From the NCBI GenBank assembly GCA_007124045.1, contig SLFX01000108.1:1-55888 (forward strand): a DNA stretch of 55,888 nt, in the 5' to 3' direction. Below the pieces are notes generated by a model. The model did no database searches. It was not told the origin of the DNA and saw only the letters and a program-made list of their open reading frames with translations. A program made the position numbers and the translations under genes. Position 1 is the first letter of the stretch. Every line of letters begins with the position of its first letter. Positions 1 through 55,888 of this stretch are shown here, piece by piece. The stretch comes from Candidatus Delongbacteria bacterium (GTDB lineage Bacteria > UBA4055).

Positions 1-2
1 CG

Positions 3-908
3 ATGATGGCGAATAATGCTATGAGAGCTGCAGGAAACACTCTTATTCCAAGCGTAGTTATGATGAGCTCGGTAATAGTGAACACAGTTCTTGATCCTCT
101 CTTGATATTCGGGATCGGCCCTTTTCCAAGACTTGAACTTCAGGGGGCCGCAATAGCTACAGTAGTAGCGAGAATGGCAACCTTTATAATTGCCCTTCTT
201 ATGCTGAGATTCAAATTTGATATGCTCTGTTTCAGACGGCCGTGCATGGATGAACTTTTTGAATCATGGAAGAAAGTTCTTTTTATCGGAATACCTGCGA
301 TGATAAATCAGTTCATCCCTCCTATCTCCATGGGAATCGTAACAAGACTTGTGGCCGGATATGGCAAGGAGGCGGTAGCAGGTTTTGGAGTAAGCACCAG
401 AATAGAGATGTTCTCGCTTGGGCCTATGATGGCACTGGCCACAGTGATGATAGCTTTCACGGGTCAGAATCTCGGAGCACGAAAATTTGACAGGATACTT
501 CAGGGTGTTAAATTCGGTAACAGGTTCTCGATGACACTCGGATTAGTTTTCTTTATTGTTCTTTCGTTTTTTGCCCGACCTGTCGCACTTCTTTTTAACA
601 GAGATCAATCAGTAGTTTCGGTAGTAGTTCTATATTTGTCTATAGTATCCGTTTCGTACGGTTCTATCGGAGTTGCGATGTCCGCCTCAAATAGTTTCAG
701 CGCACTTCATAAACCTTATACGGCAATTTTTGTAAATTTCATTAGAATGTTTGTCCTGCTTATACCTCTCTCAATCATGGGAGCGTATATTGCAGGTTTA
801 GCCGGGTTATTTACAGGTCTCTGCTTATCTTTTCTGGGTGGTGCATATTTTTCAGATTTCTGGCTTAAACGGACCGTCGGCAAAATGGCTCATACCAAAA
901 TCCTCTAA
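3..908 (+). CDS. MATE family efflux transporter, C-terminal portion (5' end outside window)
   Basis: ORF open to the left window edge. Polytopic hydrophobic protein with MATE-like segments (AMRAAGNTLIPS, LQGAAIATVVARM). 301 aa here versus roughly 450 aa typical for the family. Confidence 0.75.
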   Translation: MMANNAMRAAGNTLIPSVVMMSSVIVNTVLDPLLIFGIGPFPRLELQGAAIATVVARMATFIIALLMLRFKFDMLCFRRPCMDELFESWKKVLFIGIPAMINQFIPPISMGIVTRLVAGYGKEAVAGFGVSTRIEMFSLGPMMALATVMIAFTGQNLGARKFDRILQGVKFGNRFSMTLGLVFFIVLSFFARPVALLFNRDQSVVSVVVLYLSIVSVSYGSIGVAMSASNSFSALHKPYTAIFVNFIRMFVLLIPLSIMGAYIAGLAGLFTGLCLSFLGGAYFSDFWLKRTVGKMAHTKIL

Positions 909-2575
909 AACAAACCGTTTATGTTTCCCTGATTATCTATATCCATTTTGATCGCAGCAGGTTCTGACGGCAGTCCGGGCATACGCATGATCTCTCCTGT
1001 AATAGGTACAAGGAATCCTGCGCCTGATGATATCTGTATCTCGCGGACAGTGACTATAAAATCTTTCGGTCTGCCGAGAAGTTCGGGATTATCCGAAAGC
1101 GATTTCTGAGTCTTGGCTATACATACCGGCAGTTTATCAAGCTCAAGCTTTATTATCCTTTTAATGTCGTTCTTAGCCTGAGCGGTATAGTCTATGGCCT
1201 CGGCACCGTAAATAGTTTTCGCTATCTTTTCTATCTTCTTTTCGATCGGCCATTCCCATTCATAAAGAGGCGTGAATTCATTTATGCACAGATCGGCTGT
1301 TTTCTTCACGGCTTCCGCAAGCTCTATTCCGCCCTCTCCGCCTTTAGCCCAGACATCAGCCACGGCAGCTACCATGTGTCTGCTTTTAACAAAGTTTTTA
1401 ATAATATTGATCTCTTCGTCCGAGTCAGTATGGAATTTGTTTATCGCCACGACCGGGCAAATATTAAAGTGCTTCATGTTCTCCATATGTTTTTCAAGGT
1501 TGGCGAGACCTTTTTCGACCGCTGCCGGGTCAGGTAATGTAAGGTCTTTGAGCTTTGCCCCGCCGTGAAATTTAATAGCTCTGACTGTGGCTACAAGAAC
1601 GACCGCTTTGGGATTCAGACCTGCGGTACGGCACTTGATGTCGAAAAATTTCTCGGCGCCGAGGTCGAAACCGAAGCCCGCTTCGGTTACCACATAGTCT
1701 GAGAGCGACATTCCTGTCTTTGTCGCGATGATAGAGTTCGTACCCTGAGCTATGTTAGCGAACGGGCCGCCGTGTATTATGGCCGGATAGCCGCCGATGG
1801 TCTGGACAAGATTTGGCTTGACAGCGTCCTTCAAAAGTGCCGCCATTGCGCCGTTCGCTCCGAGGTCCCGCGCGAAAACAGGCTTTTTGGAGTGCGTGTA
1901 TCCTATGAATATATTACCGAGCCTTTTTTTAAGGTCGGCGATATCACTGCTCAGGCACAATATGGCCATCACCTCAGATGCAGCGGTGATATCGAAACCC
2001 GTTTCTCTCGGAATACTGTTCTTCGTACCTCCCAGACCGATCACTATATCCCTCAAAGAGCGATCGTTCATGTCCATAACTCTTCGCCAGCTGACAGTTC
2101 TTGAATCAAGGTCTATCGCACTTTTTTTATTCTGAAGTTCGTTGTCTATAAGCGCCGCCAGCAGATTGTTAGCCTTCTCGACAGCTGACATATCACCGGT
2201 AAAATGCAGGTTTATATCTTCCATCGGAAGTACCTGTGCGTAACCGCCGCCGGCCGCTCCGCCCTTGACTCCGAAAACAGGTCCGAGAGAAGGCTCGCGA
2301 AGAACCACGGTCGCTTTCGCTCCGATCATATTAAGTGCCTGCGAGAGACCGATAGATATGGTCGTTTTTCCCTCTCCGGCGGGGGTCGGAGTAATTGCCG
2401 AAACAAGTATAAGCTTTGATTTTTTAACCTTTTCTTCATCAATCAGTTTAAGCGGTAGTTTTGCTTTGTACTTACCGTAATACTCAAGATCACTTTCGGT
2501 TATTCCGATCTTTGCAGCAATTTTCGAAATATGTTCAGTCTGCGATGATTTGGCTATGTCTAGATCTGTCGGCAT
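905..2575 (-). CDS. fhs: formate--tetrahydrofolate ligase
   Basis: 556 aa, colinear with Fhs as I know it, including the nucleotide-binding loop TPTPAGEGKTT. AAGGAG lies a few nt upstream of the ATG. Confidence 0.95.
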   Translation of the reverse strand: MPTDLDIAKSSQTEHISKIAAKIGITESDLEYYGKYKAKLPLKLIDEEKVKKSKLILVSAITPTPAGEGKTTISIGLSQALNMIGAKATVVLREPSLGPVFGVKGGAAGGGYAQVLPMEDINLHFTGDMSAVEKANNLLAALIDNELQNKKSAIDLDSRTVSWRRVMDMNDRSLRDIVIGLGGTKNSIPRETGFDITAASEVMAILCLSSDIADLKKRLGNIFIGYTHSKKPVFARDLGANGAMAALLKDAVKPNLVQTIGGYPAIIHGGPFANIAQGTNSIIATKTGMSLSDYVVTEAGFGFDLGAEKFFDIKCRTAGLNPKAVVLVATVRAIKFHGGAKLKDLTLPDPAAVEKGLANLEKHMENMKHFNICPVVAINKFHTDSDEEINIIKNFVKSRHMVAAVADVWAKGGEGGIELAEAVKKTADLCINEFTPLYEWEWPIEKKIEKIAKTIYGAEAIDYTAQAKNDIKRIIKLELDKLPVCIAKTQKSLSDNPELLGRPKDFIVTVREIQISSGAGFLVPITGEIMRMPGLPSEPAAIKMDIDNQGNINGLF

Positions 2576-2702
2576 AATTACTCCTTGTTTTTCAACATTC
2601 TGATTAACCTGTGTAATATAACAAATTTTATTTTGATTTGTGTAAGTTTTTACTTATATTTGTAACTGTTTTGATCAATATTACGAGACATAAGGCGGCA
2701 AA

Positions 2703-3746
2703 ATGAAGTTCGAAGGCAGACAATACCACTCTCTATGGTATGAGAATGATAAAATCAAAATTATTGACCAGCGTTTTCTTCCTGAAGAATTCAGAATAAT
2801 CAGTCTTTCTACCTGCGAAGAGGTAATTGAAGCTATAAAAAACATGGCTTTGAGAGGTGCACCTTTGATCGGAGTGGCATCAGCCTACGGGACTTATTTT
2901 GCTTACAGGCAGTGTTTTAGTGCAAAGTATCCGGAGGAATGTTACATTTCACTTGTGGAAAAGCTCAAAAATGCCAGACCCACTGCTGTTAATCTTGTAT
3001 GGGCTGTTGAACAGATAAACAGACTGATACTCTCAGGGCTTGAGCTTGAAAGAATTCTTTCAATGGTAAAAAATCTCGAAAATAACGAGATAAAATGCTG
3101 CAAAAAGATCGGAGAGAACGGTTCTGTGCTTTTAAAACATATTGCAATGGCGAAAAAAGACGGAAATATTAATGTACTTACCCACTGCAATGCAGGATGG
3201 CTGGCAACTGTTGATATCGGCACTGCCTCTGCACCAATTTTCAATGCAAGGGATAATGAACTTGATGTTCATGTCTGGATCGGCGAAACAAGGCCGAGAA
3301 ACCAGGGGGGAAAACTGACTGCATGGGAATACTTTCACGAGAATATCGCCCATACGGTGGTATCGGATAATTCTGTAGGACACCTCATGCAGAAGGGAAT
3401 GGTGGATATTGTCATTACCGGCGCGGACAGGATTGCCAAAAACGGAGATACTGCCAACAAGGTGGGAACTTATCTCAGAGCTCTCGCGGCAAAGCACAAT
3501 AAAATACCTTTTTACATTGCAGCGCCTCTTTCTACAGTTGATTTTTCTCTGAGAAGCGGAGAACAGATACATATCGAGGAAAGAGACGAGAACGAACTGA
3601 AATATATAGGCGAAACTCCTTTAATCCACGAACTTTCACCTGTTATGAATCACGCTTTCGATATTACTCCGGCTGAACTTATAACCGGCTTTATTACTGA
3701 AAGAGGTATAATCGACCCTAAAGACATAAAAAGGCTTTCATTATGA
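2703..3746 (+). CDS. mtnA: S-methyl-5-thioribose-1-phosphate isomerase (eIF-2B alpha/beta/delta-like family)
   Basis: 347 aa with family motifs LRGAPLIGVASAYG, THCNAGWLAT, ETRPRNQGGKLTAWE and GADRIAKNGDTANKVGTY. Confidence 0.85.
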   Translation: MKFEGRQYHSLWYENDKIKIIDQRFLPEEFRIISLSTCEEVIEAIKNMALRGAPLIGVASAYGTYFAYRQCFSAKYPEECYISLVEKLKNARPTAVNLVWAVEQINRLILSGLELERILSMVKNLENNEIKCCKKIGENGSVLLKHIAMAKKDGNINVLTHCNAGWLATVDIGTASAPIFNARDNELDVHVWIGETRPRNQGGKLTAWEYFHENIAHTVVSDNSVGHLMQKGMVDIVITGADRIAKNGDTANKVGTYLRALAAKHNKIPFYIAAPLSTVDFSLRSGEQIHIEERDENELKYIGETPLIHELSPVMNHAFDITPAELITGFITERGIIDPKDIKRLSL

Positions 3747-4282
3747 AAAAACTGATGCTTCCTGAAAAAGGCATTGTGTGTGCCTGTATTAAAACTTCTA
3801 TGGGATGGCTCGCTTACGCAGTCAGTTCAAAAGGGTTAAAAGAGTGCAGATTCATGTTCGAAACGAAAAAAGATGCTGAAGATACCCTCAAAGCCATTTT
3901 TAATGAAAACGAACTTCACTCTGACGAATCGGTCTCGGAGAAATGGTCGGAGCTTTTTGTAAAATATTTTGCCGGAAAGTTAAAATCATTCGCAAAAACA
4001 CCTCTGGACACATCATCCTGGACGGATTTTTCTAAAAAGGTGTACGGAGCCGTCAAAAGCATCCCTTACGGCAGAACGGCCTCTTACGGTGCCGTAGCGT
4101 CGTATCTCGGTAACGAGAAAGCATCAAGGGCTGTCGGCAATGCACTAAAAAGAAATCCAGTCCCGCCGATTGTACCGTGTCACAGAGTAATAGCTGCAGA
4201 CAAAGAACTGTGCGGTTTTTCTGCCAACGGCGGTCTTGATCTTAAGCTGAAGATGATAGAAATGGAGAGATCGAACCCTTGA
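3743..4282 (+). CDS. ogt: methylated-DNA--protein-cysteine methyltransferase
   Basis: 179 aa with the active-site PCHRV motif preceded by IPYGRTASYG and ASRAVGNALKRNP. ATGA start/stop overlap with mtnA. Confidence 0.85.
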   Translation: MKKLMLPEKGIVCACIKTSMGWLAYAVSSKGLKECRFMFETKKDAEDTLKAIFNENELHSDESVSEKWSELFVKYFAGKLKSFAKTPLDTSSWTDFSKKVYGAVKSIPYGRTASYGAVASYLGNEKASRAVGNALKRNPVPPIVPCHRVIAADKELCGFSANGGLDLKLKMIEMERSNP

Positions 4283-4289
4283 TCTCAAA

Positions 4290-4316
4290 TTAAAAAGGGC
4301 GGAATCATCCGCCCTT
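4290..4316 (-). terminator. Rho-independent terminator of module copy 1 (possibly also serving convergent ogt)
   Basis: Perfect 8-bp stem aagggcgg/ccgccctt (4295-4302 and 4309-4316) with a 6-nt loop. On the minus strand it is followed by a T-run. The plus-strand tail is weak. Confidence 0.5.
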
Positions 4317-4337
4317 ACATTTAGCACTCCAAAACCT

Positions 4338-5084
4338 CTACACGAATGTCTGATCGTCGAACTGCTTTTCTTTCTTAATGAACTTAAAGTAAACTATAAG
4401 GAAAGCGATAATTATAAGCGAGGAAATGACAGATTCGAAAGGATGATCTACCAGCACAAGTGTTCTGTCAATAAAGAGTGCGACCCTGCCCATAACAGTA
4501 GAACCGAAAGCTGCTCCGAAGAAAATCATCATGATAACAATACCCGCCCTTGCAGTTTTACCCAGTATGCCTTTGTGCGGTTTTGAGAAGAAAAAGTACA
4601 TTAGTGCCGAGAAAGTACCAAATATTATTACGAACCACTTTGATGATTCGTAAAGTGATCCCTGATTTAACGGCTGCATCAGGTTTGTACTCTGCCTGAG
4701 TACATTCTGTACGGTTATCGGGATAACATATCCTGCAGCATATCCGAAGAAAAAACCGTAGTAATAGTTTGCCACCCATCCTCTTTTTCTGGAAAACCTG
4801 AAGAACATTGTAAGTGCAAGAAGGAACCATAGAATTATAAAAATATCGGACGCTTTAAATTCTATGATCATATCATTAATAGGCATGATAAAAAAAGGTC
4901 TGATAACATAGTTCCACGACATAAGCCATCCGTATCCGAGAGAAACACCTATAAAAATATTTTCACCTATTTTATAAAGAGGATTATCCCTGTAGAGAAA
5001 TGACATTATCATCAGAGTGGCAAGAACAGGCATCCATCTGAAGAAAAAATTATTAAGAAATATCGAGTCAAGTAGTGCGTCCAT
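4338..5084 (-). CDS. uncharacterised polytopic membrane protein, module subunit D (copy 1)
   Basis: 248 aa with about 7 hydrophobic segments. Paralogue of 33906-34664, sharing the run SKWFVIIFGTF(S/C)ALMYFFFSKPHKGILG. Its start overlaps the stop of subunit C (TAATG). Confidence 0.8.
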   Translation of the reverse strand: MDALLDSIFLNNFFFRWMPVLATLMIMSFLYRDNPLYKIGENIFIGVSLGYGWLMSWNYVIRPFFIMPINDMIIEFKASDIFIILWFLLALTMFFRFSRKRGWVANYYYGFFFGYAAGYVIPITVQNVLRQSTNLMQPLNQGSLYESSKWFVIIFGTFSALMYFFFSKPHKGILGKTARAGIVIMMIFFGAAFGSTVMGRVALFIDRTLVLVDHPFESVISSLIIIAFLIVYFKFIKKEKQFDDQTFV

Positions 5085-5929
5085 TATGATCTCCTGTTCT
5101 TTTTTTCAATAAAATATACAATATTACCGATCAGTACGAATCCGAAGACTACAAGATGTGAAAGTGTAAGGGAAGCCATTCCCCTGGTGGCAGTATCGTA
5201 ATAACCCGGTCCGTCAGGATCATATTTTTCCGATACCATCATCTCATATTCAGCCGCTCCGCGCAATCCGAAACTCAAACCCGTCAGCTGACCTGTCTGA
5301 ATAAACGGTATGTAGTCGGGCCCCATGACAGCGGTAACAGCAAGTCCGAGAGTATATCCAAATCTGATCTGCATATCCACCCATGTAAAATGCCATCCCG
5401 AACCAGACAAGCCGAGTATGAATCCGATGTCATTTATAGTTTCTACGCCGTCGAAAATAACACCTTCTTTTTTGAAGGTTCCTTTATAATCTGTGGACAT
5501 ACTGAATATCATAATATCTGAACTTATGGGTATCCATTCCATGTGTATATAATCAACCCCTTCCCGCAGGTGTGCGAATTCATCTTCGGCCGTTATCTCG
5601 GCTACAGCATCTTTTCCAAGACCTATACCCATGAGCGTGGCATAGTAAATAAAGACCTTAAGTTCTTTTTTCATGCAGTGCCTGAAAAATGCCTTGAAGA
5701 AAGGAACAAGTTCAGCCTTTACTGAAGGGTCGAAAGCCCAGTCAATATGTACCGCATCACCCTTTTCAAGAGATTCAATATAATTGAATATATACTCAGT
5801 CTCTTTTGTGCTGCTTACCGGGAATCTCAAAAATTCTGTTCCCGGAAGAAAGGGAATGAGGATTGAAAGAAATACCAAAAGGTATATGATCCTTCTGTCA
5901 ATTTTCTTTATTTTTTCATAAAATTTCAT
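5084..5929 (-). CDS. uncharacterised protein with N- and C-terminal TM helices, module subunit C (copy 1)
   Basis: 281 aa. It has an N-terminal anchor (IIYLLVFLSILIPFL), a soluble middle and a C-terminal TM followed by a basic tail. Paralogue of 34676-35518. Confidence 0.8.
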   Translation of the reverse strand: MKFYEKIKKIDRRIIYLLVFLSILIPFLPGTEFLRFPVSSTKETEYIFNYIESLEKGDAVHIDWAFDPSVKAELVPFFKAFFRHCMKKELKVFIYYATLMGIGLGKDAVAEITAEDEFAHLREGVDYIHMEWIPISSDIMIFSMSTDYKGTFKKEGVIFDGVETINDIGFILGLSGSGWHFTWVDMQIRFGYTLGLAVTAVMGPDYIPFIQTGQLTGLSFGLRGAAEYEMMVSEKYDPDGPGYYDTATRGMASLTLSHLVVFGFVLIGNIVYFIEKKNRRS

Positions 5930-5949
5930 TTTACACCCGATCCTTAATT

Positions 5950-6564
5950 TTATTCAGACAAATGAGCTCGTTCAAGCCCGAAGAAAATTCTAATGAACAT
6001 CGTTATAGATCCCAGATAACCACCGAATATGATCGCCCTTCTGCCCGCACTCGATGGCGCGTCCAGTATCCATTCGCCAAAAAGCGGGATCTTGTCCCAT
6101 ATTGCCTCACCGAGAGGTATCTTTCCCATCATCACGATCACCGAGGCGACCAGAAGTACGGCTGATTCAAGTGACTTGGCCTTGAACGATCTGTATGCTG
6201 CTGACGCGATGTAAAAAGCCAGCAGCGAGAATACCGTTGCCTGAAAAGGAACATAAACATTCATGAACATTGACATGAACGGAGTTCCCGGACTCATCCC
6301 TCTTTTCGCTCCGAGAAAAAGCATCAGTAATATCATTGATATTCTCAGAAACGAATAATATCTTTCGTTATTGTATTTAATTTTCATATACATCTGTCTC
6401 GAAACAGAGTAAATGGATATCATTACTCCTACAACTCCGCCTATCCTTAATCCGTTCGCAAAGAAAAGCTTCAGGTTTTCATAGAAAAGACCGGCGATGA
6501 AAAACTCTGTGTACCAGATCACTCCCGCTACAAGTCCCATAAAAATTGGTATTTCTTTTTTCAT
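5950..6564 (-). CDS. uncharacterised polytopic membrane protein, module subunit B (copy 1)
   Basis: 204 aa. An ungapped hand alignment to 35537-36151 gives about 121/204 identical residues, including an identical C-terminus FGLERAHLSE. Confidence 0.8.
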   Translation of the reverse strand: MKKEIPIFMGLVAGVIWYTEFFIAGLFYENLKLFFANGLRIGGVVGVMISIYSVSRQMYMKIKYNNERYYSFLRISMILLMLFLGAKRGMSPGTPFMSMFMNVYVPFQATVFSLLAFYIASAAYRSFKAKSLESAVLLVASVIVMMGKIPLGEAIWDKIPLFGEWILDAPSSAGRRAIIFGGYLGSITMFIRIFFGLERAHLSE

Positions 6565-6589
6565 AATTCTGATTCCTCAGATTTAAGTT

Positions 6590-8488
6590 TTACTTAGTGT
6601 CCAGAAGGTCCGCGATCCATGTCCATTCAGCATTAATAGTAAGAAGTATAGTGCCGAGCAGAAACAAAAATCCGAACAGTATTTTACCATAGTCGGAGAG
6701 TTTCAGATTTGAAAGAACCTGAGCATCTCTTGAAAGATAAGCGGCGGCGGCGTAAAGCTCTTCTCCTATAAGAGTATAATCGCATGCCGTAATGAAGAAC
6801 GGTAACTGTGAAGCGTCAACAGTTCCTGCCACCTGTATAGCTCCGGCAGCGTAACCGGCCTCGGCGATAAGAAGAGATTCGGCCGCATAAGTTCCAAAAT
6901 GGAATGCGGAAGCAGGTTTCAGTCTGGAGATCAGACCTGACAGGCCCGCAGCAAAAGCAAACTGATCCGAAACCATAAAGAAACAGTTGGTCTTTTTATG
7001 ATCTTCCGGATAACCTGCGTCAAGAAACCCCGAACTTACCATTTCTTCGGCGACCTGAAGAACGATAGGGTCATAAGCAGGATAAACTATCTCCGCTTTG
7101 AATTCAGCCACTTTTTTGGAAACATTCCTCAGAATAAGCATACTTGCTATTGTCTGCGGATTTGTAAATGCTCCAAGACCGGAATCATAAATGATCGGTT
7201 TTCCCATCTCTGTCGCTCTTCCGACGGCATCGTCAATTGCATCAAGACCAGGTATTCTTCTGATGAATATTGAATCTCTCTTTTTTCTGACAGTTATAAA
7301 AACATAGAAGAAAAGTATGAAGAACATCAGAGAACCGATTAGAACATTAAGTCTGTATGTCCTGAATCCCCTTTCCGCTGCGAACCTTGAATAAACCCTC
7401 ATTCTTGAGTGGAGATCATGATAAAATTTTATTCTGAGTATATTTCTGAAAAAAGGCTCAAGTTCAGGATCGCCTGTTTTTATTTTGTTTATGAGTTCTG
7501 CATTAATATCGTATATGCCCGGATGAGTCATATACCTTGAAGTAATAGACATCAGCCTAACAACTTCATCAGTCTTGACCTTGTCAATGTTGACTTTCCT
7601 TGCTTCTATCCACTGATCGTAATAAAAGGATTCAAGATCTCTGTCACCTGCCTCAATAGCCTCTCTCCGGAGTTTATACATCTCGTCTATATTGGCCCTG
7701 ATCATCTCCCTATATTCATCTTCCCTTGAATTTACATATCCGGCAATTATACCCGCTATTTCCTCGAGACCTTCTTTGACCTCGGGAGCAACATAAAGGA
7801 AGTACAGTCTTTTATCAGTAAGTCTTGTCGTTTCACTGTAAACTCTGTCAAGCATTTCGTCCCAGCCGATGCTGAGTCTCCTGATATTCCTGTAGATGTT
7901 TCTGATCTCTGTCGCTGTCGAAGCTGTAATTCCTGAGTTCGCACCCCGCATCAGATAATCTTCAATCACATCGAGCCTGCCAATATCCATTTGATCTGCA
8001 TAACCCAGAAGTGAAGGATTCTTCTGATTTCCGGAAAGTTCGTTCTCTATTCTTTCCAGTTCATCACTGATCAGTCCTTTGTAAAATTCGTCTTGTATCA
8101 GCGGATAAACAACACTATACAGTTCACCGAGCCTTTCCATATCACTTCTGTTGGATTCATCAGGGTCTGCTCCTGATCTGTAAAATGAGTTCACATACGA
8201 AGTCACTCTGGGTAGAAGAACCTCGTAGTCTCTGGAGACATCCCAGTCTTCGTAGATCTGCATGAATCTCTCAGCTGCTTTCTTACAGAGAATCTCCTCT
8301 TCTGTGAGTTCTTCTTCAGCCTGATAATGCTCAGTCTCAGACTCTCCTTCAGTTTCAGCCGGCTCAATGTCACCGGCCTCTTCCGCGATTTCAACTGCAT
8401 GACCCTCAGCTTCGGCCATCTCTTCCTGAGACCACAATATCGCGGCAGAAAAAAGGACAGTCAGCATGATAATAAGAAATCTTCTCAT
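6590..8488 (-). CDS. uncharacterised large membrane protein, module subunit A (copy 1)
   Basis: The ORF extends to a GTG at 8542. ATG 8488 gives a canonical signal peptide (MRRFLIIMLTVLFSAAILW), matching the paralogue's start. It has an acidic/coiled-coil N-terminal region, a TM, then a conserved ~260 aa C-terminal domain (IPGLDAIDDAVGRATEMGKPI ... FFITACDYTLIGEELYAAAAY). Confidence 0.75.
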   Translation of the reverse strand: MRRFLIIMLTVLFSAAILWSQEEMAEAEGHAVEIAEEAGDIEPAETEGESETEHYQAEEELTEEEILCKKAAERFMQIYEDWDVSRDYEVLLPRVTSYVNSFYRSGADPDESNRSDMERLGELYSVVYPLIQDEFYKGLISDELERIENELSGNQKNPSLLGYADQMDIGRLDVIEDYLMRGANSGITASTATEIRNIYRNIRRLSIGWDEMLDRVYSETTRLTDKRLYFLYVAPEVKEGLEEIAGIIAGYVNSREDEYREMIRANIDEMYKLRREAIEAGDRDLESFYYDQWIEARKVNIDKVKTDEVVRLMSITSRYMTHPGIYDINAELINKIKTGDPELEPFFRNILRIKFYHDLHSRMRVYSRFAAERGFRTYRLNVLIGSLMFFILFFYVFITVRKKRDSIFIRRIPGLDAIDDAVGRATEMGKPIIYDSGLGAFTNPQTIASMLILRNVSKKVAEFKAEIVYPAYDPIVLQVAEEMVSSGFLDAGYPEDHKKTNCFFMVSDQFAFAAGLSGLISRLKPASAFHFGTYAAESLLIAEAGYAAGAIQVAGTVDASQLPFFITACDYTLIGEELYAAAAYLSRDAQVLSNLKLSDYGKILFGFLFLLGTILLTINAEWTWIADLLDTK

Positions 8489-8569
8489 AGTCACCTTTTC
8501 CGTTCTTATATTTATTTCTGATATTTTATTGCAAACCTTCACACATCACCTCAAATTCACGAATAGGTG

Positions 8570-8598
8570 ATTATATGAAACCATCCTAAAAAAATCAA
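8570..8598 (-). promoter_or_regulatory. candidate sigma70-type promoter of module copy 1
   Basis: The minus strand reads TTGATT, a 17-nt spacer, then TATAAT. It lies in the 75-bp intergenic gap upstream of subunit A. Confidence 0.4.
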
Positions 8599-8617
8599 CC
8601 TTTAAATAAATAAATTT

Positions 8618-9781
8618 TTATCGGTAAAAACCGATCCTGTAAACATAGATCTCGTTATCGTCCCTGTTGAAAACAAACAACAGATCGCCCTTTATCGTCT
8701 TTTCGAAACCGTCTTCATTATAATAGAAGTCAGATCCTTCGGCATTAAGATCAACAGTGTTCAGATATACTCCATCTTTAAATACATCCAGAATAAAATT
8801 GAAGATATCGTTTTCTGTTCTTCTCCTTCCGGCTTCGACAAGAAGATATCCGTCTTTATGAAAATAAATTTCCTTCACGGCTTTTTTTGTTCTTATTCGC
8901 GAAGGGTCCACCTGTCTCCATCTGAATCTGGATTCAAGAGCTTTCATCATATGTTCTCTTTCAATATCCGAATATTGTACTCTCGCATGATTTTTTCTGA
9001 TCTCGGAGACCTTGTTACCCGAATAGTCAAAAACCTCTATCAGATATCTCATATCGGAGTTTTCAGCCACAAAAATATTACCGTCCCCGAAAGTAAACTT
9101 ATTTATATGGTCTTCAGGAATAAAATCCCTGAAATCCACTTCCGTCTGTTCAGATACAAGTTCAGTAATTTTTTCGAAATTTCCGTTAAGGATTGACAGA
9201 CTGTAATTTATGCTCATGGCGCCGCCGCTTCTGCCTCCCGAACGCCCGAAAAGTATCCCTGCAAAATTTCCGTCCCCGATACTTACAAGAGTTTGCGGTA
9301 GACCATTTTCACGCAAAGGAACAATATCTTTAATGAAATTTCCGTCTCTGTCAAAAGTAATCACTTTACGCTGCCTCTGATCTGAAATATAAACAGTGTC
9401 GGAGTAACACAATATCTCAATCGGGGCTGTCATTTCCCCGGGGCCCGTCCCTCTTTCCCCAAAACGGTTTAAAAACGATCCGGAACTGTCATACTTGAAT
9501 ACCGAAGCTCTTCTTCTATCAAGAATATATATGTTTCCATCGTCATCCAGATCTATAGATGTTATGTTGCGTATTACATCCGTAGTATCGCCGGTATCCT
9601 GATTCAGGATGAAAAGAAGTTCTGTTTCTACTTTCAGATCTCTGTCAGAAGGATAGTTGCCGTTCCTGTAAACCGTAATGCCGTTAACAATCTCCACGCT
9701 TCCAGTCTGATCAGGAACGCAGGAATGAAGTAATATCAGACTTAATATCCAAACGAGTATCTTTATTTTTTTTAACAGCAT
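8618..9781 (-). CDS. 6-bladed beta-propeller (NHL-like) lipoprotein, putative
   Basis: 387 aa with signal peptide plus Cys (LILLHSC). It has repeated blade-like segments such as IYILDRRRASVFKYDSSGSFLNRFGERGTGPGEM. Confidence 0.55.
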   Translation of the reverse strand: MLLKKIKILVWILSLILLHSCVPDQTGSVEIVNGITVYRNGNYPSDRDLKVETELLFILNQDTGDTTDVIRNITSIDLDDDGNIYILDRRRASVFKYDSSGSFLNRFGERGTGPGEMTAPIEILCYSDTVYISDQRQRKVITFDRDGNFIKDIVPLRENGLPQTLVSIGDGNFAGILFGRSGGRSGGAMSINYSLSILNGNFEKITELVSEQTEVDFRDFIPEDHINKFTFGDGNIFVAENSDMRYLIEVFDYSGNKVSEIRKNHARVQYSDIEREHMMKALESRFRWRQVDPSRIRTKKAVKEIYFHKDGYLLVEAGRRRTENDIFNFILDVFKDGVYLNTVDLNAEGSDFYYNEDGFEKTIKGDLLFVFNRDDNEIYVYRIGFYR

Positions 9782-9842
9782 CTCAGCCCTGTAGTTTTTA
9801 GAGTTAACGGAATAAAACGAATTTTATTTTTCATTTGAGAAA

Positions 9843-11066
9843 TTATGGCGTTTTGGCAAGCCTGAAACCGTGATCGACCATACTCGAAAATGGGGAGCTG
9901 TAACGGAAAGAGACCCGTGAGTAAAATGCGTTTCTGTACCAGTTCCCTCCGCGCAGTACTCTCTTTGAACCGTCCGCAGGTCCGTCCGGGCCTCTGGGAT
10001 TGATCTTATCTTCTTCAGTGTACATGTCCCACCAGTCCCAGCACCATTCCATCACATTTCCGGCCATATCGTAAACTCCGTAGGCGTTCGGCGGAAAACT
10101 TCCCACGGGCGAAACACTGACGGGATAACCGGGATGATTGCCTTCAGTAAGACTTACATCGTATGAATAATAAGGTTCTCCATCTGACCAGAAGCTTAAA
10201 TAATTGGCAGATGTATCGCCTTCAGAACCGTGGGAGATGGTGTCGCCGTCCGGAAAATTCTTGCCGTCAAGACCGCCCCTGGCCGCGAACTCCCATTCAG
10301 CTTCAGTCGGAAGTCTGTATCCGTCGGCAGTCCAGTCGCATATAACTGCATCCCATGCAGGGTCTGTACGATAAGGAGGAATACCCCAGTCATCAGGATC
10401 GGTCGAACCGAGAATGGTATAGGCAGGTGTTAAACCTTCGGCAATACTTCTCAGGTTACAGTACCTTAATATATGGTACCAGAAAACTTTGTAAGCCGGA
10501 TAATTATCTCCCTGGCCGTGCGTATAGGTGGCAGACGGCATATAATCTGTCCATTCTTTTTGAGTTACAGGATATTTCCCTATATAGAATGCATCTACTG
10601 TTACCTGATGGACAGGTCTTTCCCAATAGCCGCCTTCGCCTGAATGATCTCCCATGTAGAAAGTACCGCCCGGAATAAGAACAAATCTTTCCTCGGGCTC
10701 GACCGTAACATTGATCGTGTCGGATATTCCTACATAACCTTCAGTGCAGTAAGCCTTTGCGTATATCGAATGAGAACCAATACTGCCTGATGTATTCCAT
10801 AAAAATTCAAACGGTGATTCTGTAATAGTGTTTTCGAGTTCGTTATTTAGGTAGAATTCTACACAGGAAATCGTTCCCGCGAATGTAACATCCGCACTGA
10901 CCGTAACTATTTCTCCTTCAGTGAACACTGAGCTGTCATCTATATCTATCAGACTTATCTCAGGAATTACGGGGTCTGAGGGTGCCGAAGGACTGTCCTT
11001 TGAACACGACCAGAAAATCAGACCCGTAAAAGCCAAAAATGCAAAAATTATTCTAAATTTACTCAT
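9843..11066 (-). CDS. formylglycine-generating-enzyme (SUMF1/FGE-sulfatase) domain lipoprotein with N-terminal Ig-like domain
   Basis: C-terminal hallmark RVLRGGNWYRNAFYSRVSFR...HGFRLAK, plus AGNVMEWCWDW. ATG 11066 follows GGAG and yields the lipoprotein signal FTGLIFWSC. The ORF could extend to 11093. Confidence 0.8.
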   Translation of the reverse strand: MSKFRIIFAFLAFTGLIFWSCSKDSPSAPSDPVIPEISLIDIDDSSVFTEGEIVTVSADVTFAGTISCVEFYLNNELENTITESPFEFLWNTSGSIGSHSIYAKAYCTEGYVGISDTINVTVEPEERFVLIPGGTFYMGDHSGEGGYWERPVHQVTVDAFYIGKYPVTQKEWTDYMPSATYTHGQGDNYPAYKVFWYHILRYCNLRSIAEGLTPAYTILGSTDPDDWGIPPYRTDPAWDAVICDWTADGYRLPTEAEWEFAARGGLDGKNFPDGDTISHGSEGDTSANYLSFWSDGEPYYSYDVSLTEGNHPGYPVSVSPVGSFPPNAYGVYDMAGNVMEWCWDWWDMYTEEDKINPRGPDGPADGSKRVLRGGNWYRNAFYSRVSFRYSSPFSSMVDHGFRLAKTP

Positions 11067-11219
11067 AATATTTCTCCGCAGATTCTTCATCATATCAAAT
11101 ATAACAATTGAGCTTCATCAATGCAAGAATTTAATTAGAGTGTATTTTGCGTCAAACATCATCCCCTGTTGCTTTTCTCACAATTTTTGTTTAATTTCCA
11201 AAAAAATCAGGAAGCTGTT

Positions 11220-13733
11220 ATGAAACCTTATTTCCTTCTTTTTATAATTTTCGCCGCTACCCTCTCCGCCCGTTACTCGACCTCGAAATACGATTCGCTT
11301 TTCATTCAGGCGTCGGCTTCCTTCCATAATCATCAGGTCTATGTTGAACCGGCGAGGCAGAAGATCATTGATATCGGCGAGTACATTATTCCTTTTCTTG
11401 CGGAAAAATCTTCGTCACGCCAGCCGAGGGAGTATCACGCACTTCGAAATCTTTTTTCCAGAATAGACCCGAAGCTGTCTTCGAGGTACCTGATGGATGT
11501 GATCAGAATGGAGGACAGGGAAAGTTTTAACGCTGCGGTTGAATTTCTCGGCCTGTCGAAGTACGAGCGCGGGCTTGAATTTCTGGAGAGTTTTCTTTCT
11601 TCGGATTCTTCGTGGGTGAAAGTCGCGGCTTTAAAAGGCATCGGTGATCTTAAGGATCCTAAAAGCCTTCATGTTCTGCGCCCGTTTAAGAACGATGAGG
11701 ATTTCCGGATCAGATGGCAGGTCGCGGCCGCTTTCGGCAAAATGGACACTCCCGAAGGCGACAGGGAGCTTATTTCGATGCTCGGCGACTCTCTTCAGCT
11801 TATTTCACACACTGCTCTGCGATATCTCGATCTGCATCTTACTGCCGATTCGTTAAAACAAAGGCACAAACTTCTCGCTAAAAAGGACGGCCCGGTTCTT
11901 CTTGATCTTCTCAGGAAAAAGCATATTGAGGGCATTGATGTTCCTCTTATTTCTGAAGCTTACCATGAGATTTCAGCACCGGATTCTGTCTCTCTTCTTA
12001 CGATGGAAGATTTACTTTCCGACGATTCGGTGATCTATTCCGCGCTTGAAAAGCTCTATATGTCAAGAAGAGATTTCTTTCTGCCGGTCAGGACTGAAAA
12101 GGAGGTGTTTCTCTTTCCTTCCATAGCCGAAATGTTCAAGGACCCGCTTCTTCAGGCTGCTCTTCCGGTCGAAACGGTCAAAGATTATGATATTTTTCCG
12201 AACATTGATTTTAAAAGTCTATGCAAAGAGTTTCAGATCCCCGTTCCGTCATACGATCCGGGCAGGGTTGATATTGACTCATTCATAAAAAACCACTCTT
12301 ATATTACGGCTGTTTTCGATTCGGCATGGCATAAATATCCCGACATGGAAAAGATCATAAATGAAGTCAGGGAAAGATATTTTGGAGAAAGAGAGACTGA
12401 AAAGGATCTTCCCGGCGACGATATTTCGGTAATGATAAGAAACAGGCTTGACGAGCGAAGGTATTATGACGAAAGCCGGAAGTTCTACAAAGAGACGCTT
12501 AAGGACTTTGAGCCTTCTTATATTATTAAGGCGGGAATAATGGCGTACAGGAATTTTCTCGCGCTTAAGGAATTTGTGAAGGAAAACGATATTGAGCCTT
12601 TTGAGAAAGACACTCCGTTCGGCAGAGTCCGCGCAGGCAGTAAAGGAGACGATGTTTACGAAGGGAGCTATTTTCTGATAATTGACAGGGGCGGGAACGA
12701 TACGTACAGGCTGAATAATAAGGATCAGCGTTTTTCATACATTATTGACCTTGAAGGGAATGACAGATATATTTCGGACGGGTTCGGGCCGGCTTCGGCT
12801 TTTAACGGGATATCTTTCCTGTACGACGGTAAAGGTGATGATATCTACGACTGCAAAAACTACTCTCTGGCCTCTTCCCTGTTCGGTTTTACTGTTCTTC
12901 TTGACGGAGGCGGGAACGACAGGTTCATTTCGAACATCCATTCTCAGGCGGCGGCCACCTTCGGATACTCGTGCCTGTGGAACGCGGGCGGTAACGATGT
13001 CTATATCGCCGAAATGAAATCCCAGGCGTATGCAGGAGTGCACGGCTATGCGGTCCTGGTTGAGGATGAGGGCAACGATAACTATACGCTGTCAGGCAAT
13101 CAGGTGGATGTTCTCCGCTATTCCGACCATTTTATGTCCATGGGTCAGGGATATTCATTCGGCGACCGGGACCACGCCGCCGGGGGTATTGCGATGCTTT
13201 TCGACAAGCAGGGCAACGACAACTATGTTTCCGATATATTCGGTCAGGGCGGCGGCTACTGGTTCGCGTTCGGAGCGCTGTACGACCTCGCCGGCAACGA
13301 CAACTACATCTCGTACCAGTACTCGATGGGTTCGGGCGTGCACCTCGCCTTCGGAACCCTGATAGACCTTGAGGGAGATGATTCTTACAGATCTAAAGGC
13401 GTCTCGATAGGCTGCGGGCACGACTATGCCGGCGGAATGTTCTTTGACCTTCAGGGCAATGATTCGTATCACGCTGAATCACTTTCGATCGGCGGGTCCA
13501 GCGCGAACGGGATCTCGGTGTTCTTCGACGGCGCGGGCGACGACCTCTACTCCGCGCACCAGCCCAACACGATGGGCTGGTCGGACTGGCGGCGGGATGC
13601 CGGATATATAAGCATATTTATTGATATGAGCGGAAAGAACAGGTATTCGTCACCCGCCGGCAAAAGCGGTAAAAAGTGGTACCGCGGAACATGGGGCATC
13701 GGGCTCGATCTTGATCACAAGATCAGGAAATGA
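11220..13733 (+). CDS. secreted HEAT-repeat protein with C-terminal 12x GNDxY beta-solenoid-like repeats
   Basis: ATG 11220 is preceded by AGGAAG and gives the signal peptide MKPYFLLFIIFAATLSA. The track's TTG at 11169 is less likely. The N-terminal part has HEAT-like helices (VKVAALKGIGDLKDPKSL...RIRWQVAAAFG). The C-terminal third is repetitive. Confidence 0.75.
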   Translation: MKPYFLLFIIFAATLSARYSTSKYDSLFIQASASFHNHQVYVEPARQKIIDIGEYIIPFLAEKSSSRQPREYHALRNLFSRIDPKLSSRYLMDVIRMEDRESFNAAVEFLGLSKYERGLEFLESFLSSDSSWVKVAALKGIGDLKDPKSLHVLRPFKNDEDFRIRWQVAAAFGKMDTPEGDRELISMLGDSLQLISHTALRYLDLHLTADSLKQRHKLLAKKDGPVLLDLLRKKHIEGIDVPLISEAYHEISAPDSVSLLTMEDLLSDDSVIYSALEKLYMSRRDFFLPVRTEKEVFLFPSIAEMFKDPLLQAALPVETVKDYDIFPNIDFKSLCKEFQIPVPSYDPGRVDIDSFIKNHSYITAVFDSAWHKYPDMEKIINEVRERYFGERETEKDLPGDDISVMIRNRLDERRYYDESRKFYKETLKDFEPSYIIKAGIMAYRNFLALKEFVKENDIEPFEKDTPFGRVRAGSKGDDVYEGSYFLIIDRGGNDTYRLNNKDQRFSYIIDLEGNDRYISDGFGPASAFNGISFLYDGKGDDIYDCKNYSLASSLFGFTVLLDGGGNDRFISNIHSQAAATFGYSCLWNAGGNDVYIAEMKSQAYAGVHGYAVLVEDEGNDNYTLSGNQVDVLRYSDHFMSMGQGYSFGDRDHAAGGIAMLFDKQGNDNYVSDIFGQGGGYWFAFGALYDLAGNDNYISYQYSMGSGVHLAFGTLIDLEGDDSYRSKGVSIGCGHDYAGGMFFDLQGNDSYHAESLSIGGSSANGISVFFDGAGDDLYSAHQPNTMGWSDWRRDAGYISIFIDMSGKNRYSSPAGKSGKKWYRGTWGIGLDLDHKIRK
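12669..13646 (+). repeat. in-frame protein repeat array: 12 copies of a hydrophobic-strand + G(N/D)DxY unit
   Basis: The motifs are GGNDTY, EGNDRY, KGDDIY, GGNDRF, GGNDVY, EGNDNY, QGNDNY, AGNDNY, EGDDSY, QGNDSY, AGDDLY and SGKNRY. They are spaced about 22-35 aa apart. Confidence 0.8.
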
Positions 13734-13749
13734 TCTTATTTTTTAGTAA

Positions 13750-13824
13750 TCACATATGATCCTTCCAGCCTGAAGCGACCGCATAGGCCATGCACCTTTT
13801 GAAGATATCATAATTCATTTTCGG
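13750..13824 (-). pseudogene. relic copy of the last ~24 codons plus stop of the SDR/thioester-reductase gene
   Basis: 13748-13824 matches 14958-15034 at 75 of 77 positions. It would encode (CP)KMNYDIFKRCMAYAVASGWKDHM*, against ...KMNYDIFKRCMDYAVASGWKDHM* at the end of the intact gene. Confidence 0.8.
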
Positions 13825-13832
13825 TTATTGCT

Positions 13833-13875
13833 CCGGTTGACAAACCTGCTAAAAATTCTCTTTTTTGTCAACCGG
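13833..13875. promoter_or_regulatory. palindromic site CCGGTTGACAA-N21-TTGTCAACCGG (copy downstream of the XRE gene)
   Basis: Perfect 11-bp inverted arms. The same arms recur at 14882-14922. In this copy the -10-like hexamer is degenerate (CAGGTT on the minus strand). Confidence 0.5.
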
Positions 13876-13900
13876 CCTGATTTTCTAAAAACAATATATA

Positions 13901-14866
13901 TCAGGCTCCCATGACCGTATTCTTTTTAACTTTTGATATCGGTTCGTTTAGAATTGAAGCTGCTTTCCCGCATGTAATAAGCTCAAGAGACAAAGCCTTA
14001 TATACAAGCTTTCTGAGTTTTTCGGGTTTTTCAAAAATGCCGTCTCTATATTCAACTTTATCTGTTAAGGACTTTAAATTATATTTCCAGCCTGTTACTC
14101 CATCTTCAAGCAGCCTGAAAACCACATCATTTGCGCTCATTCCAAAATACCGTGCCGCAGAATGTAATTCATAGACCGTTATCAAATTCCTTCTGACGCC
14201 GAACTCTTTTGCCAGAACCTTCTCAGGAAGGAGCATATTTAAAGCAAAAGACCTTAGGACATTATCATTTTCCCCGCAGCTGTCCGCAATTCGCATTAGG
14301 CGACCCAGCTCGTATAAAAGCCTGTATCTTTTTGCTTCATGATCCAATCCTGAATTTATGAGGATCAGAGGATATTCTCCTTCATAATATCCGAAGGCGG
14401 AAATAATTTTTACCTCATCAGGAGTTTCTATAACATTTATTCCTGACGATTCAAGAAACCACACCACACTGCATATAGGGCCGTTTGCTCTGTCTCTACA
14501 TTCAATAATTATCTCCGTGCTTAAAGGCGATTTTTCAATCTTCAGAATTCTTTCAAGTTCGAAAAGTTTTTCAAGCTGCTCCAACGCACATGCTTCCACC
14601 ATCCCGGCTGTTTTGGGAGATACTGCCGAAGAATAATTGACAGATAGTTCTGATGCGTCCAAAAGAGACGATCTGAAAAAATAATCAATATTGACACCGA
14701 GAACTTTAGCTATATTAATAAGATTTTCGCTTGTGGGAAAAGATCTTTCAGCCTCATATTTGCTTATCATCTGCTTTGAGATATTGATTTTATCCGCCAG
14801 TTGCTGCAAAGTCATTCCTTTGGCGATCCTTGCATTTTTCAATCTTTCGGCGAACAGATTATTCAT
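13901..14866 (-). CDS. XRE-family HTH regulator fused to a degenerate ImmA/IrrE-like (M78) domain
   Basis: The N-terminus LKNARIAKGMTLQQLADKINISKQMISKYEAERSFPT is a typical HTH_3. The central RLLYELGRLM aligns with the ImmA HEXXH helix (xxAHELGHxx), with both His replaced (Y and R). Confidence 0.7.
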   Translation of the reverse strand: MNNLFAERLKNARIAKGMTLQQLADKINISKQMISKYEAERSFPTSENLINIAKVLGVNIDYFFRSSLLDASELSVNYSSAVSPKTAGMVEACALEQLEKLFELERILKIEKSPLSTEIIIECRDRANGPICSVVWFLESSGINVIETPDEVKIISAFGYYEGEYPLILINSGLDHEAKRYRLLYELGRLMRIADSCGENDNVLRSFALNMLLPEKVLAKEFGVRRNLITVYELHSAARYFGMSANDVVFRLLEDGVTGWKYNLKSLTDKVEYRDGIFEKPEKLRKLVYKALSLELITCGKAASILNEPISKVKKNTVMGA

Positions 14867-14881
14867 TTTAGGGTTTTTGCT

Positions 14882-14922
14882 CCGGTTGACAATTTTCGCG
14901 TAAATTTACTACTTTGTCAACC
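14882..14922. promoter_or_regulatory. palindromic operator overlapping the candidate XRE promoter
   Basis: CCGGTTGACAA-N21-TTGTCAACC lies 16 nt upstream of the XRE start. On the minus strand one arm supplies TTGACA (14920-14915), then a 17-nt spacer, then GAAAAT (14897-14892). The other arm lies just downstream of the -10. Confidence 0.5.
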
Positions 14923-14957
14923 ACTTGTCAAGTTATGAATCATGGTCGAATATACAA

Positions 14958-15034
14958 AATCACATATGATCCTTCCAGCCAGAAGCGACCGCATAGTCCA
15001 TGCACCTTTTGAAGATATCATAATTCATTTTCGG
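14958..15034. repeat. 77-bp direct repeat, intact-gene copy (partner at 13748-13824)
   Basis: There are two mismatches between the copies (13771 t versus 14981 a; 13787 g versus 14997 t). The copies are 1210 bp apart and bracket the XRE gene. Confidence 0.85.
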
Positions 15035-16084
15035 GCAATAAATATTCTCAGACTCAAGCAAAGGCGCAGTCCTGTCCGTCAAAAACACCCTTCTGTCGGC
15101 TATATACGGAAGATACATTTTCACATAACTCTCGAAAAGCTGCTCAAGACCGTTTTTGTCCTTTATCTCTCCCTCATCGCCGTTGACTACTTTCAGCCCT
15201 TCTATGCCAAAATACTCCGAAGTGTATTCAATGAGCTCATTCAGATCGCCCGCACCGCTGTTCACTATATGAAAAATTCCGTCTTCGGTATTTTTTTCGA
15301 TAATGGCGGTCATGGCTTTGGTAAAAAAATCCACAGGTATGAGGTTGAGCTTTCCCCCCGATATACTTTTCAGCCTTATCGGCATTACAAGCTTCCCGCC
15401 CTCTTTCAATTTGACGCCGAGAGCTTCTGCCCTCTTCCCAACTTTTTCGAGGATATCTTTGAGCATAATTTCCTTTATGAAGGAAATAGCTTTGACAGGA
15501 TAATAAAGCGCGTTGAATTTCCTGCTTCTTCCTGTACCTGATTCGCCGTAAACTATCGAGGGCCTGTAGATCGAAAGTTTTATCCCGTTATTTTTGCAAA
15601 AATCGTAAGCTTTTCTTTCGGCTCTATTCTTTGTTTCCTCATAGACATTTGTGAATTTTTCCGGATAAGTCAATTCTTCCGGGCAGTCTCCTTCGACCGC
15701 ACCCGCGCTGTATGCCGTGCCGAGATAGTGAAAACGGGAAGCGCTTTTACTTTTGGCCATTTTAAGCACTTCTTCGAGGTATTGAAGGTTGGACGCTTCT
15801 ATCTCTCGCCTGTTCCTTTCGGCAAAATCAGTATCCGATGCACAGTGAATTATCTCCTGGCCTTGATGGCAATGATCACCGATGCTGATGTTCGATATTT
15901 CGTCTTCCGTGAGTCCGAACCATTCTGCTGCCCGCCTCACTCTCGTTTCGGCGTCATACCCGTTCTTCGGCCTGACCGATAGAGTGATCTGATAATTTTT
16001 CCTGCAGAGAGCCGCAACAAGATAGCTTCCGAGAAATCCGGTCCCTCCCGTTATGAAAAAACTCCTGCTGTTCTCAATCGGCAT
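14960..16084 (-). CDS. SDR-family NAD(P)-dependent thioester/acyl reductase-like protein
   Basis: It has the Rossmann motif FFITGGTGFLGSYLV and the catalytic-type YEETKNRAE (YxxxK). ATG 16084 overlaps the upstream stop (ATGCCGATTGA). The longer ORF to 16144 is less likely. Confidence 0.7.
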   Translation of the reverse strand: MPIENSRSFFITGGTGFLGSYLVAALCRKNYQITLSVRPKNGYDAETRVRRAAEWFGLTEDEISNISIGDHCHQGQEIIHCASDTDFAERNRREIEASNLQYLEEVLKMAKSKSASRFHYLGTAYSAGAVEGDCPEELTYPEKFTNVYEETKNRAERKAYDFCKNNGIKLSIYRPSIVYGESGTGRSRKFNALYYPVKAISFIKEIMLKDILEKVGKRAEALGVKLKEGGKLVMPIRLKSISGGKLNLIPVDFFTKAMTAIIEKNTEDGIFHIVNSGAGDLNELIEYTSEYFGIEGLKVVNGDEGEIKDKNGLEQLFESYVKMYLPYIADRRVFLTDRTAPLLESENIYCPKMNYDIFKRCMDYAVASGWKDHM

Positions 16085-17915
16085 ATAGAATATGCTCCTT
16101 TCTCGCGAATCCCTGATAAAGCGTGTACCTGATCCACTTGACATCGGGATGCTCTGAGCTGAATCTTCCGATGAATGCCGCTATGTCCCCGAGAGCAGCA
16201 CCGGCCTTTCCTCTTTCCGCGGGATCGGTATGATCAAGATAATAGTCGTACTCAAAAACCGCCCTTTTTCCGAAATCGAGCGGGGTAACAAAACCGTAAT
16301 CGTGTCTGATATTGTTTTTTAGTCCGATAGCGTCAAATCCTTCATTCAGTATGGCTATAATTTCAGGATCTGCGGGGGTATAAACGATTATCGCGAGAAC
16401 ATGCTTTTCCCTGCCCATCCTCGAGCTGAGTATTCGAAGTTCGTTAAGCTTAACCAGATCTGTCATGGCGGGCTCTTCGTAAACCTGCCCGAAAAATCCC
16501 CGCAGGTCTTCGGGAAAAGCCGATGCTATGTTTTCCGGCGACGGGTCCAGAGCCGCCTCGATAAGCGGCCTTATGCTTTGTTCCGACAAAAACTCATAAG
16601 GTTTTTTGTCGCCGCACATCTGAGCTATCAGATCCGGCCATTCCGGTTTCGCAAGGGAAGGCAGGCCGAGAAATAATGTTCTGAAAAGATCATTGTCAAT
16701 AACACCGGGTTTTATTGATCTGACGGCCTCTATATCGTATTTGTCGCCGATGACAAGAACGGGGTAATTAATCTTGAGAGTGCGTGTAAAAACATTTTTT
16801 ATTTTTTCAGCCAGCTCTATACTCGGAGACATGAAAACCGAAATATATTCTCCGCCGAGTATACCTATGCCCGTGCCTATCCTCCTGAAAGAAAGCTCGC
16901 GAGCAAATGCAACAGCATCCTTAAGGTCTTCGAACGGGACGAGTACGCCTGTTTCGTCCTCAGGAATACGGTGCAGCTTGACTTCAGCCCATATGCAGAT
17001 GCCGGGAAGCTCCCTGTCCTCTTTCGAGTAGGCAAAAAGATTTGGAGAATCGTGATCGTGCATCGAAAAACGCTTCCCGTCCTTTCCGACAAAACCGGCA
17101 GTTACAAGGTTGTCCGCGTTTATTCCGTATGAGGCCGAGAAAAGAGAGAATATGCCCGAACACATAATGTTAGCGCAGACCATTGCGGCGGGTTCGGCGG
17201 CATTTATCCTAAAACCCCTCGCAAGAGCTTCTTTCTGAAGCTCGTATGATGTTACCCCCGGCCCGACCCTGACCTTATAATTCCTTTCGTCGAAAGAGAT
17301 CTCTTTCATCCTGATAAGGTCTATAACGAGCCCTTCGCTCATGACAAAGCCCATTACGCTCGAGCCGTTCCCGCGGACAGCATAAGGTACAGAATGCTCG
17401 GCGCACAGCTTTACTATGGCCGCAACCTCATCGGCTGTTTTCGGAACGGCCGCATATTTGGGCATCCTCGGGGGCGCGACGGGGCACGGGTCGTGCGAAT
17501 AGCACACAAGTACCGCCGGATCACAGCTCGAATATTTTTCGCCTGTGATGCGCTTTAACGCGAGGATGAACTCATCCTCGTCCGGCGAAGCCGGCTCCCC
17601 GTTCGCCGAAACATGCCCGGCGATATGTTCCTTCAGAGCGTGCATGACGCTCTGCGGCCTGAGCTCTGTGACAAAGCAGCACTGCCTGTCGCAGATGCCG
17701 CACAGAGTACAGGTGGCGGCGGCCTCGACCGCCGCCGGAGTGACCGGAACGGTACCGTCAACCAGAGCTTTATAAAGGTCCATCCTCCCCTGCGGGTAGA
17801 ATGTGACAAATCCGCGTTCGGGCCCTGATGCGCAAAGCCCTGTACCGAGATAATCTATCTTGCACATCGCATAATGCCTGCAGTTCGATGCTGTTCTGTA
17901 AGCTTTTTCTTTCAT
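16074..17915 (-). CDS. Fe-S cluster-binding / FAD-linked (PCMH-type, FAD_binding_4-like) oxidoreductase
   Basis: 613 aa. The N-terminus is Cys-rich (CRHYAMCKIDYLGTGLCASG ... CTLCGICDRQCC). This is followed by an FAD-binding-4-like segment (VPYAVRGNGSSVMGF...VIDL...VRVGPGVT). Confidence 0.6.
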   Translation of the reverse strand: MKEKAYRTASNCRHYAMCKIDYLGTGLCASGPERGFVTFYPQGRMDLYKALVDGTVPVTPAAVEAAATCTLCGICDRQCCFVTELRPQSVMHALKEHIAGHVSANGEPASPDEDEFILALKRITGEKYSSCDPAVLVCYSHDPCPVAPPRMPKYAAVPKTADEVAAIVKLCAEHSVPYAVRGNGSSVMGFVMSEGLVIDLIRMKEISFDERNYKVRVGPGVTSYELQKEALARGFRINAAEPAAMVCANIMCSGIFSLFSASYGINADNLVTAGFVGKDGKRFSMHDHDSPNLFAYSKEDRELPGICIWAEVKLHRIPEDETGVLVPFEDLKDAVAFARELSFRRIGTGIGILGGEYISVFMSPSIELAEKIKNVFTRTLKINYPVLVIGDKYDIEAVRSIKPGVIDNDLFRTLFLGLPSLAKPEWPDLIAQMCGDKKPYEFLSEQSIRPLIEAALDPSPENIASAFPEDLRGFFGQVYEEPAMTDLVKLNELRILSSRMGREKHVLAIIVYTPADPEIIAILNEGFDAIGLKNNIRHDYGFVTPLDFGKRAVFEYDYYLDHTDPAERGKAGAALGDIAAFIGRFSSEHPDVKWIRYTLYQGFARKEHILYAD

Positions 17916-17947
17916 ATTTTCAAAATCTCCATAATGATATTGAATAA

Positions 17948-17976
17948 AATGTAAGGTTTTAAAGACCCGGTGTCAA
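17948..17976 (-). promoter_or_regulatory. candidate promoter of the oxidase-reductase pair
   Basis: The minus strand reads TTGACA, a 17-nt spacer, then TACATT. GGAGA lies about 9 nt before the ATG at 17915. Confidence 0.4.
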
Positions 17977-18033
17977 GCTGAAATATCATTTCGGATATGT
18001 GTAAAAAAACCGAATAAGATACGCTGAAACATA

Positions 18034-18062
18034 TTGACAAAACACCCCCGTTTGATTATATT
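18034..18062 (+). promoter_or_regulatory. candidate promoter of tRNA-Arg / U32-recO operon
   Basis: TTGACA (18034-18039), a 17-nt spacer, then TATATT (18057-18062). It sits about 20 nt upstream of the tRNA 5' end. Confidence 0.5.
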
Positions 18063-18083
18063 TGACCGTCTTTTACATAGAAT

Positions 18084-18157
18084 GCACCATTAGCTCAGTT
18101 GGATAGAGCAACGGATTTCTAATCCGTAGGTCAGAGGTTCGAGCCCTCTATGGTGTA
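18084..18157 (+). tRNA. tRNA-Arg (anticodon TCT)
   Basis: A 74-nt cloverleaf folded by hand. Acceptor gcaccat/atggtgt, D arm gctc-agttggata-gagc. Anticodon arm acgga-ttTCTaa-tccgt, variable loop aggtc. T arm agagg-ttcgagc-cctct, discriminator A. No encoded CCA. Confidence 0.9.
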
Positions 18158-18169
18158 CAAAGGAAGAAA

Positions 18170-19384
18170 ATGAGAAAAAGACCTGAACTTCTTGCCCCTG
18201 CCGGGAATTTCGAAAAACTCAAAACTGCGATTTTGTACGGAGCTGATGCCGTTTATCTTTCCGGTCAAAATTTCGGAATGAGAGCATACGCAGGCAACTT
18301 TTCTGAACAAGAACTTGCCGAAGCAAGACGACTCTGCTCAGAAAAAAATGTCAAAATGTATGTTACAGTCAATATTATAGCAAAAAACAGAGATATTTCC
18401 GGGATTGAAGATCATCTTGCTTTTATCAATAATCTCAAAGCTGACGCAGTGATAATTTCTGATTTGGGAATAATTGATTTTTGTCTAAAAAAATTTCCCG
18501 AACTGCCTGTTCATGTCTCCACTCAATTTTCGGCTATGAATTATCTCACAGTTGATTTTCTATACAGAACGGGGGCAAAAAGGATCATACTTCCAAGAGA
18601 GCTTTCTTTATCGGAAATAAAAGAGATCTCTTCAAATTCAGAGGCTGAGATTGAGATATTCGTACACGGTGCAATGTGCATGGCTTATTCCGGCAGATGC
18701 ATGTTGAGCTATTATACCAAACAGAGAGATCCCAACAGAGGTGAATGCAATCAGACCTGCAGATTTAAATATCACCTGACTTCTCCCGATATCCCGGAAG
18801 GATTATATGTGGAAGAAGAATCAGGCAAAGGATCATATTTTTTCAACTCCAGAGACCTCTGCCTTATTGATCATGTCCCCGATATTATTGAAAGCGGTGT
18901 AAGCTCTTTAAAAATAGAGGGAAGAATGAAGACCTCCGGATATCTTGCAACAGTGGTAAAGACATACAGGGAAGCAATAGACAGATATTTTTCCGATAAA
19001 GATGAACATAAAACAGACCCTGCATGGAAAAAGGAACTCTGCAAAGTTTCGAACAGGGAGTACACTTCATTCAGATTTCGCGATCCGGACATTCCCGCAG
19101 ACCAGAATTATGACTCGGGAAAAGCATTAAGCACTCACGACATAGCAGGCACTGTAAAAGATATTGTAAAAAACAAACATCTTGTAGTGGAAGTCAAAAG
19201 CGCTTTTCATCCCGGTCAAAAACTTGAAATTGTAGTTCCCGGAAAAAGAACAATTAATGTCGTATTGGAAGAGATACACGATACAGCTCTGGAAAAGGTC
19301 AGCAGAACCAAACCGAATCAGATCGTTCTGATAAAATATTTCAAATCTGTGGTTCCCGGTTCTGTAATAAGAGTAAAAAAATGA
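18170..19384 (+). CDS. peptidase U32 family protein
   Basis: 404 aa with the typical U32 N-terminus RPELLAPAGNFEKLKTAILYGADAVYLSG and the central block HGAMCMAYSGRCMLS. Confidence 0.85.
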   Translation: MRKRPELLAPAGNFEKLKTAILYGADAVYLSGQNFGMRAYAGNFSEQELAEARRLCSEKNVKMYVTVNIIAKNRDISGIEDHLAFINNLKADAVIISDLGIIDFCLKKFPELPVHVSTQFSAMNYLTVDFLYRTGAKRIILPRELSLSEIKEISSNSEAEIEIFVHGAMCMAYSGRCMLSYYTKQRDPNRGECNQTCRFKYHLTSPDIPEGLYVEEESGKGSYFFNSRDLCLIDHVPDIIESGVSSLKIEGRMKTSGYLATVVKTYREAIDRYFSDKDEHKTDPAWKKELCKVSNREYTSFRFRDPDIPADQNYDSGKALSTHDIAGTVKDIVKNKHLVVEVKSAFHPGQKLEIVVPGKRTINVVLEEIHDTALEKVSRTKPNQIVLIKYFKSVVPGSVIRVKK

Positions 19385-20118
19385 TATCTTTATCCGAAAT
19401 AACTACTGAAGCGATAGTTTTAAAAAATTTCCGCGGAAAAGATTCCGGATCACTGATAACTGTCCTCACGCAAGAAAAAGGTATCATAAATTTTCATGTT
19501 TTTGGTTATAAATCAAAAAAATTCCTTTTCAGGTCGGCCCTTCAGCCAATGAACCTTATCAGACTCAGACTGCGAAAAGACAAAAGAGGATACGCAATGA
19601 CGGATGCTGAGATACTCTCCCCTTATGAGAACATCAGGTCTGATTACGGAAAAACAAGCACAATACTTTCGATATTCTCTTCACTTTTAATGAATAATAT
19701 ATTCGAAGGCAAAGACTTTGACTTAATATACCTTCTTACAAAAAAAATGCTGGATGCTCTGGATTCTGATACATTCTGTTTAAAAACATGCTCATTGTAT
19801 TTTTATTATCAGCTTGCATGGTGTATCGGCATATCTTTCAGTTTTGAGAGTCCGGCGGAAGGTAATTACTGCTATCTGCAGACAGAGAACGGTATTTTTT
19901 TCTCAAGAAAAAATGCGGAGAGCGGTTACAGTGCAAACTCCGTATCTAAAAGCCTTTTCGATCGTGTAAATCTTTTTTCGGATTTTAAGTTTGCAGAACT
20001 TAATAAATTGTCTTACATTACTGAAAAAGAATACGGAGAATTTGCAGAATTGTTCAGAAGGTACACGCAATATCATCTTGACCGTCCGTTTATCATACCC
20101 CAAATACCGGAGGATTAA
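19381..20118 (+). CDS. recO: DNA repair protein RecO (divergent, no obvious Zn-finger)
   Basis: 245 aa with a RecO-like N-terminal OB region (TEAIVLKNFRGKDSGSLITVLTQEKGIINFHVFGYKSKK). ATGA overlap with the U32 gene. Confidence 0.6.
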   Translation: MISLSEITTEAIVLKNFRGKDSGSLITVLTQEKGIINFHVFGYKSKKFLFRSALQPMNLIRLRLRKDKRGYAMTDAEILSPYENIRSDYGKTSTILSIFSSLLMNNIFEGKDFDLIYLLTKKMLDALDSDTFCLKTCSLYFYYQLAWCIGISFSFESPAEGNYCYLQTENGIFFSRKNAESGYSANSVSKSLFDRVNLFSDFKFAELNKLSYITEKEYGEFAELFRRYTQYHLDRPFIIPQIPED

Positions 20119-21282
20119 ATGCTTTTCGGAAAAAAAGAAAGGTTCGAGAGTAAAGGATCAAAATATCTGGAAAGAAAAGTCCAGGAAAAAGAAATATCGG
20201 ATCCTCTTGAAATTGTTCTAAGTATTCTTAAACAGAAGAGATTCCTCTCTGATCATACAGAGAATGATAATAATAACAAAGAGTGGTCGCTTGGAGAAGA
20301 AGGCAGAGTTATGAGAGACCATCTTATCCGGCATTGGGTAGGGTGCACGGCAAAAACTATGAGCAACATAAGGCATATTGAAAACATCACATTAAGATCC
20401 GGTACCGAGTACCTTATACAGATCTTTGCCGAAGATAATCTAAAGGCACCTTTCGGCTTTACAAGGATCATTGAAACAGCCAGTGAAGAATTCTGCTCTG
20501 ATAAATTTTTGTTCAGGAAGGGAAAAAGCAGAAAGATGGTGCTCGAATATGCAACGGTACCTTCAACTTCAAAAGATATGCTGATATCATGGCTTGAATT
20601 TGTATTGGATTTTATCGGATCGTGCGGTATAGACAGCGGTGATATTGAGACAGAACACCAGAATCTTTCAGACAATCCGGATCCGGATCATTATTTTTTT
20701 GAAAGGTATGTGATCAAGAACATATACCATTTTGGTGCAGAAAGCATTGCAACAGTGTCCGACAAACTGGATTTTGAGTTTGAAAACTATGATAAAAAAT
20801 TTCCTGAAGATAAAAAACAGCGTTGTTTTGTGCATGATGATCTTAGAGAGACCGACTCTTTTCCTCATGTAATTGAAGTAATTATTGATGTTGACAGATT
20901 TATTCTGGCCGTCCTTCTCAACAATTTCACTCAGGAGAGAATGCGGACTTCACTTATCAGCCGTTTAAAGCTGCCCGCCGGGTTAGCACCTGTTAAATGT
21001 GCCGTATTTCCCTTGAGTATTGTTGATCAGAGAACAAAAATAGCAACAGAAAGGGTCGCTGCAGAATTTTCGAAAAACTTCAGAACCGTAACCGACGAAA
21101 AGGGAACACTTGATATGAGAAAGGAAAGATATAATGAGATCGGAGTGCCATTTTTTGTTGAAGTTGATCCGGAAATAGTGGATAATAACCTTTTCAGACT
21201 TCATGATAACAGTTTCAATACTTCTTCAGAGCTCGACATACACGATATAATTATATACATAAAATCTAAAACGGGATGTTAA
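20119..21282 (+). CDS. glycyl-tRNA synthetase-like protein with degenerate class II motifs
   Basis: The C-terminal anticodon-binding domain is clear (LAPVKCAVFPLS...RKERYNEIGVPFFVEVD). The motif-3 region reads PHVIEVIIDVDRFILAVL. The motif-2 region reads IQIFAEDNLKAPFGFTRIIETASEEF, lacking the FRNE Arg. At 387 aa it is shorter than typical GlyQS. Confidence 0.6.
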   Translation: MLFGKKERFESKGSKYLERKVQEKEISDPLEIVLSILKQKRFLSDHTENDNNNKEWSLGEEGRVMRDHLIRHWVGCTAKTMSNIRHIENITLRSGTEYLIQIFAEDNLKAPFGFTRIIETASEEFCSDKFLFRKGKSRKMVLEYATVPSTSKDMLISWLEFVLDFIGSCGIDSGDIETEHQNLSDNPDPDHYFFERYVIKNIYHFGAESIATVSDKLDFEFENYDKKFPEDKKQRCFVHDDLRETDSFPHVIEVIIDVDRFILAVLLNNFTQERMRTSLISRLKLPAGLAPVKCAVFPLSIVDQRTKIATERVAAEFSKNFRTVTDEKGTLDMRKERYNEIGVPFFVEVDPEIVDNNLFRLHDNSFNTSSELDIHDIIIYIKSKTGC

Positions 21283-22289
21283 TGAGTGCTTATATGAAGA
21301 CAATATATGTAGTATTTATGATTACGATTATTGTATTTCCTGTCACCTCCCATGCGGCAATAATCGGACCTGAGATACTGGAAAAAGAAAGAATAGAAAA
21401 TGCTGTCGATCTTCTCTACAGAGAAGATTTTGACAAAGCTTTCGGGATATTTCTTGAGTTAAAAAACAAATATCCCGATCATCCCGCGGGAGATTTTTTT
21501 CTTGGTTTTTACTATAATTTTCTCGCTTCATTTTACGAGACCGACAGGTTTGATTCCCGTATCGTAATGTATTATGATTCAGCTCAAAAGAAAAGCAGTT
21601 TTCATCTCCAGTATAACAGCGGGGATCCCTGGCTCAACTATTATATGGGAGCCTCTATGGTAAACAGGGGTTATCTAATGGGAAAAGACGGTAACAGGAT
21701 CGCCGGACTGAAAAAGACACATTCAGGAATATCCTATCTGGAAAAAGCACTTGCAGAAGATGCTGATTTTGGTGACGCCATGATGCTGATCGGAGCTTAT
21801 AGATTTTACAGAAGCTCTCTGTTCAGATGGATAATAGACCGGAGAATGCGGGCTGTAGAAATGATGTATAAAAGCATCCCTCTATCCCGTTTCAGCAAAT
21901 TCGCCGCAAAATCGGCACTGGGATGGATACTGATAGATTACGGAAAGTATTCAGATGCGGAGAATATTGCAGATACAGCCCTGAAAACTTATCCTGATTC
22001 GCACCTTTTCATGTTTCTCAAAGCCAGAGCCGTTTTTGAATCTGAGAGATACAATGAAGCTAAAGAATTATACCTCAATATAAAGACCAAACTTCATTCT
22101 TTGGATGTGCAGTACTCGGAAAAAGATATTTTTAATACTTATTATTTTCTCGCCGTCTGCAGCAGAAATCTCAAAGACGACCAAGGAGCGAAAGAATATC
22201 GGTCAAAAGCTTTAAAATCGGATCTTACGCCAAAAGAAAGATCCCGGCTAAGTTCCAGAATATCCGAACTGGAAAAAATGCGTTTCTAA
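21282..22289 (+). CDS. secreted TPR-like repeat protein, function unknown
   Basis: It has a signal peptide (MKTIYVVFMITIIVFPVTSHA) and helical repeat composition. Start is ambiguous (21276, 21282 or 21294); 21282 forms TAATG with the upstream stop. Confidence 0.55.
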   Translation: MSAYMKTIYVVFMITIIVFPVTSHAAIIGPEILEKERIENAVDLLYREDFDKAFGIFLELKNKYPDHPAGDFFLGFYYNFLASFYETDRFDSRIVMYYDSAQKKSSFHLQYNSGDPWLNYYMGASMVNRGYLMGKDGNRIAGLKKTHSGISYLEKALAEDADFGDAMMLIGAYRFYRSSLFRWIIDRRMRAVEMMYKSIPLSRFSKFAAKSALGWILIDYGKYSDAENIADTALKTYPDSHLFMFLKARAVFESERYNEAKELYLNIKTKLHSLDVQYSEKDIFNTYYFLAVCSRNLKDDQGAKEYRSKALKSDLTPKERSRLSSRISELEKMRF

Positions 22290-23194
22290 AAAGTCGTCAT
22301 TTTTCTGAATCTTTCGTACTCTTCATCGATTATACTGTGATCGAACTCTTTTAGTCCTGTTATTGAAAAATTGTTTACAGAATATGATGCGGTTATTGAG
22401 CCGTAAACACAGGCTTTCTTTATATTTGAAAACGAGTAGTCCCCCGATCTTGCCAGATGGCCTGTAAAACCGCCCGCAAACGAATCGCCTGCACCGGTGG
22501 GATCAATTATCTTCCTGAGTGGAAATGCCGGAAGAAAAAATTCCTCATTTCCGTCCGTGACATAAACTCCGTATTTGCCCATTTTCACCACGAGAGCCTT
22601 AAGAAGTGAACATTCCTCAAGCATTTTATCGGATGCTGACAGAAAATTCGGTTTTCCTGTCATCAGCTTGAGTTCATCTTCATTAATGACGAATATATCC
22701 GATTTTCTCACGACCTCAACAAGTTTCTCCGGAGCGTTGTCTATCCAGAAATTCATTGTATCCGAAATAACCAGTTCGGGATTTATAATCCGCTCAAGGA
22801 CTTCCAGCTGAAGCGAAGGTTTTATGTTTCCCAAAAAAAGAATTTCGGAGTTTTTATAATTTTCCGGAAGAACGGGTCTGAAATTCTCGAACACATTCAG
22901 TTCTGTAAGAAGAGTATCCCTGTGGTCCATATCATAATGATACCTTCCCGACCATCTGAAAGTTTTTCCCTCTGCGATTTCAAAACCTTCTGTATTTATC
23001 CCTCTTTCGTTCATAAGTGCTATAACATCTTTAGGAAAATCTTCTCCCGCAACTCCAACAAAATTAACTTTGGAGAACATAGAAGCTGCCAGACTAAAAT
23101 AAACGGCTGATCCTCCGGGAACTCTTTCCACCTTGCCTGAAGGCGTCTCAATATCATCTAAACCAACTGAACCTACCACCAGTATTTTTTTCAT
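22286..23194 (-). CDS. PfkB-family carbohydrate/nucleoside kinase
   Basis: 302 aa with N-terminal VVGSVGLDDIETP...GGSAVYFS and the signature DPTGAGDSFAGGF. Confidence 0.85.
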   Translation of the reverse strand: MKKILVVGSVGLDDIETPSGKVERVPGGSAVYFSLAASMFSKVNFVGVAGEDFPKDVIALMNERGINTEGFEIAEGKTFRWSGRYHYDMDHRDTLLTELNVFENFRPVLPENYKNSEILFLGNIKPSLQLEVLERIINPELVISDTMNFWIDNAPEKLVEVVRKSDIFVINEDELKLMTGKPNFLSASDKMLEECSLLKALVVKMGKYGVYVTDGNEEFFLPAFPLRKIIDPTGAGDSFAGGFTGHLARSGDYSFSNIKKACVYGSITASYSVNNFSITGLKEFDHSIIDEEYERFRKMTTF

Positions 23195-24030
23195 AATAAT
23201 TTCCTCAATTCAAATCTTTTATAACGATCGTAAATTTCTTCTATCAAGTCAACAATTATTTCTATTTGTTTTTTCAACTTATTCACAAGACATTCAGGAG
23301 ATATCTTTACACAGACATTACCTCTACAGTAAGCCTCTTCATAGGTGCATCCGCTTTTTTTCATATAGTCTTTGTCTTTTAAAAAAAATGAGCTTATGCT
23401 TTCCCTTGTATAATTCAAATTTAAAAGAGCGTTTGAAAGAAATATACATTTGTTCAGAAGCTCCTTATGAAACACAGTAAGATGATAGGGGTCAAGATTT
23501 GATACGGCACGATTCAGGGCATACCTGTCAAGAACATTAAACACCACTTCAGAAAATCCCTTGCGCATAAAAAGAAAAACCCTGTTACAGAATTCATCGA
23601 GATCGAAAGGTTTGTCTATGAACTGAAAAGTACCTTCGGTAAATTGTTTTTCAAATTTTTCGAACATATTCTTTTTGCTTGACCACGAACTTACAAAAAA
23701 CACCTTCTGATCCGGTTTGATCCTGATGATCTTTTCCGCCATTTCGATTCCGTTTAGAGCATCCATCATAACATCAGTGAGTATCAGATCATATCTTTCC
23801 TTCTGAAATTTCATAAGTCCTTCAGCACCGTTTGCAGCGGTATCAACTCTGTATATCTCCTGACTGTCAAAAATCTCTTTCAGCATATCCCTGAAGGAGC
23901 TTTCATCCTCTACTATCAGCAAAGAAGCACGATCTTTCGGGTTGATCCTGATATTTCCCCATTTTATACGGGAGTAATCAACAACAAAATGCTCTTCGAA
24001 CTCTTTATATTTTTCTTCTATTGCGCTCAT
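23191..24030 (-). CDS. response regulator: receiver domain plus uncharacterised Cys-containing C-terminal domain
   Basis: Receiver residues are intact (LLIVEDE, LILTDVMM, IDKPF). The C-terminal ~125 aa have no recognised output motif and contain CTYEEAYCRGNVCVKISPEC. Confidence 0.75.
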   Translation of the reverse strand: MSAIEEKYKEFEEHFVVDYSRIKWGNIRINPKDRASLLIVEDESSFRDMLKEIFDSQEIYRVDTAANGAEGLMKFQKERYDLILTDVMMDALNGIEMAEKIIRIKPDQKVFFVSSWSSKKNMFEKFEKQFTEGTFQFIDKPFDLDEFCNRVFLFMRKGFSEVVFNVLDRYALNRAVSNLDPYHLTVFHKELLNKCIFLSNALLNLNYTRESISSFFLKDKDYMKKSGCTYEEAYCRGNVCVKISPECLVNKLKKQIEIIVDLIEEIYDRYKRFELRKLL

Positions 24031-24042
24031 CTGTACTTTATT

Positions 24043-25686
24043 TTATATATCCGCCAGTTCTTTTGCCTTATACATCAGTTCTATAGCTTTAATCACGAAT
24101 TTATCCTTCATAACACGGATTTTTGGGTACTCGCTTCTTTCCTTAAAGAACTGCCTTGCGATACTGTATTTTATATCATTGATTATCCTGTCTTTGTCCT
24201 GCTTGAACTGTTCTTTAGTGTGATAAAATTCACCTCTTGTCATTTCCTCTCTAAGGGGAAGAACTTCTTTAAGATTCACTTTATTTCGCACCATTGCCTC
24301 TTTAAACCCTTCCAGCATATTTTCATCTACTTTGAATTCATTGTAGAATTTGTCAAAATCATCTTTCCAAACAGGATTCTGGTTGTTATTAAAATATTCT
24401 ATTGCAAAATCCTGAAACACTCTCTGCCTTAAAAGATCTGTCATGAGTCTTGAAGTAGGATCGTATGTTATGACAGAATCGGGGAAAATTCCGCCGCCGC
24501 CGAATACTGTACGGTTCTTCCTGAGGGTAAAAAACTCTTCGGGACCTTCCTCGTCATCATTTTCGTCTAAGTTGCCGTCAGCATCAAAAAATCTGTCGAG
24601 ATAATAACTTTCCATACCGTCGTCATAAGGTCTCTGTATAAGCCTTCCTGTTGGCGTATAGTATCTCGATATTGTTATTCTTGCAACCGATCCGTCACCC
24701 AGATCGAACGGTCTCTGAACCAGGCCTTTTCCAAAAGATCTGGTCCCGAGTATAAGCGCTCTGTCATGATCCTGCAGAGCACCGCTGACTATTTCTGATG
24801 CTGATGCAGATCCGGCGTCTATAAGTACTACTATTGGAAGTTTACTGTATTTTGCAGGTTTTTTTGAATAGTATTCTTCATTGAAATCGGAAAAACGGCC
24901 TTTTGTGTAAACTATGAGTTTACCCGGTTCGATGAATTTTTCGACGATCTCTACAGCCTGATCCATTAGTCCGCCCGGATTTCCCCTGAAGTCAAGTATA
25001 AGTCTTTCCATACCTTTTTGATCCAGGGACTTTAAAGCATTATCAACCTCTTCTGAAGTTCTGGCCGCAAATCTGTTTACTGATATATAGCCTGTTATTC
25101 CGTCATCAAGCAAAACCTCGGCAGAAACACTGTAAATCGGGATTTTTCCCCTTATGATCTCAAACTCCATAGGTTCATCTGTACCCTGCCTCAAAACAGT
25201 CACAGTAACTTTTGACCCTATAGGGCCCTTCAGCCTGTCAAAAACCTCCTGAGTAGTTATATCAAAAGCGGTTATACCGTCTATTCTTATTATCCTGTCC
25301 CCCGGCATCAGACCAATTCTGTCCGAAGGAGTATCCGGTATGGGAGAGACTACTGTAAGATATTTATTCCTGATCTCAAATTCTATTCCGATACCTCCAA
25401 ACCCACCCTTGAAATCCTCTTCGACAGTCCTCTGTGTTTCTGCCGGAATATAGGCGGAATGGGGATCCAGAGCTTTCAGCATTCCCTCTATTGCACCTTT
25501 CATCATTTCATCTATATCGGGTTCCTCAAGATATACATTGTCAACGATCCTTAAAATGTAGTTCATCTTATGGAAATAATTGATCGCACTTCCCGATGAA
25601 GCTTCCGCTTCTTCGTATTTGTAGCTTAACGAAATGGCCGCGATCAGTAAAAAGACTGCAACCATATAAAAATTTTTGTCTGACAT
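24043..25686 (-). CDS. S41 family carboxyl-terminal processing peptidase with PDZ domain
   Basis: It has a PDZ segment (SPIPDTPSDRIGLMPGDRIIRIDG) and the catalytic region LIDAGSASASEIVSGALQD...GTRSFGKGLVQ. ATG 25686 has a GGAG upstream; the ORF extends to 25713. Confidence 0.85.
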   Translation of the reverse strand: MSDKNFYMVAVFLLIAAISLSYKYEEAEASSGSAINYFHKMNYILRIVDNVYLEEPDIDEMMKGAIEGMLKALDPHSAYIPAETQRTVEEDFKGGFGGIGIEFEIRNKYLTVVSPIPDTPSDRIGLMPGDRIIRIDGITAFDITTQEVFDRLKGPIGSKVTVTVLRQGTDEPMEFEIIRGKIPIYSVSAEVLLDDGITGYISVNRFAARTSEEVDNALKSLDQKGMERLILDFRGNPGGLMDQAVEIVEKFIEPGKLIVYTKGRFSDFNEEYYSKKPAKYSKLPIVVLIDAGSASASEIVSGALQDHDRALILGTRSFGKGLVQRPFDLGDGSVARITISRYYTPTGRLIQRPYDDGMESYYLDRFFDADGNLDENDDEEGPEEFFTLRKNRTVFGGGGIFPDSVITYDPTSRLMTDLLRQRVFQDFAIEYFNNNQNPVWKDDFDKFYNEFKVDENMLEGFKEAMVRNKVNLKEVLPLREEMTRGEFYHTKEQFKQDKDRIINDIKYSIARQFFKERSEYPKIRVMKDKFVIKAIELMYKAKELADI

Positions 25687-25696
25687 TTTTACTCCT

Positions 25697-26902
25697 TTAC
25701 CGACTTTTAACAAAGATATTTTTTAATATATTTTCCTCGTCTTCCTGCAGTTCTATACCCCTTCTCAACATTACGGTTTTTACTGTATCAATAGTCTTAT
25801 TGAAGGGATACTTTAGCAGTTTTTCCCTGCCGCCCCAGTTAAAATCAGGAATGTTCCTGGGAGGAAAACCCTCTCCGTAAACATTGCAGGCGACGCCTAC
25901 TACAGAACCGGTGTTTATCATAGTATTTATTCCGGTTTTGGAATGATCCCCCATTATTAAACCGGCAAAAAGCGATTCTGTGTCTATAAGCCTGCCGTTA
26001 ATTTCGACTTTGACGAAAGAATAGTTATTCTTCAGATCTGAATTATTGGTATCCGCCCCCAGATTACACCACTCACCGATATAAGAATGACCCAGAAACC
26101 CCTCATGCTGTTTGTTGGAATAGCCGTGTATAACAGATCCTTCGATCTCGCCTCCGGCCTTGCATACATTTCCTATCGAAGTGTTTTCATATATTCTTGC
26201 ACCTGATTTAATGATCGTTTTTTTTCCAATGTAAACCGGACCTGTTATTACGCAGTTGTACATGATATTTGCATCATCATCAATTACAACAGGACCTTTT
26301 GAGGCATCAATAACTGTTCCCGCACCGACTTTCGCGGTTTTACTGATAAGTACCTGATCTTTATTTTCAATAAAAACTCCGGTTATTCTAGGCTTCTTCC
26401 ACCGGTCCTCCCGCGAAAGTATCTCTGTATCATTTTTTATCCATTCACCTGTACTGTTCACTATGTCCCAGGGATACCGTATAACTTCAAGGATCGGTCT
26501 CACATTAGTCTTAACCCCGTTTTTTACACTTTCAACAAACTCGGATTTACAGGTGAACTTTCCTGTAAGCAGGTTGCCGTTATCATCTGATGAAAATCTG
26601 CTTTTCTGTTTTTCAATTGCACTGAAATATTTAATAAAATTCTTGTTGGGCAGTATCCTTGCATTAATTGCTATAAAACTCTCCCCTTCAGGAAGATCCA
26701 TGACTCCTTTGAGCCCTGATCTTTTCATTGCGGGATCGAAAGCTTTCCTGTAAAAAAAATAAAATTCCCGGTCTTTGAATATTCTGGTGTATCTCTCCCG
26801 GACGCTGAATATCCCGTCCCTAAGTTCGAATACAGGCCTTGTTTTTGTTAAAGGCCCAAAGTTTTTATATCCCGAATCTTCAAATAATACTATTTTTTCC
26901 AT
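25697..26902 (-). CDS. GlmU-like sugar nucleotidyltransferase / hexapeptide-repeat (left-handed beta-helix) protein, putative
   Basis: 401 aa. The N-terminus IVLFEDSGYKNFGPLTKTRPVFELRDGIFS resembles the alternative bacterial GlmU-like family. The C-terminal half has hexapeptide-like repeats. Confidence 0.55.
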   Translation of the reverse strand: MEKIVLFEDSGYKNFGPLTKTRPVFELRDGIFSVRERYTRIFKDREFYFFYRKAFDPAMKRSGLKGVMDLPEGESFIAINARILPNKNFIKYFSAIEKQKSRFSSDDNGNLLTGKFTCKSEFVESVKNGVKTNVRPILEVIRYPWDIVNSTGEWIKNDTEILSREDRWKKPRITGVFIENKDQVLISKTAKVGAGTVIDASKGPVVIDDDANIMYNCVITGPVYIGKKTIIKSGARIYENTSIGNVCKAGGEIEGSVIHGYSNKQHEGFLGHSYIGEWCNLGADTNNSDLKNNYSFVKVEINGRLIDTESLFAGLIMGDHSKTGINTMINTGSVVGVACNVYGEGFPPRNIPDFNWGGREKLLKYPFNKTIDTVKTVMLRRGIELQEDEENILKNIFVKSR

Positions 26903-26919
26903 AGTCTGCGATATCCTAA

Positions 26920-28131
26920 TTAGTTTTTTCCTGTTTTCCCTACCGATGATACTACCCCGATCATAAACATGTTCATCATAACAGCCGTCCCGCCATAACT
27001 GACGAGAGGAAGTGTGAGTCCTGTTACAGGAAGCATACCGAGATTTACATATATATTCATAACTGTCTGGAAAATAAAAAGCGCGATTATACCAGTTCCG
27101 GCGAGATATAAAAATCTGTTTGTTGTTCTTGAAACAATTTTAACGAGCCTGTGGAAAAGAAGCAGGAAGGCAGATAAAAGAACTGAAACTCCTAACAAAC
27201 CTGATTCTTCGGCGATTACACTGAATATAAAATCATTATGTCCTTCAGGTAAGAAACCCAACTGAGTCTGACTGCCGCTCTTGTATCCGGCACCTGTCAG
27301 ACCACCATTCGAAACAGCAGCTTTAGACTGCACTATCTGCCAACCGCCTTCAGTTGAAAATCTTTCGGGATCAACGAATGTCATAAGTCGGACCTGCTGA
27401 TACGGTCTCAGATTATCCCATACGATTCCTGATAAAAAACCTGTAGTGAGCGCCAGGAAAACAAGAATTACTATTTTAGACGGCCTGAAGGACAGTTTTT
27501 TTAAAATTATCCCGAAAAATATTGCAGCTGTAACAAAATACTGTATGCCCGCTGCCCTGATAAAAATAAAAGAAATAACAGAAATGCAGTTGAACAGATA
27601 TACTCCGGGCAGACCTGAAGCGATCAATACAGAACCGAGTATAGCGATATATATTACCGCAGTTCCAAGATCCGGCTGTTTCAGGACAAGAAGTACCGGT
27701 ATCGCCGTCAAAAGCAGACCGGTTGCATAAACCTTTATATCCTTCCAGTCCAGTCTCCCGTTACTGTAATACCTGGCAAGTATGCAGATAAGTCCGAATT
27801 TTCCTATCTCCGAAGGCTGAAACTGAAAAGGTCCGATCTCGATCCATCGTCTTGCACCCATTCTTGCAGTACCGAAAAAAGCTGTAATGACAAGAAGCGC
27901 AATTGAAACCGCATATATTATAACAGAAAGCGACATAAGATTTTTTACAGGATAGAATCTTACGAAATACAGCACAGCACCACCTGCAATAAACCAGATC
28001 GTCTGTTTAAGCACGAGTCCTTCGATACCTCTCGCATATGATGAAGAGTGTATGAAAAAAACACCCACCGCAAAAAGCATGAAGATGCTTAAGATCAGAT
28101 AAAGATCAATATTGGGTTTAGAACACTTCAT
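26920..28131 (-). CDS. SEDS family peptidoglycan polymerase (RodA/FtsW)
   Basis: 403 aa and polytopic. Family blocks are QPSEIGKF, DLGTAVIY, PEGHNDFIFSVIAEE and LPLVSYGGTAV. Confidence 0.85.
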   Translation of the reverse strand: MKCSKPNIDLYLILSIFMLFAVGVFFIHSSSYARGIEGLVLKQTIWFIAGGAVLYFVRFYPVKNLMSLSVIIYAVSIALLVITAFFGTARMGARRWIEIGPFQFQPSEIGKFGLICILARYYSNGRLDWKDIKVYATGLLLTAIPVLLVLKQPDLGTAVIYIAILGSVLIASGLPGVYLFNCISVISFIFIRAAGIQYFVTAAIFFGIILKKLSFRPSKIVILVFLALTTGFLSGIVWDNLRPYQQVRLMTFVDPERFSTEGGWQIVQSKAAVSNGGLTGAGYKSGSQTQLGFLPEGHNDFIFSVIAEESGLLGVSVLLSAFLLLFHRLVKIVSRTTNRFLYLAGTGIIALFIFQTVMNIYVNLGMLPVTGLTLPLVSYGGTAVMMNMFMIGVVSSVGKTGKN

Positions 28132-28134
28132 ATG

Positions 28135-29607
28135 CTAAAGATCCCTGATGTTTCTTAGACAGGCCCCTCTGTAATAATGTTTGAGAATATCCTTGTAGGT
28201 GTATCCTTTCTCGCCCATTATCTGCGCACCAATCTGGCATAGTCCTACACCGTGCCCCCATCCGGCACCTTTGATCTTCCATCCTCCGCTGATCCTTGAG
28301 ATCAATATTGCCGAACTGGGAAGATGAGTGTCTGATAATAATCTTCTGATATTGAGCTCTTTTGAGACAACAAAGGTCTTTTCGCTTCCTTCTACCTCAA
28401 GTTCTACTGCTCTACCGGACGGTCCGCGTTTTAATACCCTGATATTTCTTATTTTTCCGGCTGATATTTCAAATTTAAGTTTTAGATTTTCTTTTATTTT
28501 TTCTTCTGATATCTCTTTTTCCCATCTGAAATAATCTTTGCAAAATGAAAGTGAGTCGGGAAGCGGATTCTTGAAAGTATTGCAAAAACAGTTAAACTCA
28601 TTATCACTGATAAATTCCGCCGCTTTCTTATCTTCACTTACCCCTTCAGATTTTCCGCCTGTCTCATTGTCGAATACCGAGGCAAGATATGGATAATCCA
28701 AATCCTCCCAGCACGATGAATATCTTTCTGTGATCCCCCCGCAGATCTTTGCATACCTTGCATCTGCGATCTTATTGTCAAATATCAAAACCTGACCTGC
28801 GGTAAGATTCGTCACTTCTGATGACAGCATTGACACTTTTGAAACACCCTGATAGCACTGGCAGTGATCATCAGAACAAAGATCGAAACCTTCGCCATAG
28901 TGATGTTTTCCCATAGTGGCAAGGACAGTGCTTCTTGCCGCAACAGTCTGAGATTTCAGCATCTCAATATCGTTATCGTTTCGCATCTCTGAAGAATTAA
29001 CACTGGAAAGATATTCCTCGATACCGATAATATTTACGCATGTCAGCTTTCCGGAAGTGTCAGTAATGATCTCCAGTTCGCCGCTGTACTCAAGGTTTTC
29101 CTTATGATCCCAGTGAAAACCGATACCTACATCAACACCTTCAACTGTAAATGTCGAATATTTTTCCAGAGGTACGAACCGGATGCTGTTTTGAAAATCA
29201 TGTCCGTTAAAAGTCAAAATACCGGAAGGTTTCTTTTTGACAATGTTTTTGAACCGGTAGTCTCCGGAAGGATATATTCTGCCTGCCATACTGATGCATT
29301 TTTTAAGTATCCAGTACTCGTAGTTGTCTGTACTGCCGAGCTTTCTTCCGGCACGAATAACTCTTGTGGGTACATTTATAACATTGTATTTACTCCTCAC
29401 CACATCGAGTTTTTCAATTCCGAAAACCGTTTCAAGCTTTTCATACCACTGCGATCTCGCGGGCACCCCTTCGGACAGTTTCACATCGTACTCTCCGGCT
29501 TGAATGATTGTTTTCCCTGATCCTTCTGGCGGGACTGTTTTAAAAGGACCGTTGAACCTGATCTTTACTCTTTCTTTTTTATGCAAAAAACCTATTCTTA
29601 TTTTCAT
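28135..29607 (-). CDS. SpoIID/LytB domain protein
   Basis: 490 aa. It has the C-terminal signature GWGHGVGLCQIGA and the central block VAARSTVLAT...CSDDHCQCYQG. Confidence 0.8.
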   Translation of the reverse strand: MKIRIGFLHKKERVKIRFNGPFKTVPPEGSGKTIIQAGEYDVKLSEGVPARSQWYEKLETVFGIEKLDVVRSKYNVINVPTRVIRAGRKLGSTDNYEYWILKKCISMAGRIYPSGDYRFKNIVKKKPSGILTFNGHDFQNSIRFVPLEKYSTFTVEGVDVGIGFHWDHKENLEYSGELEIITDTSGKLTCVNIIGIEEYLSSVNSSEMRNDNDIEMLKSQTVAARSTVLATMGKHHYGEGFDLCSDDHCQCYQGVSKVSMLSSEVTNLTAGQVLIFDNKIADARYAKICGGITERYSSCWEDLDYPYLASVFDNETGGKSEGVSEDKKAAEFISDNEFNCFCNTFKNPLPDSLSFCKDYFRWEKEISEEKIKENLKLKFEISAGKIRNIRVLKRGPSGRAVELEVEGSEKTFVVSKELNIRRLLSDTHLPSSAILISRISGGWKIKGAGWGHGVGLCQIGAQIMGEKGYTYKDILKHYYRGACLRNIRDL

Positions 29608-30650
29608 TTTTCCGAACCTTTAAAGATCTTTAACGGTTTACCGAACATTCCGCTGAGTTTTTTTACCTCAAGAAGAAGTGCATCGAAATCTTTAAATGTA
29701 AGAGATTGCGGACCGTCCGAAAGAGCTTTGTCGGGATCGGGATGTACTTCAACCATCAGTCCGTCACAACCGTAAGCCATAGCAGCCCTGGCAAGAGGAA
29801 GTACTTTACTTCTGTCTCTTGTAGCATGACTGACATCAACTATCATGGGAAGATGGCACTCTTCCTTAAAATCGCTAATGCCCAAAAGATCAATTATGGA
29901 TCTTTGCTTACTTCCCTCAAATATCCTTATCCCCCTTTCGCAGACTATCACATTCGGGTTACCTTCGGCAAGTATGTATTCAAGAGAAACAAAAAGGTCA
30001 TCGTGGGAAGCAGTAAAACCTCTTTTTATCAAAACAGGTTTATTGCTGTTTCCCACCTTCTTCAGCAACGAATAATTCTGCATATTCCTTGCACCTATCT
30101 GAATTATATCCGCTGTTTCCATAAGAGCGTTCAGCGAATATTCGTCAACAGCCTCCGAGACTATCTTCATGCAATATCTGTCAGCGGCGTCACGAAGATA
30201 ACGCACACCTTTATCCCCCAGACCCTGAAAGCTGTATGGTGAAGTTCTGGGCTTAAAAGCCCCACCCCTGAGAACTCTTATGCCCCTGGAGCACAGAAAC
30301 TGGGCTGTTTCGTTTATCATATCTTCACTTTCAACCGAGCAGGGACCCGCAATAATATGAGAGAAATATTCGTTAAAGCTTATACCGTCTCCAATATCAA
30401 CTACAGTATCAACGCCGCCGTTATTCTCTTTATAAACAAGTTTCAGCCTTCTGGATATGTGTACAATATTTCTTATCCCGCCGAATTTGTTAAAATACGA
30501 TTCGTCTATATAGCCGATATTTCCGTGAACAAGAATAATCGATCTTTGAGACCCCTTACTTATTTTGGCCTGATAACCGATCTCCTCAATGCCCTGAACA
30601 ACGGCAAGTATCTGCTGCTTAGTAGCACCGATCTTCATAATAATCAACAT
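29604..30650 (-). CDS. aroF: 3-deoxy-7-phosphoheptulonate (DAHP) synthase, type I-beta with N-terminal regulatory domain
   Basis: 348 aa. It has an N-terminal ferredoxin-like domain, then AGPCSVES, LRGGAFKPRTSPYSFQGLG and the VDVSH block. Confidence 0.85.
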   Translation of the reverse strand: MLIIMKIGATKQQILAVVQGIEEIGYQAKISKGSQRSIILVHGNIGYIDESYFNKFGGIRNIVHISRRLKLVYKENNGGVDTVVDIGDGISFNEYFSHIIAGPCSVESEDMINETAQFLCSRGIRVLRGGAFKPRTSPYSFQGLGDKGVRYLRDAADRYCMKIVSEAVDEYSLNALMETADIIQIGARNMQNYSLLKKVGNSNKPVLIKRGFTASHDDLFVSLEYILAEGNPNVIVCERGIRIFEGSKQRSIIDLLGISDFKEECHLPMIVDVSHATRDRSKVLPLARAAMAYGCDGLMVEVHPDPDKALSDGPQSLTFKDFDALLLEVKKLSGMFGKPLKIFKGSEK

Positions 30651-31411
30651 TTTACTGCCTCTCTGTTAAATACACGATCAAGTATCACACCACCCGCCAC
30701 AGAAACATTCAGAGAATCAAAGGACGGAGAAATATTTATTTTAAAATTGCTGTTCATATATTTTCGTAATTTTTCGTTTAAACCCGATGATTCGTTACCG
30801 AGAAAAAGCATTCGTTTTCCTTCTTTATGACTGTAGTCGTGACATGCATCCAGATATGTTCCGATTCTTTCATAACCTGTTGTATCTTTCATAATTTGCT
30901 CGAAGGATGATGTTCTGAAAACCGGCATCCTGAAAACTGCCCCCATACTGCTTCTTAGAGATCTCGGAGAATAAAGATCGGCACAGTCGTCCGATACGGC
31001 CACACCGTCTAAACCGAAACATAAAGCTGTCCTGACAAGGGTACCCGCATTGCCGGGATCACTGACTCCGCACAGACACAGTATGCTGTTCTTATCTCTG
31101 AAAAATTCCTCCTGCGGAATTTGACGGGGGTATCTGCCCACAGCAGCTATACCTTCCGGCGCTGAAACCGTTGAAAACCTGCTGATGTCACCCGTATAAA
31201 TATCTATAACACGATCCGAAGGCATAGCGGACATGAAAGATCTGTGATCGAAACCCGGATCGAATATGATCATATCCGTAGTCCGTTCCGAACGGATGAG
31301 TTCAGAAACAGCTTTAACGCCCTCAACCAGAAAAACGCCGTGCTCTGCCCTGCCTTTTTTGGAAGAAAGAGATCTGAGCATTTTTATTTGTGCGTTAAAA
31401 AGTTTTTTCAT
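30644..31411 (-). CDS. TrmH/SpoU-family RNA 2'-O-methyltransferase
   Basis: 255 aa with SpoU motifs GVSDPGNAGTLVRTA, LFLGNESSGL and SLNVSVAGGVIL. Confidence 0.8.
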   Translation of the reverse strand: MKKLFNAQIKMLRSLSSKKGRAEHGVFLVEGVKAVSELIRSERTTDMIIFDPGFDHRSFMSAMPSDRVIDIYTGDISRFSTVSAPEGIAAVGRYPRQIPQEEFFRDKNSILCLCGVSDPGNAGTLVRTALCFGLDGVAVSDDCADLYSPRSLRSSMGAVFRMPVFRTSSFEQIMKDTTGYERIGTYLDACHDYSHKEGKRMLFLGNESSGLNEKLRKYMNSNFKINISPSFDSLNVSVAGGVILDRVFNREAVKC

Positions 31412-32097
31412 CTGAAACTCGACAGATAATTCAGAACGATATTACACCCCATTCTAAGTGCCTGGAGTCTTTTTTCCTGAGGCACATTGTGTACAGAAGC
31501 GTCCTCCCATCCGTTGCCAAGATCTGTTTCGTAAGAATAAAAAAGCACAAGCCTTCCCTCGTGAAAAATACCGAGACCTTCCGGCGGTTTACCGTCATGC
31601 TCGTGAATCTTGGGAAGTCCTTCGGGAAATCTGTACTTAATATTGTAAACCGGGTGATCAAATGGTACATGAACGAATTCTTTATCGGGAAAAATTCTTG
31701 CAACAAGTTTTCTGAAAGATCTGTCAAGTCCGTAATTGTCATCCGCATGCATAAAACCTCCGTTCAGCAGGTGCCTCCTTAATATACGGATCTCTCTTTC
31801 ACTCATATCAATTGTTCCGTGGCCTGTAACAAAAATATACGGGAAAGAACTCAAATTCTCACCTATTGTTACGACACCCTCAGAAGGTGCCGTCCTTATT
31901 CCTGTTTCCTCTGAAATGAATTCTAGCAGATTATTTACGGCAGTCGGGCTTGCGTACCAGTCGCCTCCTCCGTCATACTTGAGCCTTCCGATAAAAAAAT
32001 CGTAAGAGAACAGAGATGATGACAGGATCAGAATAAGTATTAAAACTCTGCATTCAGTCATAAATATACGGCTTAAGGTTAGAAGGTTTTCCGACAT
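31408..32097 (-). CDS. DUF4159-like protein (recalled family; unverified)
   Basis: 229 aa with an N-terminal hydrophobic segment, then LKYDGGGDWYASP ... LPKIHEHDGKPPEGLGIF ... DLGNGWED. This matches my memory of DUF4159 proteins. The start could be ATG 32061. Confidence 0.55.
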   Translation of the reverse strand: MSENLLTLSRIFMTECRVLILILILSSSLFSYDFFIGRLKYDGGGDWYASPTAVNNLLEFISEETGIRTAPSEGVVTIGENLSSFPYIFVTGHGTIDMSEREIRILRRHLLNGGFMHADDNYGLDRSFRKLVARIFPDKEFVHVPFDHPVYNIKYRFPEGLPKIHEHDGKPPEGLGIFHEGRLVLFYSYETDLGNGWEDASVHNVPQEKRLQALRMGCNIVLNYLSSFR

Positions 32098-33199
32098 TGG
32101 TCATTATGGTCTCATCATCCAGAATTACTGTTGACGGCTTTATGTTCCCTTTTTCCGATTCCCTTTTATCTATCATTTTATAATCCTTTTCGTGGAGCCT
32201 GTTCTTCACGAACACATCAACAACATCAGGATCGAACTGTGTTCCCCTTCCGCCGATCAGAGCCTCCAGAGCTTCGATATTTGATTTTTCTTTGCGGTAC
32301 GGTCTGGTCGTCGTTATCGCATCGTATGTGTCGGCTACAGCAACTATTCTTGCCAGAAGAGGTATATTATTTCCCCGCAAACCTTCGGGGTAACCGTCTC
32401 CCCCGTAACTCTCATGATGATATTTTATACAGTCCGTCATCGGTTCGAAAAATGATATATTCTGAACTATTTTTGCGCCTACGGTGGGGTGCGACATGAT
32501 AGAATCGAATTCTTCCTCGGTGAGCGATTTGTTCTTGTTCAATATCGCATCCTTTACTCCTATTTTGCCCACATCGTGCATCATTGCCCCGTACTCCAGA
32601 ATCTGAAGCTGCCTGCTGTTAAGTCCCATAAGTTTACCAATATCGATACTGATGAGTCTGACCCTGTTGCTGTGACCTTTTGTGTACTCATCTTTGGCCT
32701 CAATGGCGGATGCAATGATTATCAGTGATCCGAAAAGAGCGTCTTTAAGCTGAACCGATCTTTTTTCGACCATATCCTCAAGATGTTTCTGATACTTTTC
32801 ATTCTCCTTTAAAAGCTTTATGTTCTGTTCTTTGAGTTTTTTGAACTCAATACTTTTTCTCACGGATATAAGAAGCTCATCAACATTGATAGGTTTAACA
32901 AGATAATCCTGCGCACCAAGTTTCATTACCTCTACAACTGTGTTGAGCGCTTTTACGCCGGTGAGCATTATTACCGGTATAACCTTGTTAAGTTCACGAA
33001 AATTCTTAAGAAATTCCGGCCCTGTCATTTCAGGCATTTCGACATCGGAAATTATACAGTCAAATTCCTCACTCGCTATCAGTTCCAGAGCTTTTCGGCC
33101 GTTCTCCGCTTCGACAGTATCAAAATCGTTAAGCTCAAGGCTCATGGATACGAACTCTCTGAGTTCCTGTTCATCGTCAACTACTAATATTCTCGGCAT
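32054..33199 (-). CDS. two-component response regulator with HD-GYP phosphodiesterase output domain
   Basis: The receiver is present (ILVVDDE, CIISDVEMP, LVKP). The HD-GYP domain shows HSNRV...MHDVGKIGV...HHESYGGDGYPEGL. Confidence 0.85.
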   Translation of the reverse strand: MPRILVVDDEQELREFVSMSLELNDFDTVEAENGRKALELIASEEFDCIISDVEMPEMTGPEFLKNFRELNKVIPVIMLTGVKALNTVVEVMKLGAQDYLVKPINVDELLISVRKSIEFKKLKEQNIKLLKENEKYQKHLEDMVEKRSVQLKDALFGSLIIIASAIEAKDEYTKGHSNRVRLISIDIGKLMGLNSRQLQILEYGAMMHDVGKIGVKDAILNKNKSLTEEEFDSIMSHPTVGAKIVQNISFFEPMTDCIKYHHESYGGDGYPEGLRGNNIPLLARIVAVADTYDAITTTRPYRKEKSNIEALEALIGGRGTQFDPDVVDVFVKNRLHEKDYKMIDKRESEKGNIKPSTVILDDETIMTNVGKPSNLKPYIYD

Positions 33200-33232
33200 T
33201 AACTTTTCCTTAAACAGTTAAATTAACATATA

Positions 33233-33261
33233 AATATACTATCTGTCTCGGATTAAATCAA
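33233..33261 (-). promoter_or_regulatory. candidate promoter of the long 33199-to-22286 minus-strand operon
   Basis: The minus strand reads TTGATT, a 17-nt spacer, then TATATT. It lies about 35 nt upstream of the response-regulator ATG. Confidence 0.4.
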
Positions 33262-33291
33262 CCAAAATAATAAAGTGATATGTTGCAAGAA

Positions 33292-33867
33292 TCAGCCGAT
33301 GATAAGATCCTGAGTACTGATCTTCGGAACATGGTGAACACCGTCATCATCTCTGTAATATCTTGTGTCCTGACCGCCGCCTATATCATCTATAACGATC
33401 TTTTCTTTAGGTTTTCCGATCGCTACGACAAGAGCGATCTCATACTCTTCATTATCAATTCCAAGAAGATCAGACAGAAGAGGTTTGTTTACCGCTCCGA
33501 ACATGCAGCCGCCCAGTCCGCTTTCGACGGCACCGAGAAGCATGCTTTGGGCCATAATGCCCGCATCAAGACTGTTCGGCGTGGTTATATCCCTTCTCTT
33601 TACGATAACTATGTATGCCGAAGGTCTTTCTCCTTCTTCAGGTCCGTCCCAGTCTTTAAGCATCATTGCCCATTTGAGGCAGGAAAAGATTTTGGTGTTC
33701 TTTTCTTTATCGCATGACAGAATAAATCTGAGCGGCTGCATGTTGCCTCCCGAGGCTGAAAATCTGGCAAGTTCCACCAGTTTTTCGAGCTGAGCGCGGC
33801 TTACCTGTTCATTCTGATAAAATCTTCTGTAGCTTCTGTTCTTCTTTACCAGTTCCAGTACAGTCAT
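33292..33867 (-). CDS. nitroreductase family protein
   Basis: 191 aa with the N-terminal signature RRSYRRF-like (KNRSYRRFYQNEQV) and SASGGNMQP. GGAGG lies upstream. It starts 38 nt downstream of module copy 2. Confidence 0.8.
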   Translation of the reverse strand: MTVLELVKKNRSYRRFYQNEQVSRAQLEKLVELARFSASGGNMQPLRFILSCDKEKNTKIFSCLKWAMMLKDWDGPEEGERPSAYIVIVKRRDITTPNSLDAGIMAQSMLLGAVESGLGGCMFGAVNKPLLSDLLGIDNEEYEIALVVAIGKPKEKIVIDDIGGGQDTRYYRDDDGVHHVPKISTQDLIIG

Positions 33868-33905
33868 GATTAAGCCTCCCTATAATGGTTTATCTACGCC
33901 CGCGA

Positions 33906-34664
33906 TCAGTGCATCTGTTCGTCATCAAGTCCGGGCTCTTTATGTATAAATTTGAAGTAAATGATCAGGAATATGCTTATAGCTATGCTCAGAACAAGAG
34001 AGGCCTCCCAGTCCGTGGCAAGCACCTGTGCCCTGCCTATGAAAAGGGCGATCCTGCCCATTACCGTAGCTCCGAAAGAAGCTCCGAAATTTATCATCAG
34101 GATAAGTATGCCGATCCTGGCCGTCCTGCCCAGTATTCCTTTGTGGGGTTTCGAGAAGAAAAAGTACATCAGGGCGCAGAAAGTTCCGAAAATAATGACG
34201 AACCATTTCGATATCTCAAAAAAGGTCGGATACTCGAGAAGAGGTTTCATCATGTCGGCCCCCTGAATGAAAAGCTGCTGAACCGTAGTGGGTATGCTGT
34301 ATCCGGCCACATAGGCGAAAACGAAAGCGAACCAGTAATTTGCGATCCAGCCTTTGTTCCTTGAAAACCTGAAGAACATCGTGCTTCCGATCAGAAGCCA
34401 AAGTATCAGTGTGAGGTCATAAGGCTGAAAATCATAATACGCATCTTTCAGCGGCCTGATAAGGTAAGGGACAATGACCATATTCCAGCTCCAGACCCAT
34501 CCGTAACCGAGTGAAATACCGAGAAAAGTGTTCTCGCCCAGCTTATACAGCGGATTATCCCTGAAGAGAAAAGAAAGCATCATCAGAGTGAAAAGAACGC
34601 TTAGCCATGTCTGAAATGTCGGGTTCATTATGGTATTGTCTATCAACAGGTCAATAATGTGCAT
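33906..34664 (-). CDS. module subunit D (copy 2), polytopic membrane protein
   Basis: 252 aa, colinear paralogue of 4338-5084. Confidence 0.8.
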   Translation of the reverse strand: MHIIDLLIDNTIMNPTFQTWLSVLFTLMMLSFLFRDNPLYKLGENTFLGISLGYGWVWSWNMVIVPYLIRPLKDAYYDFQPYDLTLILWLLIGSTMFFRFSRNKGWIANYWFAFVFAYVAGYSIPTTVQQLFIQGADMMKPLLEYPTFFEISKWFVIIFGTFCALMYFFFSKPHKGILGRTARIGILILMINFGASFGATVMGRIALFIGRAQVLATDWEASLVLSIAISIFLIIYFKFIHKEPGLDDEQMH

Positions 34665-34675
34665 TTTAAAAGCTC

Positions 34676-35518
34676 CTATCTGTTTTTCTTCTGCTTTCTT
34701 TCATAAAAATAAACGAAATTGCCGAGTCCTATAAACACGAACATTATAATGTGGGACATTGTAAGAGATGCCATTCCGGCATTAGCTGTGTTGTTAAAGG
34801 CAGGATCCGCACCGTTCGCTATCCTCAGATTCTCGTATTCGGCAGCTCCCTTGAGTCCGAAAAGCATCCCGTCAAGCTGTCCGGTCTGAAGAAAGGGAAT
34901 AAAATCCGGACCGACAACCGCAGTTACTCCGGCTCCCATTCTGAAACCGAATCTTCTCTGAAGGTAAATATAGCTTTCGGGGTGAGAGGAGCCGGCGTAG
35001 GACATCATGTATTTTATATCCCCGAAAGTCCTTATTCCCTCGAATATTCTCCCCTCTTTGCTGAAGGTGCCCTTGAAATCGGAATACATCGAGAAAAGCA
35101 TCATGTCAACACCGATAGGCAGATAGCCGAGGTGAATGAAATCGACCCCCTCCTCAATGTGTTCATATCCCGGTTCTGATCTGATCTTTTCAACAAGATT
35201 CTGCCCGAGGCTTATTCCCATTATCGAGGGATAGTATATGAATACTCTGAGTCTGTTATCGAAGCACTGTTTTAAGGTCTGCTCGGCCATGGGAAGAAGC
35301 TCCGCCTGCAGTGTCGGGTCGAATGCCCAGTCAATAAAAACAGCATCGCCTTCTTCAAGGCTATTGATTATGTCATACACCCTTTGTGTTTCTTTTGATA
35401 CCGCGAAATCCTGCTTAAACAGTCCCGGTACCCAGAAGGGTATTATACATGAAAGAAAGATAAGCAGGTAAATCCACCTTTTATCCAGCTTTTTTAGTTT
35501 GTAAACAATTTTTTCCAT
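34676..35518 (-). CDS. module subunit C (copy 2)
   Basis: 280 aa, colinear paralogue of 5084-5929. Shared blocks are GDAV(H/F)IDWAFDP, GVD(Y/F)IH, IPF(I/L)QTGQL and RGAAEYE/KGAAEYE. Confidence 0.8.
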   Translation of the reverse strand: MEKIVYKLKKLDKRWIYLLIFLSCIIPFWVPGLFKQDFAVSKETQRVYDIINSLEEGDAVFIDWAFDPTLQAELLPMAEQTLKQCFDNRLRVFIYYPSIMGISLGQNLVEKIRSEPGYEHIEEGVDFIHLGYLPIGVDMMLFSMYSDFKGTFSKEGRIFEGIRTFGDIKYMMSYAGSSHPESYIYLQRRFGFRMGAGVTAVVGPDFIPFLQTGQLDGMLFGLKGAAEYENLRIANGADPAFNNTANAGMASLTMSHIIMFVFIGLGNFVYFYERKQKKNR

Positions 35519-35536
35519 ATATCCCAGTACCTTATT

Positions 35537-36151
35537 TTATTCAGACAGATGTGCTCTTTCAAGACCGAAAGCTATCCTGATCATCATTGTAAGTCCGCCG
35601 AGAAAAGCCCCGAAAAGAATAGCTCTTTTACCTGCGCTTGTCGGACCGTCCATTATCCACTCGCCTATAACAGGGATCTTGTCCCACATTGCTTCCGCTA
35701 TCGGCATTTTTCCAAGCATGATGATAATCGCGGCTAAAAGAAGGAAAGCCGATTCAACTGATTTTATCCTGAACGAACGGTATGATGCGGAAGCGACATA
35801 GAAGGCAAGCAGCGAGAATACGGTCGCGTCAAGAGGTACAAAACCGTAGGTAAACATAGCATCGAACGGAGTACCCGGACTTATTCCTCTGATAGAAGCG
35901 AAAAATATCATTAACGCTATTATAGACATCTGATAGACTGCGTACCACCTGTCATTGTTGTATTTAATCTTCTTATAGTTCACCCTGACCACATTCACTA
36001 TACCTACCAGCAGACCCACGATCGCCACATTTCTGAATCCCGTCATGAAGAGCATTTTCCAGTTCTCGAAGAACCTGCCCGCCAAAAAGAATTCAAGATA
36101 CCATCCGATCGTGGCTAAAAATCCGATTAAGAGGGGTATTTCTTTTTTCAT
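35537..36151 (-). CDS. module subunit B (copy 2), polytopic membrane protein
   Basis: 204 aa, the same length as copy 1, with about 59% identity by hand count. Confidence 0.8.
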   Translation of the reverse strand: MKKEIPLLIGFLATIGWYLEFFLAGRFFENWKMLFMTGFRNVAIVGLLVGIVNVVRVNYKKIKYNNDRWYAVYQMSIIALMIFFASIRGISPGTPFDAMFTYGFVPLDATVFSLLAFYVASASYRSFRIKSVESAFLLLAAIIIMLGKMPIAEAMWDKIPVIGEWIMDGPTSAGKRAILFGAFLGGLTMMIRIAFGLERAHLSE

Positions 36152-36173
36152 ATATCAAGCCCTAAATTAAATT

Positions 36174-37994
36174 TTACCTGGTGTAGATCAGATCCTGAAG
36201 GAAAGTCCATTCCGAATTGATCGTGAGCATAATAGTACCTATGATGAAAAGCACACCTATAACCAGCTTGGCGTAATCCGAGAGTTTCAGGTTTGTCAGT
36301 ATCTGCGGATCTCTTGAGATATAAGCCGCCGCAGCATAAAGTTCCTCACCTATTAGTGTATAGTCACATGCCGTTATGAAGAACGGTATCTGCGAAACCG
36401 CTGTAGTTCCGGCAACCTGAATTGCGCCTGCCGAAAAACCGGCTTCGGAAATGAGAAGAGATTCGGCGAAATAGTAACCGAAGTGAAAAGCTGTAGCCGG
36501 CTTCTTCCTTGCCAGAATGCCGGCAAGACCGGCCGCAAAAGCGAACTGATCGTACGCTATAAAGAAAATGTTGTCCTTTTTATGATCCTCCGGATAGCCG
36601 GCATCAAGAAAACCCGAAGCCACCATCTCTTCAGAGATCTGAAGGATGATAGGGTCACAGGTCGGCACATATATCTCGGCTTTGAACTCCGCTACTTTTT
36701 TAGCGATGCTCTTTAAGATAAGCATACTGGCGATCGTATCAATATTAGTGTAACCGCCGAGACCCGAATCATAAACGATAGGCTTTCCCATTTCCGTCGC
36801 TCTTCCTATCGCATCATCTATGGCATCAAGACCGGCGATCTTTCTGATGAACAAACCTTCCCTGTTTTTTCTGACCTGAAAGAATACATAAAAGAAAAGG
36901 ATCATAAAAAGAAGAGTGCCTATGAGCACATTTTTTCTGAAGGTTCTGAAAACGGGAGTTCTGTCATAGATCACATAAGAGGTAAAAGTTGAGGTGAGGC
37001 TGCTGTAAAATCTGTTTTTTATCTGAGAGGCGAACATTTCCTTTGCTTCGGGCGAATCCTCATGTATTAATACTATCAGCTCATCCGGTATTTCAAAATG
37101 ACCTATACCGTTTTCTTCCTCCATACCGGCCAGAATATCCGTGGTAAGATAGGTAAGGTCATATCTCATATCCTCACGCAGATCAAAAAGCGTCAGCCGT
37201 TTCATCTCTATCCAGTCTTCCCTGGCATAATTATATTCAAGTCGGGCATTTTCTATCAGCTCTTTCTTCTTTCTGTCTATGTGGAACATTATCCTTTTAT
37301 AATTTTCGGATGTCATCCGCGAAAGAATATATTCGTCAGCACCCTGCTTCTTCAGCTCCTCGTATTCGCTAAGTGCTTCGTACATTTCTTCAAAGTATTC
37401 TTCGTCATAAGCAAGATGATCAACAACCTCAAGATCAGTAATTCCCCTGACAGCTCTAAGTTCGCCGTCGAGTCTTCTCATTTCATTGAGATAATCATCC
37501 ACCTCCGCCAGGTGATTCTCCCAGAGCATATCCTCTCTTTCACTTACGAACCGCTTGATCTTGTCCGCAGCCGCATCCAGACTTTCGTGAAGGTCTTTGC
37601 TGATATAACCCCAGTAAAAATCCCTCGTCGTTATAAACCTGGCGACCTCTTCATAAATTTTATCATCCCTGAGGGCCTTGAAAGCGATAAACTTACGCAT
37701 TTCATACTCGGTCATAGGTTCGCCCAGCCGCTCTTTTTCGACGATATCCAATGTAAAGTCCGGATATGAACTGTAGAAATCTGAAATAAAATCCTTAACC
37801 CTGGGATACAGAATACCAATGTTCCTTTCAGGATCCCAGTTTCTGAATATTTCCATAAGGTCGTTCGCCACTTCTGAGGCAAGAATTTCCTCTTCGGATA
37901 AATTGACATTATCCGTTTCATGCTCAGCTTCAAACTCCCCGCAAAGCCGGACAAAAATAGTCAGGGTGAAGATCAGAATGAGATATTTTTTCAT
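36174..37994 (-). CDS. module subunit A (copy 2)
   Basis: 606 aa with signal peptide MKKYLILIFTLTIFVRLCG. The N-terminal region is homologous but much more diverged than the C-terminal domain, which is highly similar to copy 1. Confidence 0.8.
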   Translation of the reverse strand: MKKYLILIFTLTIFVRLCGEFEAEHETDNVNLSEEEILASEVANDLMEIFRNWDPERNIGILYPRVKDFISDFYSSYPDFTLDIVEKERLGEPMTEYEMRKFIAFKALRDDKIYEEVARFITTRDFYWGYISKDLHESLDAAADKIKRFVSEREDMLWENHLAEVDDYLNEMRRLDGELRAVRGITDLEVVDHLAYDEEYFEEMYEALSEYEELKKQGADEYILSRMTSENYKRIMFHIDRKKKELIENARLEYNYAREDWIEMKRLTLFDLREDMRYDLTYLTTDILAGMEEENGIGHFEIPDELIVLIHEDSPEAKEMFASQIKNRFYSSLTSTFTSYVIYDRTPVFRTFRKNVLIGTLLFMILFFYVFFQVRKNREGLFIRKIAGLDAIDDAIGRATEMGKPIVYDSGLGGYTNIDTIASMLILKSIAKKVAEFKAEIYVPTCDPIILQISEEMVASGFLDAGYPEDHKKDNIFFIAYDQFAFAAGLAGILARKKPATAFHFGYYFAESLLISEAGFSAGAIQVAGTTAVSQIPFFITACDYTLIGEELYAAAAYISRDPQILTNLKLSDYAKLVIGVLFIIGTIMLTINSEWTFLQDLIYTR

Positions 37995-38053
37995 ATATGT
38001 CTCTCTCGACGATTGATTTAGACCTATTTCATACGCTGCAAAATTACCTGCGA

Positions 38054-38082
38054 AATATAAATCAGCACTATAATTTTAACAA
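38054..38082 (-). promoter_or_regulatory. candidate promoter of module copy 2
   Basis: The minus strand reads TTGTTA, a 17-nt spacer, then TATATT. It lies about 60 nt upstream of the subunit A ATG. Confidence 0.35.
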
Positions 38083-38188
38083 GATAATTCGGATGAAATG
38101 CGTTATTTGCTGATAAAGGTAGATATGACTCGTTTTCTTTCTTTTCGCAAGAAAGATTTCAACTACTTATGAGCCTTTGTACTCGAAT

Positions 38189-39337
38189 CTATATTGAAAC
38201 AGCAAGGAAGATCGCAAGGAATGCCAGAAGTATCCCTATGCTCATTTTCATCACGAACATATTTTTGGTCAGGAATTTGTTGAGTTTTTCCCATGTCAGA
38301 CCGTAATAGGCAAGTATCATTATTATCAGCAGAGGGAGTACAAAAAGCAGGTTGTAGAACAAAAGCCATAGTATTCCTCTGAGCCTGAGACCGCTTTCCC
38401 TCGTCATTAGAATAATTGTAGGCAGATAGACCTGGCCCGTGCAGACGGCTTCCAGGAGTGTTACTAGAAAGCCTATTATAAGCGAACCTGTGATGAGTGA
38501 ACCGGTACTCAAGTGACCCGAGATCACCTTTCTTATTCTGAACTTGACCGATTTTGGAAGCTGAAGTGAAATACTGTCGGTTTTGCCGGTTATTTTGTAG
38601 GTTATGGCATCTTTGAAACTGTATAGTGCCACACCTCCGGCAAATACCACAGCCGACCATTTTATGATATGCGATACTATTCTGTAGGACTGGAGAAAGT
38701 TCAGTACATGAAAAGCTCCGACCCCCAGCATAAAATATGTTATAAAGACCGCAAAAGTATAAGACATTCCTATGGCAAGTATCTCATTCCGCTTATGCTT
38801 TTTCACAGATAGATAGGAGATCAGAAATATCATCGTGGCTATGGCGCATGGATTTACACCGTCAATAAGTCCTGCCGCAAGAACGCCCATGAAGGTAAAA
38901 CCGGCTGCTCTGCTTGAGAGAAGTCCGAACATGTCATCGTCAACTTCATCGTCTGTATATACGACCCACCGGTCTTCCATGTTAAGATATTGTGTTATCA
39001 GATCTTCAGATTCCCTCTTTATTTCGTTATCCCCGAGTAAAAAAGTGTCTGCCACGAAAAGAACTATCGGCATTGACCTTGGGGTCTGATAGAACTGTTC
39101 CATCCGGTCAAGAAGTGCGAAATGTTCGGGATTTTCAAGAATAAAATTCGAGTATCTTATTTTCTCAGGATATTTTTGCGCAAAATGTTCTAAAATATCT
39201 TCCTGAATATCTTTGCAGACCGCACACATCTCAGAACCGAAAAACTTCAGTTCGAGTTTCTCTGAAGGTATAAAATTCGAGAACAGATAATTTGAGGCTA
39301 AAAATATAAACGCAATTATCAGTGAGTGTCTTTTCAT
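38189..39337 (-). CDS. DsbD/CcdA-family thiol:disulfide electron-transfer membrane protein with N-terminal CxxC domain
   Basis: 382 aa with a signal peptide and an extracytoplasmic region carrying CAVC. The membrane core carries the DsbD-type motif GLIDGVNPCAIATMIFL and a second Cys in LLEAVCTGQVY. Confidence 0.7.
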   Translation of the reverse strand: MKRHSLIIAFIFLASNYLFSNFIPSEKLELKFFGSEMCAVCKDIQEDILEHFAQKYPEKIRYSNFILENPEHFALLDRMEQFYQTPRSMPIVLFVADTFLLGDNEIKRESEDLITQYLNMEDRWVVYTDDEVDDDMFGLLSSRAAGFTFMGVLAAGLIDGVNPCAIATMIFLISYLSVKKHKRNEILAIGMSYTFAVFITYFMLGVGAFHVLNFLQSYRIVSHIIKWSAVVFAGGVALYSFKDAITYKITGKTDSISLQLPKSVKFRIRKVISGHLSTGSLITGSLIIGFLVTLLEAVCTGQVYLPTIILMTRESGLRLRGILWLLFYNLLFVLPLLIIMILAYYGLTWEKLNKFLTKNMFVMKMSIGILLAFLAIFLAVSI

Positions 39338-39351
39338 AAAGATCTCTCCTT

Positions 39352-40128
39352 TTAATCGTTATTTGAGTTTATTCTTACATATTCGTATTCGGCGGCGTCC
39401 GCAAGCCAGGCGGGGTCTTTGAAACTGTTGTAATATTTTCCGTTTACCGCAAAACCGGGGGTCGCCTTCACTCCGAGATTTATACCTTCCACCCTTGAAT
39501 CGTATGTTCTTTCGGCAAGCTCCTTATTATCCAGTTCGTGCATGAATTTTTCAGGATCTTCTCCAAGATCCTCCGCAATTTTTCTAAGCAGCCTGTCGGT
39601 TACTCTTTCGCCCGATTCTTTCAATGCACCGATATACTCCCACAATTTGCCCCTTTCCTGAAAATAAATCAGTGCTTTTTCTCCGGGTCCTATACCCAGC
39701 GGTTTTACAACCATTCTGACTTTGTTTTTCAGTCTGCCCTCATGTATGTATCCGTATATCTCAGAAAGTATATATGTGCACATTGGGCAGTTTGCGCTGA
39801 AGTATGCTGTAAGCAGGACCGGGGCATTTGGATCGCCCGTTATCTGATAACCTTCGATGCTGATATCCGCAATAACCGCGGAAGTGAAATGTGCATATCT
39901 TTTTTCAAGATGATCCGCCAATTTTTCCGCATCATTTTCTCTCCTTTCAAGATTGTCGAGAAAATTCGAAAGTCTGATCCCGATATCCATTCCTTTTTCC
40001 GCCGCTTCGGCAATAGTTATATTATCGAAATGACTCATCCTGAAACTGTTCTTTAATGAATCGGCGGCTGATGCGAGAATCGGTTGAACGGCAAATAACA
40101 TGCTTAGGAGTAGTGTGATCTTTTTCAT
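39352..40128 (-). CDS. DsbA-like thioredoxin-fold thiol:disulfide oxidoreductase (secreted)
   Basis: It has the signal peptide MKKITLLLSMLFAVQPILASA and the active site CPMC (YFSANCPMCTY). ATG 40128 forms TAATG with the upstream stop; the ORF extends to 40143. Confidence 0.7.
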   Translation of the reverse strand: MKKITLLLSMLFAVQPILASAADSLKNSFRMSHFDNITIAEAAEKGMDIGIRLSNFLDNLERRENDAEKLADHLEKRYAHFTSAVIADISIEGYQITGDPNAPVLLTAYFSANCPMCTYILSEIYGYIHEGRLKNKVRMVVKPLGIGPGEKALIYFQERGKLWEYIGALKESGERVTDRLLRKIAEDLGEDPEKFMHELDNKELAERTYDSRVEGINLGVKATPGFAVNGKYYNSFKDPAWLADAAEYEYVRINSNND

Positions 40129-41240
40129 TACTGCCTCATCCATCTAAATTCCTGAACATCCAGATTTGTCAGACCGAGTTCCCTTGCCCTTTCGACCACC
40201 GATCTGTATTCTTCACCCCTTACAGGTCTTGATATTTCGGGATGATCGTATGCTTTGTAGGCCGGCCTGTACTGGGCCATTATGTTTATATAAGTGTCTT
40301 TCGGAAGATTCTCCGCTATCCATTCCATAACTTTCAGTGAACCGCTTACATCGTTTGGCATTACCAGATGACGGATCATAAGTCCCCTGTAAATTATGCC
40401 GTCAGACTCAGGTTTTGCAACTCCCACCTGCCTGTGCATCTCCAGAATAGCTTTTTTAGTTATCTCCGGATAAGATACGGCGCCTGCCATATACTTTCCC
40501 GACTTTTCAGGATCAAAAATTTTGAAATCAGGAAGGTAGATATCAACGATGCCGTCAAGTTCGCGCAGTATTTCAACGCTTTCCCAACCTGAAGTGTTGT
40601 AAACCAGAGGTGTTCTCAGACCTTTTGATGCGGCTATGTCGAGGGCTTTTAAAATGTGGGCAGAATAGTGTGTGGGAGTAACGAGATTTATATTGTGGCA
40701 GCCGCGGCCTTGAAGCCTGAGCATCATTTCGGCGAGGCCTTCAACTGTTGTCGTACTTCCTCTTCCAAGATGGCTGATATCATAATTCTGGCAGAAAGAG
40801 CATTTCAGATTGCAGTGGGCGAAGAATATTGTGCCGGACCCTCCCCTTCCCACAAGAGGCCTCTCCTCTCCGTAATGTGCGTGGAACGAGGACACATTGA
40901 GCCTTGTACCTGACGCTCCGCAAAAACCTGTTCTTCCTTTAATTCTTTCTGCACCGCATGACCTTGGGCAAAGATCGCATTTCTCCATAAGCTGCCACAG
41001 CCTGTCCGCCCTCTGTTTCAGTTCTCCTGTCCTGTGAAGCTTCAGGTAAGCGGGCTCAAAAACGGAGGCGGCTATCTCCCTTTCGGATGAATATTCGGGA
41101 CTCGCGCCTGTAGTTGCACTTATCCCCATACCTATGTATATCACTGAGAGTGTCATGATCACTCCCGCTGCCGTTAAATACATCTTTATCCTCTGCGTCT
41201 GTTTATTATCATACATCTTTCTTATACTCAAAAACATCAA
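40128..41240 (-). CDS. radical SAM protein, PflX-like (pyruvate formate-lyase activase homologue), with N-terminal TM segment
   Basis: It has the CX3CX2C motif CNLKCSFCQNYD, an upstream Cys pair LCPRSCGAERIKGRTGFCG, and an N-terminal hydrophobic stretch YLTAAGVIMTLSVIYIGMGI. Confidence 0.7.
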   Translation of the reverse strand: MMFLSIRKMYDNKQTQRIKMYLTAAGVIMTLSVIYIGMGISATTGASPEYSSEREIAASVFEPAYLKLHRTGELKQRADRLWQLMEKCDLCPRSCGAERIKGRTGFCGASGTRLNVSSFHAHYGEERPLVGRGGSGTIFFAHCNLKCSFCQNYDISHLGRGSTTTVEGLAEMMLRLQGRGCHNINLVTPTHYSAHILKALDIAASKGLRTPLVYNTSGWESVEILRELDGIVDIYLPDFKIFDPEKSGKYMAGAVSYPEITKKAILEMHRQVGVAKPESDGIIYRGLMIRHLVMPNDVSGSLKVMEWIAENLPKDTYINIMAQYRPAYKAYDHPEISRPVRGEEYRSVVERARELGLTNLDVQEFRWMRQ

Positions 41241-41246
41241 AAATGT

Positions 41247-43538
41247 TTATTTTTTGAGATCCGGGGCAAAGCCCAGCGCACAGATCTTGACCAAAGCGGC
41301 TGCAACGCACGCCCCTGTAAGCCCGAGCACCGGCAGCAGTATAACACCGCCTGTCATGCCGCCCAGCCATCCGCCTGCCAGATCGCCCGCGTAAAAGAGA
41401 CCGGCATGGCCTTTTGAATCCTGTCCTTCTTCTCTGTAAAGACTGATCGCAAGCGGGAACTGCGCGCTTATCAGCATGCCGCCCGTAAATGTCATAATCA
41501 ATATAAGAGCTTTGATCATATTCAGCATGTCGGCATCGGCGGCAAAAGGACTGACTGCGGTAAAAACTGCCGGTATCAGAAACGCAAAAAAGATTATCAA
41601 CCCCTCCAGAATAAAAAACAGTCTTCTTTTGTTGTTTATGCGGGGCAAAAAATGTGTTACGGTAAAAGCTCCGGACGCAGATCCCGCCATGAAAAATGTT
41701 ACCAGAATTCCGATCCAGGCGAAAACATGACCGTAAAGAGCCTGAAAAACAAAAATAAGAGACAGGTCGAATATCATGCCCGAAAAACCGCTTGAAGCTA
41801 TCGCTGCGGGAAGGTAGCGGCGGCTCGCGCTTCCTCTTTTTCTCCGGATAAAAATAACAACTGCAAAAAACAGGGCAGCCGCGCCGGTTAAATGCATTAC
41901 CTTTAAACTGTCGGCCATTCTGAATAATTTTCTGAAAGAAGGATTGTAAACCGCATTCCAGTGAGAGAGAGAGTAGAATACTCCGGCAGGGTCCAGATCC
42001 CTGTTTATCCTTTTACTTCCGTTTTCAGTAAGTTCATAAAACCAGCCCGCCCAGCCCGGATGGAGGTCATTTCTTATATGCCTGGGAACAAATACATCCG
42101 CTTCAGGCATCCTTTCAAACACTCTTTCGGCAAGAATATCCTCGTTCATATTCAGAATGTCTTCCGATTCAGATGCAAGAAACAGATTCGAACCGTCTCC
42201 CGGAAAGATCCTTATATTTGGAAAAACTTCTTTTAAAGTATGATATATTGATGAATTAAGATCAACAAGCTCCTTTGAAAGATAGCCGAAAGATCCGGGA
42301 AGAGAGAAAACAACAATTCCGCCGTCACGGAGACTTCTTTTACAAAGATAAAAAAATTCCTCAGTAAAAAACCTGTTGCTTTGAAGATCAGATATTTCGT
42401 TTATACCTAGATAGATGATATCATAATACTGCCTGCCGAGCCTTAAATGCAGCAGTCCGTCAGTGTTAATTACTTTTACCCTATCATCAAAAAGCTCATA
42501 TTCAGTCAATCCTGTGGGGAATTTTTTTATAACATCAATAAGCACGGGATCAAGTTCAGCATATTCTATTTTTTGTACCGAACTGTGCTTCAACGCTTCG
42601 GAAATTTTCCCTCCGGCGCCGTTACCTATCATCAGCATTATCTCAGGAAAAGGATGAGAAAAAGCGGGAATATGAACAAATCTTTCGATGTAAACCAGAT
42701 CGGGATACGGCGCGAATATCCTTGGCGTACCGTCAAGAAAAAATGTATAGTGCCCCTCGCTTTCAGTTACGAATATGTTACCGTATTTCGAATTTGAATA
42801 ATGAAGCGGTTTAAGGGGCGACCATTGTCTTTTTACAGAGTATATGTGAATTTTTTCTGTCAGATTCATCATCGGAGCGGCTGCAGAAAATACTAATATC
42901 GAAAGAAAGAATATGGTGAGTATTTTGAAAATAAAGCCGCCTTTGGAAAAATAATGTGATGTAAGAAGTAAACAGATAAGGCAGTTCAGTGCGAGTATTC
43001 CGGCACAGATCGTAAAAGAATTAAAGCCGGGTATCAGAACGAAAGACCATAAAAGACCGCCGGTAATTGTACCGAGTATCTCATGAGCATAAACCCTGCC
43101 TGATCCGCTCCTTACATCTTCTTTGGAAAACAATGAATACAGCCTGCATCCGAGTGTAAAAAGAGCACCGTGGGAAAAACTTACAGTAAGCAGGATCAAA
43201 AGAGATGAAAAGATAACCGGAAAGATACCTATGCTCTGAGCGACAGAAAGCGACAGAATGTTTCTTATGTCCCGAGTGAAAAATATCATGAAAGGCAATG
43301 AAAACGAAAACAGAAAAGTAAAAATGCAGTACAAAACGACTGTCTTTTTTTTTGAAAAAGAAACATTTCTGACCGAATAGCTGCCTAAAGCCTCAATAAT
43401 CAGCCAATTCGCCAGAATTATCCCTATTGAAAATTCGTTCCCGGAGAATATTATCAGAAGTTCTCTGAGCAGAACGAGCTGCGCAATTATTCCGCCCGCT
43501 CCTGTCACCCATACTGCAGTGATAATTCTTTTCTTCAT
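41247..43538 (-). CDS. fused polytopic membrane / spermidine-synthase-like (aminopropyl/methyltransferase fold) protein
   Basis: 763 aa with many TM helices on both sides of a soluble domain. The soluble domain has a SAM-fold-like signature (MLMIGNGAGGKISEALKH...IEYAELDP...YDIIYL). Confidence 0.6.
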   Translation of the reverse strand: MKKRIITAVWVTGAGGIIAQLVLLRELLIIFSGNEFSIGIILANWLIIEALGSYSVRNVSFSKKKTVVLYCIFTFLFSFSLPFMIFFTRDIRNILSLSVAQSIGIFPVIFSSLLILLTVSFSHGALFTLGCRLYSLFSKEDVRSGSGRVYAHEILGTITGGLLWSFVLIPGFNSFTICAGILALNCLICLLLTSHYFSKGGFIFKILTIFFLSILVFSAAAPMMNLTEKIHIYSVKRQWSPLKPLHYSNSKYGNIFVTESEGHYTFFLDGTPRIFAPYPDLVYIERFVHIPAFSHPFPEIMLMIGNGAGGKISEALKHSSVQKIEYAELDPVLIDVIKKFPTGLTEYELFDDRVKVINTDGLLHLRLGRQYYDIIYLGINEISDLQSNRFFTEEFFYLCKRSLRDGGIVVFSLPGSFGYLSKELVDLNSSIYHTLKEVFPNIRIFPGDGSNLFLASESEDILNMNEDILAERVFERMPEADVFVPRHIRNDLHPGWAGWFYELTENGSKRINRDLDPAGVFYSLSHWNAVYNPSFRKLFRMADSLKVMHLTGAAALFFAVVIFIRRKRGSASRRYLPAAIASSGFSGMIFDLSLIFVFQALYGHVFAWIGILVTFFMAGSASGAFTVTHFLPRINNKRRLFFILEGLIIFFAFLIPAVFTAVSPFAADADMLNMIKALILIMTFTGGMLISAQFPLAISLYREEGQDSKGHAGLFYAGDLAGGWLGGMTGGVILLPVLGLTGACVAAALVKICALGFAPDLKK

Positions 43539-43542
43539 AGGT

Positions 43543-44730
43543 CTAGAAATACATTATATATCTGACATTACCGCCCCCGAATCCGTCAATAGTCGTAACA
43601 TGACTCAGAGAAAGAGTCAGGCTGCCGGTTTTCCCAAAAAATATTTCGGCACTGATCTCGGCTTTATCCTCATAGGGATTGACTTCTTTGGTGTTATACG
43701 CCGCATTTTTTTCTTTCAGATCTATAAAAGACGAAAAATATGCAGCAGAATATTCGACTCTGCCTGAAATGTAATTCAGCCTTATCTCAGGCATCAGCTC
43801 ATTTCGCCGGTAACTGAAAGGTGAAAAAAGTTTTCTTTCTGTTCTTAATCTGATATATCTCGTGCCTGTCGTAAAGCTCCAGTTTTCATTTATGCTGAAA
43901 ATATTCCTGATGCCGAACTCATCTATATTATAGCTGTAAGCGTGATCTTTTTCCTGTTCTGCAAAAAATTCTTTCTCTGTAAATCTGTAAAAAAGCCCGT
44001 GTACTACCGCCAGATTTCTGCCGAACAGCTTAATATCAGCAAGAAAAACAGCCTTATTTGAATTGTATTCATGCCTGACAGTGCCGTTTGAAAGTAAATG
44101 ATCGGAAAAGATCCGAACATGGCCTCTTCCCGCACTGCCCCAGGAACTTAAATTTAACGGCCCTGCACTTTTGCGTATATTCCACCCGACCTTTAAAGGG
44201 TCCTGTATCTGCTCACCTTTTACGGTGTTTCTTTTGTCATAGAACATATCCCCACCTGTAAGAGTGATCCCGATATACTCCTCTTTAGATTCACCCAGCC
44301 AGAGGATTTTCAGTCCGGCATCCATATTGTCCTTTTCAAAATGAGGTTTGAAGATCCCGCCTGCATAAAGTCCTTCTCTGACCCTCAAGGACAGGCCCAG
44401 ATTCACTGATAATCTCTTTTCCGGATATATCCTTCCTTCGTAGTTTTTGTATATTCCTCTAAACTTTATTCTTTCCGAAAGGTTCTGATCGATAATAAGC
44501 TCTTCGTTCCTCAACAATATGGACTTGCCTATAGAGCCGTAGCTGAGCCTCATACCGTTTTTGCTGTATCTTGATCTGTTCCACAAGAGATCGCCTGCCG
44601 CGGAAAATTCATAATTAACCCTTTCATGCAGAAAAAGCCGGGGATGATCTATCCTGCGGTTGATACCGTCAGTATCAGATGGATAAACAGACGAAATAAT
44701 GATAAAAGTAAGTAAAAAAAATCTATTCAT
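43543..44730 (-). CDS. outer-membrane beta-barrel protein, function unknown
   Basis: ATG 44730 gives the signal peptide MNRFFLLTFIIISSVYP and overlaps the upstream stop (ATGAATAG). It shows an alternating beta-strand pattern and a C-terminal aromatic end ...RYIMYF. Confidence 0.55.
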   Translation of the reverse strand: MNRFFLLTFIIISSVYPSDTDGINRRIDHPRLFLHERVNYEFSAAGDLLWNRSRYSKNGMRLSYGSIGKSILLRNEELIIDQNLSERIKFRGIYKNYEGRIYPEKRLSVNLGLSLRVREGLYAGGIFKPHFEKDNMDAGLKILWLGESKEEYIGITLTGGDMFYDKRNTVKGEQIQDPLKVGWNIRKSAGPLNLSSWGSAGRGHVRIFSDHLLSNGTVRHEYNSNKAVFLADIKLFGRNLAVVHGLFYRFTEKEFFAEQEKDHAYSYNIDEFGIRNIFSINENWSFTTGTRYIRLRTERKLFSPFSYRRNELMPEIRLNYISGRVEYSAAYFSSFIDLKEKNAAYNTKEVNPYEDKAEISAEIFFGKTGSLTLSLSHVTTIDGFGGGNVRYIMYF

Positions 44731-46057
44731 TGTAATTTTCAAATTTGTTAAAAACTTCTTCAAAAGCTTCAAATACAGCTTCGGGGCTTGAATTGTGCAA
44801 AAGCAGGTTAAGGTCGGCTTTATTCCTGTATGCTACTTCAATAAAATGTTGTAATTCCTTTATAATTAGTTCTTTACTCATATTTTTATGGTCATAAAGA
44901 GTGGTATCCATTACAATAAGCGGTCTTTCGATGATGTCGTAAGCTTTCCTGTTGTCAAAATCCCATGGTTTAAAAGCTCTTCCCGTTCCGCACCGGAATC
45001 CGGGATGCCTTGAATAACCAAGAGAATGATCCTCCTTTATACCTGACTTTTCGAGTATGCTGAACGAGCTTCTGATATCGAACTGCAGAAAATGTGCTCT
45101 TCCTGCGTTTATACCAGTCTGATATTTTCTCTCCAGTTCGAATTTTTCACCTCTAATATTGTTTTCGTTAAGAAGAGAAAAATATCCGTAATGAAGACCT
45201 GCCTTTGCACCCTGCAGTATCAGGTTTTTAAATATGTTGATGTCTTTTCCGGTCTTTTTGAACCATCCGTCATTATAGGGACCTTCGGGTGATGTGAGAA
45301 TAAAGAAGATCGGCTTATGCCCTGTTTTTTGAGCCAGCCTGAATATTTCGCTGAATTTGTCGTAAGGGTCTTTTCCGCCGGCAAGTTTACGCAAATACCT
45401 GAAAACATCTTTTACAAAAAGTAACGGGTTATGCCTTTTCAGAAGATGACCGGCAAACAGTCTGACAGTCTTTCCCGGCGTGAACAGTTCAAAAGAGTCA
45501 ACATCGCACGAAAGTTGAATCTGTGTATTGTGATCTTTAAACTCGATAGAGGGATCGTATTTTTTTATCAGGCTTTTCAGCAATCCGATATATTCATCAA
45601 CAACCGGTCTGTCTATAAACTTATGTTTAACTGCCAGACTTAAATTTCCGGGAAACCGCCCATGATCATCTTTATCTTTTATCGCAGCTTCCTCCCACCT
45701 GCTTATCAGAAAGAATATGCTTCCGAATATATCGGCTCCAAGGTATGCACCTTCATTCTTAATATCAAGTCTTCCAGATCCGTAAATAACAGGTATTTTA
45801 TTTAAATAATCATAACTTACATAGCTTATATCATAAGGTATAAATTTTTCTTCTATATAGCTATTATTATTTCCTAATCCAAAAAAAAACTCATCTTGTA
45901 TAGATATGGTTTTGCCGTTGGACAGTGTCATCTTATAATACGGATCCTTGTGGTATTCAATAATGAAATTGACACCGGTAAAATCTGAGATAATATCAGC
46001 TGTATATTTTTTTTCTTCGGCAAAACTTTCATGTATTTTCAGTTTTATATATTTCAT
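44723..46057 (-). CDS. hypothetical protein, possibly polysaccharide-deacetylase-like (NodB-fold)
   Basis: 444 aa. The blocks RAHFLQFD and DHSLGYSRHPGFRCGTGRAFKPWD resemble deacetylase-like proteins I recall. Unverified. Confidence 0.4.
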   Translation of the reverse strand: MKYIKLKIHESFAEEKKYTADIISDFTGVNFIIEYHKDPYYKMTLSNGKTISIQDEFFFGLGNNNSYIEEKFIPYDISYVSYDYLNKIPVIYGSGRLDIKNEGAYLGADIFGSIFFLISRWEEAAIKDKDDHGRFPGNLSLAVKHKFIDRPVVDEYIGLLKSLIKKYDPSIEFKDHNTQIQLSCDVDSFELFTPGKTVRLFAGHLLKRHNPLLFVKDVFRYLRKLAGGKDPYDKFSEIFRLAQKTGHKPIFFILTSPEGPYNDGWFKKTGKDINIFKNLILQGAKAGLHYGYFSLLNENNIRGEKFELERKYQTGINAGRAHFLQFDIRSSFSILEKSGIKEDHSLGYSRHPGFRCGTGRAFKPWDFDNRKAYDIIERPLIVMDTTLYDHKNMSKELIIKELQHFIEVAYRNKADLNLLLHNSSPEAVFEAFEEVFNKFENYNE

Positions 46058-46058
46058 T

Positions 46059-47126
46059 TTATTTAGCCCTTCTGATCAGATATATCCCGAAAAGACCGAA
46101 GATAATATTCGGAAACCAGGCCGATAATAAAGGAGGTATCTGCCCGACCGCTCCCCAGTTCTTGAACATTATAATAAATACATAATAAATAAAAGCTACT
46201 GCAACAGAAATTCCGAAATTGACTGAAGATGCACTTCTGGCTTTTCCCGTTCCCAGCGGTATAGCGATAAGTATAAGAACAAGAGTAATTGCGCTGTATG
46301 AGATTTTTGAAAGACGCTCAACCTCCCATTTCAAGGTTTCGGTGCCGAAACTTTTCCTTTTGGCGATATAATCTCCAAGCTCAAAATAGCCCATTTCAAC
46401 CGGTTTAAGTTCTATTTCGAGTATATCGGAGGGTTCAAAGTCAAGAAACACCGCAAGCGAATCATAACGGTTGTATTCCATAGCTCCGTCTTTGAATGTG
46501 CGTTTTACAGCATCTCTCATCAGCCATCTTCTGCCGTCGTATTCCATTTTCTCTGCATCTATCCTGAAACCTATTACACCTTCCGATATGCCCTGAACCG
46601 AAACTCCGTTCGCAACATTTTTTATTCCGTCGAAAGTCCCGATATAAACCACACTACTTTTTTCCTGATAAACAAATTCATTCCTTCTCCTGCGGAATTT
46701 TGCCCTTCTGCCCATATAATAATCCCTGACCTCGTAGTGCTTTCTTGCCGCATAAGGCACAAGAGTCTCTGAAAAATAAAAATGGGCGGCAGAAAGGATA
46801 AATCCTGTTATGACCAGAGGTAGAGATATTCGCAGAAGGCTGACACCAGAGGAATTCATGGCCACTATCTCTTTATACTTAGTCAGATTTCCGAGTGTGA
46901 AAAGAAGCGACATAAACACCACTACGGGAAATATCTGCGATATTATCTCAGGTATTTTAAGGGTGTAATAGAGAATAAATCCCATCAGAGGCATATCGGC
47001 ATCAAGGAACCTGTTGAGGTTATCGAAAAGATCAATTACCACATATACAAGTATCATGGCTACGAGTGCAACCAAAAGTGTGGCCGCGAATTTTTTCAGG
47101 ATATATCTGTCGAGTATAGCCGTCAT
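46059..47126 (-). CDS. LptF/LptG family LPS export permease
   Basis: 355 aa with the N-terminus ILDRYILKKFAATLLVALVAM typical of the YjgP/YjgQ family. It has a periplasmic beta-jellyroll-sized insert between TM3 and TM4. Confidence 0.8.
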   Translation of the reverse strand: MTAILDRYILKKFAATLLVALVAMILVYVVIDLFDNLNRFLDADMPLMGFILYYTLKIPEIISQIFPVVVFMSLLFTLGNLTKYKEIVAMNSSGVSLLRISLPLVITGFILSAAHFYFSETLVPYAARKHYEVRDYYMGRRAKFRRRRNEFVYQEKSSVVYIGTFDGIKNVANGVSVQGISEGVIGFRIDAEKMEYDGRRWLMRDAVKRTFKDGAMEYNRYDSLAVFLDFEPSDILEIELKPVEMGYFELGDYIAKRKSFGTETLKWEVERLSKISYSAITLVLILIAIPLGTGKARSASSVNFGISVAVAFIYYVFIIMFKNWGAVGQIPPLLSAWFPNIIFGLFGIYLIRRAK

Positions 47127-48310
47127 GACCTTTTACCAAAAATTTTGAATATACGCTGCAACGGCACACTTATCCATTTAAAGCTTATTTTGTATCCTTT
47201 TGAAGCGTAATATATGAGAAACATTCCCAAGACCCCGATAAAGAAATTCGCGTTCCACATTGCGTACAAAGGATCTATTTTTCCCCTTCCGGCAAGATCT
47301 TCGCCGGAAACAAGGAAAAACCAGTAAACCGTGAATACAAGAATACTCATTGTGGCGGAACCGCCCAGACCCGATTTTCCCGACATCAGTCCGAGTGGCG
47401 CACCGACAAGAACCATTACTATGCACGCAAACGAAAGAGCAAATTTCTTGTAATACTCGACTTCCACCTGAGCTATAAGCAGCGGAGAAGCTCTTCTCGC
47501 TTTCAGTCGTTCTATCTTTGCTTTTAAACTGTCCGTGCTTTTTTCCCTGTCACCCACATGGGCATTCTCCTGAACTTCAAAATCTACTCCGCTGACCTCT
47601 TTTGATATCTCCATTTTGGAAAATCTAGACATAAAATAGCCTTCGGGTTTCTGCGGATCGAGATTCGCGATCTCGCCTTCTTTTAATGTTATTATGTACC
47701 TGCTCGAAGATTCGTCATATACAACCCTGCCCGTATCGGCTGTTATTGTTCTTCTGTATTTCCCCGTACGCGAATTATCCAGAAGTATAACTTTATATAG
47801 TTCGTTTTTCTGATGATTTACCTTATCTGCTCTTATCACAAGACCGGGGATGTCGCTGACAAAAACGCCCGGCTCAATAACAGCAAGGGGTTTTTTTCTT
47901 GTTATTGCCCTTCTCATGACTTTATTACGGTGATTCATTTCCGGAAGAATATTATCATGAAAATACATCATCCCGACACTGAGAAGTATTCCTGCAAGCA
48001 AAGCAGGCAAAAGGGCCTGATATACGGATATCCCCCCGGACTGCATCACTGTCCATTCGTTATCCTGCGACAACCTGCCATACGCCATCAGCGAGGCGAC
48101 AAGTACCGACATGGGAACGGCAAGAGCCAGTATCCATCCCATACTGAGATAGAAAAACTCGATTATTATGAGAATTTCCAGATCTTTACCGACAAAAGCT
48201 GTCATCATTTTCATGATAATGTTCAAAACGAACAGCGAAAGGATGAGAGCAAGCGACATAAAGAACGGAAAAAAGTGTTCTTTCAGTATGTAGGAGTAAA
48301 GAATTTTCAA
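47123..48310 (-). CDS. LptF/LptG family LPS export permease
   Basis: 395 aa with the N-terminus ILYSYILKEHFFPFFMSLALI. Same architecture as, and adjacent to, its partner, with a 4-nt overlap. Confidence 0.8.
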   Translation of the reverse strand: MKILYSYILKEHFFPFFMSLALILSLFVLNIIMKMMTAFVGKDLEILIIIEFFYLSMGWILALAVPMSVLVASLMAYGRLSQDNEWTVMQSGGISVYQALLPALLAGILLSVGMMYFHDNILPEMNHRNKVMRRAITRKKPLAVIEPGVFVSDIPGLVIRADKVNHQKNELYKVILLDNSRTGKYRRTITADTGRVVYDESSSRYIITLKEGEIANLDPQKPEGYFMSRFSKMEISKEVSGVDFEVQENAHVGDREKSTDSLKAKIERLKARRASPLLIAQVEVEYYKKFALSFACIVMVLVGAPLGLMSGKSGLGGSATMSILVFTVYWFFLVSGEDLAGRGKIDPLYAMWNANFFIGVLGMFLIYYASKGYKISFKWISVPLQRIFKIFGKRS

Positions 48311-51300
48311 TTATCTATCTCTGAAAGCATTAATTCCACCGCTTTTTTCAGTTCAACATCATCATCTGACAGTATCTGATTAAAATCAGGATCGACGAAA
48401 ATATCAGGCTCAATACCTGAACCTTCCAGGTTGGTCCCGTCAAGCTTAAACCATCCCACCCACGGCATTCTCATAGATGAACCGTCTATCAGGCTGTAGG
48501 GGCTTGTTCCTATAACTCCTCCCGATGTCGGTGTCCCCACTATCTTTCCTAATCCGAATTCTCTGTAAAGCGCGGGGAAAATCTCCGCATCTGAAAATGA
48601 GTGCCTGTTTATCATCAAAACCGAAGGTCTGTTCCACACCATATAAGGCTGCCTGCGCATCTGACTGTCATCCCATCTTGTAGTGTTGAAGGCATAATCT
48701 CTTTTTGAAAGAATGTTGATAAGTTCATCCGAAACATTCCCTCCGCCGTTGAATCTTATATCGATTATTATTGCTTCCTTATCGAAATTCTTAAGAAAAA
48801 GGTCATCTATGAACTTATTAAGAGGTCCCTGAGACATTCCTCTGATATGTGCGTAGCCAACTCTTCCGCCGCTAAGTTCATCAACGATTGCGGATCTTTC
48901 GTTGACCCATGTATTATACATAAGCATATAGTCTGATGAGAGTCCTTTTATTTCCACTTTTTTCGACTTATTCCTGCCTTCTCTGAACTCAAGCACGATC
49001 TTCTCATCCACTTTGTTCACAAGCAGTTCTTTTATGTCTGTACCTGCCGTGATCTTTTCTCCATCGATAGAAAGGAGTACATCTCCAGCACTGATACCGT
49101 GAACTGAGGATAGTATCGAGTTGTCATAGACCTTTCTGAGCGTTATACCGTTATCAGTCCTGTTCCTGTAATCGAACTGCACACCTATTGATGCGATCGG
49201 CAAAAACACTACCTCCTGATCGCGGTTCGGATAATAACCTGTATGAGATGAATTAAGCTTTCCTATCATTTCATCAACGATATTTGAAAATGAGGAAGCG
49301 TCGAGATTATATTTCAGGTAAGGCAGGAATTTTTCACGCAGTGCCTGCCAGTCAACACCGTGCATATCCGGATCATAGAAACGCCTTGCGTAAGCGGCAT
49401 GTATCTGATCAAAAACCTTTTTGAAAACCGACTGCCTGTTGTAGGAATAGTTCAGGCTGAATGGGGTGTCCGTTACTTTTTTTGAACCTGTGTTCAGATT
49501 TCTTATTCTGCCGTTTTGAAGATAAAAAAGTGACGATGTCGAATCATTGAAAGATACGGATTCTATCCTTCCTCCGGTTATTTCGGAAATAACCTCGTCT
49601 TTTTTCCCCTCAAAATCGATTTTTCTCAAAAATATCCTGTCCTCAAAATCATTTATGTAAAAAAGGCTCTTGTCCCTTGCGAATCCTACGATATAGCTTG
49701 TACCAGGCCTTGATATCAGCTCTGTTTCATGCTCGCGAAGATCTCTTTTTACAAATTCCGAGACCTTCTTATCCTGTGCATCATCTTTTTTGTCTGTTCC
49801 TTTTCGAAAAATATCTTCCCATTTGTCCTTTTCAAAATGAAATTCGGTCAGTTTTTTTAATTCACTGCGGTAAATTGTACCGTTCCTGTTGTAAAATAAG
49901 AACTCCTCATCAGGATCAAGATTCAGATTCCACAACCATCCGAGATTTGAAAGCAGTCTTTCTTTTTTTTGTGTTCTCAGACTGTATATGTATATATCCC
50001 TGTTGCGCATCCCGCCCTCGGTCACATTATAAAAAACATAGTTGCCGTCATTTGAAATGATCGCGTTATGGACATTAAGTTCGTCTTCGATAATAATAAA
50101 ACTGTCCTTTTTTTCATCTTTCAGGGCAAGCCTTGTCCGATCATTATCTTCTGTGTAATAAACAAAAAGTCTGTTCCTGTCTGTCCTCAGCCGGTTCACC
50201 GACTTATCAGAACTCCATTCCACCGGAACAGGTTCTCTGATGTCTCTCGCAGATGTTCTGAATAATTTAAATTCCCCTTCTTTCATTGATGTGAAATAAA
50301 CAGTATGATTATCATCCATTATAACAACATCACCTATACCTCCTGCGTTTTCAGTCAGCCTTCTTACCTCTCCGCCTTCAAAAGGAACGGCAAAAAGGTC
50401 ATATTTATATCTGAATGCGATCCAGTCCCCTTTTGCTGAAGGTGAGATCAGATCGGTCGAAGAGGCTTTCAGGTCATTCACATTATCGGAAAAATACACA
50501 TCTTCCCTTATAACAACATCAAGCTTCTGAGCTTCTGAATTTCCCGGATCAAGCTTCCATATTTCGTCGAAGAATTCAAACACCATCCTGTCATTCTCTC
50601 TCGCTATGGAAATATCTCTTGCTGACCATGTCTCGAAATTTGTCAGCTGAACCACTTCCGGATCTTCTTTTCCTATCTCAGATTCGGGAAGATTTACTAT
50701 CTGAAAAAAATCGCCGTCAGAACTGCAAAAATAGACACCTTTGCCCGTTTTGGAAAAAACAGGGTACCTTTCAGTGTATTCACTGTCGTATATCATAGTG
50801 TAGGAGTCATTTTCGAAATCATAGAGGTGAATGCTTCCTCTTCGGCTTCCTGTCATTCTCTCTCTATAAGGATCGCCGTTATGCGAAAAAACAAGCCTTT
50901 CATTTTCGCTGTCCATATCTGCGAACACAAACCCGATGGCATTAAGATCTGTAAGCCCGCTCCCGTCAATATTCACTCTGAACATTTTTGTTCCGATAAA
51001 AGGAAATGATCTTGACAGAAGAAGATGTTCCGAGTCTTTGAACCAGTCAACGACCGTGTAGTTTCCTGTCAGAACTTTTACTGCTGTTCCGCCTTCGGCA
51101 GGAATGTAGTAAACAGAATTATAGCCTTCCCTGTTCGAATTGAAGGCTATAAGGTTTCCGTCCGGTGAATAAGCCGGAAAAGATGCGGAACCGGGTACGG
51201 ATGTCAGTCTTCTTGCCATTCCACCCTCAAAAGGAACCTTCCACAGATCGTTCCTGTATTCAAAACAGACAACTGTTCCGTCCGGCGAAATTGCAGGATC

Positions 51301-51369
51301 CCTCATAAACTTAGGCTCGAACGCCATAAGCGACGCTAAACTAAGCAGTATTATCGCGGTTTTTATCAT
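48307..51369 (-). CDS. tricorn-protease-like S41 peptidase (beta-propellers + PDZ + S41 domain)
   Basis: 1020 aa with a signal peptide. It has TolB-like repeats (ISPDGTVVCFEYRNDLWKV, YSPDGNLIAFNSNREG) and a PDZ-like region. The C-terminal S41 core reads DIRFNGGGNVSDELI...INRHSFSDAEIF...GTPTSGG. Confidence 0.75.
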   Translation of the reverse strand: MIKTAIILLSLASLMAFEPKFMRDPAISPDGTVVCFEYRNDLWKVPFEGGMARRLTSVPGSASFPAYSPDGNLIAFNSNREGYNSVYYIPAEGGTAVKVLTGNYTVVDWFKDSEHLLLSRSFPFIGTKMFRVNIDGSGLTDLNAIGFVFADMDSENERLVFSHNGDPYRERMTGSRRGSIHLYDFENDSYTMIYDSEYTERYPVFSKTGKGVYFCSSDGDFFQIVNLPESEIGKEDPEVVQLTNFETWSARDISIARENDRMVFEFFDEIWKLDPGNSEAQKLDVVIREDVYFSDNVNDLKASSTDLISPSAKGDWIAFRYKYDLFAVPFEGGEVRRLTENAGGIGDVVIMDDNHTVYFTSMKEGEFKLFRTSARDIREPVPVEWSSDKSVNRLRTDRNRLFVYYTEDNDRTRLALKDEKKDSFIIIEDELNVHNAIISNDGNYVFYNVTEGGMRNRDIYIYSLRTQKKERLLSNLGWLWNLNLDPDEEFLFYNRNGTIYRSELKKLTEFHFEKDKWEDIFRKGTDKKDDAQDKKVSEFVKRDLREHETELISRPGTSYIVGFARDKSLFYINDFEDRIFLRKIDFEGKKDEVISEITGGRIESVSFNDSTSSLFYLQNGRIRNLNTGSKKVTDTPFSLNYSYNRQSVFKKVFDQIHAAYARRFYDPDMHGVDWQALREKFLPYLKYNLDASSFSNIVDEMIGKLNSSHTGYYPNRDQEVVFLPIASIGVQFDYRNRTDNGITLRKVYDNSILSSVHGISAGDVLLSIDGEKITAGTDIKELLVNKVDEKIVLEFREGRNKSKKVEIKGLSSDYMLMYNTWVNERSAIVDELSGGRVGYAHIRGMSQGPLNKFIDDLFLKNFDKEAIIIDIRFNGGGNVSDELINILSKRDYAFNTTRWDDSQMRRQPYMVWNRPSVLMINRHSFSDAEIFPALYREFGLGKIVGTPTSGGVIGTSPYSLIDGSSMRMPWVGWFKLDGTNLEGSGIEPDIFVDPDFNQILSDDDVELKKAVELMLSEIDN

Positions 51370-51430
51370 ATCAGATCTCCAAAGATTTTTAAACTGTTAA
51401 AATATAAATCAAAATACTGAAATATGGAAA

Positions 51431-51459
51431 TTGAAAATCCTGTTTGTTTTGTTTATATT
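51431..51459 (+). promoter_or_regulatory. candidate promoter of the Zn-metallopeptidase gene
   Basis: TTGAAA, a 17-nt spacer, then TATATT. GGGAG lies 9 nt before ATG 51490. Confidence 0.4.
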
Positions 51460-51489
51460 TCCGTCGAAATTAATTGGGAGTGAAAATTT

Positions 51490-52209
51490 ATGTTCTTCGA
51501 TCCGCTTTACATGCTGATAATTCTGGTAACACTCGTTCTTTCCGGAATCTCATCCATGAAAGTAAAAACAGCTTTCGCACAGGGAAGTAAAATACCCCTT
51601 TCAAACGGCATGACAGGAAGAGATGTTGCATCAGCTCTCTTAAATTCCGCCGGGATAAATGATGTCAAGATAGAAATGCACGGCGGTTTTCTGTCCGACC
51701 ACTATAATCCTCTTACAAAAACTCTTGCTCTGAGCAAAGATGTTTATCACGGAAGGAACGCTTCGGCGGCCGGTGTCGCTGCACATGAGGCTGGACACGC
51801 AATCCAGCACGCACAAAATTATACTCCGATGTATATCAGGAGCGCTATAGTCCCTGCGGCACAGATAGGCAGTTCTCTCGGGCCGTATATGGTCATATTC
51901 GGTATTATTCTCGGAGCTGCAGAAGGTGCAGGGATGGGTTATATGCTTGCCGTTACCGGAGTTATGCTTTTCGCAGCAGCCACTTTGTTTTCAATAGTCA
52001 CCGTACCTGTTGAATTTGATGCGTCTTCAAGAGCAAAAAAGCAGCTTTACAGCCTCAGGATAGTAACAGGCGACAGAGAAACGAAAGCAGTAAGCTCTGT
52101 ACTTACGGCGGCCGGCCTGACTTATGTTGCCGCAGCGGTGGGAGCAGTACTGAACCTTCTCTACTGGGCTTATAGAGCCGGTCTTATCGGCGGAAAGCGC
52201 GGAAGATAA
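51490..52209 (+). CDS. YugP-like membrane zinc metallopeptidase (Zn_peptidase_2 family)
   Basis: 239 aa with a typical N-terminus (FFDPLYMLIILVTLVLSG), the HEXXH motif AAHEAGHAIQH and C-terminal TM helices. Confidence 0.8.
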   Translation: MFFDPLYMLIILVTLVLSGISSMKVKTAFAQGSKIPLSNGMTGRDVASALLNSAGINDVKIEMHGGFLSDHYNPLTKTLALSKDVYHGRNASAAGVAAHEAGHAIQHAQNYTPMYIRSAIVPAAQIGSSLGPYMVIFGIILGAAEGAGMGYMLAVTGVMLFAAATLFSIVTVPVEFDASSRAKKQLYSLRIVTGDRETKAVSSVLTAAGLTYVAAAVGAVLNLLYWAYRAGLIGGKRGR

Positions 52210-52230
52210 AGCAAATGCTTCAATAAAACA

Positions 52231-52261
52231 AAAAAGCCCGGAAATTTAACCGGGCTTTTTT
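52231..52261. terminator. bidirectional Rho-independent terminator
   Basis: It reads aaaaagcccgg-aaatttaa-ccgggcttttt. A GC-rich stem is flanked by an A-run and a T-run, between convergent genes. Confidence 0.75.
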
Positions 52262-52276
52262 CGCATCAACTATTAA

Positions 52277-53095
52277 CTAGAACACATATGTCAGGCCGAT
52301 GCCGAGGACTTCCTTATAAACCACTTTCATTCCCGGCTGATTTATTAGGCTGAATGTTACATTGGCACTGATATACTGATTAACTTTCATTGCAAGCAGG
52401 TTGTCCCATGTGATATAAAGATTCTGAGGGTTCTCATCATAGTTGGAGAATGCTTCGGCTTTTGTTTCGAATTTTACATTTTCCATCAGAGGCTGTTTGT
52501 AAACAACTCTCATATATCCGCCGAGATCACCGTCAGTATCATCTTTTGTTATAACAGCTCTGTAGGTTACTGGAGAGATAAAAGCCGTAAGTCTGTCGCT
52601 CGGTTTATAATCCATACCGATTGCGAACAGAACAGTACCGGGATTAAGGAACTCTGATGTTGTAATCCCTTCGACCTCAGTGGGTGTCATCTGCGATTTA
52701 AAGTTGAACAATGCCGCGTAATACCAGTGAGAAAATGCCTGCCTGCCGTATTTTGATGTAAGGTCTATCTTGTCGTCCGACTTGACGAGATCTTCAGTAT
52801 CTATTTTCGAGAATCCGTAACCGAGCTCCAGAGTATTATCCCAGACATTTGCTCCGTCAGAATAATTGGCGAATATATTTACCAGAGATGTTAATGTCAT
52901 AGAATTAGTCCCTCCCGAAGGCCAGTTGGAAGAAAACGCTGCCTGCGAGAAATTCACATTCACAACTCCGCCGGTTTTCCAGCCCGAATCAGTTGCTTTA
53001 AGCTTAGCTCTTAAGTCATCTTCAGCTTCCGTAGTCTGCGAAAATATTGAGGCTGTCAATAGCAGCCCGATGAGTAACGACATCATTTTTTTCAT
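52277..53095 (-). CDS. DUF3078-like outer-membrane beta-barrel protein (recalled family; unverified)
   Basis: 272 aa with a signal peptide, the block GWKTGGVVNVNFSQAAFSSNWPSGG, and a C-terminal ...GLTYVF. Confidence 0.55.
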   Translation of the reverse strand: MKKMMSLLIGLLLTASIFSQTTEAEDDLRAKLKATDSGWKTGGVVNVNFSQAAFSSNWPSGGTNSMTLTSLVNIFANYSDGANVWDNTLELGYGFSKIDTEDLVKSDDKIDLTSKYGRQAFSHWYYAALFNFKSQMTPTEVEGITTSEFLNPGTVLFAIGMDYKPSDRLTAFISPVTYRAVITKDDTDGDLGGYMRVVYKQPLMENVKFETKAEAFSNYDENPQNLYITWDNLLAMKVNQYISANVTFSLINQPGMKVVYKEVLGIGLTYVF

Positions 53096-53107
53096 TACTC
53101 TGCCTCC

Positions 53108-53938
53108 TTATTTATTATTGTGTAAGTGTACATCCATCTGCGGGAAAGGAATATTCAAATTGTAATCTTTGAATCTCTTGTAAACTTTCTCGTTCATATC
53201 GAAGAAAACGCCCCAGTAATCAGCCGCGTTGACCCATGCTCTGACCGCGAAATTCACCGAGCTGTCGCCAAGCTCCACAAGACCGATGAAAGGTTCAGGA
53301 TCTTTGAGTATTCTTGAATCTTCGGCAATAAACTCGTTCATGGCCTTTTTAAAATTCTCCATGTCATCGCCGTAAGCGATCCCGAATTTCCAGTCAACTC
53401 TCCTCTGCGGTTCTTTTGAGAAGTTCGTCAGAGAACCTGTAGAAAGCGGTCCATTCGGAATAATTATCAGCTTTTTGTCAACTGTGTTCAGATGCGTAGT
53501 GAAGATCGTAATTGCCTTTACCGTACCCATATATCCCTGAGCTTCGATGAAATCACCAACACCGAAAGGCTTGAAGATAAGAATTATAACTCCGCCGGCA
53601 AAATTCTGCAATGTGCCTGAAAGAGCCATACCCACTGCCAGACCTGCAGCACCGAGAATAGCGATGAACGATGTCATCTGGATGCCGATCATTCCCATAA
53701 CACTGATGATCACAAGAACTTTCAGGATCGTATTGGCCATACTCTTCAGAAAAGGCACTAGAGAAGGATCAATTTTCCTCTTTTCCAGCATACCGCCGAA
53801 ACCTTTCGTGATCATTTTCACTATCCACATACCTATGATCAGAACTATGATAGCCCCGATCAGTTTAGGTCCCCACTGCATACCGAGATCAACAAATTTC
53901 TCGACATAAACCTCTGCGTTCTGAACCTGTTCATTCAT
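53108..53938 (-). CDS. mscS: small-conductance mechanosensitive channel
   Basis: 276 aa with three N-terminal TMs. The pore-helix region GAAGLAVGMALSGTLQNFAGGVIILIFKPFGVGDFIE is typical of MscS. Confidence 0.85.
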   Translation of the reverse strand: MNEQVQNAEVYVEKFVDLGMQWGPKLIGAIIVLIIGMWIVKMITKGFGGMLEKRKIDPSLVPFLKSMANTILKVLVIISVMGMIGIQMTSFIAILGAAGLAVGMALSGTLQNFAGGVIILIFKPFGVGDFIEAQGYMGTVKAITIFTTHLNTVDKKLIIIPNGPLSTGSLTNFSKEPQRRVDWKFGIAYGDDMENFKKAMNEFIAEDSRILKDPEPFIGLVELGDSSVNFAVRAWVNAADYWGVFFDMNEKVYKRFKDYNLNIPFPQMDVHLHNNK

Positions 53939-53975
53939 CTGAAACCTCCCTCTTCATTTTCTTTGCAGTTACTTA

Positions 53976-55250
53976 CTAGTAATTATAGAAATCCATTCTT
54001 CTCTTAAGCCATTCGCGGTGCTCGATCGTATCTTCAATGAGCATTCCGAAAACCTTTTCAATTGCAGGAGCATCGGAAGAAAAATTTCCGAAGAATCTGT
54101 CTTCAAGTATGGAATTTTCCTGGTCAAAGGCTATAGTGTAAGCCTCTTTATGCGTTATCTTAAACTCTTTACAATAGTGAATCATCTCTGCAACATTAAT
54201 AATGGCTTTTAGAACCAGATCCGGACTGTAAGAAGGTTTACTGAAAATTATTGTACCGTCATTCATCTTCTTAATAATATCCTTCAGCCAGTATTCATGC
54301 TTTCTTTCTTCTTCCGCCATGAACGGCCATAGCTCATCATTCGGAAAAATATGCTCAAAAAGCTTATAAAGATTGGAAAGCTGTCTTTCGTATTCCGAAT
54401 GAAGCCCGATGTAATGATAGATTATAAACTCCACAGAAGCTTCTTCAGGAAGAGAAATATCTTCCATGATTTTTACCGCTATCTGTTCTTTTTCCTGCTC
54501 AAAGGATTTTATCTCATGGTCTGAAGATTCCGACCTGTTTTTAAGCTCAGCATGACTTTCGCTAATTTTTGATATTGTTTGCTTATACTGCTCGATCCAC
54601 TCACTGTCGTTTTCCTCAAGGTAAGTCTGTACTTCATCCTGTTTTCTTTTAAGAACTGTAAGTTTTTTTATGTCAGGCTTTTCTTCCTTTCCTGGTCTAT
54701 TATTGTTTTGAACAGGTTGATTCGAATGTGCTTTTTCCGCTTCTTTTTTCAAACCGGCCTTTTTTTTGTTTTCAATGTATTTCTCTTTCTGCTTTTTGTA
54801 TTCCCCGAAAGCTTTCTTAAGCAGCTCACTATGTTCTTCAGTATCTTTTTTCAACTTGTTCAGCGTACCCCGAATGCCTTTTGAAGGGGATGTAAAACCA
54901 TCCAGGAAGTTTTTTTCGAGCATGCCATTCTCAATGCTTACGGCGAACTCGAACACCTGTGAAAGTTTTCTTCTTTTTTCTTCGATAGCAGTTTTTTCGG
55001 AAGATATCTTTGCTGTAGATTCCATGTAAGCCTTAATCGAAAGTCCCTCTGCGGTAAATGTGATGCTTTCGTCACTTACATTATCGGCAATAGACCTTAA
55101 CCACATCGCATGTTTGCTTTCTTCTTTGGAAAGATAGTTCCATAAGTCTTTATTCGTAAATCTCTGCGCCGCCGCGGCATAAAAGTCTGAGATCGCTTCT
55201 TCGTGCAGAGCCATTATTTCTATCAGATCATTGTATTTTTCGTTATTCAT
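53976..55250 (-). CDS. two-domain ferritin-like (four-helix-bundle) protein with Lys/Glu-rich linker
   Basis: The N- and C-terminal halves each carry the EE(S/R)KH(x)WL, IEN/QEN..LE and D(T)x(E)H blocks. ATG 55250 is preferred; the ORF extends to 55316, which would overlap the upstream gene by 26 nt. Confidence 0.55.
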   Translation of the reverse strand: MNNEKYNDLIEIMALHEEAISDFYAAAAQRFTNKDLWNYLSKEESKHAMWLRSIADNVSDESITFTAEGLSIKAYMESTAKISSEKTAIEEKRRKLSQVFEFAVSIENGMLEKNFLDGFTSPSKGIRGTLNKLKKDTEEHSELLKKAFGEYKKQKEKYIENKKKAGLKKEAEKAHSNQPVQNNNRPGKEEKPDIKKLTVLKRKQDEVQTYLEENDSEWIEQYKQTISKISESHAELKNRSESSDHEIKSFEQEKEQIAVKIMEDISLPEEASVEFIIYHYIGLHSEYERQLSNLYKLFEHIFPNDELWPFMAEEERKHEYWLKDIIKKMNDGTIIFSKPSYSPDLVLKAIINVAEMIHYCKEFKITHKEAYTIAFDQENSILEDRFFGNFSSDAPAIEKVFGMLIEDTIEHREWLKRRMDFYNY

Positions 55251-55290
55251 AATCTCTCTCTTTTTATTTGCGATTAAGAACACTTCTGAA

Positions 55291-55782
55291 TCATATTTTG
55301 TATTTTGAAGCCTCAAGAATTATCATGTCTCTGTGTTTTTCGGAATCTTGTATAAGAATTTCTATCGTGCTTTTTAAAGTCTCGGAATCGGTTTCGAAAT
55401 AGGTCAGATACTCTTTTTCATATAGCGAATTCTCAATTTTCTCGGCGTATAAAAATGCTTCTGTTATTGATATAGGATCCATCTTTATCTTTTCAACGAA
55501 ATCTCTAATAGTTTTTACCGCTTTTTGTACTTTTTCAATCAGGAAAGAACAGTTCTCATAACCGACTTCGCCTGCCTTAAGCTTTGCTGCCAGACCTTTA
55601 AGCCAGCTGGAATGTTTTTTCTCTTCTTCAGATAGTGTTCGCCACAGACTGCAATAAGAATATTGTTCCGCAAATTGATCGTAAAGCTCCATAATGGCAG
55701 TTTCAAAATCGGCCTGACTTATAATGAGTTTATACCTGTTCCCTTTGTCTTCAGTCAATATTGTACCCTCAAGTTTTTTCAC
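55291..55782 (-). CDS. single-domain ferritin-like protein, paralogue of both halves of 53976-55250
   Basis: 163 aa with a GTG start. It carries the blocks LSEEEKKHSSWL, IENSLYEKEYL and QDSEKH. Confidence 0.5.
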   Translation of the reverse strand: MKKLEGTILTEDKGNRYKLIISQADFETAIMELYDQFAEQYSYCSLWRTLSEEEKKHSSWLKGLAAKLKAGEVGYENCSFLIEKVQKAVKTIRDFVEKIKMDPISITEAFLYAEKIENSLYEKEYLTYFETDSETLKSTIEILIQDSEKHRDMIILEASKYKI

Positions 55783-55785
55783 AGT

Positions 55786-55888
55786 TCATCCGGCTATAAG
55801 TTTCTTGGCTTCTTTCAGATCTTTTGCATAAGCATCGGCACCGGTTTTTCCCCAGAGACCGGGATTGTCGTTAAAAACTTTCCCGCCG
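55786..55888 (-). CDS. C-terminal fragment of a probable cobalamin (B12)-binding-domain protein (5' part outside window)
   Basis: The reverse translation GGKVFNDNPGLWGKTGADAYAKDLKEAKKLIAG* resembles the ...GADAYA.DA..AV C-terminal end of B12-binding domains. Confidence 0.4.
   Translation of the reverse strand, partial: GGKVFNDNPGLWGKTGADAYAKDLKEAKKLIAG

Follow-up and report, generated by a model that had tools for sequence, protein, structure and literature searches.

A conserved four-gene membrane-protein module without characterised relatives, present in two copies on a Delongbacteria contig

We analysed a stretch of 55,888 nucleotides from a Candidatus Delongbacteria contig (the window), in which an initial annotation, made from the letters alone, had described an uncharacterised membrane module. 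The open reading frame listing and sequence reads agree with the layout given there: four minus-strand genes in the order A-B-C-D, with gaps of 25 nt between A and B and 20 nt between B and C, and with the start of D1 overlapping the stop codon of C1 as TAATG (Table 1). Ribosome-binding sites of the GGAG/AGGA type were read ahead of every start. The longest A1 reading frame (6590..8542, 650 aa) begins with a GTG at 8542; translation from the ATG yields MRRFLIIMLTVLFSAAILW, and ggaaaagg lies just ahead of this start. The promoter and terminator candidates of the annotation were both located, the latter 3' of D1. It should be noted that the promoter-like site is a consensus match only, with no transcription demonstrated; the putative terminator, 22 nt past the D1 stop codon, has a 9 bp stem with 6 G-C pairs and a loop of 4.

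Table 1. Positions of the module features in the window
Feature	Copy	Coordinates	Strand	Details
Promoter-like site	1	8570..8598	-	TTGATT-17-TATAAT, 10/12 consensus matches, sequence read
Gene A	1	6590..8488	-	632 aa from ATG at 8488
DUF6754 (PF20539) domain of A1	1	6623..7372	-	Pfam E 9.9e-90, profile positions 4-252 of 257
Gene B	1	5950..6564	-	204 aa ORF
Gene C	1	5084..5929	-	281 aa ORF
Gene D	1	4338..5084	-	248 aa ORF
Intrinsic-terminator-like hairpin	1	4286..4316	-	AGGGCGGA-tgat-TCCGCCCT, then T-run TTTTTAATTT
Promoter-like site	2	38054..38082	-	TTGTTA-17 nt-TATATT, 9/12 matches; weaker than copy 1
Gene A	2	36174..37994	-	606 aa; DUF6754 at residues 348-596, E 2e-94
Gene B	2	35537..36151	-	204 aa; 59% identical to B1
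Gene C	2	34676..35518	-	280 aa; 50% identical to C1
Gene D	2	33906..34664	-	252 aa; 58% identical to D1

A second copy with identical order and near-identical sizes had also been claimed, and it is found at 33906-37994, its proteins being 44-59% identical to those of copy 1; for A, identity is 44% overall and ~75% in the C-terminal domain. No terminator-like site was found between D2 and the downstream nitroreductase gene (33292..33867). The two copies are an old duplication inside this lineage, and they probably make two parallel complexes with differing outward-facing specificity.

The linkage of the four genes was observed far beyond the window. The same four families follow A in the same order in 76 of 82 genome loci and in all 21 metagenome loci, and five of the six misses among genome loci are ORF-start artefacts; counting only A genes with enough flanking DNA, the A-B-C-D linkage holds for ~102 of 103, and chance adjacency, which would have undone the initial reading, is thus rejected. 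The module occurs in hundreds of bacterial species from more than 15 bacterial phyla (among the carriers are Delongbacteria, Elusimicrobia, Nitrospirota, Ignavibacteria, Zixibacteria, Poribacteria, WOR-3, Cloacimonadota, Fermentibacteria, Planctomycetota and a cultured Clostridium), and in at least one archaeon, represented by a Bathyarchaeia contig. Often, two to four modules lie in tandem. Where there are three, the closest counterpart of a given A, C or D protein in another genome belongs to the module that holds the same place in the array; therefore, the subunits co-evolve as sets. Because the genes are translationally coupled and tightly spaced, their order is conserved and the subunits co-evolve, we consider A-D to be one unit. 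The subunits themselves represent four distinct families, with between-family hhalign probabilities of no more than 1.6%. The C family alone comprises 5,446 clusters at 50% identity, yet it has no Pfam family.

The only database match of the whole module is the domain DUF6754, the C-terminal ~250 aa of A, which matched the full-length Pfam model far above the gathering score in both A1 and A2; the profile searches of the four proteins hit no characterised complex. B, C and D had no Pfam, NCBIfam, PADLOC or PDB-sequence match; NCBIfam and PADLOC returned nothing for A either, PDB profile searches were empty, and the A core had no PDB sequence match even at E <=10. The Pfam entry catalogues one domain of one subunit, without an assigned function, fold or partners, and no paper naming DUF6754, PF20539 or PF13941 was found in the searchable literature.

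Could the module be a highly diverged form of a known four-component system, i.e., an ECF/ABC transporter or a stator of the TonB-ExbBD/Tol type? We give this very little credence, despite a similar make-up. ECF-type and ABC transporters (EcfA-EcfA'-EcfT-S, CbiMNQO) share with ABCD the four subunits, the sizes (two α/β proteins of ~260-280 aa and two polytopic ones of ~200-250 aa) and the several paralogous modules per genome, whereas the bitopic inner-membrane proteins with periplasmic domains, their polytopic partners and the multiple paralogues recall Tol-Pal and TonB-ExbB-ExbD. However, a motif scan of all eight proteins revealed no Walker A, LSGGQ, CxxCH, CxxC or Fe-S motif, consistent with the annotation, which had seen no Walker/ABC, heme or Fe-S signature; per-member scans at E <=1 gave no Pfam or NCBIfam match to ABC_tran, CbiQ/EcfT, S-components, MotA_ExbB or ExbD, although the same data readily revealed true TolQ and Pal genes. 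Both α/β domains of ABCD are flanked by transmembrane (TM) helices, that of C predicted to face outward. ABCD shares no homology with TolQ/ExbB, TolR/ExbD or TolA/TonB, no equivalent of the conserved TM aspartate was identified, and carriers of the module include a Firmicute and an archaeal contig, which lack an outer membrane. The motif, HMM and PDB-profile negatives largely refute such an origin, and the ECF/ABC likeness, as far as composition goes, is an analogy only.

Subunit A1 consists of a signal peptide, an acidic ectodomain, a TM helix, the DUF6754 α/β domain and another TM helix. The ectodomain had been described as acidic and coiled-coil; its net charge of -30 and -33 in the two copies bears out the first part, whereas no clear sign of the second emerged from a crude heptad scan. 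Similarly, the C-terminal domain is conserved, as proposed, but it is not a hydrophobic block, being a mostly soluble α/β domain between two TM helices. All A homologues carry DUF6754, and no other part of the module is as conserved: comparison of its core in the window with that in other phyla or on the archaeal contig gave 33-47% identity and 28 invariant columns, and invariant charged residues lie at strand ends (e.g., Cys-Asp-Tyr, Gly-Glu-Glu). The AlphaFold model of the A core (copy 2 equivalent; pLDDT 73) has a TM helix, five β-α units and a TM helix, with the most conserved motif, GAIQxAGT...QxPFF, in the region of lowest confidence. The ectodomain is lineage-specific. The Firmicute and archaeal modules encode a minimal A of 257-261 aa without it, and therefore the module cannot depend on an outer membrane.

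The hydrophobic segments and the C model agree with the annotated polytopic nature of B and D and with a TM helix at each end of C. B has six hydrophobic segments, a conserved motif FSLLAFYIASAAYRSF in TM4 and the cytoplasmic loop that follows it, and no internal repeat; D (~6 TM) carries the motifs SFLYRDNPLYK-x-GEN, YFFFSKPHKG and FGAAFGSTVMGR, and only a weak internal repeat (32% probability). Polar invariant residues are located in or at TM segments of D (Glu41, Arg200) and in the second TM helix of C (His258, Asn269). Between its TM helices, C has a Rossmann-like α/β domain (pLDDT 94.7 for the AlphaFold model, in the order TM, α/β domain, TM), with invariant charged residues at strand ends that include Glu73, Asp147 and Glu229, and conserved acidic or polar residues at the C-terminal ends of β-strands. 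These ends are the usual position of the ligand site in a Rossmann-like fold.

The family-averaged K/R bias predicts both ends of B and of C inside and the C-terminus of A outside, which leaves the DUF6754 domain in the cytoplasm. This topology is independently supported because acquired domains of extracellular type sit exactly at predicted outside positions: a PQQ/BamB-like β-propeller (L067) or an Fn3-like region (Elusimicrobia) is fused to the N-terminus of A, FG-GAP repeats are inserted in the TM3-TM4 loop of B, and CARDB or HEAT is inserted in C. It should be noted that the topology of A, B and C remains inferred, from the positive-inside rule and the types of fused domains, without an experiment. 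The resulting pattern is a conserved cytoplasmic DUF6754 core with variable outward-facing parts.

It is possible, if rather unlikely, that the subunits together make up a secondary (ion-coupled) or facilitative transporter of a small solute or ion. In such a transporter, B and D would form the pathway, C would be a membrane-tethered extracytoplasmic binding domain, DUF6754 would be a cytoplasmic regulatory, possibly nucleotide-sensing, domain like the USP/RCK domains attached to transporters, and paralogous modules would carry different substrates. The ~16 TM helices of the complex without an ATPase, the repeated independent duplications and tandem arrays typical of transporter families, the polar invariants of C and D, and weak structural matches of the A core that include LarE and a cAMP-bound universal stress protein are all compatible with this. 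On the other hand, no transporter family was matched in sequence or fold, B lacks a repeat, neither substrate-specific catabolic neighbours nor riboswitches were found near the module, the outward additions have macromolecule-binding rather than solute-binding folds, and the USP-like similarity is weak (E ~0.3) and without PDB sequence support.

The Foldseek results for the separate A-core and C models also bear on a membrane-bound enzyme complex, e.g., one modifying or flipping a lipid-linked or polyprenyl-linked intermediate, with two Rossmann-like domains as catalytic or substrate-binding sites on opposite membrane faces; we regard such an enzyme as unlikely. For C, the top-ranking structures are GT-B glycosyltransferase halves (LpcC C-terminal domain, TreT, SenB) and transhydrogenase dIII, many invariant charged residues are found at strand ends in both α/β domains, and a GT-C (PMT_2) membrane glycosyltransferase gene precedes A in some Elusimicrobia loci. 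However, all matches, including those of the A core to SDRs, the PP-loop enzyme LarE and the universal stress protein, are generic (TM-scores ~0.2-0.35, E >=2e-3, identity ~10-15%), no diagnostic motif is conserved, and GxGxxG-like strings occur at differing positions in C1 and C2, with no conserved nucleotide-binding or catalytic signature. Tandem arrays of three to four complete modules, as well as the gain of adhesion-type domains, would also be unusual for a biosynthetic enzyme. As judged from these models, the likeness is one of fold class, not of family membership, and no confident structural relative emerged.

Flanking genes are heterogeneous among the loci compared. A cytoplasmic trio, s-M-X (a small protein s, a GlmL-like actin-fold ATPase M and a 377 aa barrel-sandwich/KOW protein X), lies directly upstream in ~30-45% of loci: of 80 genome loci, 21-24 have it there in the same orientation as ABCD, and of the 49 X loci that had sufficient room, ~22 have ABCD next to X. 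In other loci, M-X adjoins tolQ-tolR-tolA-pal, depending on lineage. The combination of bitopic, polytopic and actin-fold (ASKHA) proteins in ABCD plus M also resembles the platform of type II secretion and type IV pili (PilM-PilN-PilO-PilC; GspL-GspM-GspF), but M belongs to the GlmL/hydantoinase branch rather than to PilM/FtsA, no pilin, secretin, prepilin peptidase or hexameric ATPase is linked to the module, and HMM matches are absent. Some Elusimicrobia modules are flanked by AsmA-like and SurA-like genes as well as the GT-C gene; these envelope-type neighbours are lineage-specific and were not found in this window.

The trio and the pattern of a variable outside and an invariant inside would also fit a transmembrane signalling or scaffolding complex that moves no substrate, in which variable ectodomains sense or tether extracellular macromolecules and DUF6754 recruits the GlmL-like ATPase and X. 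The frequent operon linkage with this conserved cytoplasmic module, and its adjacency to Tol-Pal elsewhere, favour such a complex. Nevertheless, we consider it quite improbable: there is no kinase, cyclase or DNA-binding output domain and no regulator consistently nearby, having two polytopic subunits, both with highly conserved TM motifs, exceeds the apparent needs of a scaffold, and the minimal form has no A ectodomain at all.

Our tentative preference, held with considerable doubt, is that A-D form a housekeeping membrane complex of an undescribed family that moves or couples something between cytoplasm and envelope. In this self-contained complex of the cytoplasmic membrane, B (6 TM) and D would form the membrane core; C would add two TM helices and its outward-facing domain, with an inferred ligand site at the conserved strand ends; and A would add two TM helices and the near-invariant DUF6754 domain, which may bind a conserved cytoplasmic ligand or partner, while its long acidic ectodomain would project into the periplasm in this lineage. 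With no ATPase encoded in the module, the complex would draw its energy from the membrane potential or, in many lineages, rely on the adjacent s-M-X set. The context is housekeeping rather than catabolic because flanks are heterogeneous, no catabolic genes recur, riboswitches are absent, and the module is absent from viral contigs and is not matched by defence-system models (PADLOC); export, insertion or envelope maintenance would be likelier than uptake of a specific nutrient.

Several observations count against this proposal: no homology or specific fold similarity backs a transport or envelope mechanism, B has no repeat and D a weak one while many transporter folds have repeats, the envelope-type neighbours are confined to certain lineages, A can lack its ectodomain, and its GAIQxAGT...QxPFF motif is poorly modelled. 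The initial annotation had suggested a dedicated membrane complex, transporter or envelope machine, outside described families, and this reading is supported, since neither of the two outcomes it named as refuting was obtained. The gene structure, the conservation, the linkage, the module-wise co-evolution and the lack of known relatives are observed, whereas physical assembly and any transporter or envelope role are inference, as are the topology, the ligand sites, the direction in which the complex would act and what its substrate would be, in the absence of interaction, localisation, activity or phenotype data for any member. The module, whose job is still unidentified, resembles no characterised system and looks like a new membrane machine.

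The four-gene set that the initial annotation had described, A1-B1-C1-D1 (copy 1), was recovered in an ORF listing as four consecutive minus-strand genes, and so was the second set, A2-B2-C2-D2 (copy 2), with near-identical gene sizes. The junctions of copy 1 also read as claimed, with spacings of 25 nt between A and B (GAGGA ahead) and 20 nt between B and C (AAGGA ahead), and an overlap of the C stop and D start in TAATG, with AGGAG 5' of it. A consensus scan returned the proposed promoter-like TTGATT-17-TATAAT element upstream of copy 1 and a 9-bp G+C-rich hairpin with a T-run, 22 nt past the D1 stop. An ATG of A1 lies at 8488, with GGAAAAGG just before it, and translation from it would give a 632 aa product with a typical signal peptide at its N-terminus, MRRFLIIMLTVLFSAAILW. 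ABCD is a real operon. In copy 2, the promoter-like site is weaker, and no terminator-like site was found between D2 and the next gene on the same strand, a 191 aa ORF starting 38 nt downstream, which we take, from its sequence alone, to be nitroreductase-like; copy 2 may be co-transcribed with this ORF.

Coordinates of features in the window, and related loci from other genomes or metagenomes (L-numbers)
Feature	Location	Strand
Hairpin and T-run, copy 1	4316..4295	
ABCD module, copy 1	4338..8542	-
Promoter-like site, copy 1	8598..8570	
β-propeller and FGE-sulfatase/Big_7	8618-11093	-
HEAT-repeat protein	11169-13733	+
HTH_3/Peptidase_M78 regulator	13901-14866	-
FAD_binding_4 and NAD_binding_4 pair	14960-17915	-
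tRNA	18084-18157	+
556 aa ORF	24043..25713	-
Rickettsia sRNA47 match	24715-24831	+
191 aa ORF	33292-33867	-
ABCD module, copy 2	33906..37994	-
Tandem arrays, two to at least four full modules	L007, L010, L013, L023, L031, L032, L039, L054, L062, L085	
M-X with tol genes	L113, L122, L135, L145, L148, L154, L157 (L157: M-n7-X, then tolQ ... pal at 13863-14375)	
Partner trio s-M-X	L003, L033, L040, L049, L061, L065, L087, L088-L167 (e.g., L087:3761-7153)	

Several other features of the window were recorded. Directly upstream of copy 1 are encoded a 6-bladed β-propeller (DUF5128/NHL) and an FGE-sulfatase protein with Big_7, and farther on an ImmA/IrrE-type regulator; none of these genes is conserved beside ABCD in other genomes. 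An 854 aa HEAT-repeat protein is encoded ~2.6 kb from copy 1, and HEAT repeats are also inserted in the outward-facing domain of P0481, a distant C homologue; this may be a coincidence. The FAD_binding_4 protein (613 aa) overlaps the NAD_binding_4 'male sterility' fatty-acyl-reductase-like protein (394 aa), and the pair, which resembles an alkyl-DHAP synthase and an acyl reductase, may represent bacterial ether-lipid genes. The Rfam match to Rickettsia sRNA47 is marginal (63.4 bits versus a gathering score of 60), lies opposite the 556 aa minus-strand ORF and is probably spurious.

The conservation of the A-B-C-D order, on which the initial annotation had staked its reading of a dedicated complex, was checked in 80 retained genome loci, the ORFs of which were searched with the window proteins and later with family HMMs. 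In 82 cases, at least 2.6 kb of DNA was available downstream of A, and in 76 of these B, C and D come next, in this order and in the orientation of A. Six cases failed, five of them through ORF-start artefacts at loci where B had nonetheless been detected; the sole true absence of B, C and D after A is in one Coatesbacteria locus. The same order was found in 21 of 21 independent metagenome loci, as well as in Elusimicrobia contigs that came with called genes. This linkage is ancient, near-universal and almost invariant. The closest homologues of A are found in Candidatus Delongbacteria MAGs, which makes this the most likely lineage of the window, and a scan of one genome per GTDB species detected the DUF6754 gene, i.e., the gene encoding the C-terminal core of A, in at least 548 species. 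Carriers among the matches listed include Delongbacteria, Ignavibacteria, WOR-3, Zixibacteria, Elusimicrobia, Poribacteria, Fermentibacteria, Sumerlaeota, Stahlbacteria, Edwardsbacteria, Nitrospirota, Planctomycetota, Eisenbacteria, Mcinerneyibacteriota, Coatesbacteria and Cloacimonadota. With the C family as query profile, an exhaustive search returned 5,446 clusters (50% identity) at E ≤1e-3 and 4,345 at E ≤1e-10. In a cultured organism, Clostridium sp. 'deep sea', at least four modules are arranged in tandem on CP063353, at around 2.065-2.086 Mb, with an A of just 257 aa, and A-B-C-D is also present on a Bathyarchaeia contig, next to eIF-1A, ribosomal protein L37e and diphthamide-synthase genes. 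Since modules with a minimal A occur in a Firmicute and on an archaeal contig, a mechanism that needs an outer membrane is excluded.

The search for characterised relatives returned a single family. As judged from sequence, A is a member of Pfam DUF6754 (PF20539), the sole membership test that was passed: A1 matches at 300.6 bits (profile positions 4-252 of 257, E 1e-89) and A2 at 316 bits (positions 5-252 of 257, E 2e-94), compared to a gathering score of 27 bits. Otherwise, the Pfam and NCBIfam profiles linked no subunit to a characterised complex; B, C and D of both copies had zero Pfam matches, none of the eight window proteins matched NCBIfam, and when homologues were scanned individually against Pfam at E ≤1 (50 of B, 73 of D and 81 of C), scattered hydrophobic noise was all that emerged. 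Profiles of all four families had no match among all PDB sequences, save a weak titin-Fn3 signal stemming from the N-terminal part of Elusimicrobia-type A proteins, and a core-only DUF6754 profile found nothing there even at E ≤10. The eight proteins lack Walker A, LSGGQ, CxxCH, CxxC, Fe-S and PP-loop strings, which agrees with the initial annotation, where no Walker/ABC, P-loop, heme or Fe-S signature had been seen; there are no ATPase or cofactor motifs in ABCD, and no known relatives. In databases, all homologues are named 'hypothetical protein' or 'DUF6754 domain-containing protein'. No mention of DUF6754, PF20539 or PF13941 was found in the searchable literature, and nothing relevant on GlmL, actin-like and membrane topics or on Delongbacteria. 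The four families are also mutually unrelated at a detectable level: the possibility that the A core and C, or B and D, are internal paralogues was rejected at the sequence level (hhalign probabilities ≤1.6%, using ~95-sequence alignments of each family). The A core and C share a general layout (TM, α/β domain, TM), and internal repeats are absent in B and weak in D.

We also compared ABCD with named systems. In ABC and ECF transporters, nucleotides are bound by a subunit (PF00005) that carries the Walker A, Walker B and LSGGQ motifs; in the eight ABCD proteins, the ABC_tran match, Walker A and LSGGQ are all missing, and the 50 B and 73 D homologues have no EcfT/CbiQ or S-component matches (Pfam, E ≤1). 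Unlike MotA/TolQ/ExbB-MotB/TolR/ExbD stators, B, C and D remain unmatched in Pfam, NCBIfam and PDB profiles; as a control, a genuine TolQ from a related locus was recognised by the tool used here at E 1.6e-27. In light of these comparisons, ABCD as a hyper-diverged version of a known system, e.g., ECF or ExbBD, appears very improbable. Differences from Rnf/Na+-NQR are similar: A-D have neither matches to RnfA/D/E or NqrB-E nor Cys motifs, and a weak RnfC_N/NqrA_N-type domain is seen only in a separate partner protein, X. A defence system or phage cargo was considered and rejected, because PADLOC-DB models had 0 matches to A-D, X or M (a further partner protein) and no ABCD relatives were found on viral contigs. 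GT-B glycosyltransferases have two facing Rossmann domains per polypeptide, with a nucleotide-sugar-binding C-terminal domain, whereas C has one α/β domain and no Pfam match (Glycos_transf_1 etc.), and GT-B halves align to it with a Foldseek TM-score of ~0.33. The A core resembles USP 5ahw_A with a Foldseek probability of 0.89 but E 0.28, and has no Pfam or PDB sequence match to USP/HUP proteins. The ATP-binding motif of the latter is G-x2-G-x9-G-[ST]; the string conserved between β4 and β5 of the A core, G-x3-G-x5-G-T, differs from it. USP/HUP-like nucleotide binding by DUF6754 is a lead only, with no binding data. The criteria for ECF/ABC, Mot/Tol/Exb, Rnf/Nqr, GT-B and defence-system membership were applied, and ABCD satisfies none of them. 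Because ABCD lies outside every known kind of system that could be tested, we rate it as new in kind, with unknown function. A DUF entry already exists for one domain; for the rest, namely the module of four genes, three families, the topology, the arrays and the partner module, the searchable literature appears to hold no description.

The topology was inferred from hydropathy and K/R bias. B is predicted to have six TM helices with both ends inside. In C, the 225-residue middle part is placed outward because there are ~4 K/R residues at each short terminus. D has ~6 hydrophobic segments, with K/R-rich loops at residues 92-113 and 163-179 and a K/R-rich C-terminus. For A, the putative arrangement is a signal peptide, an outside ectodomain, TM1, the DUF6754 core inside, and a last TM helix followed by an outside C-terminus, which is poor in K/R. 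The initial annotation required correction here: the C-terminal part of A, described as a hydrophobic block, is largely a soluble domain between two TM helices, and of the acidic, coiled-coil ectodomain only the acidity stood (net charge -30 and -33), as a crude heptad scan gave no clear support for a coiled coil. Independent support for the predicted topology comes from accreted domains, which fall exactly at the predicted outside sites. These are a PQQ/BamB-type β-propeller (in L067, a related locus) or an Fn3-like region (in Elusimicrobia) at the N-terminus of A, FG-GAP repeats (L032) or an insert of ~240 aa (L048) in the TM3-TM4 loop of B, and CARDB or HEAT repeats near profile positions 100-113 of C.

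The structure check consisted of AlphaFold2 models of the A2 core and C, with Foldseek searches against the PDB, and it returned generic Rossmann-like fold-class matches only. The C model is very confident (pLDDT 94.7, pTM 0.89) and consists of a TM helix, an α/β domain with six to seven strands, and a long TM helix; its matches are GT-B halves, PGS fusion partners and transhydrogenase dIII (E ≥2e-3, TM-score ~0.33). The A2 core model is of moderate confidence (pLDDT 73), lowest at the most conserved motif, GAIQxAGT...QxPFF, and includes a TM helix, five β-α units and a TM helix; its matches are SDRs, LarE and a USP (E ≥0.1, TM-scores 0.2-0.3). Rossmann-like folds bind ligands after β-strands, and the invariant residues follow β-strands in both α/β domains, so that, if the models are correct, these residues would sit at ligand-binding positions. 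From the same two domains, one could propose an enzyme bound to the membrane, with a Rossmann-like site on either face; with fold-class matches this generic and no cofactor motifs in the proteins, we consider it rather improbable.

The DUF6754 core is the slowest-evolving part of the module, with 33-47% identity between the window and distant phyla or the archaeal contig, compared to ~30% across phyla for B, C and D. Of its columns, 28 are invariant and ~30 nearly so, and charged residues are frequent among them (R54, E71, R166, E181, E187, D214, E220, E221 and D243 in the numbering of the 276-residue A2 core fragment); C213 is also invariant, and in C1 the invariant residues include E73, D147, E229, H258 and N269. 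The outward-facing additions vary by lineage. This combination of an invariant inside and a variable outside points to a cytoplasmic ligand or partner shared by all lineages and to external contacts specific to each. Partners on both sides could also be expected of a signalling or scaffolding complex, a reading that we consider quite improbable.

Tandem arrays of two or three full modules were found in Ignavibacteria, Zixibacteria, one Edwardsbacteria MAG and several unclassified MAGs. In triple arrays, the best matches of A, C and D are to the module in the same position (1, 2 or 3) elsewhere, not to modules of their own array; therefore, the subunits of a module share one evolutionary history, as predicted for a physical complex. 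It should be noted that the association of A, B, C and D is itself inferred, and has only indirect support, from the strict order of the genes, their translational coupling and their co-evolution module by module. The modules are old paralogues and not redundant. Between the two copies of the window, identity is 44% for A, 59% for B, 50% for C and 58% for D; compared to other lineages, it is ≤35% for C and ≤40% for D. The window copies are thus mutually closest, which points to an older duplication inside the Delongbacteria lineage, and the list of A2 matches suggests that this lineage holds at least a third paralogue group. The paralogues within Clostridium arose recently (70-91% identity). 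In two loci (L001 and L002), there is an extra lone DUF6754 gene (319 aa) 3' of D.

Clustering of neighbours in the 80 genome loci revealed three families, s, M and X, which reappear in different phyla immediately 5' of A and in the same orientation. The s protein is small (~125 aa). M (~610 aa) belongs to the MutL/GlmL family (PF13941, E 3e-127), with an actin/hydantoinase fold, and scores far under the NCBIfam GlmL equivalog cut-offs. X (~377 aa, 65% mean column identity) has no PDB or NCBIfam match; its N-terminus shows a weak RnfC_N/biotin-lipoyl-type barrel-sandwich domain in 17 of 22 members (best E 8e-6), and its C-terminus is KOW-like in 10 of 22. In a reverse scan of metagenome contigs with X, ABCD adjoins in ~22 of 49 loci with enough room, mostly as s-M-X-A-B-C-D and at times with two modules. 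Where ABCD is absent, three contexts were seen. First, M-X lies directly upstream of tolQ-tolR-tolA-pal in seven loci, with TolQ and Pal verified against the PDB (E 1.6e-27 and 1e-31, respectively); at L154 and L157, ABCD arrays are divergently adjacent to the M-X-tol cluster. This may reflect a functional tie of the partner module to Tol-Pal. Second, X alone is found among genes presumed from their sequences (no HMM) to be, in order, LpxB-like, X itself, outer-membrane-protein-like, AccA-like and Era-like. Third, M-X occurs in tandem copies (e.g., M-X-s-M-X). The s, M and X genes are absent from the window (tblastn), and the linkage of s-M-X to ABCD is therefore strong but facultative. The 613 and 394 aa ORFs of the window were considered as MutL/X partners and rejected, being instead an FAD-binding oxidase and a fatty-acyl-reductase-like protein. 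Apart from s-M-X, the flanks of ABCD are heterogeneous in the neighbour census; some Elusimicrobia modules are flanked by AsmA/YhdP-like, GT-C (PMT_2) and SurA-like genes. Searches for a riboswitch or leader RNA that could hint at the ligand were negative for the window, nine diverse loci and the two leader regions.

We propose that A-D would form one cytoplasmic-membrane complex with ~16 TM helices, in which B and D would be the membrane core, C would contribute an outward-facing ligand-binding α/β domain (there are no binding data), and A would provide both a periplasmic arm, specific to the lineage, and an α/β domain in the cytoplasm for binding of a conserved ligand or partner. The best fit is a housekeeping role in which something is moved or coupled between cytoplasm and envelope, because the modules added on the outside are of macromolecule-binding types, the neighbouring genes have housekeeping or envelope rather than catabolic functions, substrate-specific regulators and riboswitches are absent, and the partner module is alternatively wired to Tol-Pal. 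We hold this view tentatively, as something short of an even chance. A solute or ion transporter would make use of the same predicted membrane core, with the cytoplasmic domain as its regulatory part; set beside the lack of substrate-specific regulators and of catabolic neighbours, it is unlikely and still possible. Carried to its full extent, the housekeeping role would imply a new class of membrane machine with Rossmann-like ligand domains on both faces, which works with s-M-X (elsewhere wired to Tol-Pal) in ATP- or membrane-potential-coupled envelope maintenance or export in over 15 bacterial phyla and at least one archaeal lineage, and which has gone undescribed for lack of a model organism that carries it. 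This full version is doubtful and remains a conjecture.

The ABCD module is a 'known unknown' that is very widespread and clearly functional, its function itself being unknown. A single one of the unnamed subunit families has more than 5,000 clusters (50% identity), and three of the four subunits have no family model, structure or literature. Among the carriers are environmentally important groups without genetic systems, such as the nitrite-oxidising Nitrospira, the anammox Brocadia, the sponge-associated Poribacteria, Ignavibacteria, Elusimicrobia and Cloacimonadota. The minimal modules of Clostridium sp. 'deep sea' offer a concrete entry to biochemistry, and the very confident C model offers one to structural work. 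If ABCD is indeed a new translocation or envelope-coupling machine, bacterial cell biology would gain a basic component, valid for much of the tree, and the unusual architecture of Rossmann-like domains tethered to the membrane on opposite faces would represent a new design principle.

Follow-up and report, generated by a model that had tools for sequence, protein, structure and literature searches.

The four-gene module at positions 33906-37994 of a 55,888-nt stretch of DNA from Candidatus Delongbacteria bacterium (GCA_007124045.1 SLFX01000108.1:1-55888, here called the window) is, judging from its sequence, a genuine and functional paralogue of another module in the same stretch. The two, termed copy 2 and copy 1, are most probably old paralogues that arose by duplication within the lineage and belong to an uncharacterised system, a reading to which we give a probability of about 0.8; the mechanism considered further below lies outside this figure. 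Each copy is predicted to encode a complete four-subunit inner-membrane complex, named 'DUF6754 A-B-C-D' here, and the original prediction of a second, diverged and intact copy of the same module was borne out. The features referred to are as follows.

33906-37994, minus strand: copy 2 of the four-gene module (A 606, B 204, C 280, D 252 aa)
36174-37994, minus strand: subunit A of copy 2 (A2), ORF of 606 aa
36960-37925, minus strand: variable, predicted periplasmic N-domain of A2, approximately residues 24-345
36207-36953, minus strand: DUF6754 domain of A2, residues 348-596, flanked by transmembrane (TM) helices
35537-36151, minus strand: subunit B of copy 2, ORF of 204 aa, about six TM helices
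34676-35518, minus strand: subunit C of copy 2 (C2), ORF of 280 aa
33906-34664, minus strand: subunit D of copy 2 (D2), ORF of 252 aa, polytopic
33292-33905, minus strand: hairpin-free 38-nt spacer and nitroreductase-family gene (gene 33292-33867)
37995-38188, minus strand: intergenic region upstream of A2, 194 nt
38082-38054, minus strand: sigma-70-like match TTGTTA-17-TATATT, a consensus match only
4338-8542, minus strand: copy 1 of the module, A-B-C-D all present
6590-8542 (GTG start, 650 aa) or 6590-8488 (ATG start, 632 aa), minus strand: subunit A of copy 1 (A1), ORF
5950-6564, minus strand: subunit B of copy 1, ORF of 204 aa
5084-5929, minus strand: subunit C of copy 1, ORF of 281 aa
4338-5084, minus strand: subunit D of copy 1 (D1), ORF of 248 aa
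4295-4316, minus strand: terminator-like hairpin after D1, AAGGGCGGATGATTCCGCCCTT with a 9-bp stem, followed by a T run
8618-9781, minus strand: DUF5128/NHL-type six-bladed beta-propeller gene (Pfam match), directly upstream of copy 1

All eight ORFs were intact and tightly spaced (11-25 nt, or a 1-nt overlap), and the gene order, strand and similar lengths that had been claimed for both copies agreed with the ORF calls. The alternative ATG start of A1, at 8488, is preceded by an AAGGTGA ribosome-binding site. A module was defined operationally as co-directional, tightly spaced A, B, C and D genes, each matching a family HMM from other phyla; both window copies matched all four HMMs, in the order A, B, C, D. 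They are 29 kb apart, each with its own intergenic region and a promoter-like match ahead of it, and a search of 37995-38188 for Rfam elements found none.

Global alignment of the proteins of the two copies gave identities of 47% for A (277/590), 59% for B (121/204), 51% for C (140/276) and 58% for D (144/248), the value for B being exactly that of an earlier hand count. As all four pairs scored 44-56 standard deviations above composition-preserving shuffles, the similarity represents homology and not TM bias, which settles the alignment check that had been suggested for this point. The near-identical run of 25 aa noticed earlier in D was recovered as one of 28 aa with a single mismatch, SKWFVIIFGTF[C/S]ALMYFFFSKPHKGILG. 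The C-terminal domains of A are colinear, as predicted, with 71% identity across 267 aa, while the N-terminal parts share 27% identity and are homologous despite this (z 15.6, phmmer E 1e-13). Divergence is thus lowest in the Rossmann-like, predicted cytoplasmic domain of A, intermediate in B, D and C, and highest in the putative periplasmic N-domain of A. That the resemblance is compositional, or the second copy a chimeric-assembly artefact, has a practically negligible probability: the hydrophobicity of B and D is all that favours it, but soluble domains are conserved as well, at least six assemblies independently gave the same contig layout of copy 2, and the contigs L002, L095 and L096 run past one or other end of the module by 10-19 kb. 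At the DNA level the copies are clearly diverged, as had been stated. With 55-65% identity, a longest shared word of 18 nt, and the same codon used for only 42-48% of identical residues, an assembly duplicate, a recent duplication and gene conversion are ruled out; near-identical DNA, as expected of a recent segmental duplication, is absent.

The origin of the copies was addressed with the phylogenies and codon-level comparisons that the original prediction had proposed. Neighbour-joining (NJ) trees (corrected p-distances, 100 bootstraps) were built for A, B, C and D separately and for the four joined, from 106 modules of at least 12 phylum-level lineages, including five from Delongbacteria. 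In each of them the five Delongbacteria modules were monophyletic (100/100), on a long branch, and within this clade the copy-1 type and the copy-2 type were each monophyletic (100/100), so that each copy has orthologues of its own. Adding 48 further Delongbacteria-type proteins to the B tree gave the same two clades. Several Delongbacteria MAGs carry both types, and one (locus-tag prefix PHF33) has three B paralogues. Synonymous sites were saturated (pS 0.68-0.83), even between orthologues, and pN was low (0.065-0.36), indicating purifying selection on both copies; for those orthologue pairs that allowed a dS estimate, dN/dS was 0.03-0.07. Given a single Delongbacteria clade with separate orthologues for each copy, the whole operon would have been duplicated as one unit in Candidatus Delongbacteria, before the sampled members diverged, and both copies would have been retained since then under strong purifying selection.

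The original prediction had also considered a foreign origin of one copy, with which the GC counts seemed compatible, and this was contradicted by the trees and by the A N-domain, a type common to both copies and found, among all fetched loci, in Delongbacteria only. Acquisition from a different phylum would fit the base composition of copy 2, whose genes have GC3 values of 0.48-0.585, or 0.9-2.7 standard deviations above the window mean (0.429 +/- 0.058; copy 1 is average), with D2 the highest gene in the window at 0.585, and it would also fit the differing neighbours of copy 2 among Delongbacteria. However, the copies are each other's closest relatives against at least 12 other phylum-level lineages for every subunit (100/100), and among representatives clustered at 50% identity the Delongbacteria-type D proteins appeared as a single hit (E 7e-131), with the next at 4.6e-43. 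The mild GC3 excess is shared by the copy-2 orthologue of another species (L010), relative to its neighbours, and other native genes of the window reach comparable or higher values (11169-13733, 0.559; 16074-17915, 0.554; formate-tetrahydrofolate ligase, 0.497). Because synonymous sites are saturated even between orthologues, a foreign composition would have been erased long ago and the excess is not a foreign relic. Transfer from another phylum is, therefore, highly improbable, and a horizontally acquired island was rejected, the modules being nested in the Delongbacteria clade, mobility genes being absent and the GC3 excess being only mild. The spot GC counts that first raised the matter (27/60 at 37441-37500 and 20/60 at 7441-7500) were both exact, and copy 2 is indeed the GC-richer one when measured as GC3, but the claim that the difference lies in the variable parts failed, since the DNA for the N-terminal part of A has a GC content of 0.423 for copy 2 against 0.426 for copy 1.

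A move of one copy from one Delongbacteria lineage to another, in place of duplication in the direct ancestor, is unlikely, if not to the same degree. The neighbourhood of copy 2 differs in every lineage examined (the RecO/U32 cluster, for example, abuts it in L092 and lies about 13 kb from it in this window), and the three B paralogues of the PHF33 MAG also favour such an event. Rearrangement explains a changing neighbourhood equally well, however, and both copy types are widespread in Delongbacteria; the flanks of copy 2 contain housekeeping genes on either side, and integrase, transposase and tRNA genes are all absent from them. In-lineage duplication remains the preferred reading.

In this genome the two copies lie in different contexts, as was first described. 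Copy 1 ends in the terminator-like hairpin (4316-4295), located between D1 and the convergent ogt gene, and its neighbourhood is conserved in two other contigs, L090 and L091, where orthologues of the beta-propeller gene (51-60% identity) hold the same position. Copy 2 runs into the nitroreductase gene, itself preceded by the ribosome-binding site GGGAGG, and a search of the 38 nt between them for a terminator-like site found none, again in line with the earlier description; in this genome copy 2 and the gene probably share a transcript. Neither the nitroreductase nor the Dsb/radical-SAM neighbours occur beside the copy-2 orthologues of Delongbacteria contigs L010, L092 and L093. The nitroreductase gene is not, then, a conserved partner of copy 2, and this gene context is not informative.

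Subunit topologies were predicted by the positive-inside rule. A2 would begin with a signal anchor, followed by an acidic periplasmic domain of about 320 aa; the DUF6754 domain would then lie in the cytoplasm between two TM helices, the second of them at the C-terminus. Its hydropathy peaks are at residues 5-23, 356-374 and 574-592, with a weak one (476-494) inside the modelled soluble domain. Both A proteins matched DUF6754 (PF20539) over nearly the full model, far above the gathering score of 27 bits (A2, E 2e-94, 316 bits, residues 348-596; A1, E 1e-89, 300.6 bits). No other part of the system is as conserved as this domain, whose homologues are about 50% identical across phyla; a 122-sequence alignment had 27 invariant and about 53 further nearly invariant columns. 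The AlphaFold2 model from that alignment (pLDDT 86, pTM 0.77) confidently predicts a TM helix, a Rossmann-like cytoplasmic domain with six beta strands alternating with helices, and a second TM helix; the conserved motifs fall on strand ends and loops, including a Gly-rich loop after strand 1. C2 has a TM helix at each end of a soluble domain of about 210 aa, which its basic N- and C-termini would place in the periplasm. Subunits B, C and D had no match among Pfam models or PDB sequences, nor was any paper on them found; B was also without NCBIfam and PADLOC matches, and C without any family match. A natural C-D fusion protein (P0235) exists elsewhere, and the D family numbered 1,689 representatives (E <= 1e-3) in a search of 1.84 billion cluster representatives.

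Beyond this window, the A-B-C-D system was found at 565 or more loci, spread over at least 12 lineages of phylum level that are for the most part uncultured. The order A-B-C-D was seen in 69 of 80 genome loci, the remaining 11 being truncated by the end of a contig or detected only in part. The extracytoplasmic parts vary: in other phyla the position of the A N-domain is taken by FN3, by a PQQ/BamB-type beta-propeller or by sequence without a Pfam match, B may carry FG-GAP, and in D the loops contain insertions that reach about 390 aa. In other phyla an array often follows a gene for a GlmL-like ATPase with an actin fold and a very conserved gene for a 375-aa protein (in 14 and 16, respectively, of 41 loci with full flanks), where seen as one pair per array. 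Neither gene gave an HMM hit in the window, the stretch 8618-22289 holds no PF13941 protein, and both are absent beside the Delongbacteria modules in L090-L093, so the core may work without them. As only about one locus in three has the pair, it is facultative or encoded elsewhere. No paper was found that describes the A-B-C-D system, its tandem paralogues or its link to the GlmL-like gene.

Tandem arrays of two or three modules occurred in 14 of the 41 full-flank loci, and in Zixibacteria and Ignavibacteria the modules 1, 2 and 3 of the arrays form three separate old clades. The retention of these positions, and the single GlmL-like/375-aa gene pair for a whole array, could mean that two modules co-assemble into one larger heteromeric machine rather than acting as independent isoforms. 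This is rather unlikely, as 27 of the 41 loci have a single module, copy number ranges from 1 to 3, and the two copies in this window are widely separated, each with its own upstream region.

Comparison with known systems yielded no homology to a characterised protein from which the function could be derived: searches of A-D against Pfam, NCBIfam, PADLOC and PDB sequence profiles, and with Foldseek, were all negative or generic in this respect. The Pfam entry DUF6754 is itself a domain of unknown function and covers one domain of one subunit only, its partners B, C and D being without a model. Among PDB structures, Foldseek found no match to the A cytoplasmic domain at E <= 1e-3, and the best matches (GT-B halves, DprA, the LOG/Moco-carrier type and phosphopantoate-beta-alanine ligase; best E 5.5e-3, TM-scores 0.3-0.5, rmsd 5-14 A) do not amount to a family-level relationship. 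The conserved residues at strand ends and the glycine-rich loop recall ligand-binding Rossmann-type folds, but the matches are generic, and none of the matched domains lies between two TM helices within a complex of four subunits. The GlmL-like ATPase, of about 600 aa, resembles the GlmL/MutL accessory proteins of B12-dependent mutases (PF13941, E 1e-129; NF040745); it differs in scoring 235 bits against a cut-off of 475 for the NCBIfam equivalogs, in extending about 120 aa past the PF13941 match at its C-terminus, and in adjoining membrane modules, not mutase genes.

The Rnf/Na+-NQR ion pumps deserve mention, as their architecture resembles that of the module: two six-TM subunits of about 200-250 aa are joined by a periplasmic subunit that is bitopic, by a Rossmann-type subunit in the cytoplasm with a TM anchor, and by an accessory protein whose N-domain is of the NqrA/RnfC type. 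The module matches them in subunit sizes and topologies, and its 375-aa protein has a barrel-sandwich-hybrid N-domain as in NqrA and RnfC, with weak matches to RnfC_N (12 of 18 members), NQRA_N (8 of 18) and Biotin_lipoyl (13 of 18). That it is a distant, cofactor-less relative is nonetheless very unlikely. Alignment with hhalign of B and D to E. coli RsxA/RsxE, of C to RsxG and of the 375-aa protein to RsxC gave probabilities below 1%, and neither of the Pfam models Rnf-Nqr and FMN_bind matched any member, although hits up to E 1 were admitted. B, C and D are without an invariant cysteine, so no NqrD/E-type Fe-S site is evident. Membership was rejected, homology being undetectable and the resemblance architectural only. 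An ABC transporter or Mot/Tol/Exb stator was likewise rejected, with no such Pfam or NCBIfam match in the eight proteins; weak TMD0_ABC similarity in 11 of 28 B proteins (best E 3e-4) was below the cut-off. A known anti-phage defence system was also discarded, PADLOC giving one non-significant hit (E 0.009) and the flanks consisting of housekeeping genes.

It is possible, and proposed here tentatively, that the module encodes a translocase or transducer of several subunits, in which a ligand-binding core on the cytoplasmic side is constant and the periplasmic parts vary. The four subunits would form one hetero-oligomer, with B and D as its membrane core; the cytoplasmic domain of A might bind a nucleotide-like or phosphorylated ligand, and C, together with the variable extracytoplasmic parts of A, might engage a periplasmic cargo or partner. 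If this is true, the two Delongbacteria copies would have their cytoplasmic chemistry in common, the difference between them lying in periplasmic specificity or perhaps in expression. The module of this window is one instance of a widespread, typically multi-copy and uncharacterised system.

The window carries two copies of one four-gene module (subunits A to D), and the original prediction that the second is a diverged counterpart of the first was confirmed:

4338-8542: copy 1; A, 650 aa from a GTG start or 632 aa from an ATG at 8488; B, 204 aa; C, 281 aa; D, 248 aa
33906-37994, minus strand: copy 2, four tightly spaced ORFs; A, 606 aa; B, 204 aa; C, 280 aa; D, 252 aa

The ATG start of A1 at 8488 has an AAGGTGA ribosome-binding site. 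In global alignments the proteins of the two copies were 47% (A), 59% (B), 51% (C) and 58% (D) identical, with scores 44-56 standard deviations above those of shuffled sequences, and an earlier hand count for B, 121 of 204 residues, was matched exactly. D1 and D2 have in common a run of 28 aa with one mismatch. Within A, the C-terminal 267 aa are 71% identical and the N-terminal part 27%, the cytoplasmic domain being the least diverged and the periplasmic N-domain the most. At the DNA level, identity was 55-65%, the longest common word was 18 nt, and identical residues used the same codon in only 42-48% of cases, which marks copy 2 as a real, old duplicate. This divergence rules out an assembly artefact, a recent duplication or conversion as its source, and so agrees with what had been proposed from the sequence.

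The further suggestion, that one copy had been acquired from elsewhere, did not hold. A phylogeny of each subunit with homologues from other genomes had been called for, and neighbor-joining trees (100 bootstraps) of 106 complete modules, built for every subunit by itself and for all four concatenated (1,038 columns), favored duplication within the lineage over import. The five Delongbacteria modules were monophyletic in 100/100 bootstraps, as were the copy-1 type (the window and contigs L090 and L091) and the copy-2 type (the window and contig L010). A tree of B alone, with 48 further Delongbacteria-type B proteins added, gave the same two clades, and one MAG (locus-tag prefix PHF33) was present in both. 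This MAG has three B paralogues (database proteins P0009, P0018 and P0034), one of copy-2 type and two from different copy-1-type subclades, reflecting either a third module in some Delongbacteria or a mixed bin. The Delongbacteria stem branch is long, which brings long-branch attraction into question; however, the two copies have homologous periplasmic N-domains in A (z 15.6, E 1e-13), and this domain occurs, among all fetched loci, only in Delongbacteria, making it an independent shared derived character. In a library clustered at 50% identity, Delongbacteria-type D proteins formed a single match (E 7e-131), the next standing at 4.6e-43. The trees, the shared N-domain and the D search all point to a duplication of the whole operon within the Delongbacteria lineage, which took place before the sampled members diverged. 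Import of one copy from another phylum is unsupported, given the single clade and the lineage-specific domain. A transfer of one copy within the phylum is less likely, and nothing calls for it: the borders of copy 2 are without mobility genes or tRNA genes.

Base composition had been read as a hint compatible with foreign origin. The spot GC counts behind that view were exact, and copy 2 is indeed the GC-richer at third codon positions (GC3 0.48-0.585, against a window mean of 0.429 +/- 0.058; copy 1 is average), but the interpretation failed. The copy-2 orthologue on L010 has the same mild excess, and several clearly native genes of the window have GC3 values as high. Synonymous sites are saturated (pS 0.68-0.83) in orthologues and paralogues alike, so the excess is not a relic of foreign origin; the simplest reading is a putative expression-linked codon bias. 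The dN/dS ratio also proposed is not estimable between the paralogues because of the same saturation; between orthologues it was 0.03-0.07 wherever dS was computable. Values of pN were 0.065-0.25 between orthologues and 0.24-0.36 between paralogues. Set against saturated pS, these low values mean that both copies are maintained by purifying selection.

The flanks of the two copies differ as predicted. D1 is followed by a strong hairpin and T run at 4316-4295, whereas the 38-nt spacer that separates D2 from the nitroreductase gene downstream has no terminator-like site. The latter has its own GGGAGG site and is likely co-transcribed with copy 2 in this genome. Upstream of copy 2 lie genes for a CxxC membrane protein, a DsbA-like protein and a radical-SAM protein. 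Neither these Dsb/radical-SAM neighbors nor the nitroreductase gene stand beside the copy-2 orthologues of contigs L010, L092 and L093, so the adjacency is best seen as a local rearrangement, and a functional linkage of copy 2 to them was rejected. In L092 the module abuts a RecO/U32 cluster, which in the window lies about 13 kb from copy 2. The surroundings of copy 1 are conserved, with a DUF5128/NHL beta-propeller gene on the upstream side and ogt, mtnA-like and fhs genes on the downstream side. An Rfam scan found no RNA element near either copy. The window is otherwise ordinary chromosome, with genes for LptF/LptG, FtsW/RodA, SpoIID, a CtpB-type protease, a Tricorn-like protease, RecO, formate-tetrahydrofolate ligase and Ogt. 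Two MAGs (GCA_007119205.1 and GCA_003564855.1) and several metagenome assemblies have contigs encoding proteins identical to those of the window, and the closest named homologues are all from Candidatus Delongbacteria. Several other features of the window were recorded:

8618-9781: DUF5128 propeller gene upstream of copy 1, likewise found upstream of copy-1 orthologues
11169-13733, plus strand: 854-aa HEAT-repeat protein with a TTG start; GC3 0.559, among the highest in the window
14960-17915, minus strand: two overlapping genes of unusually high GC3 (0.55 and 0.51); one product is a FAD_binding_4 protein of 613 aa, the other a fatty-acyl-reductase-like protein of 394 aa with an NAD_binding_4/'male sterility' domain, and the pair is reminiscent of ether-lipid synthesis of the alkyl-DHAP-synthase type
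24715-24831, plus strand: partial Rfam match to Rickettsia sRNA47 (63.4 bits; gathering score 60), antisense inside an S41/CtpB protease gene (24043-25713) and most likely coding-sequence conservation, not an sRNA
38189-39337, minus strand: 382-aa protein directly upstream of copy 2, adjoining the DsbA-like and radical-SAM genes, with no Pfam family, a CAVC motif close to its N-terminus and multiple TM segments in its C-terminal half, which weakly matches the ArsG transporter family (E 3e-5); it may be a fused thiol-redox membrane protein

The module is widespread. When all eight window proteins were scanned, only the C-terminal half of A matched a curated family, the Pfam domain DUF6754 (PF20539; E 2e-94 and 1e-89); B, C and D had no significant match in Pfam, NCBIfam or PADLOC, and member-by-member Pfam scans of these three at E ≤ 1 returned only noise. 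DUF6754 proteins number more than 7,785 clusters at 90% identity. Those of other phyla have about 50% identity to A2, and an alignment of 122 sequences has 27 invariant columns. For the D family, a search of 1.84 billion cluster representatives gave 1,689 at E ≤ 1e-3. When each species was sampled by a single genome, at least 565 loci were detected; the 80 best belonged to WOR-3, Zixibacteria, Ignavibacteria, Cloacimonadota, Fermentibacteria/Aegiribacteria, Eisenbacteria, Edwardsbacteria, Stahlbacteria, Elusimicrobia, Poribacteria, Planctomycetota, Myxococcota and one Bacillota MAG. By ORF calling and iterated HMMs, the order A-B-C-D was detected in 69 of these 80, the other 11 being cut at a contig end or partly detected. 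The fixed order, the median intergenic gaps of 1-10 nt within modules and a natural C-D fusion protein (P0235) argue for a single obligate hetero-oligomeric membrane complex. Among 41 loci with full flanks, 27 had one module, six had two, and eight had three in tandem. Each of the three array positions formed its own old clade in Zixibacteria and Ignavibacteria, and one Fermentibacteria MAG had dispersed copies on two contigs (L031 and L055). Paralogy appears to be the norm for the system, several old copies usually being kept.

Hydropathy and the positive-inside rule suggest that A comprises a signal anchor, the periplasmic N-domain, a TM helix, a cytoplasmic domain and a second TM helix, that B and D are polytopic with about six TM helices each, and that C has a periplasmic domain of about 210 aa between two TM helices. 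No homology was detected between B and D or between C and A. An AlphaFold2 model of the conserved half of A reached pLDDT 86 with 122 input sequences (20 sequences gave 59, too poor to use), and consists of a long TM helix, a Rossmann-like domain in which helices alternate with six beta strands, and a TM helix at the C-terminus. The conserved motifs (GRATEMGKP, a Gly-rich loop after strand 1, DQFA, AESL..AE, IQIAGT and QLPFFITACDYTLIGEELY) map to loops and the ends of strands, where Rossmann-like folds usually bind their ligands. Invariant residues of A, in A2 numbering, include E401, E511, E517, C543, D544, E550 and E551. A Foldseek search of the PDB with this model gave no match at E ≤ 1e-3; its top-ranking hits were generic folds of Rossmann type (TM-scores 0.3-0.5). 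Across the family, variation is mostly extracytoplasmic, A carrying FN3, PQQ/BamB-type propeller or lineage-specific domains. Beta-propeller proteins recur with the module: the DUF5128 propeller gene precedes copy 1 (window 8618-9781) and its orthologues, the PQQ/BamB-type propeller is fused to A in the Bacillota MAG (L080:8312-10774), and in L093 (10252-11718) a gene for an FG-GAP protein that carries a Por_Secre_tail domain follows D at a distance of about 3 kb downstream, past two opposite-strand genes. One B has an FG-GAP insertion (L089:10785-12563), and four D proteins (P0288, P0240, P0251 and P0278) have loop insertions of 300-390 aa; a phmmer search of the PDB with one such D protein found nothing. 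The loops in which these fusions and insertions occur are probably periplasmic.

Clustering of neighboring genes at the 80 loci, done without bias, gave as recurrent partners a GlmL-like gene, a 375-aa protein gene and genes of about 140 aa, and no others; the remaining neighbors reflected lineage-specific housekeeping synteny. Genes for the GlmL-like actin-fold ATPase (about 600 aa) and the 375-aa soluble protein adjoin the module or array in 14-16 of the 41 loci, usually directly upstream and with one pair per array. Examples are L007:1038-4448, L008:2789-5731 and L012:6320-9327, with about 20 other loci in several phyla, and the small genes often precede the pair. The ATPase matches PF13941 at E 1e-129, yet falls well under NCBIfam equivalog cut-offs. 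The 375-aa protein has a mean column identity of 67% across phyla and no Pfam family, and at its N-terminus there is a weak similarity to the barrel-sandwich-hybrid domain found in RnfC and NqrA. Neither gene was found in the window or near any Delongbacteria module examined. PDB sequences gave no significant match to profiles of A, B, C, D or the 375-aa protein, nor to the GlmL-like protein in a single-sequence search.

Rnf/Nqr ion pumps offer an attractive analogy in architecture, but homology was rejected after direct tests against E. coli RsxA, RsxE, RsxG and RsxC failed, and B, C and D are without conserved cysteines. Literature searches found no paper mentioning DUF6754 or PF13941, nor any on the four-gene system or on GlmL-like proteins in this setting. 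For three of the four subunits (B, C and D) there was no Pfam family, solved relative or paper, the sole database handle being a Pfam DUF entry for one domain of one subunit. As a system, A-B-C-D lies outside every characterised kind tested, although its activity may turn out to be a familiar one, for example transport, in a new form.

A multi-subunit translocase or transducer is a tentative suggestion for its function. The cytoplasmic domain of A would be the conserved ligand-binding or catalytic part, the B/D core would link it to periplasmic elements that vary, and different paralogues would supply different periplasmic specificities. More broadly, A-B-C-D, with the GlmL-like ATPase and 375-aa protein where present, could represent an undescribed class of core envelope machine, in which a cytoplasmic ligand-binding 'engine' is combined with interchangeable periplasmic modules, common to much of the FCB superphylum, Elusimicrobia, Poribacteria and some Planctomycetota and Myxococcota; we give this a probability of roughly 0.3.

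The duplication itself is ordinary biology; the complex behind it is not. It is strikingly conserved across hundreds of species of mostly uncultured phyla, and so much conservation without an assigned role is rare; such systems mostly prove to belong to core physiology, for instance envelope biogenesis, transport or energy coupling. The pair in the window offers a natural contrast, with a common core and different periplasmic domains and neighbors, that can guide expression studies and structural work. The main value of copy 2 is as a pointer to a usually multi-copy, uncharacterised complex, and if the proposed role is true, the paralogous copies, two here and as many as three in tandem elsewhere, would be variants of one machine that differ in specificity.
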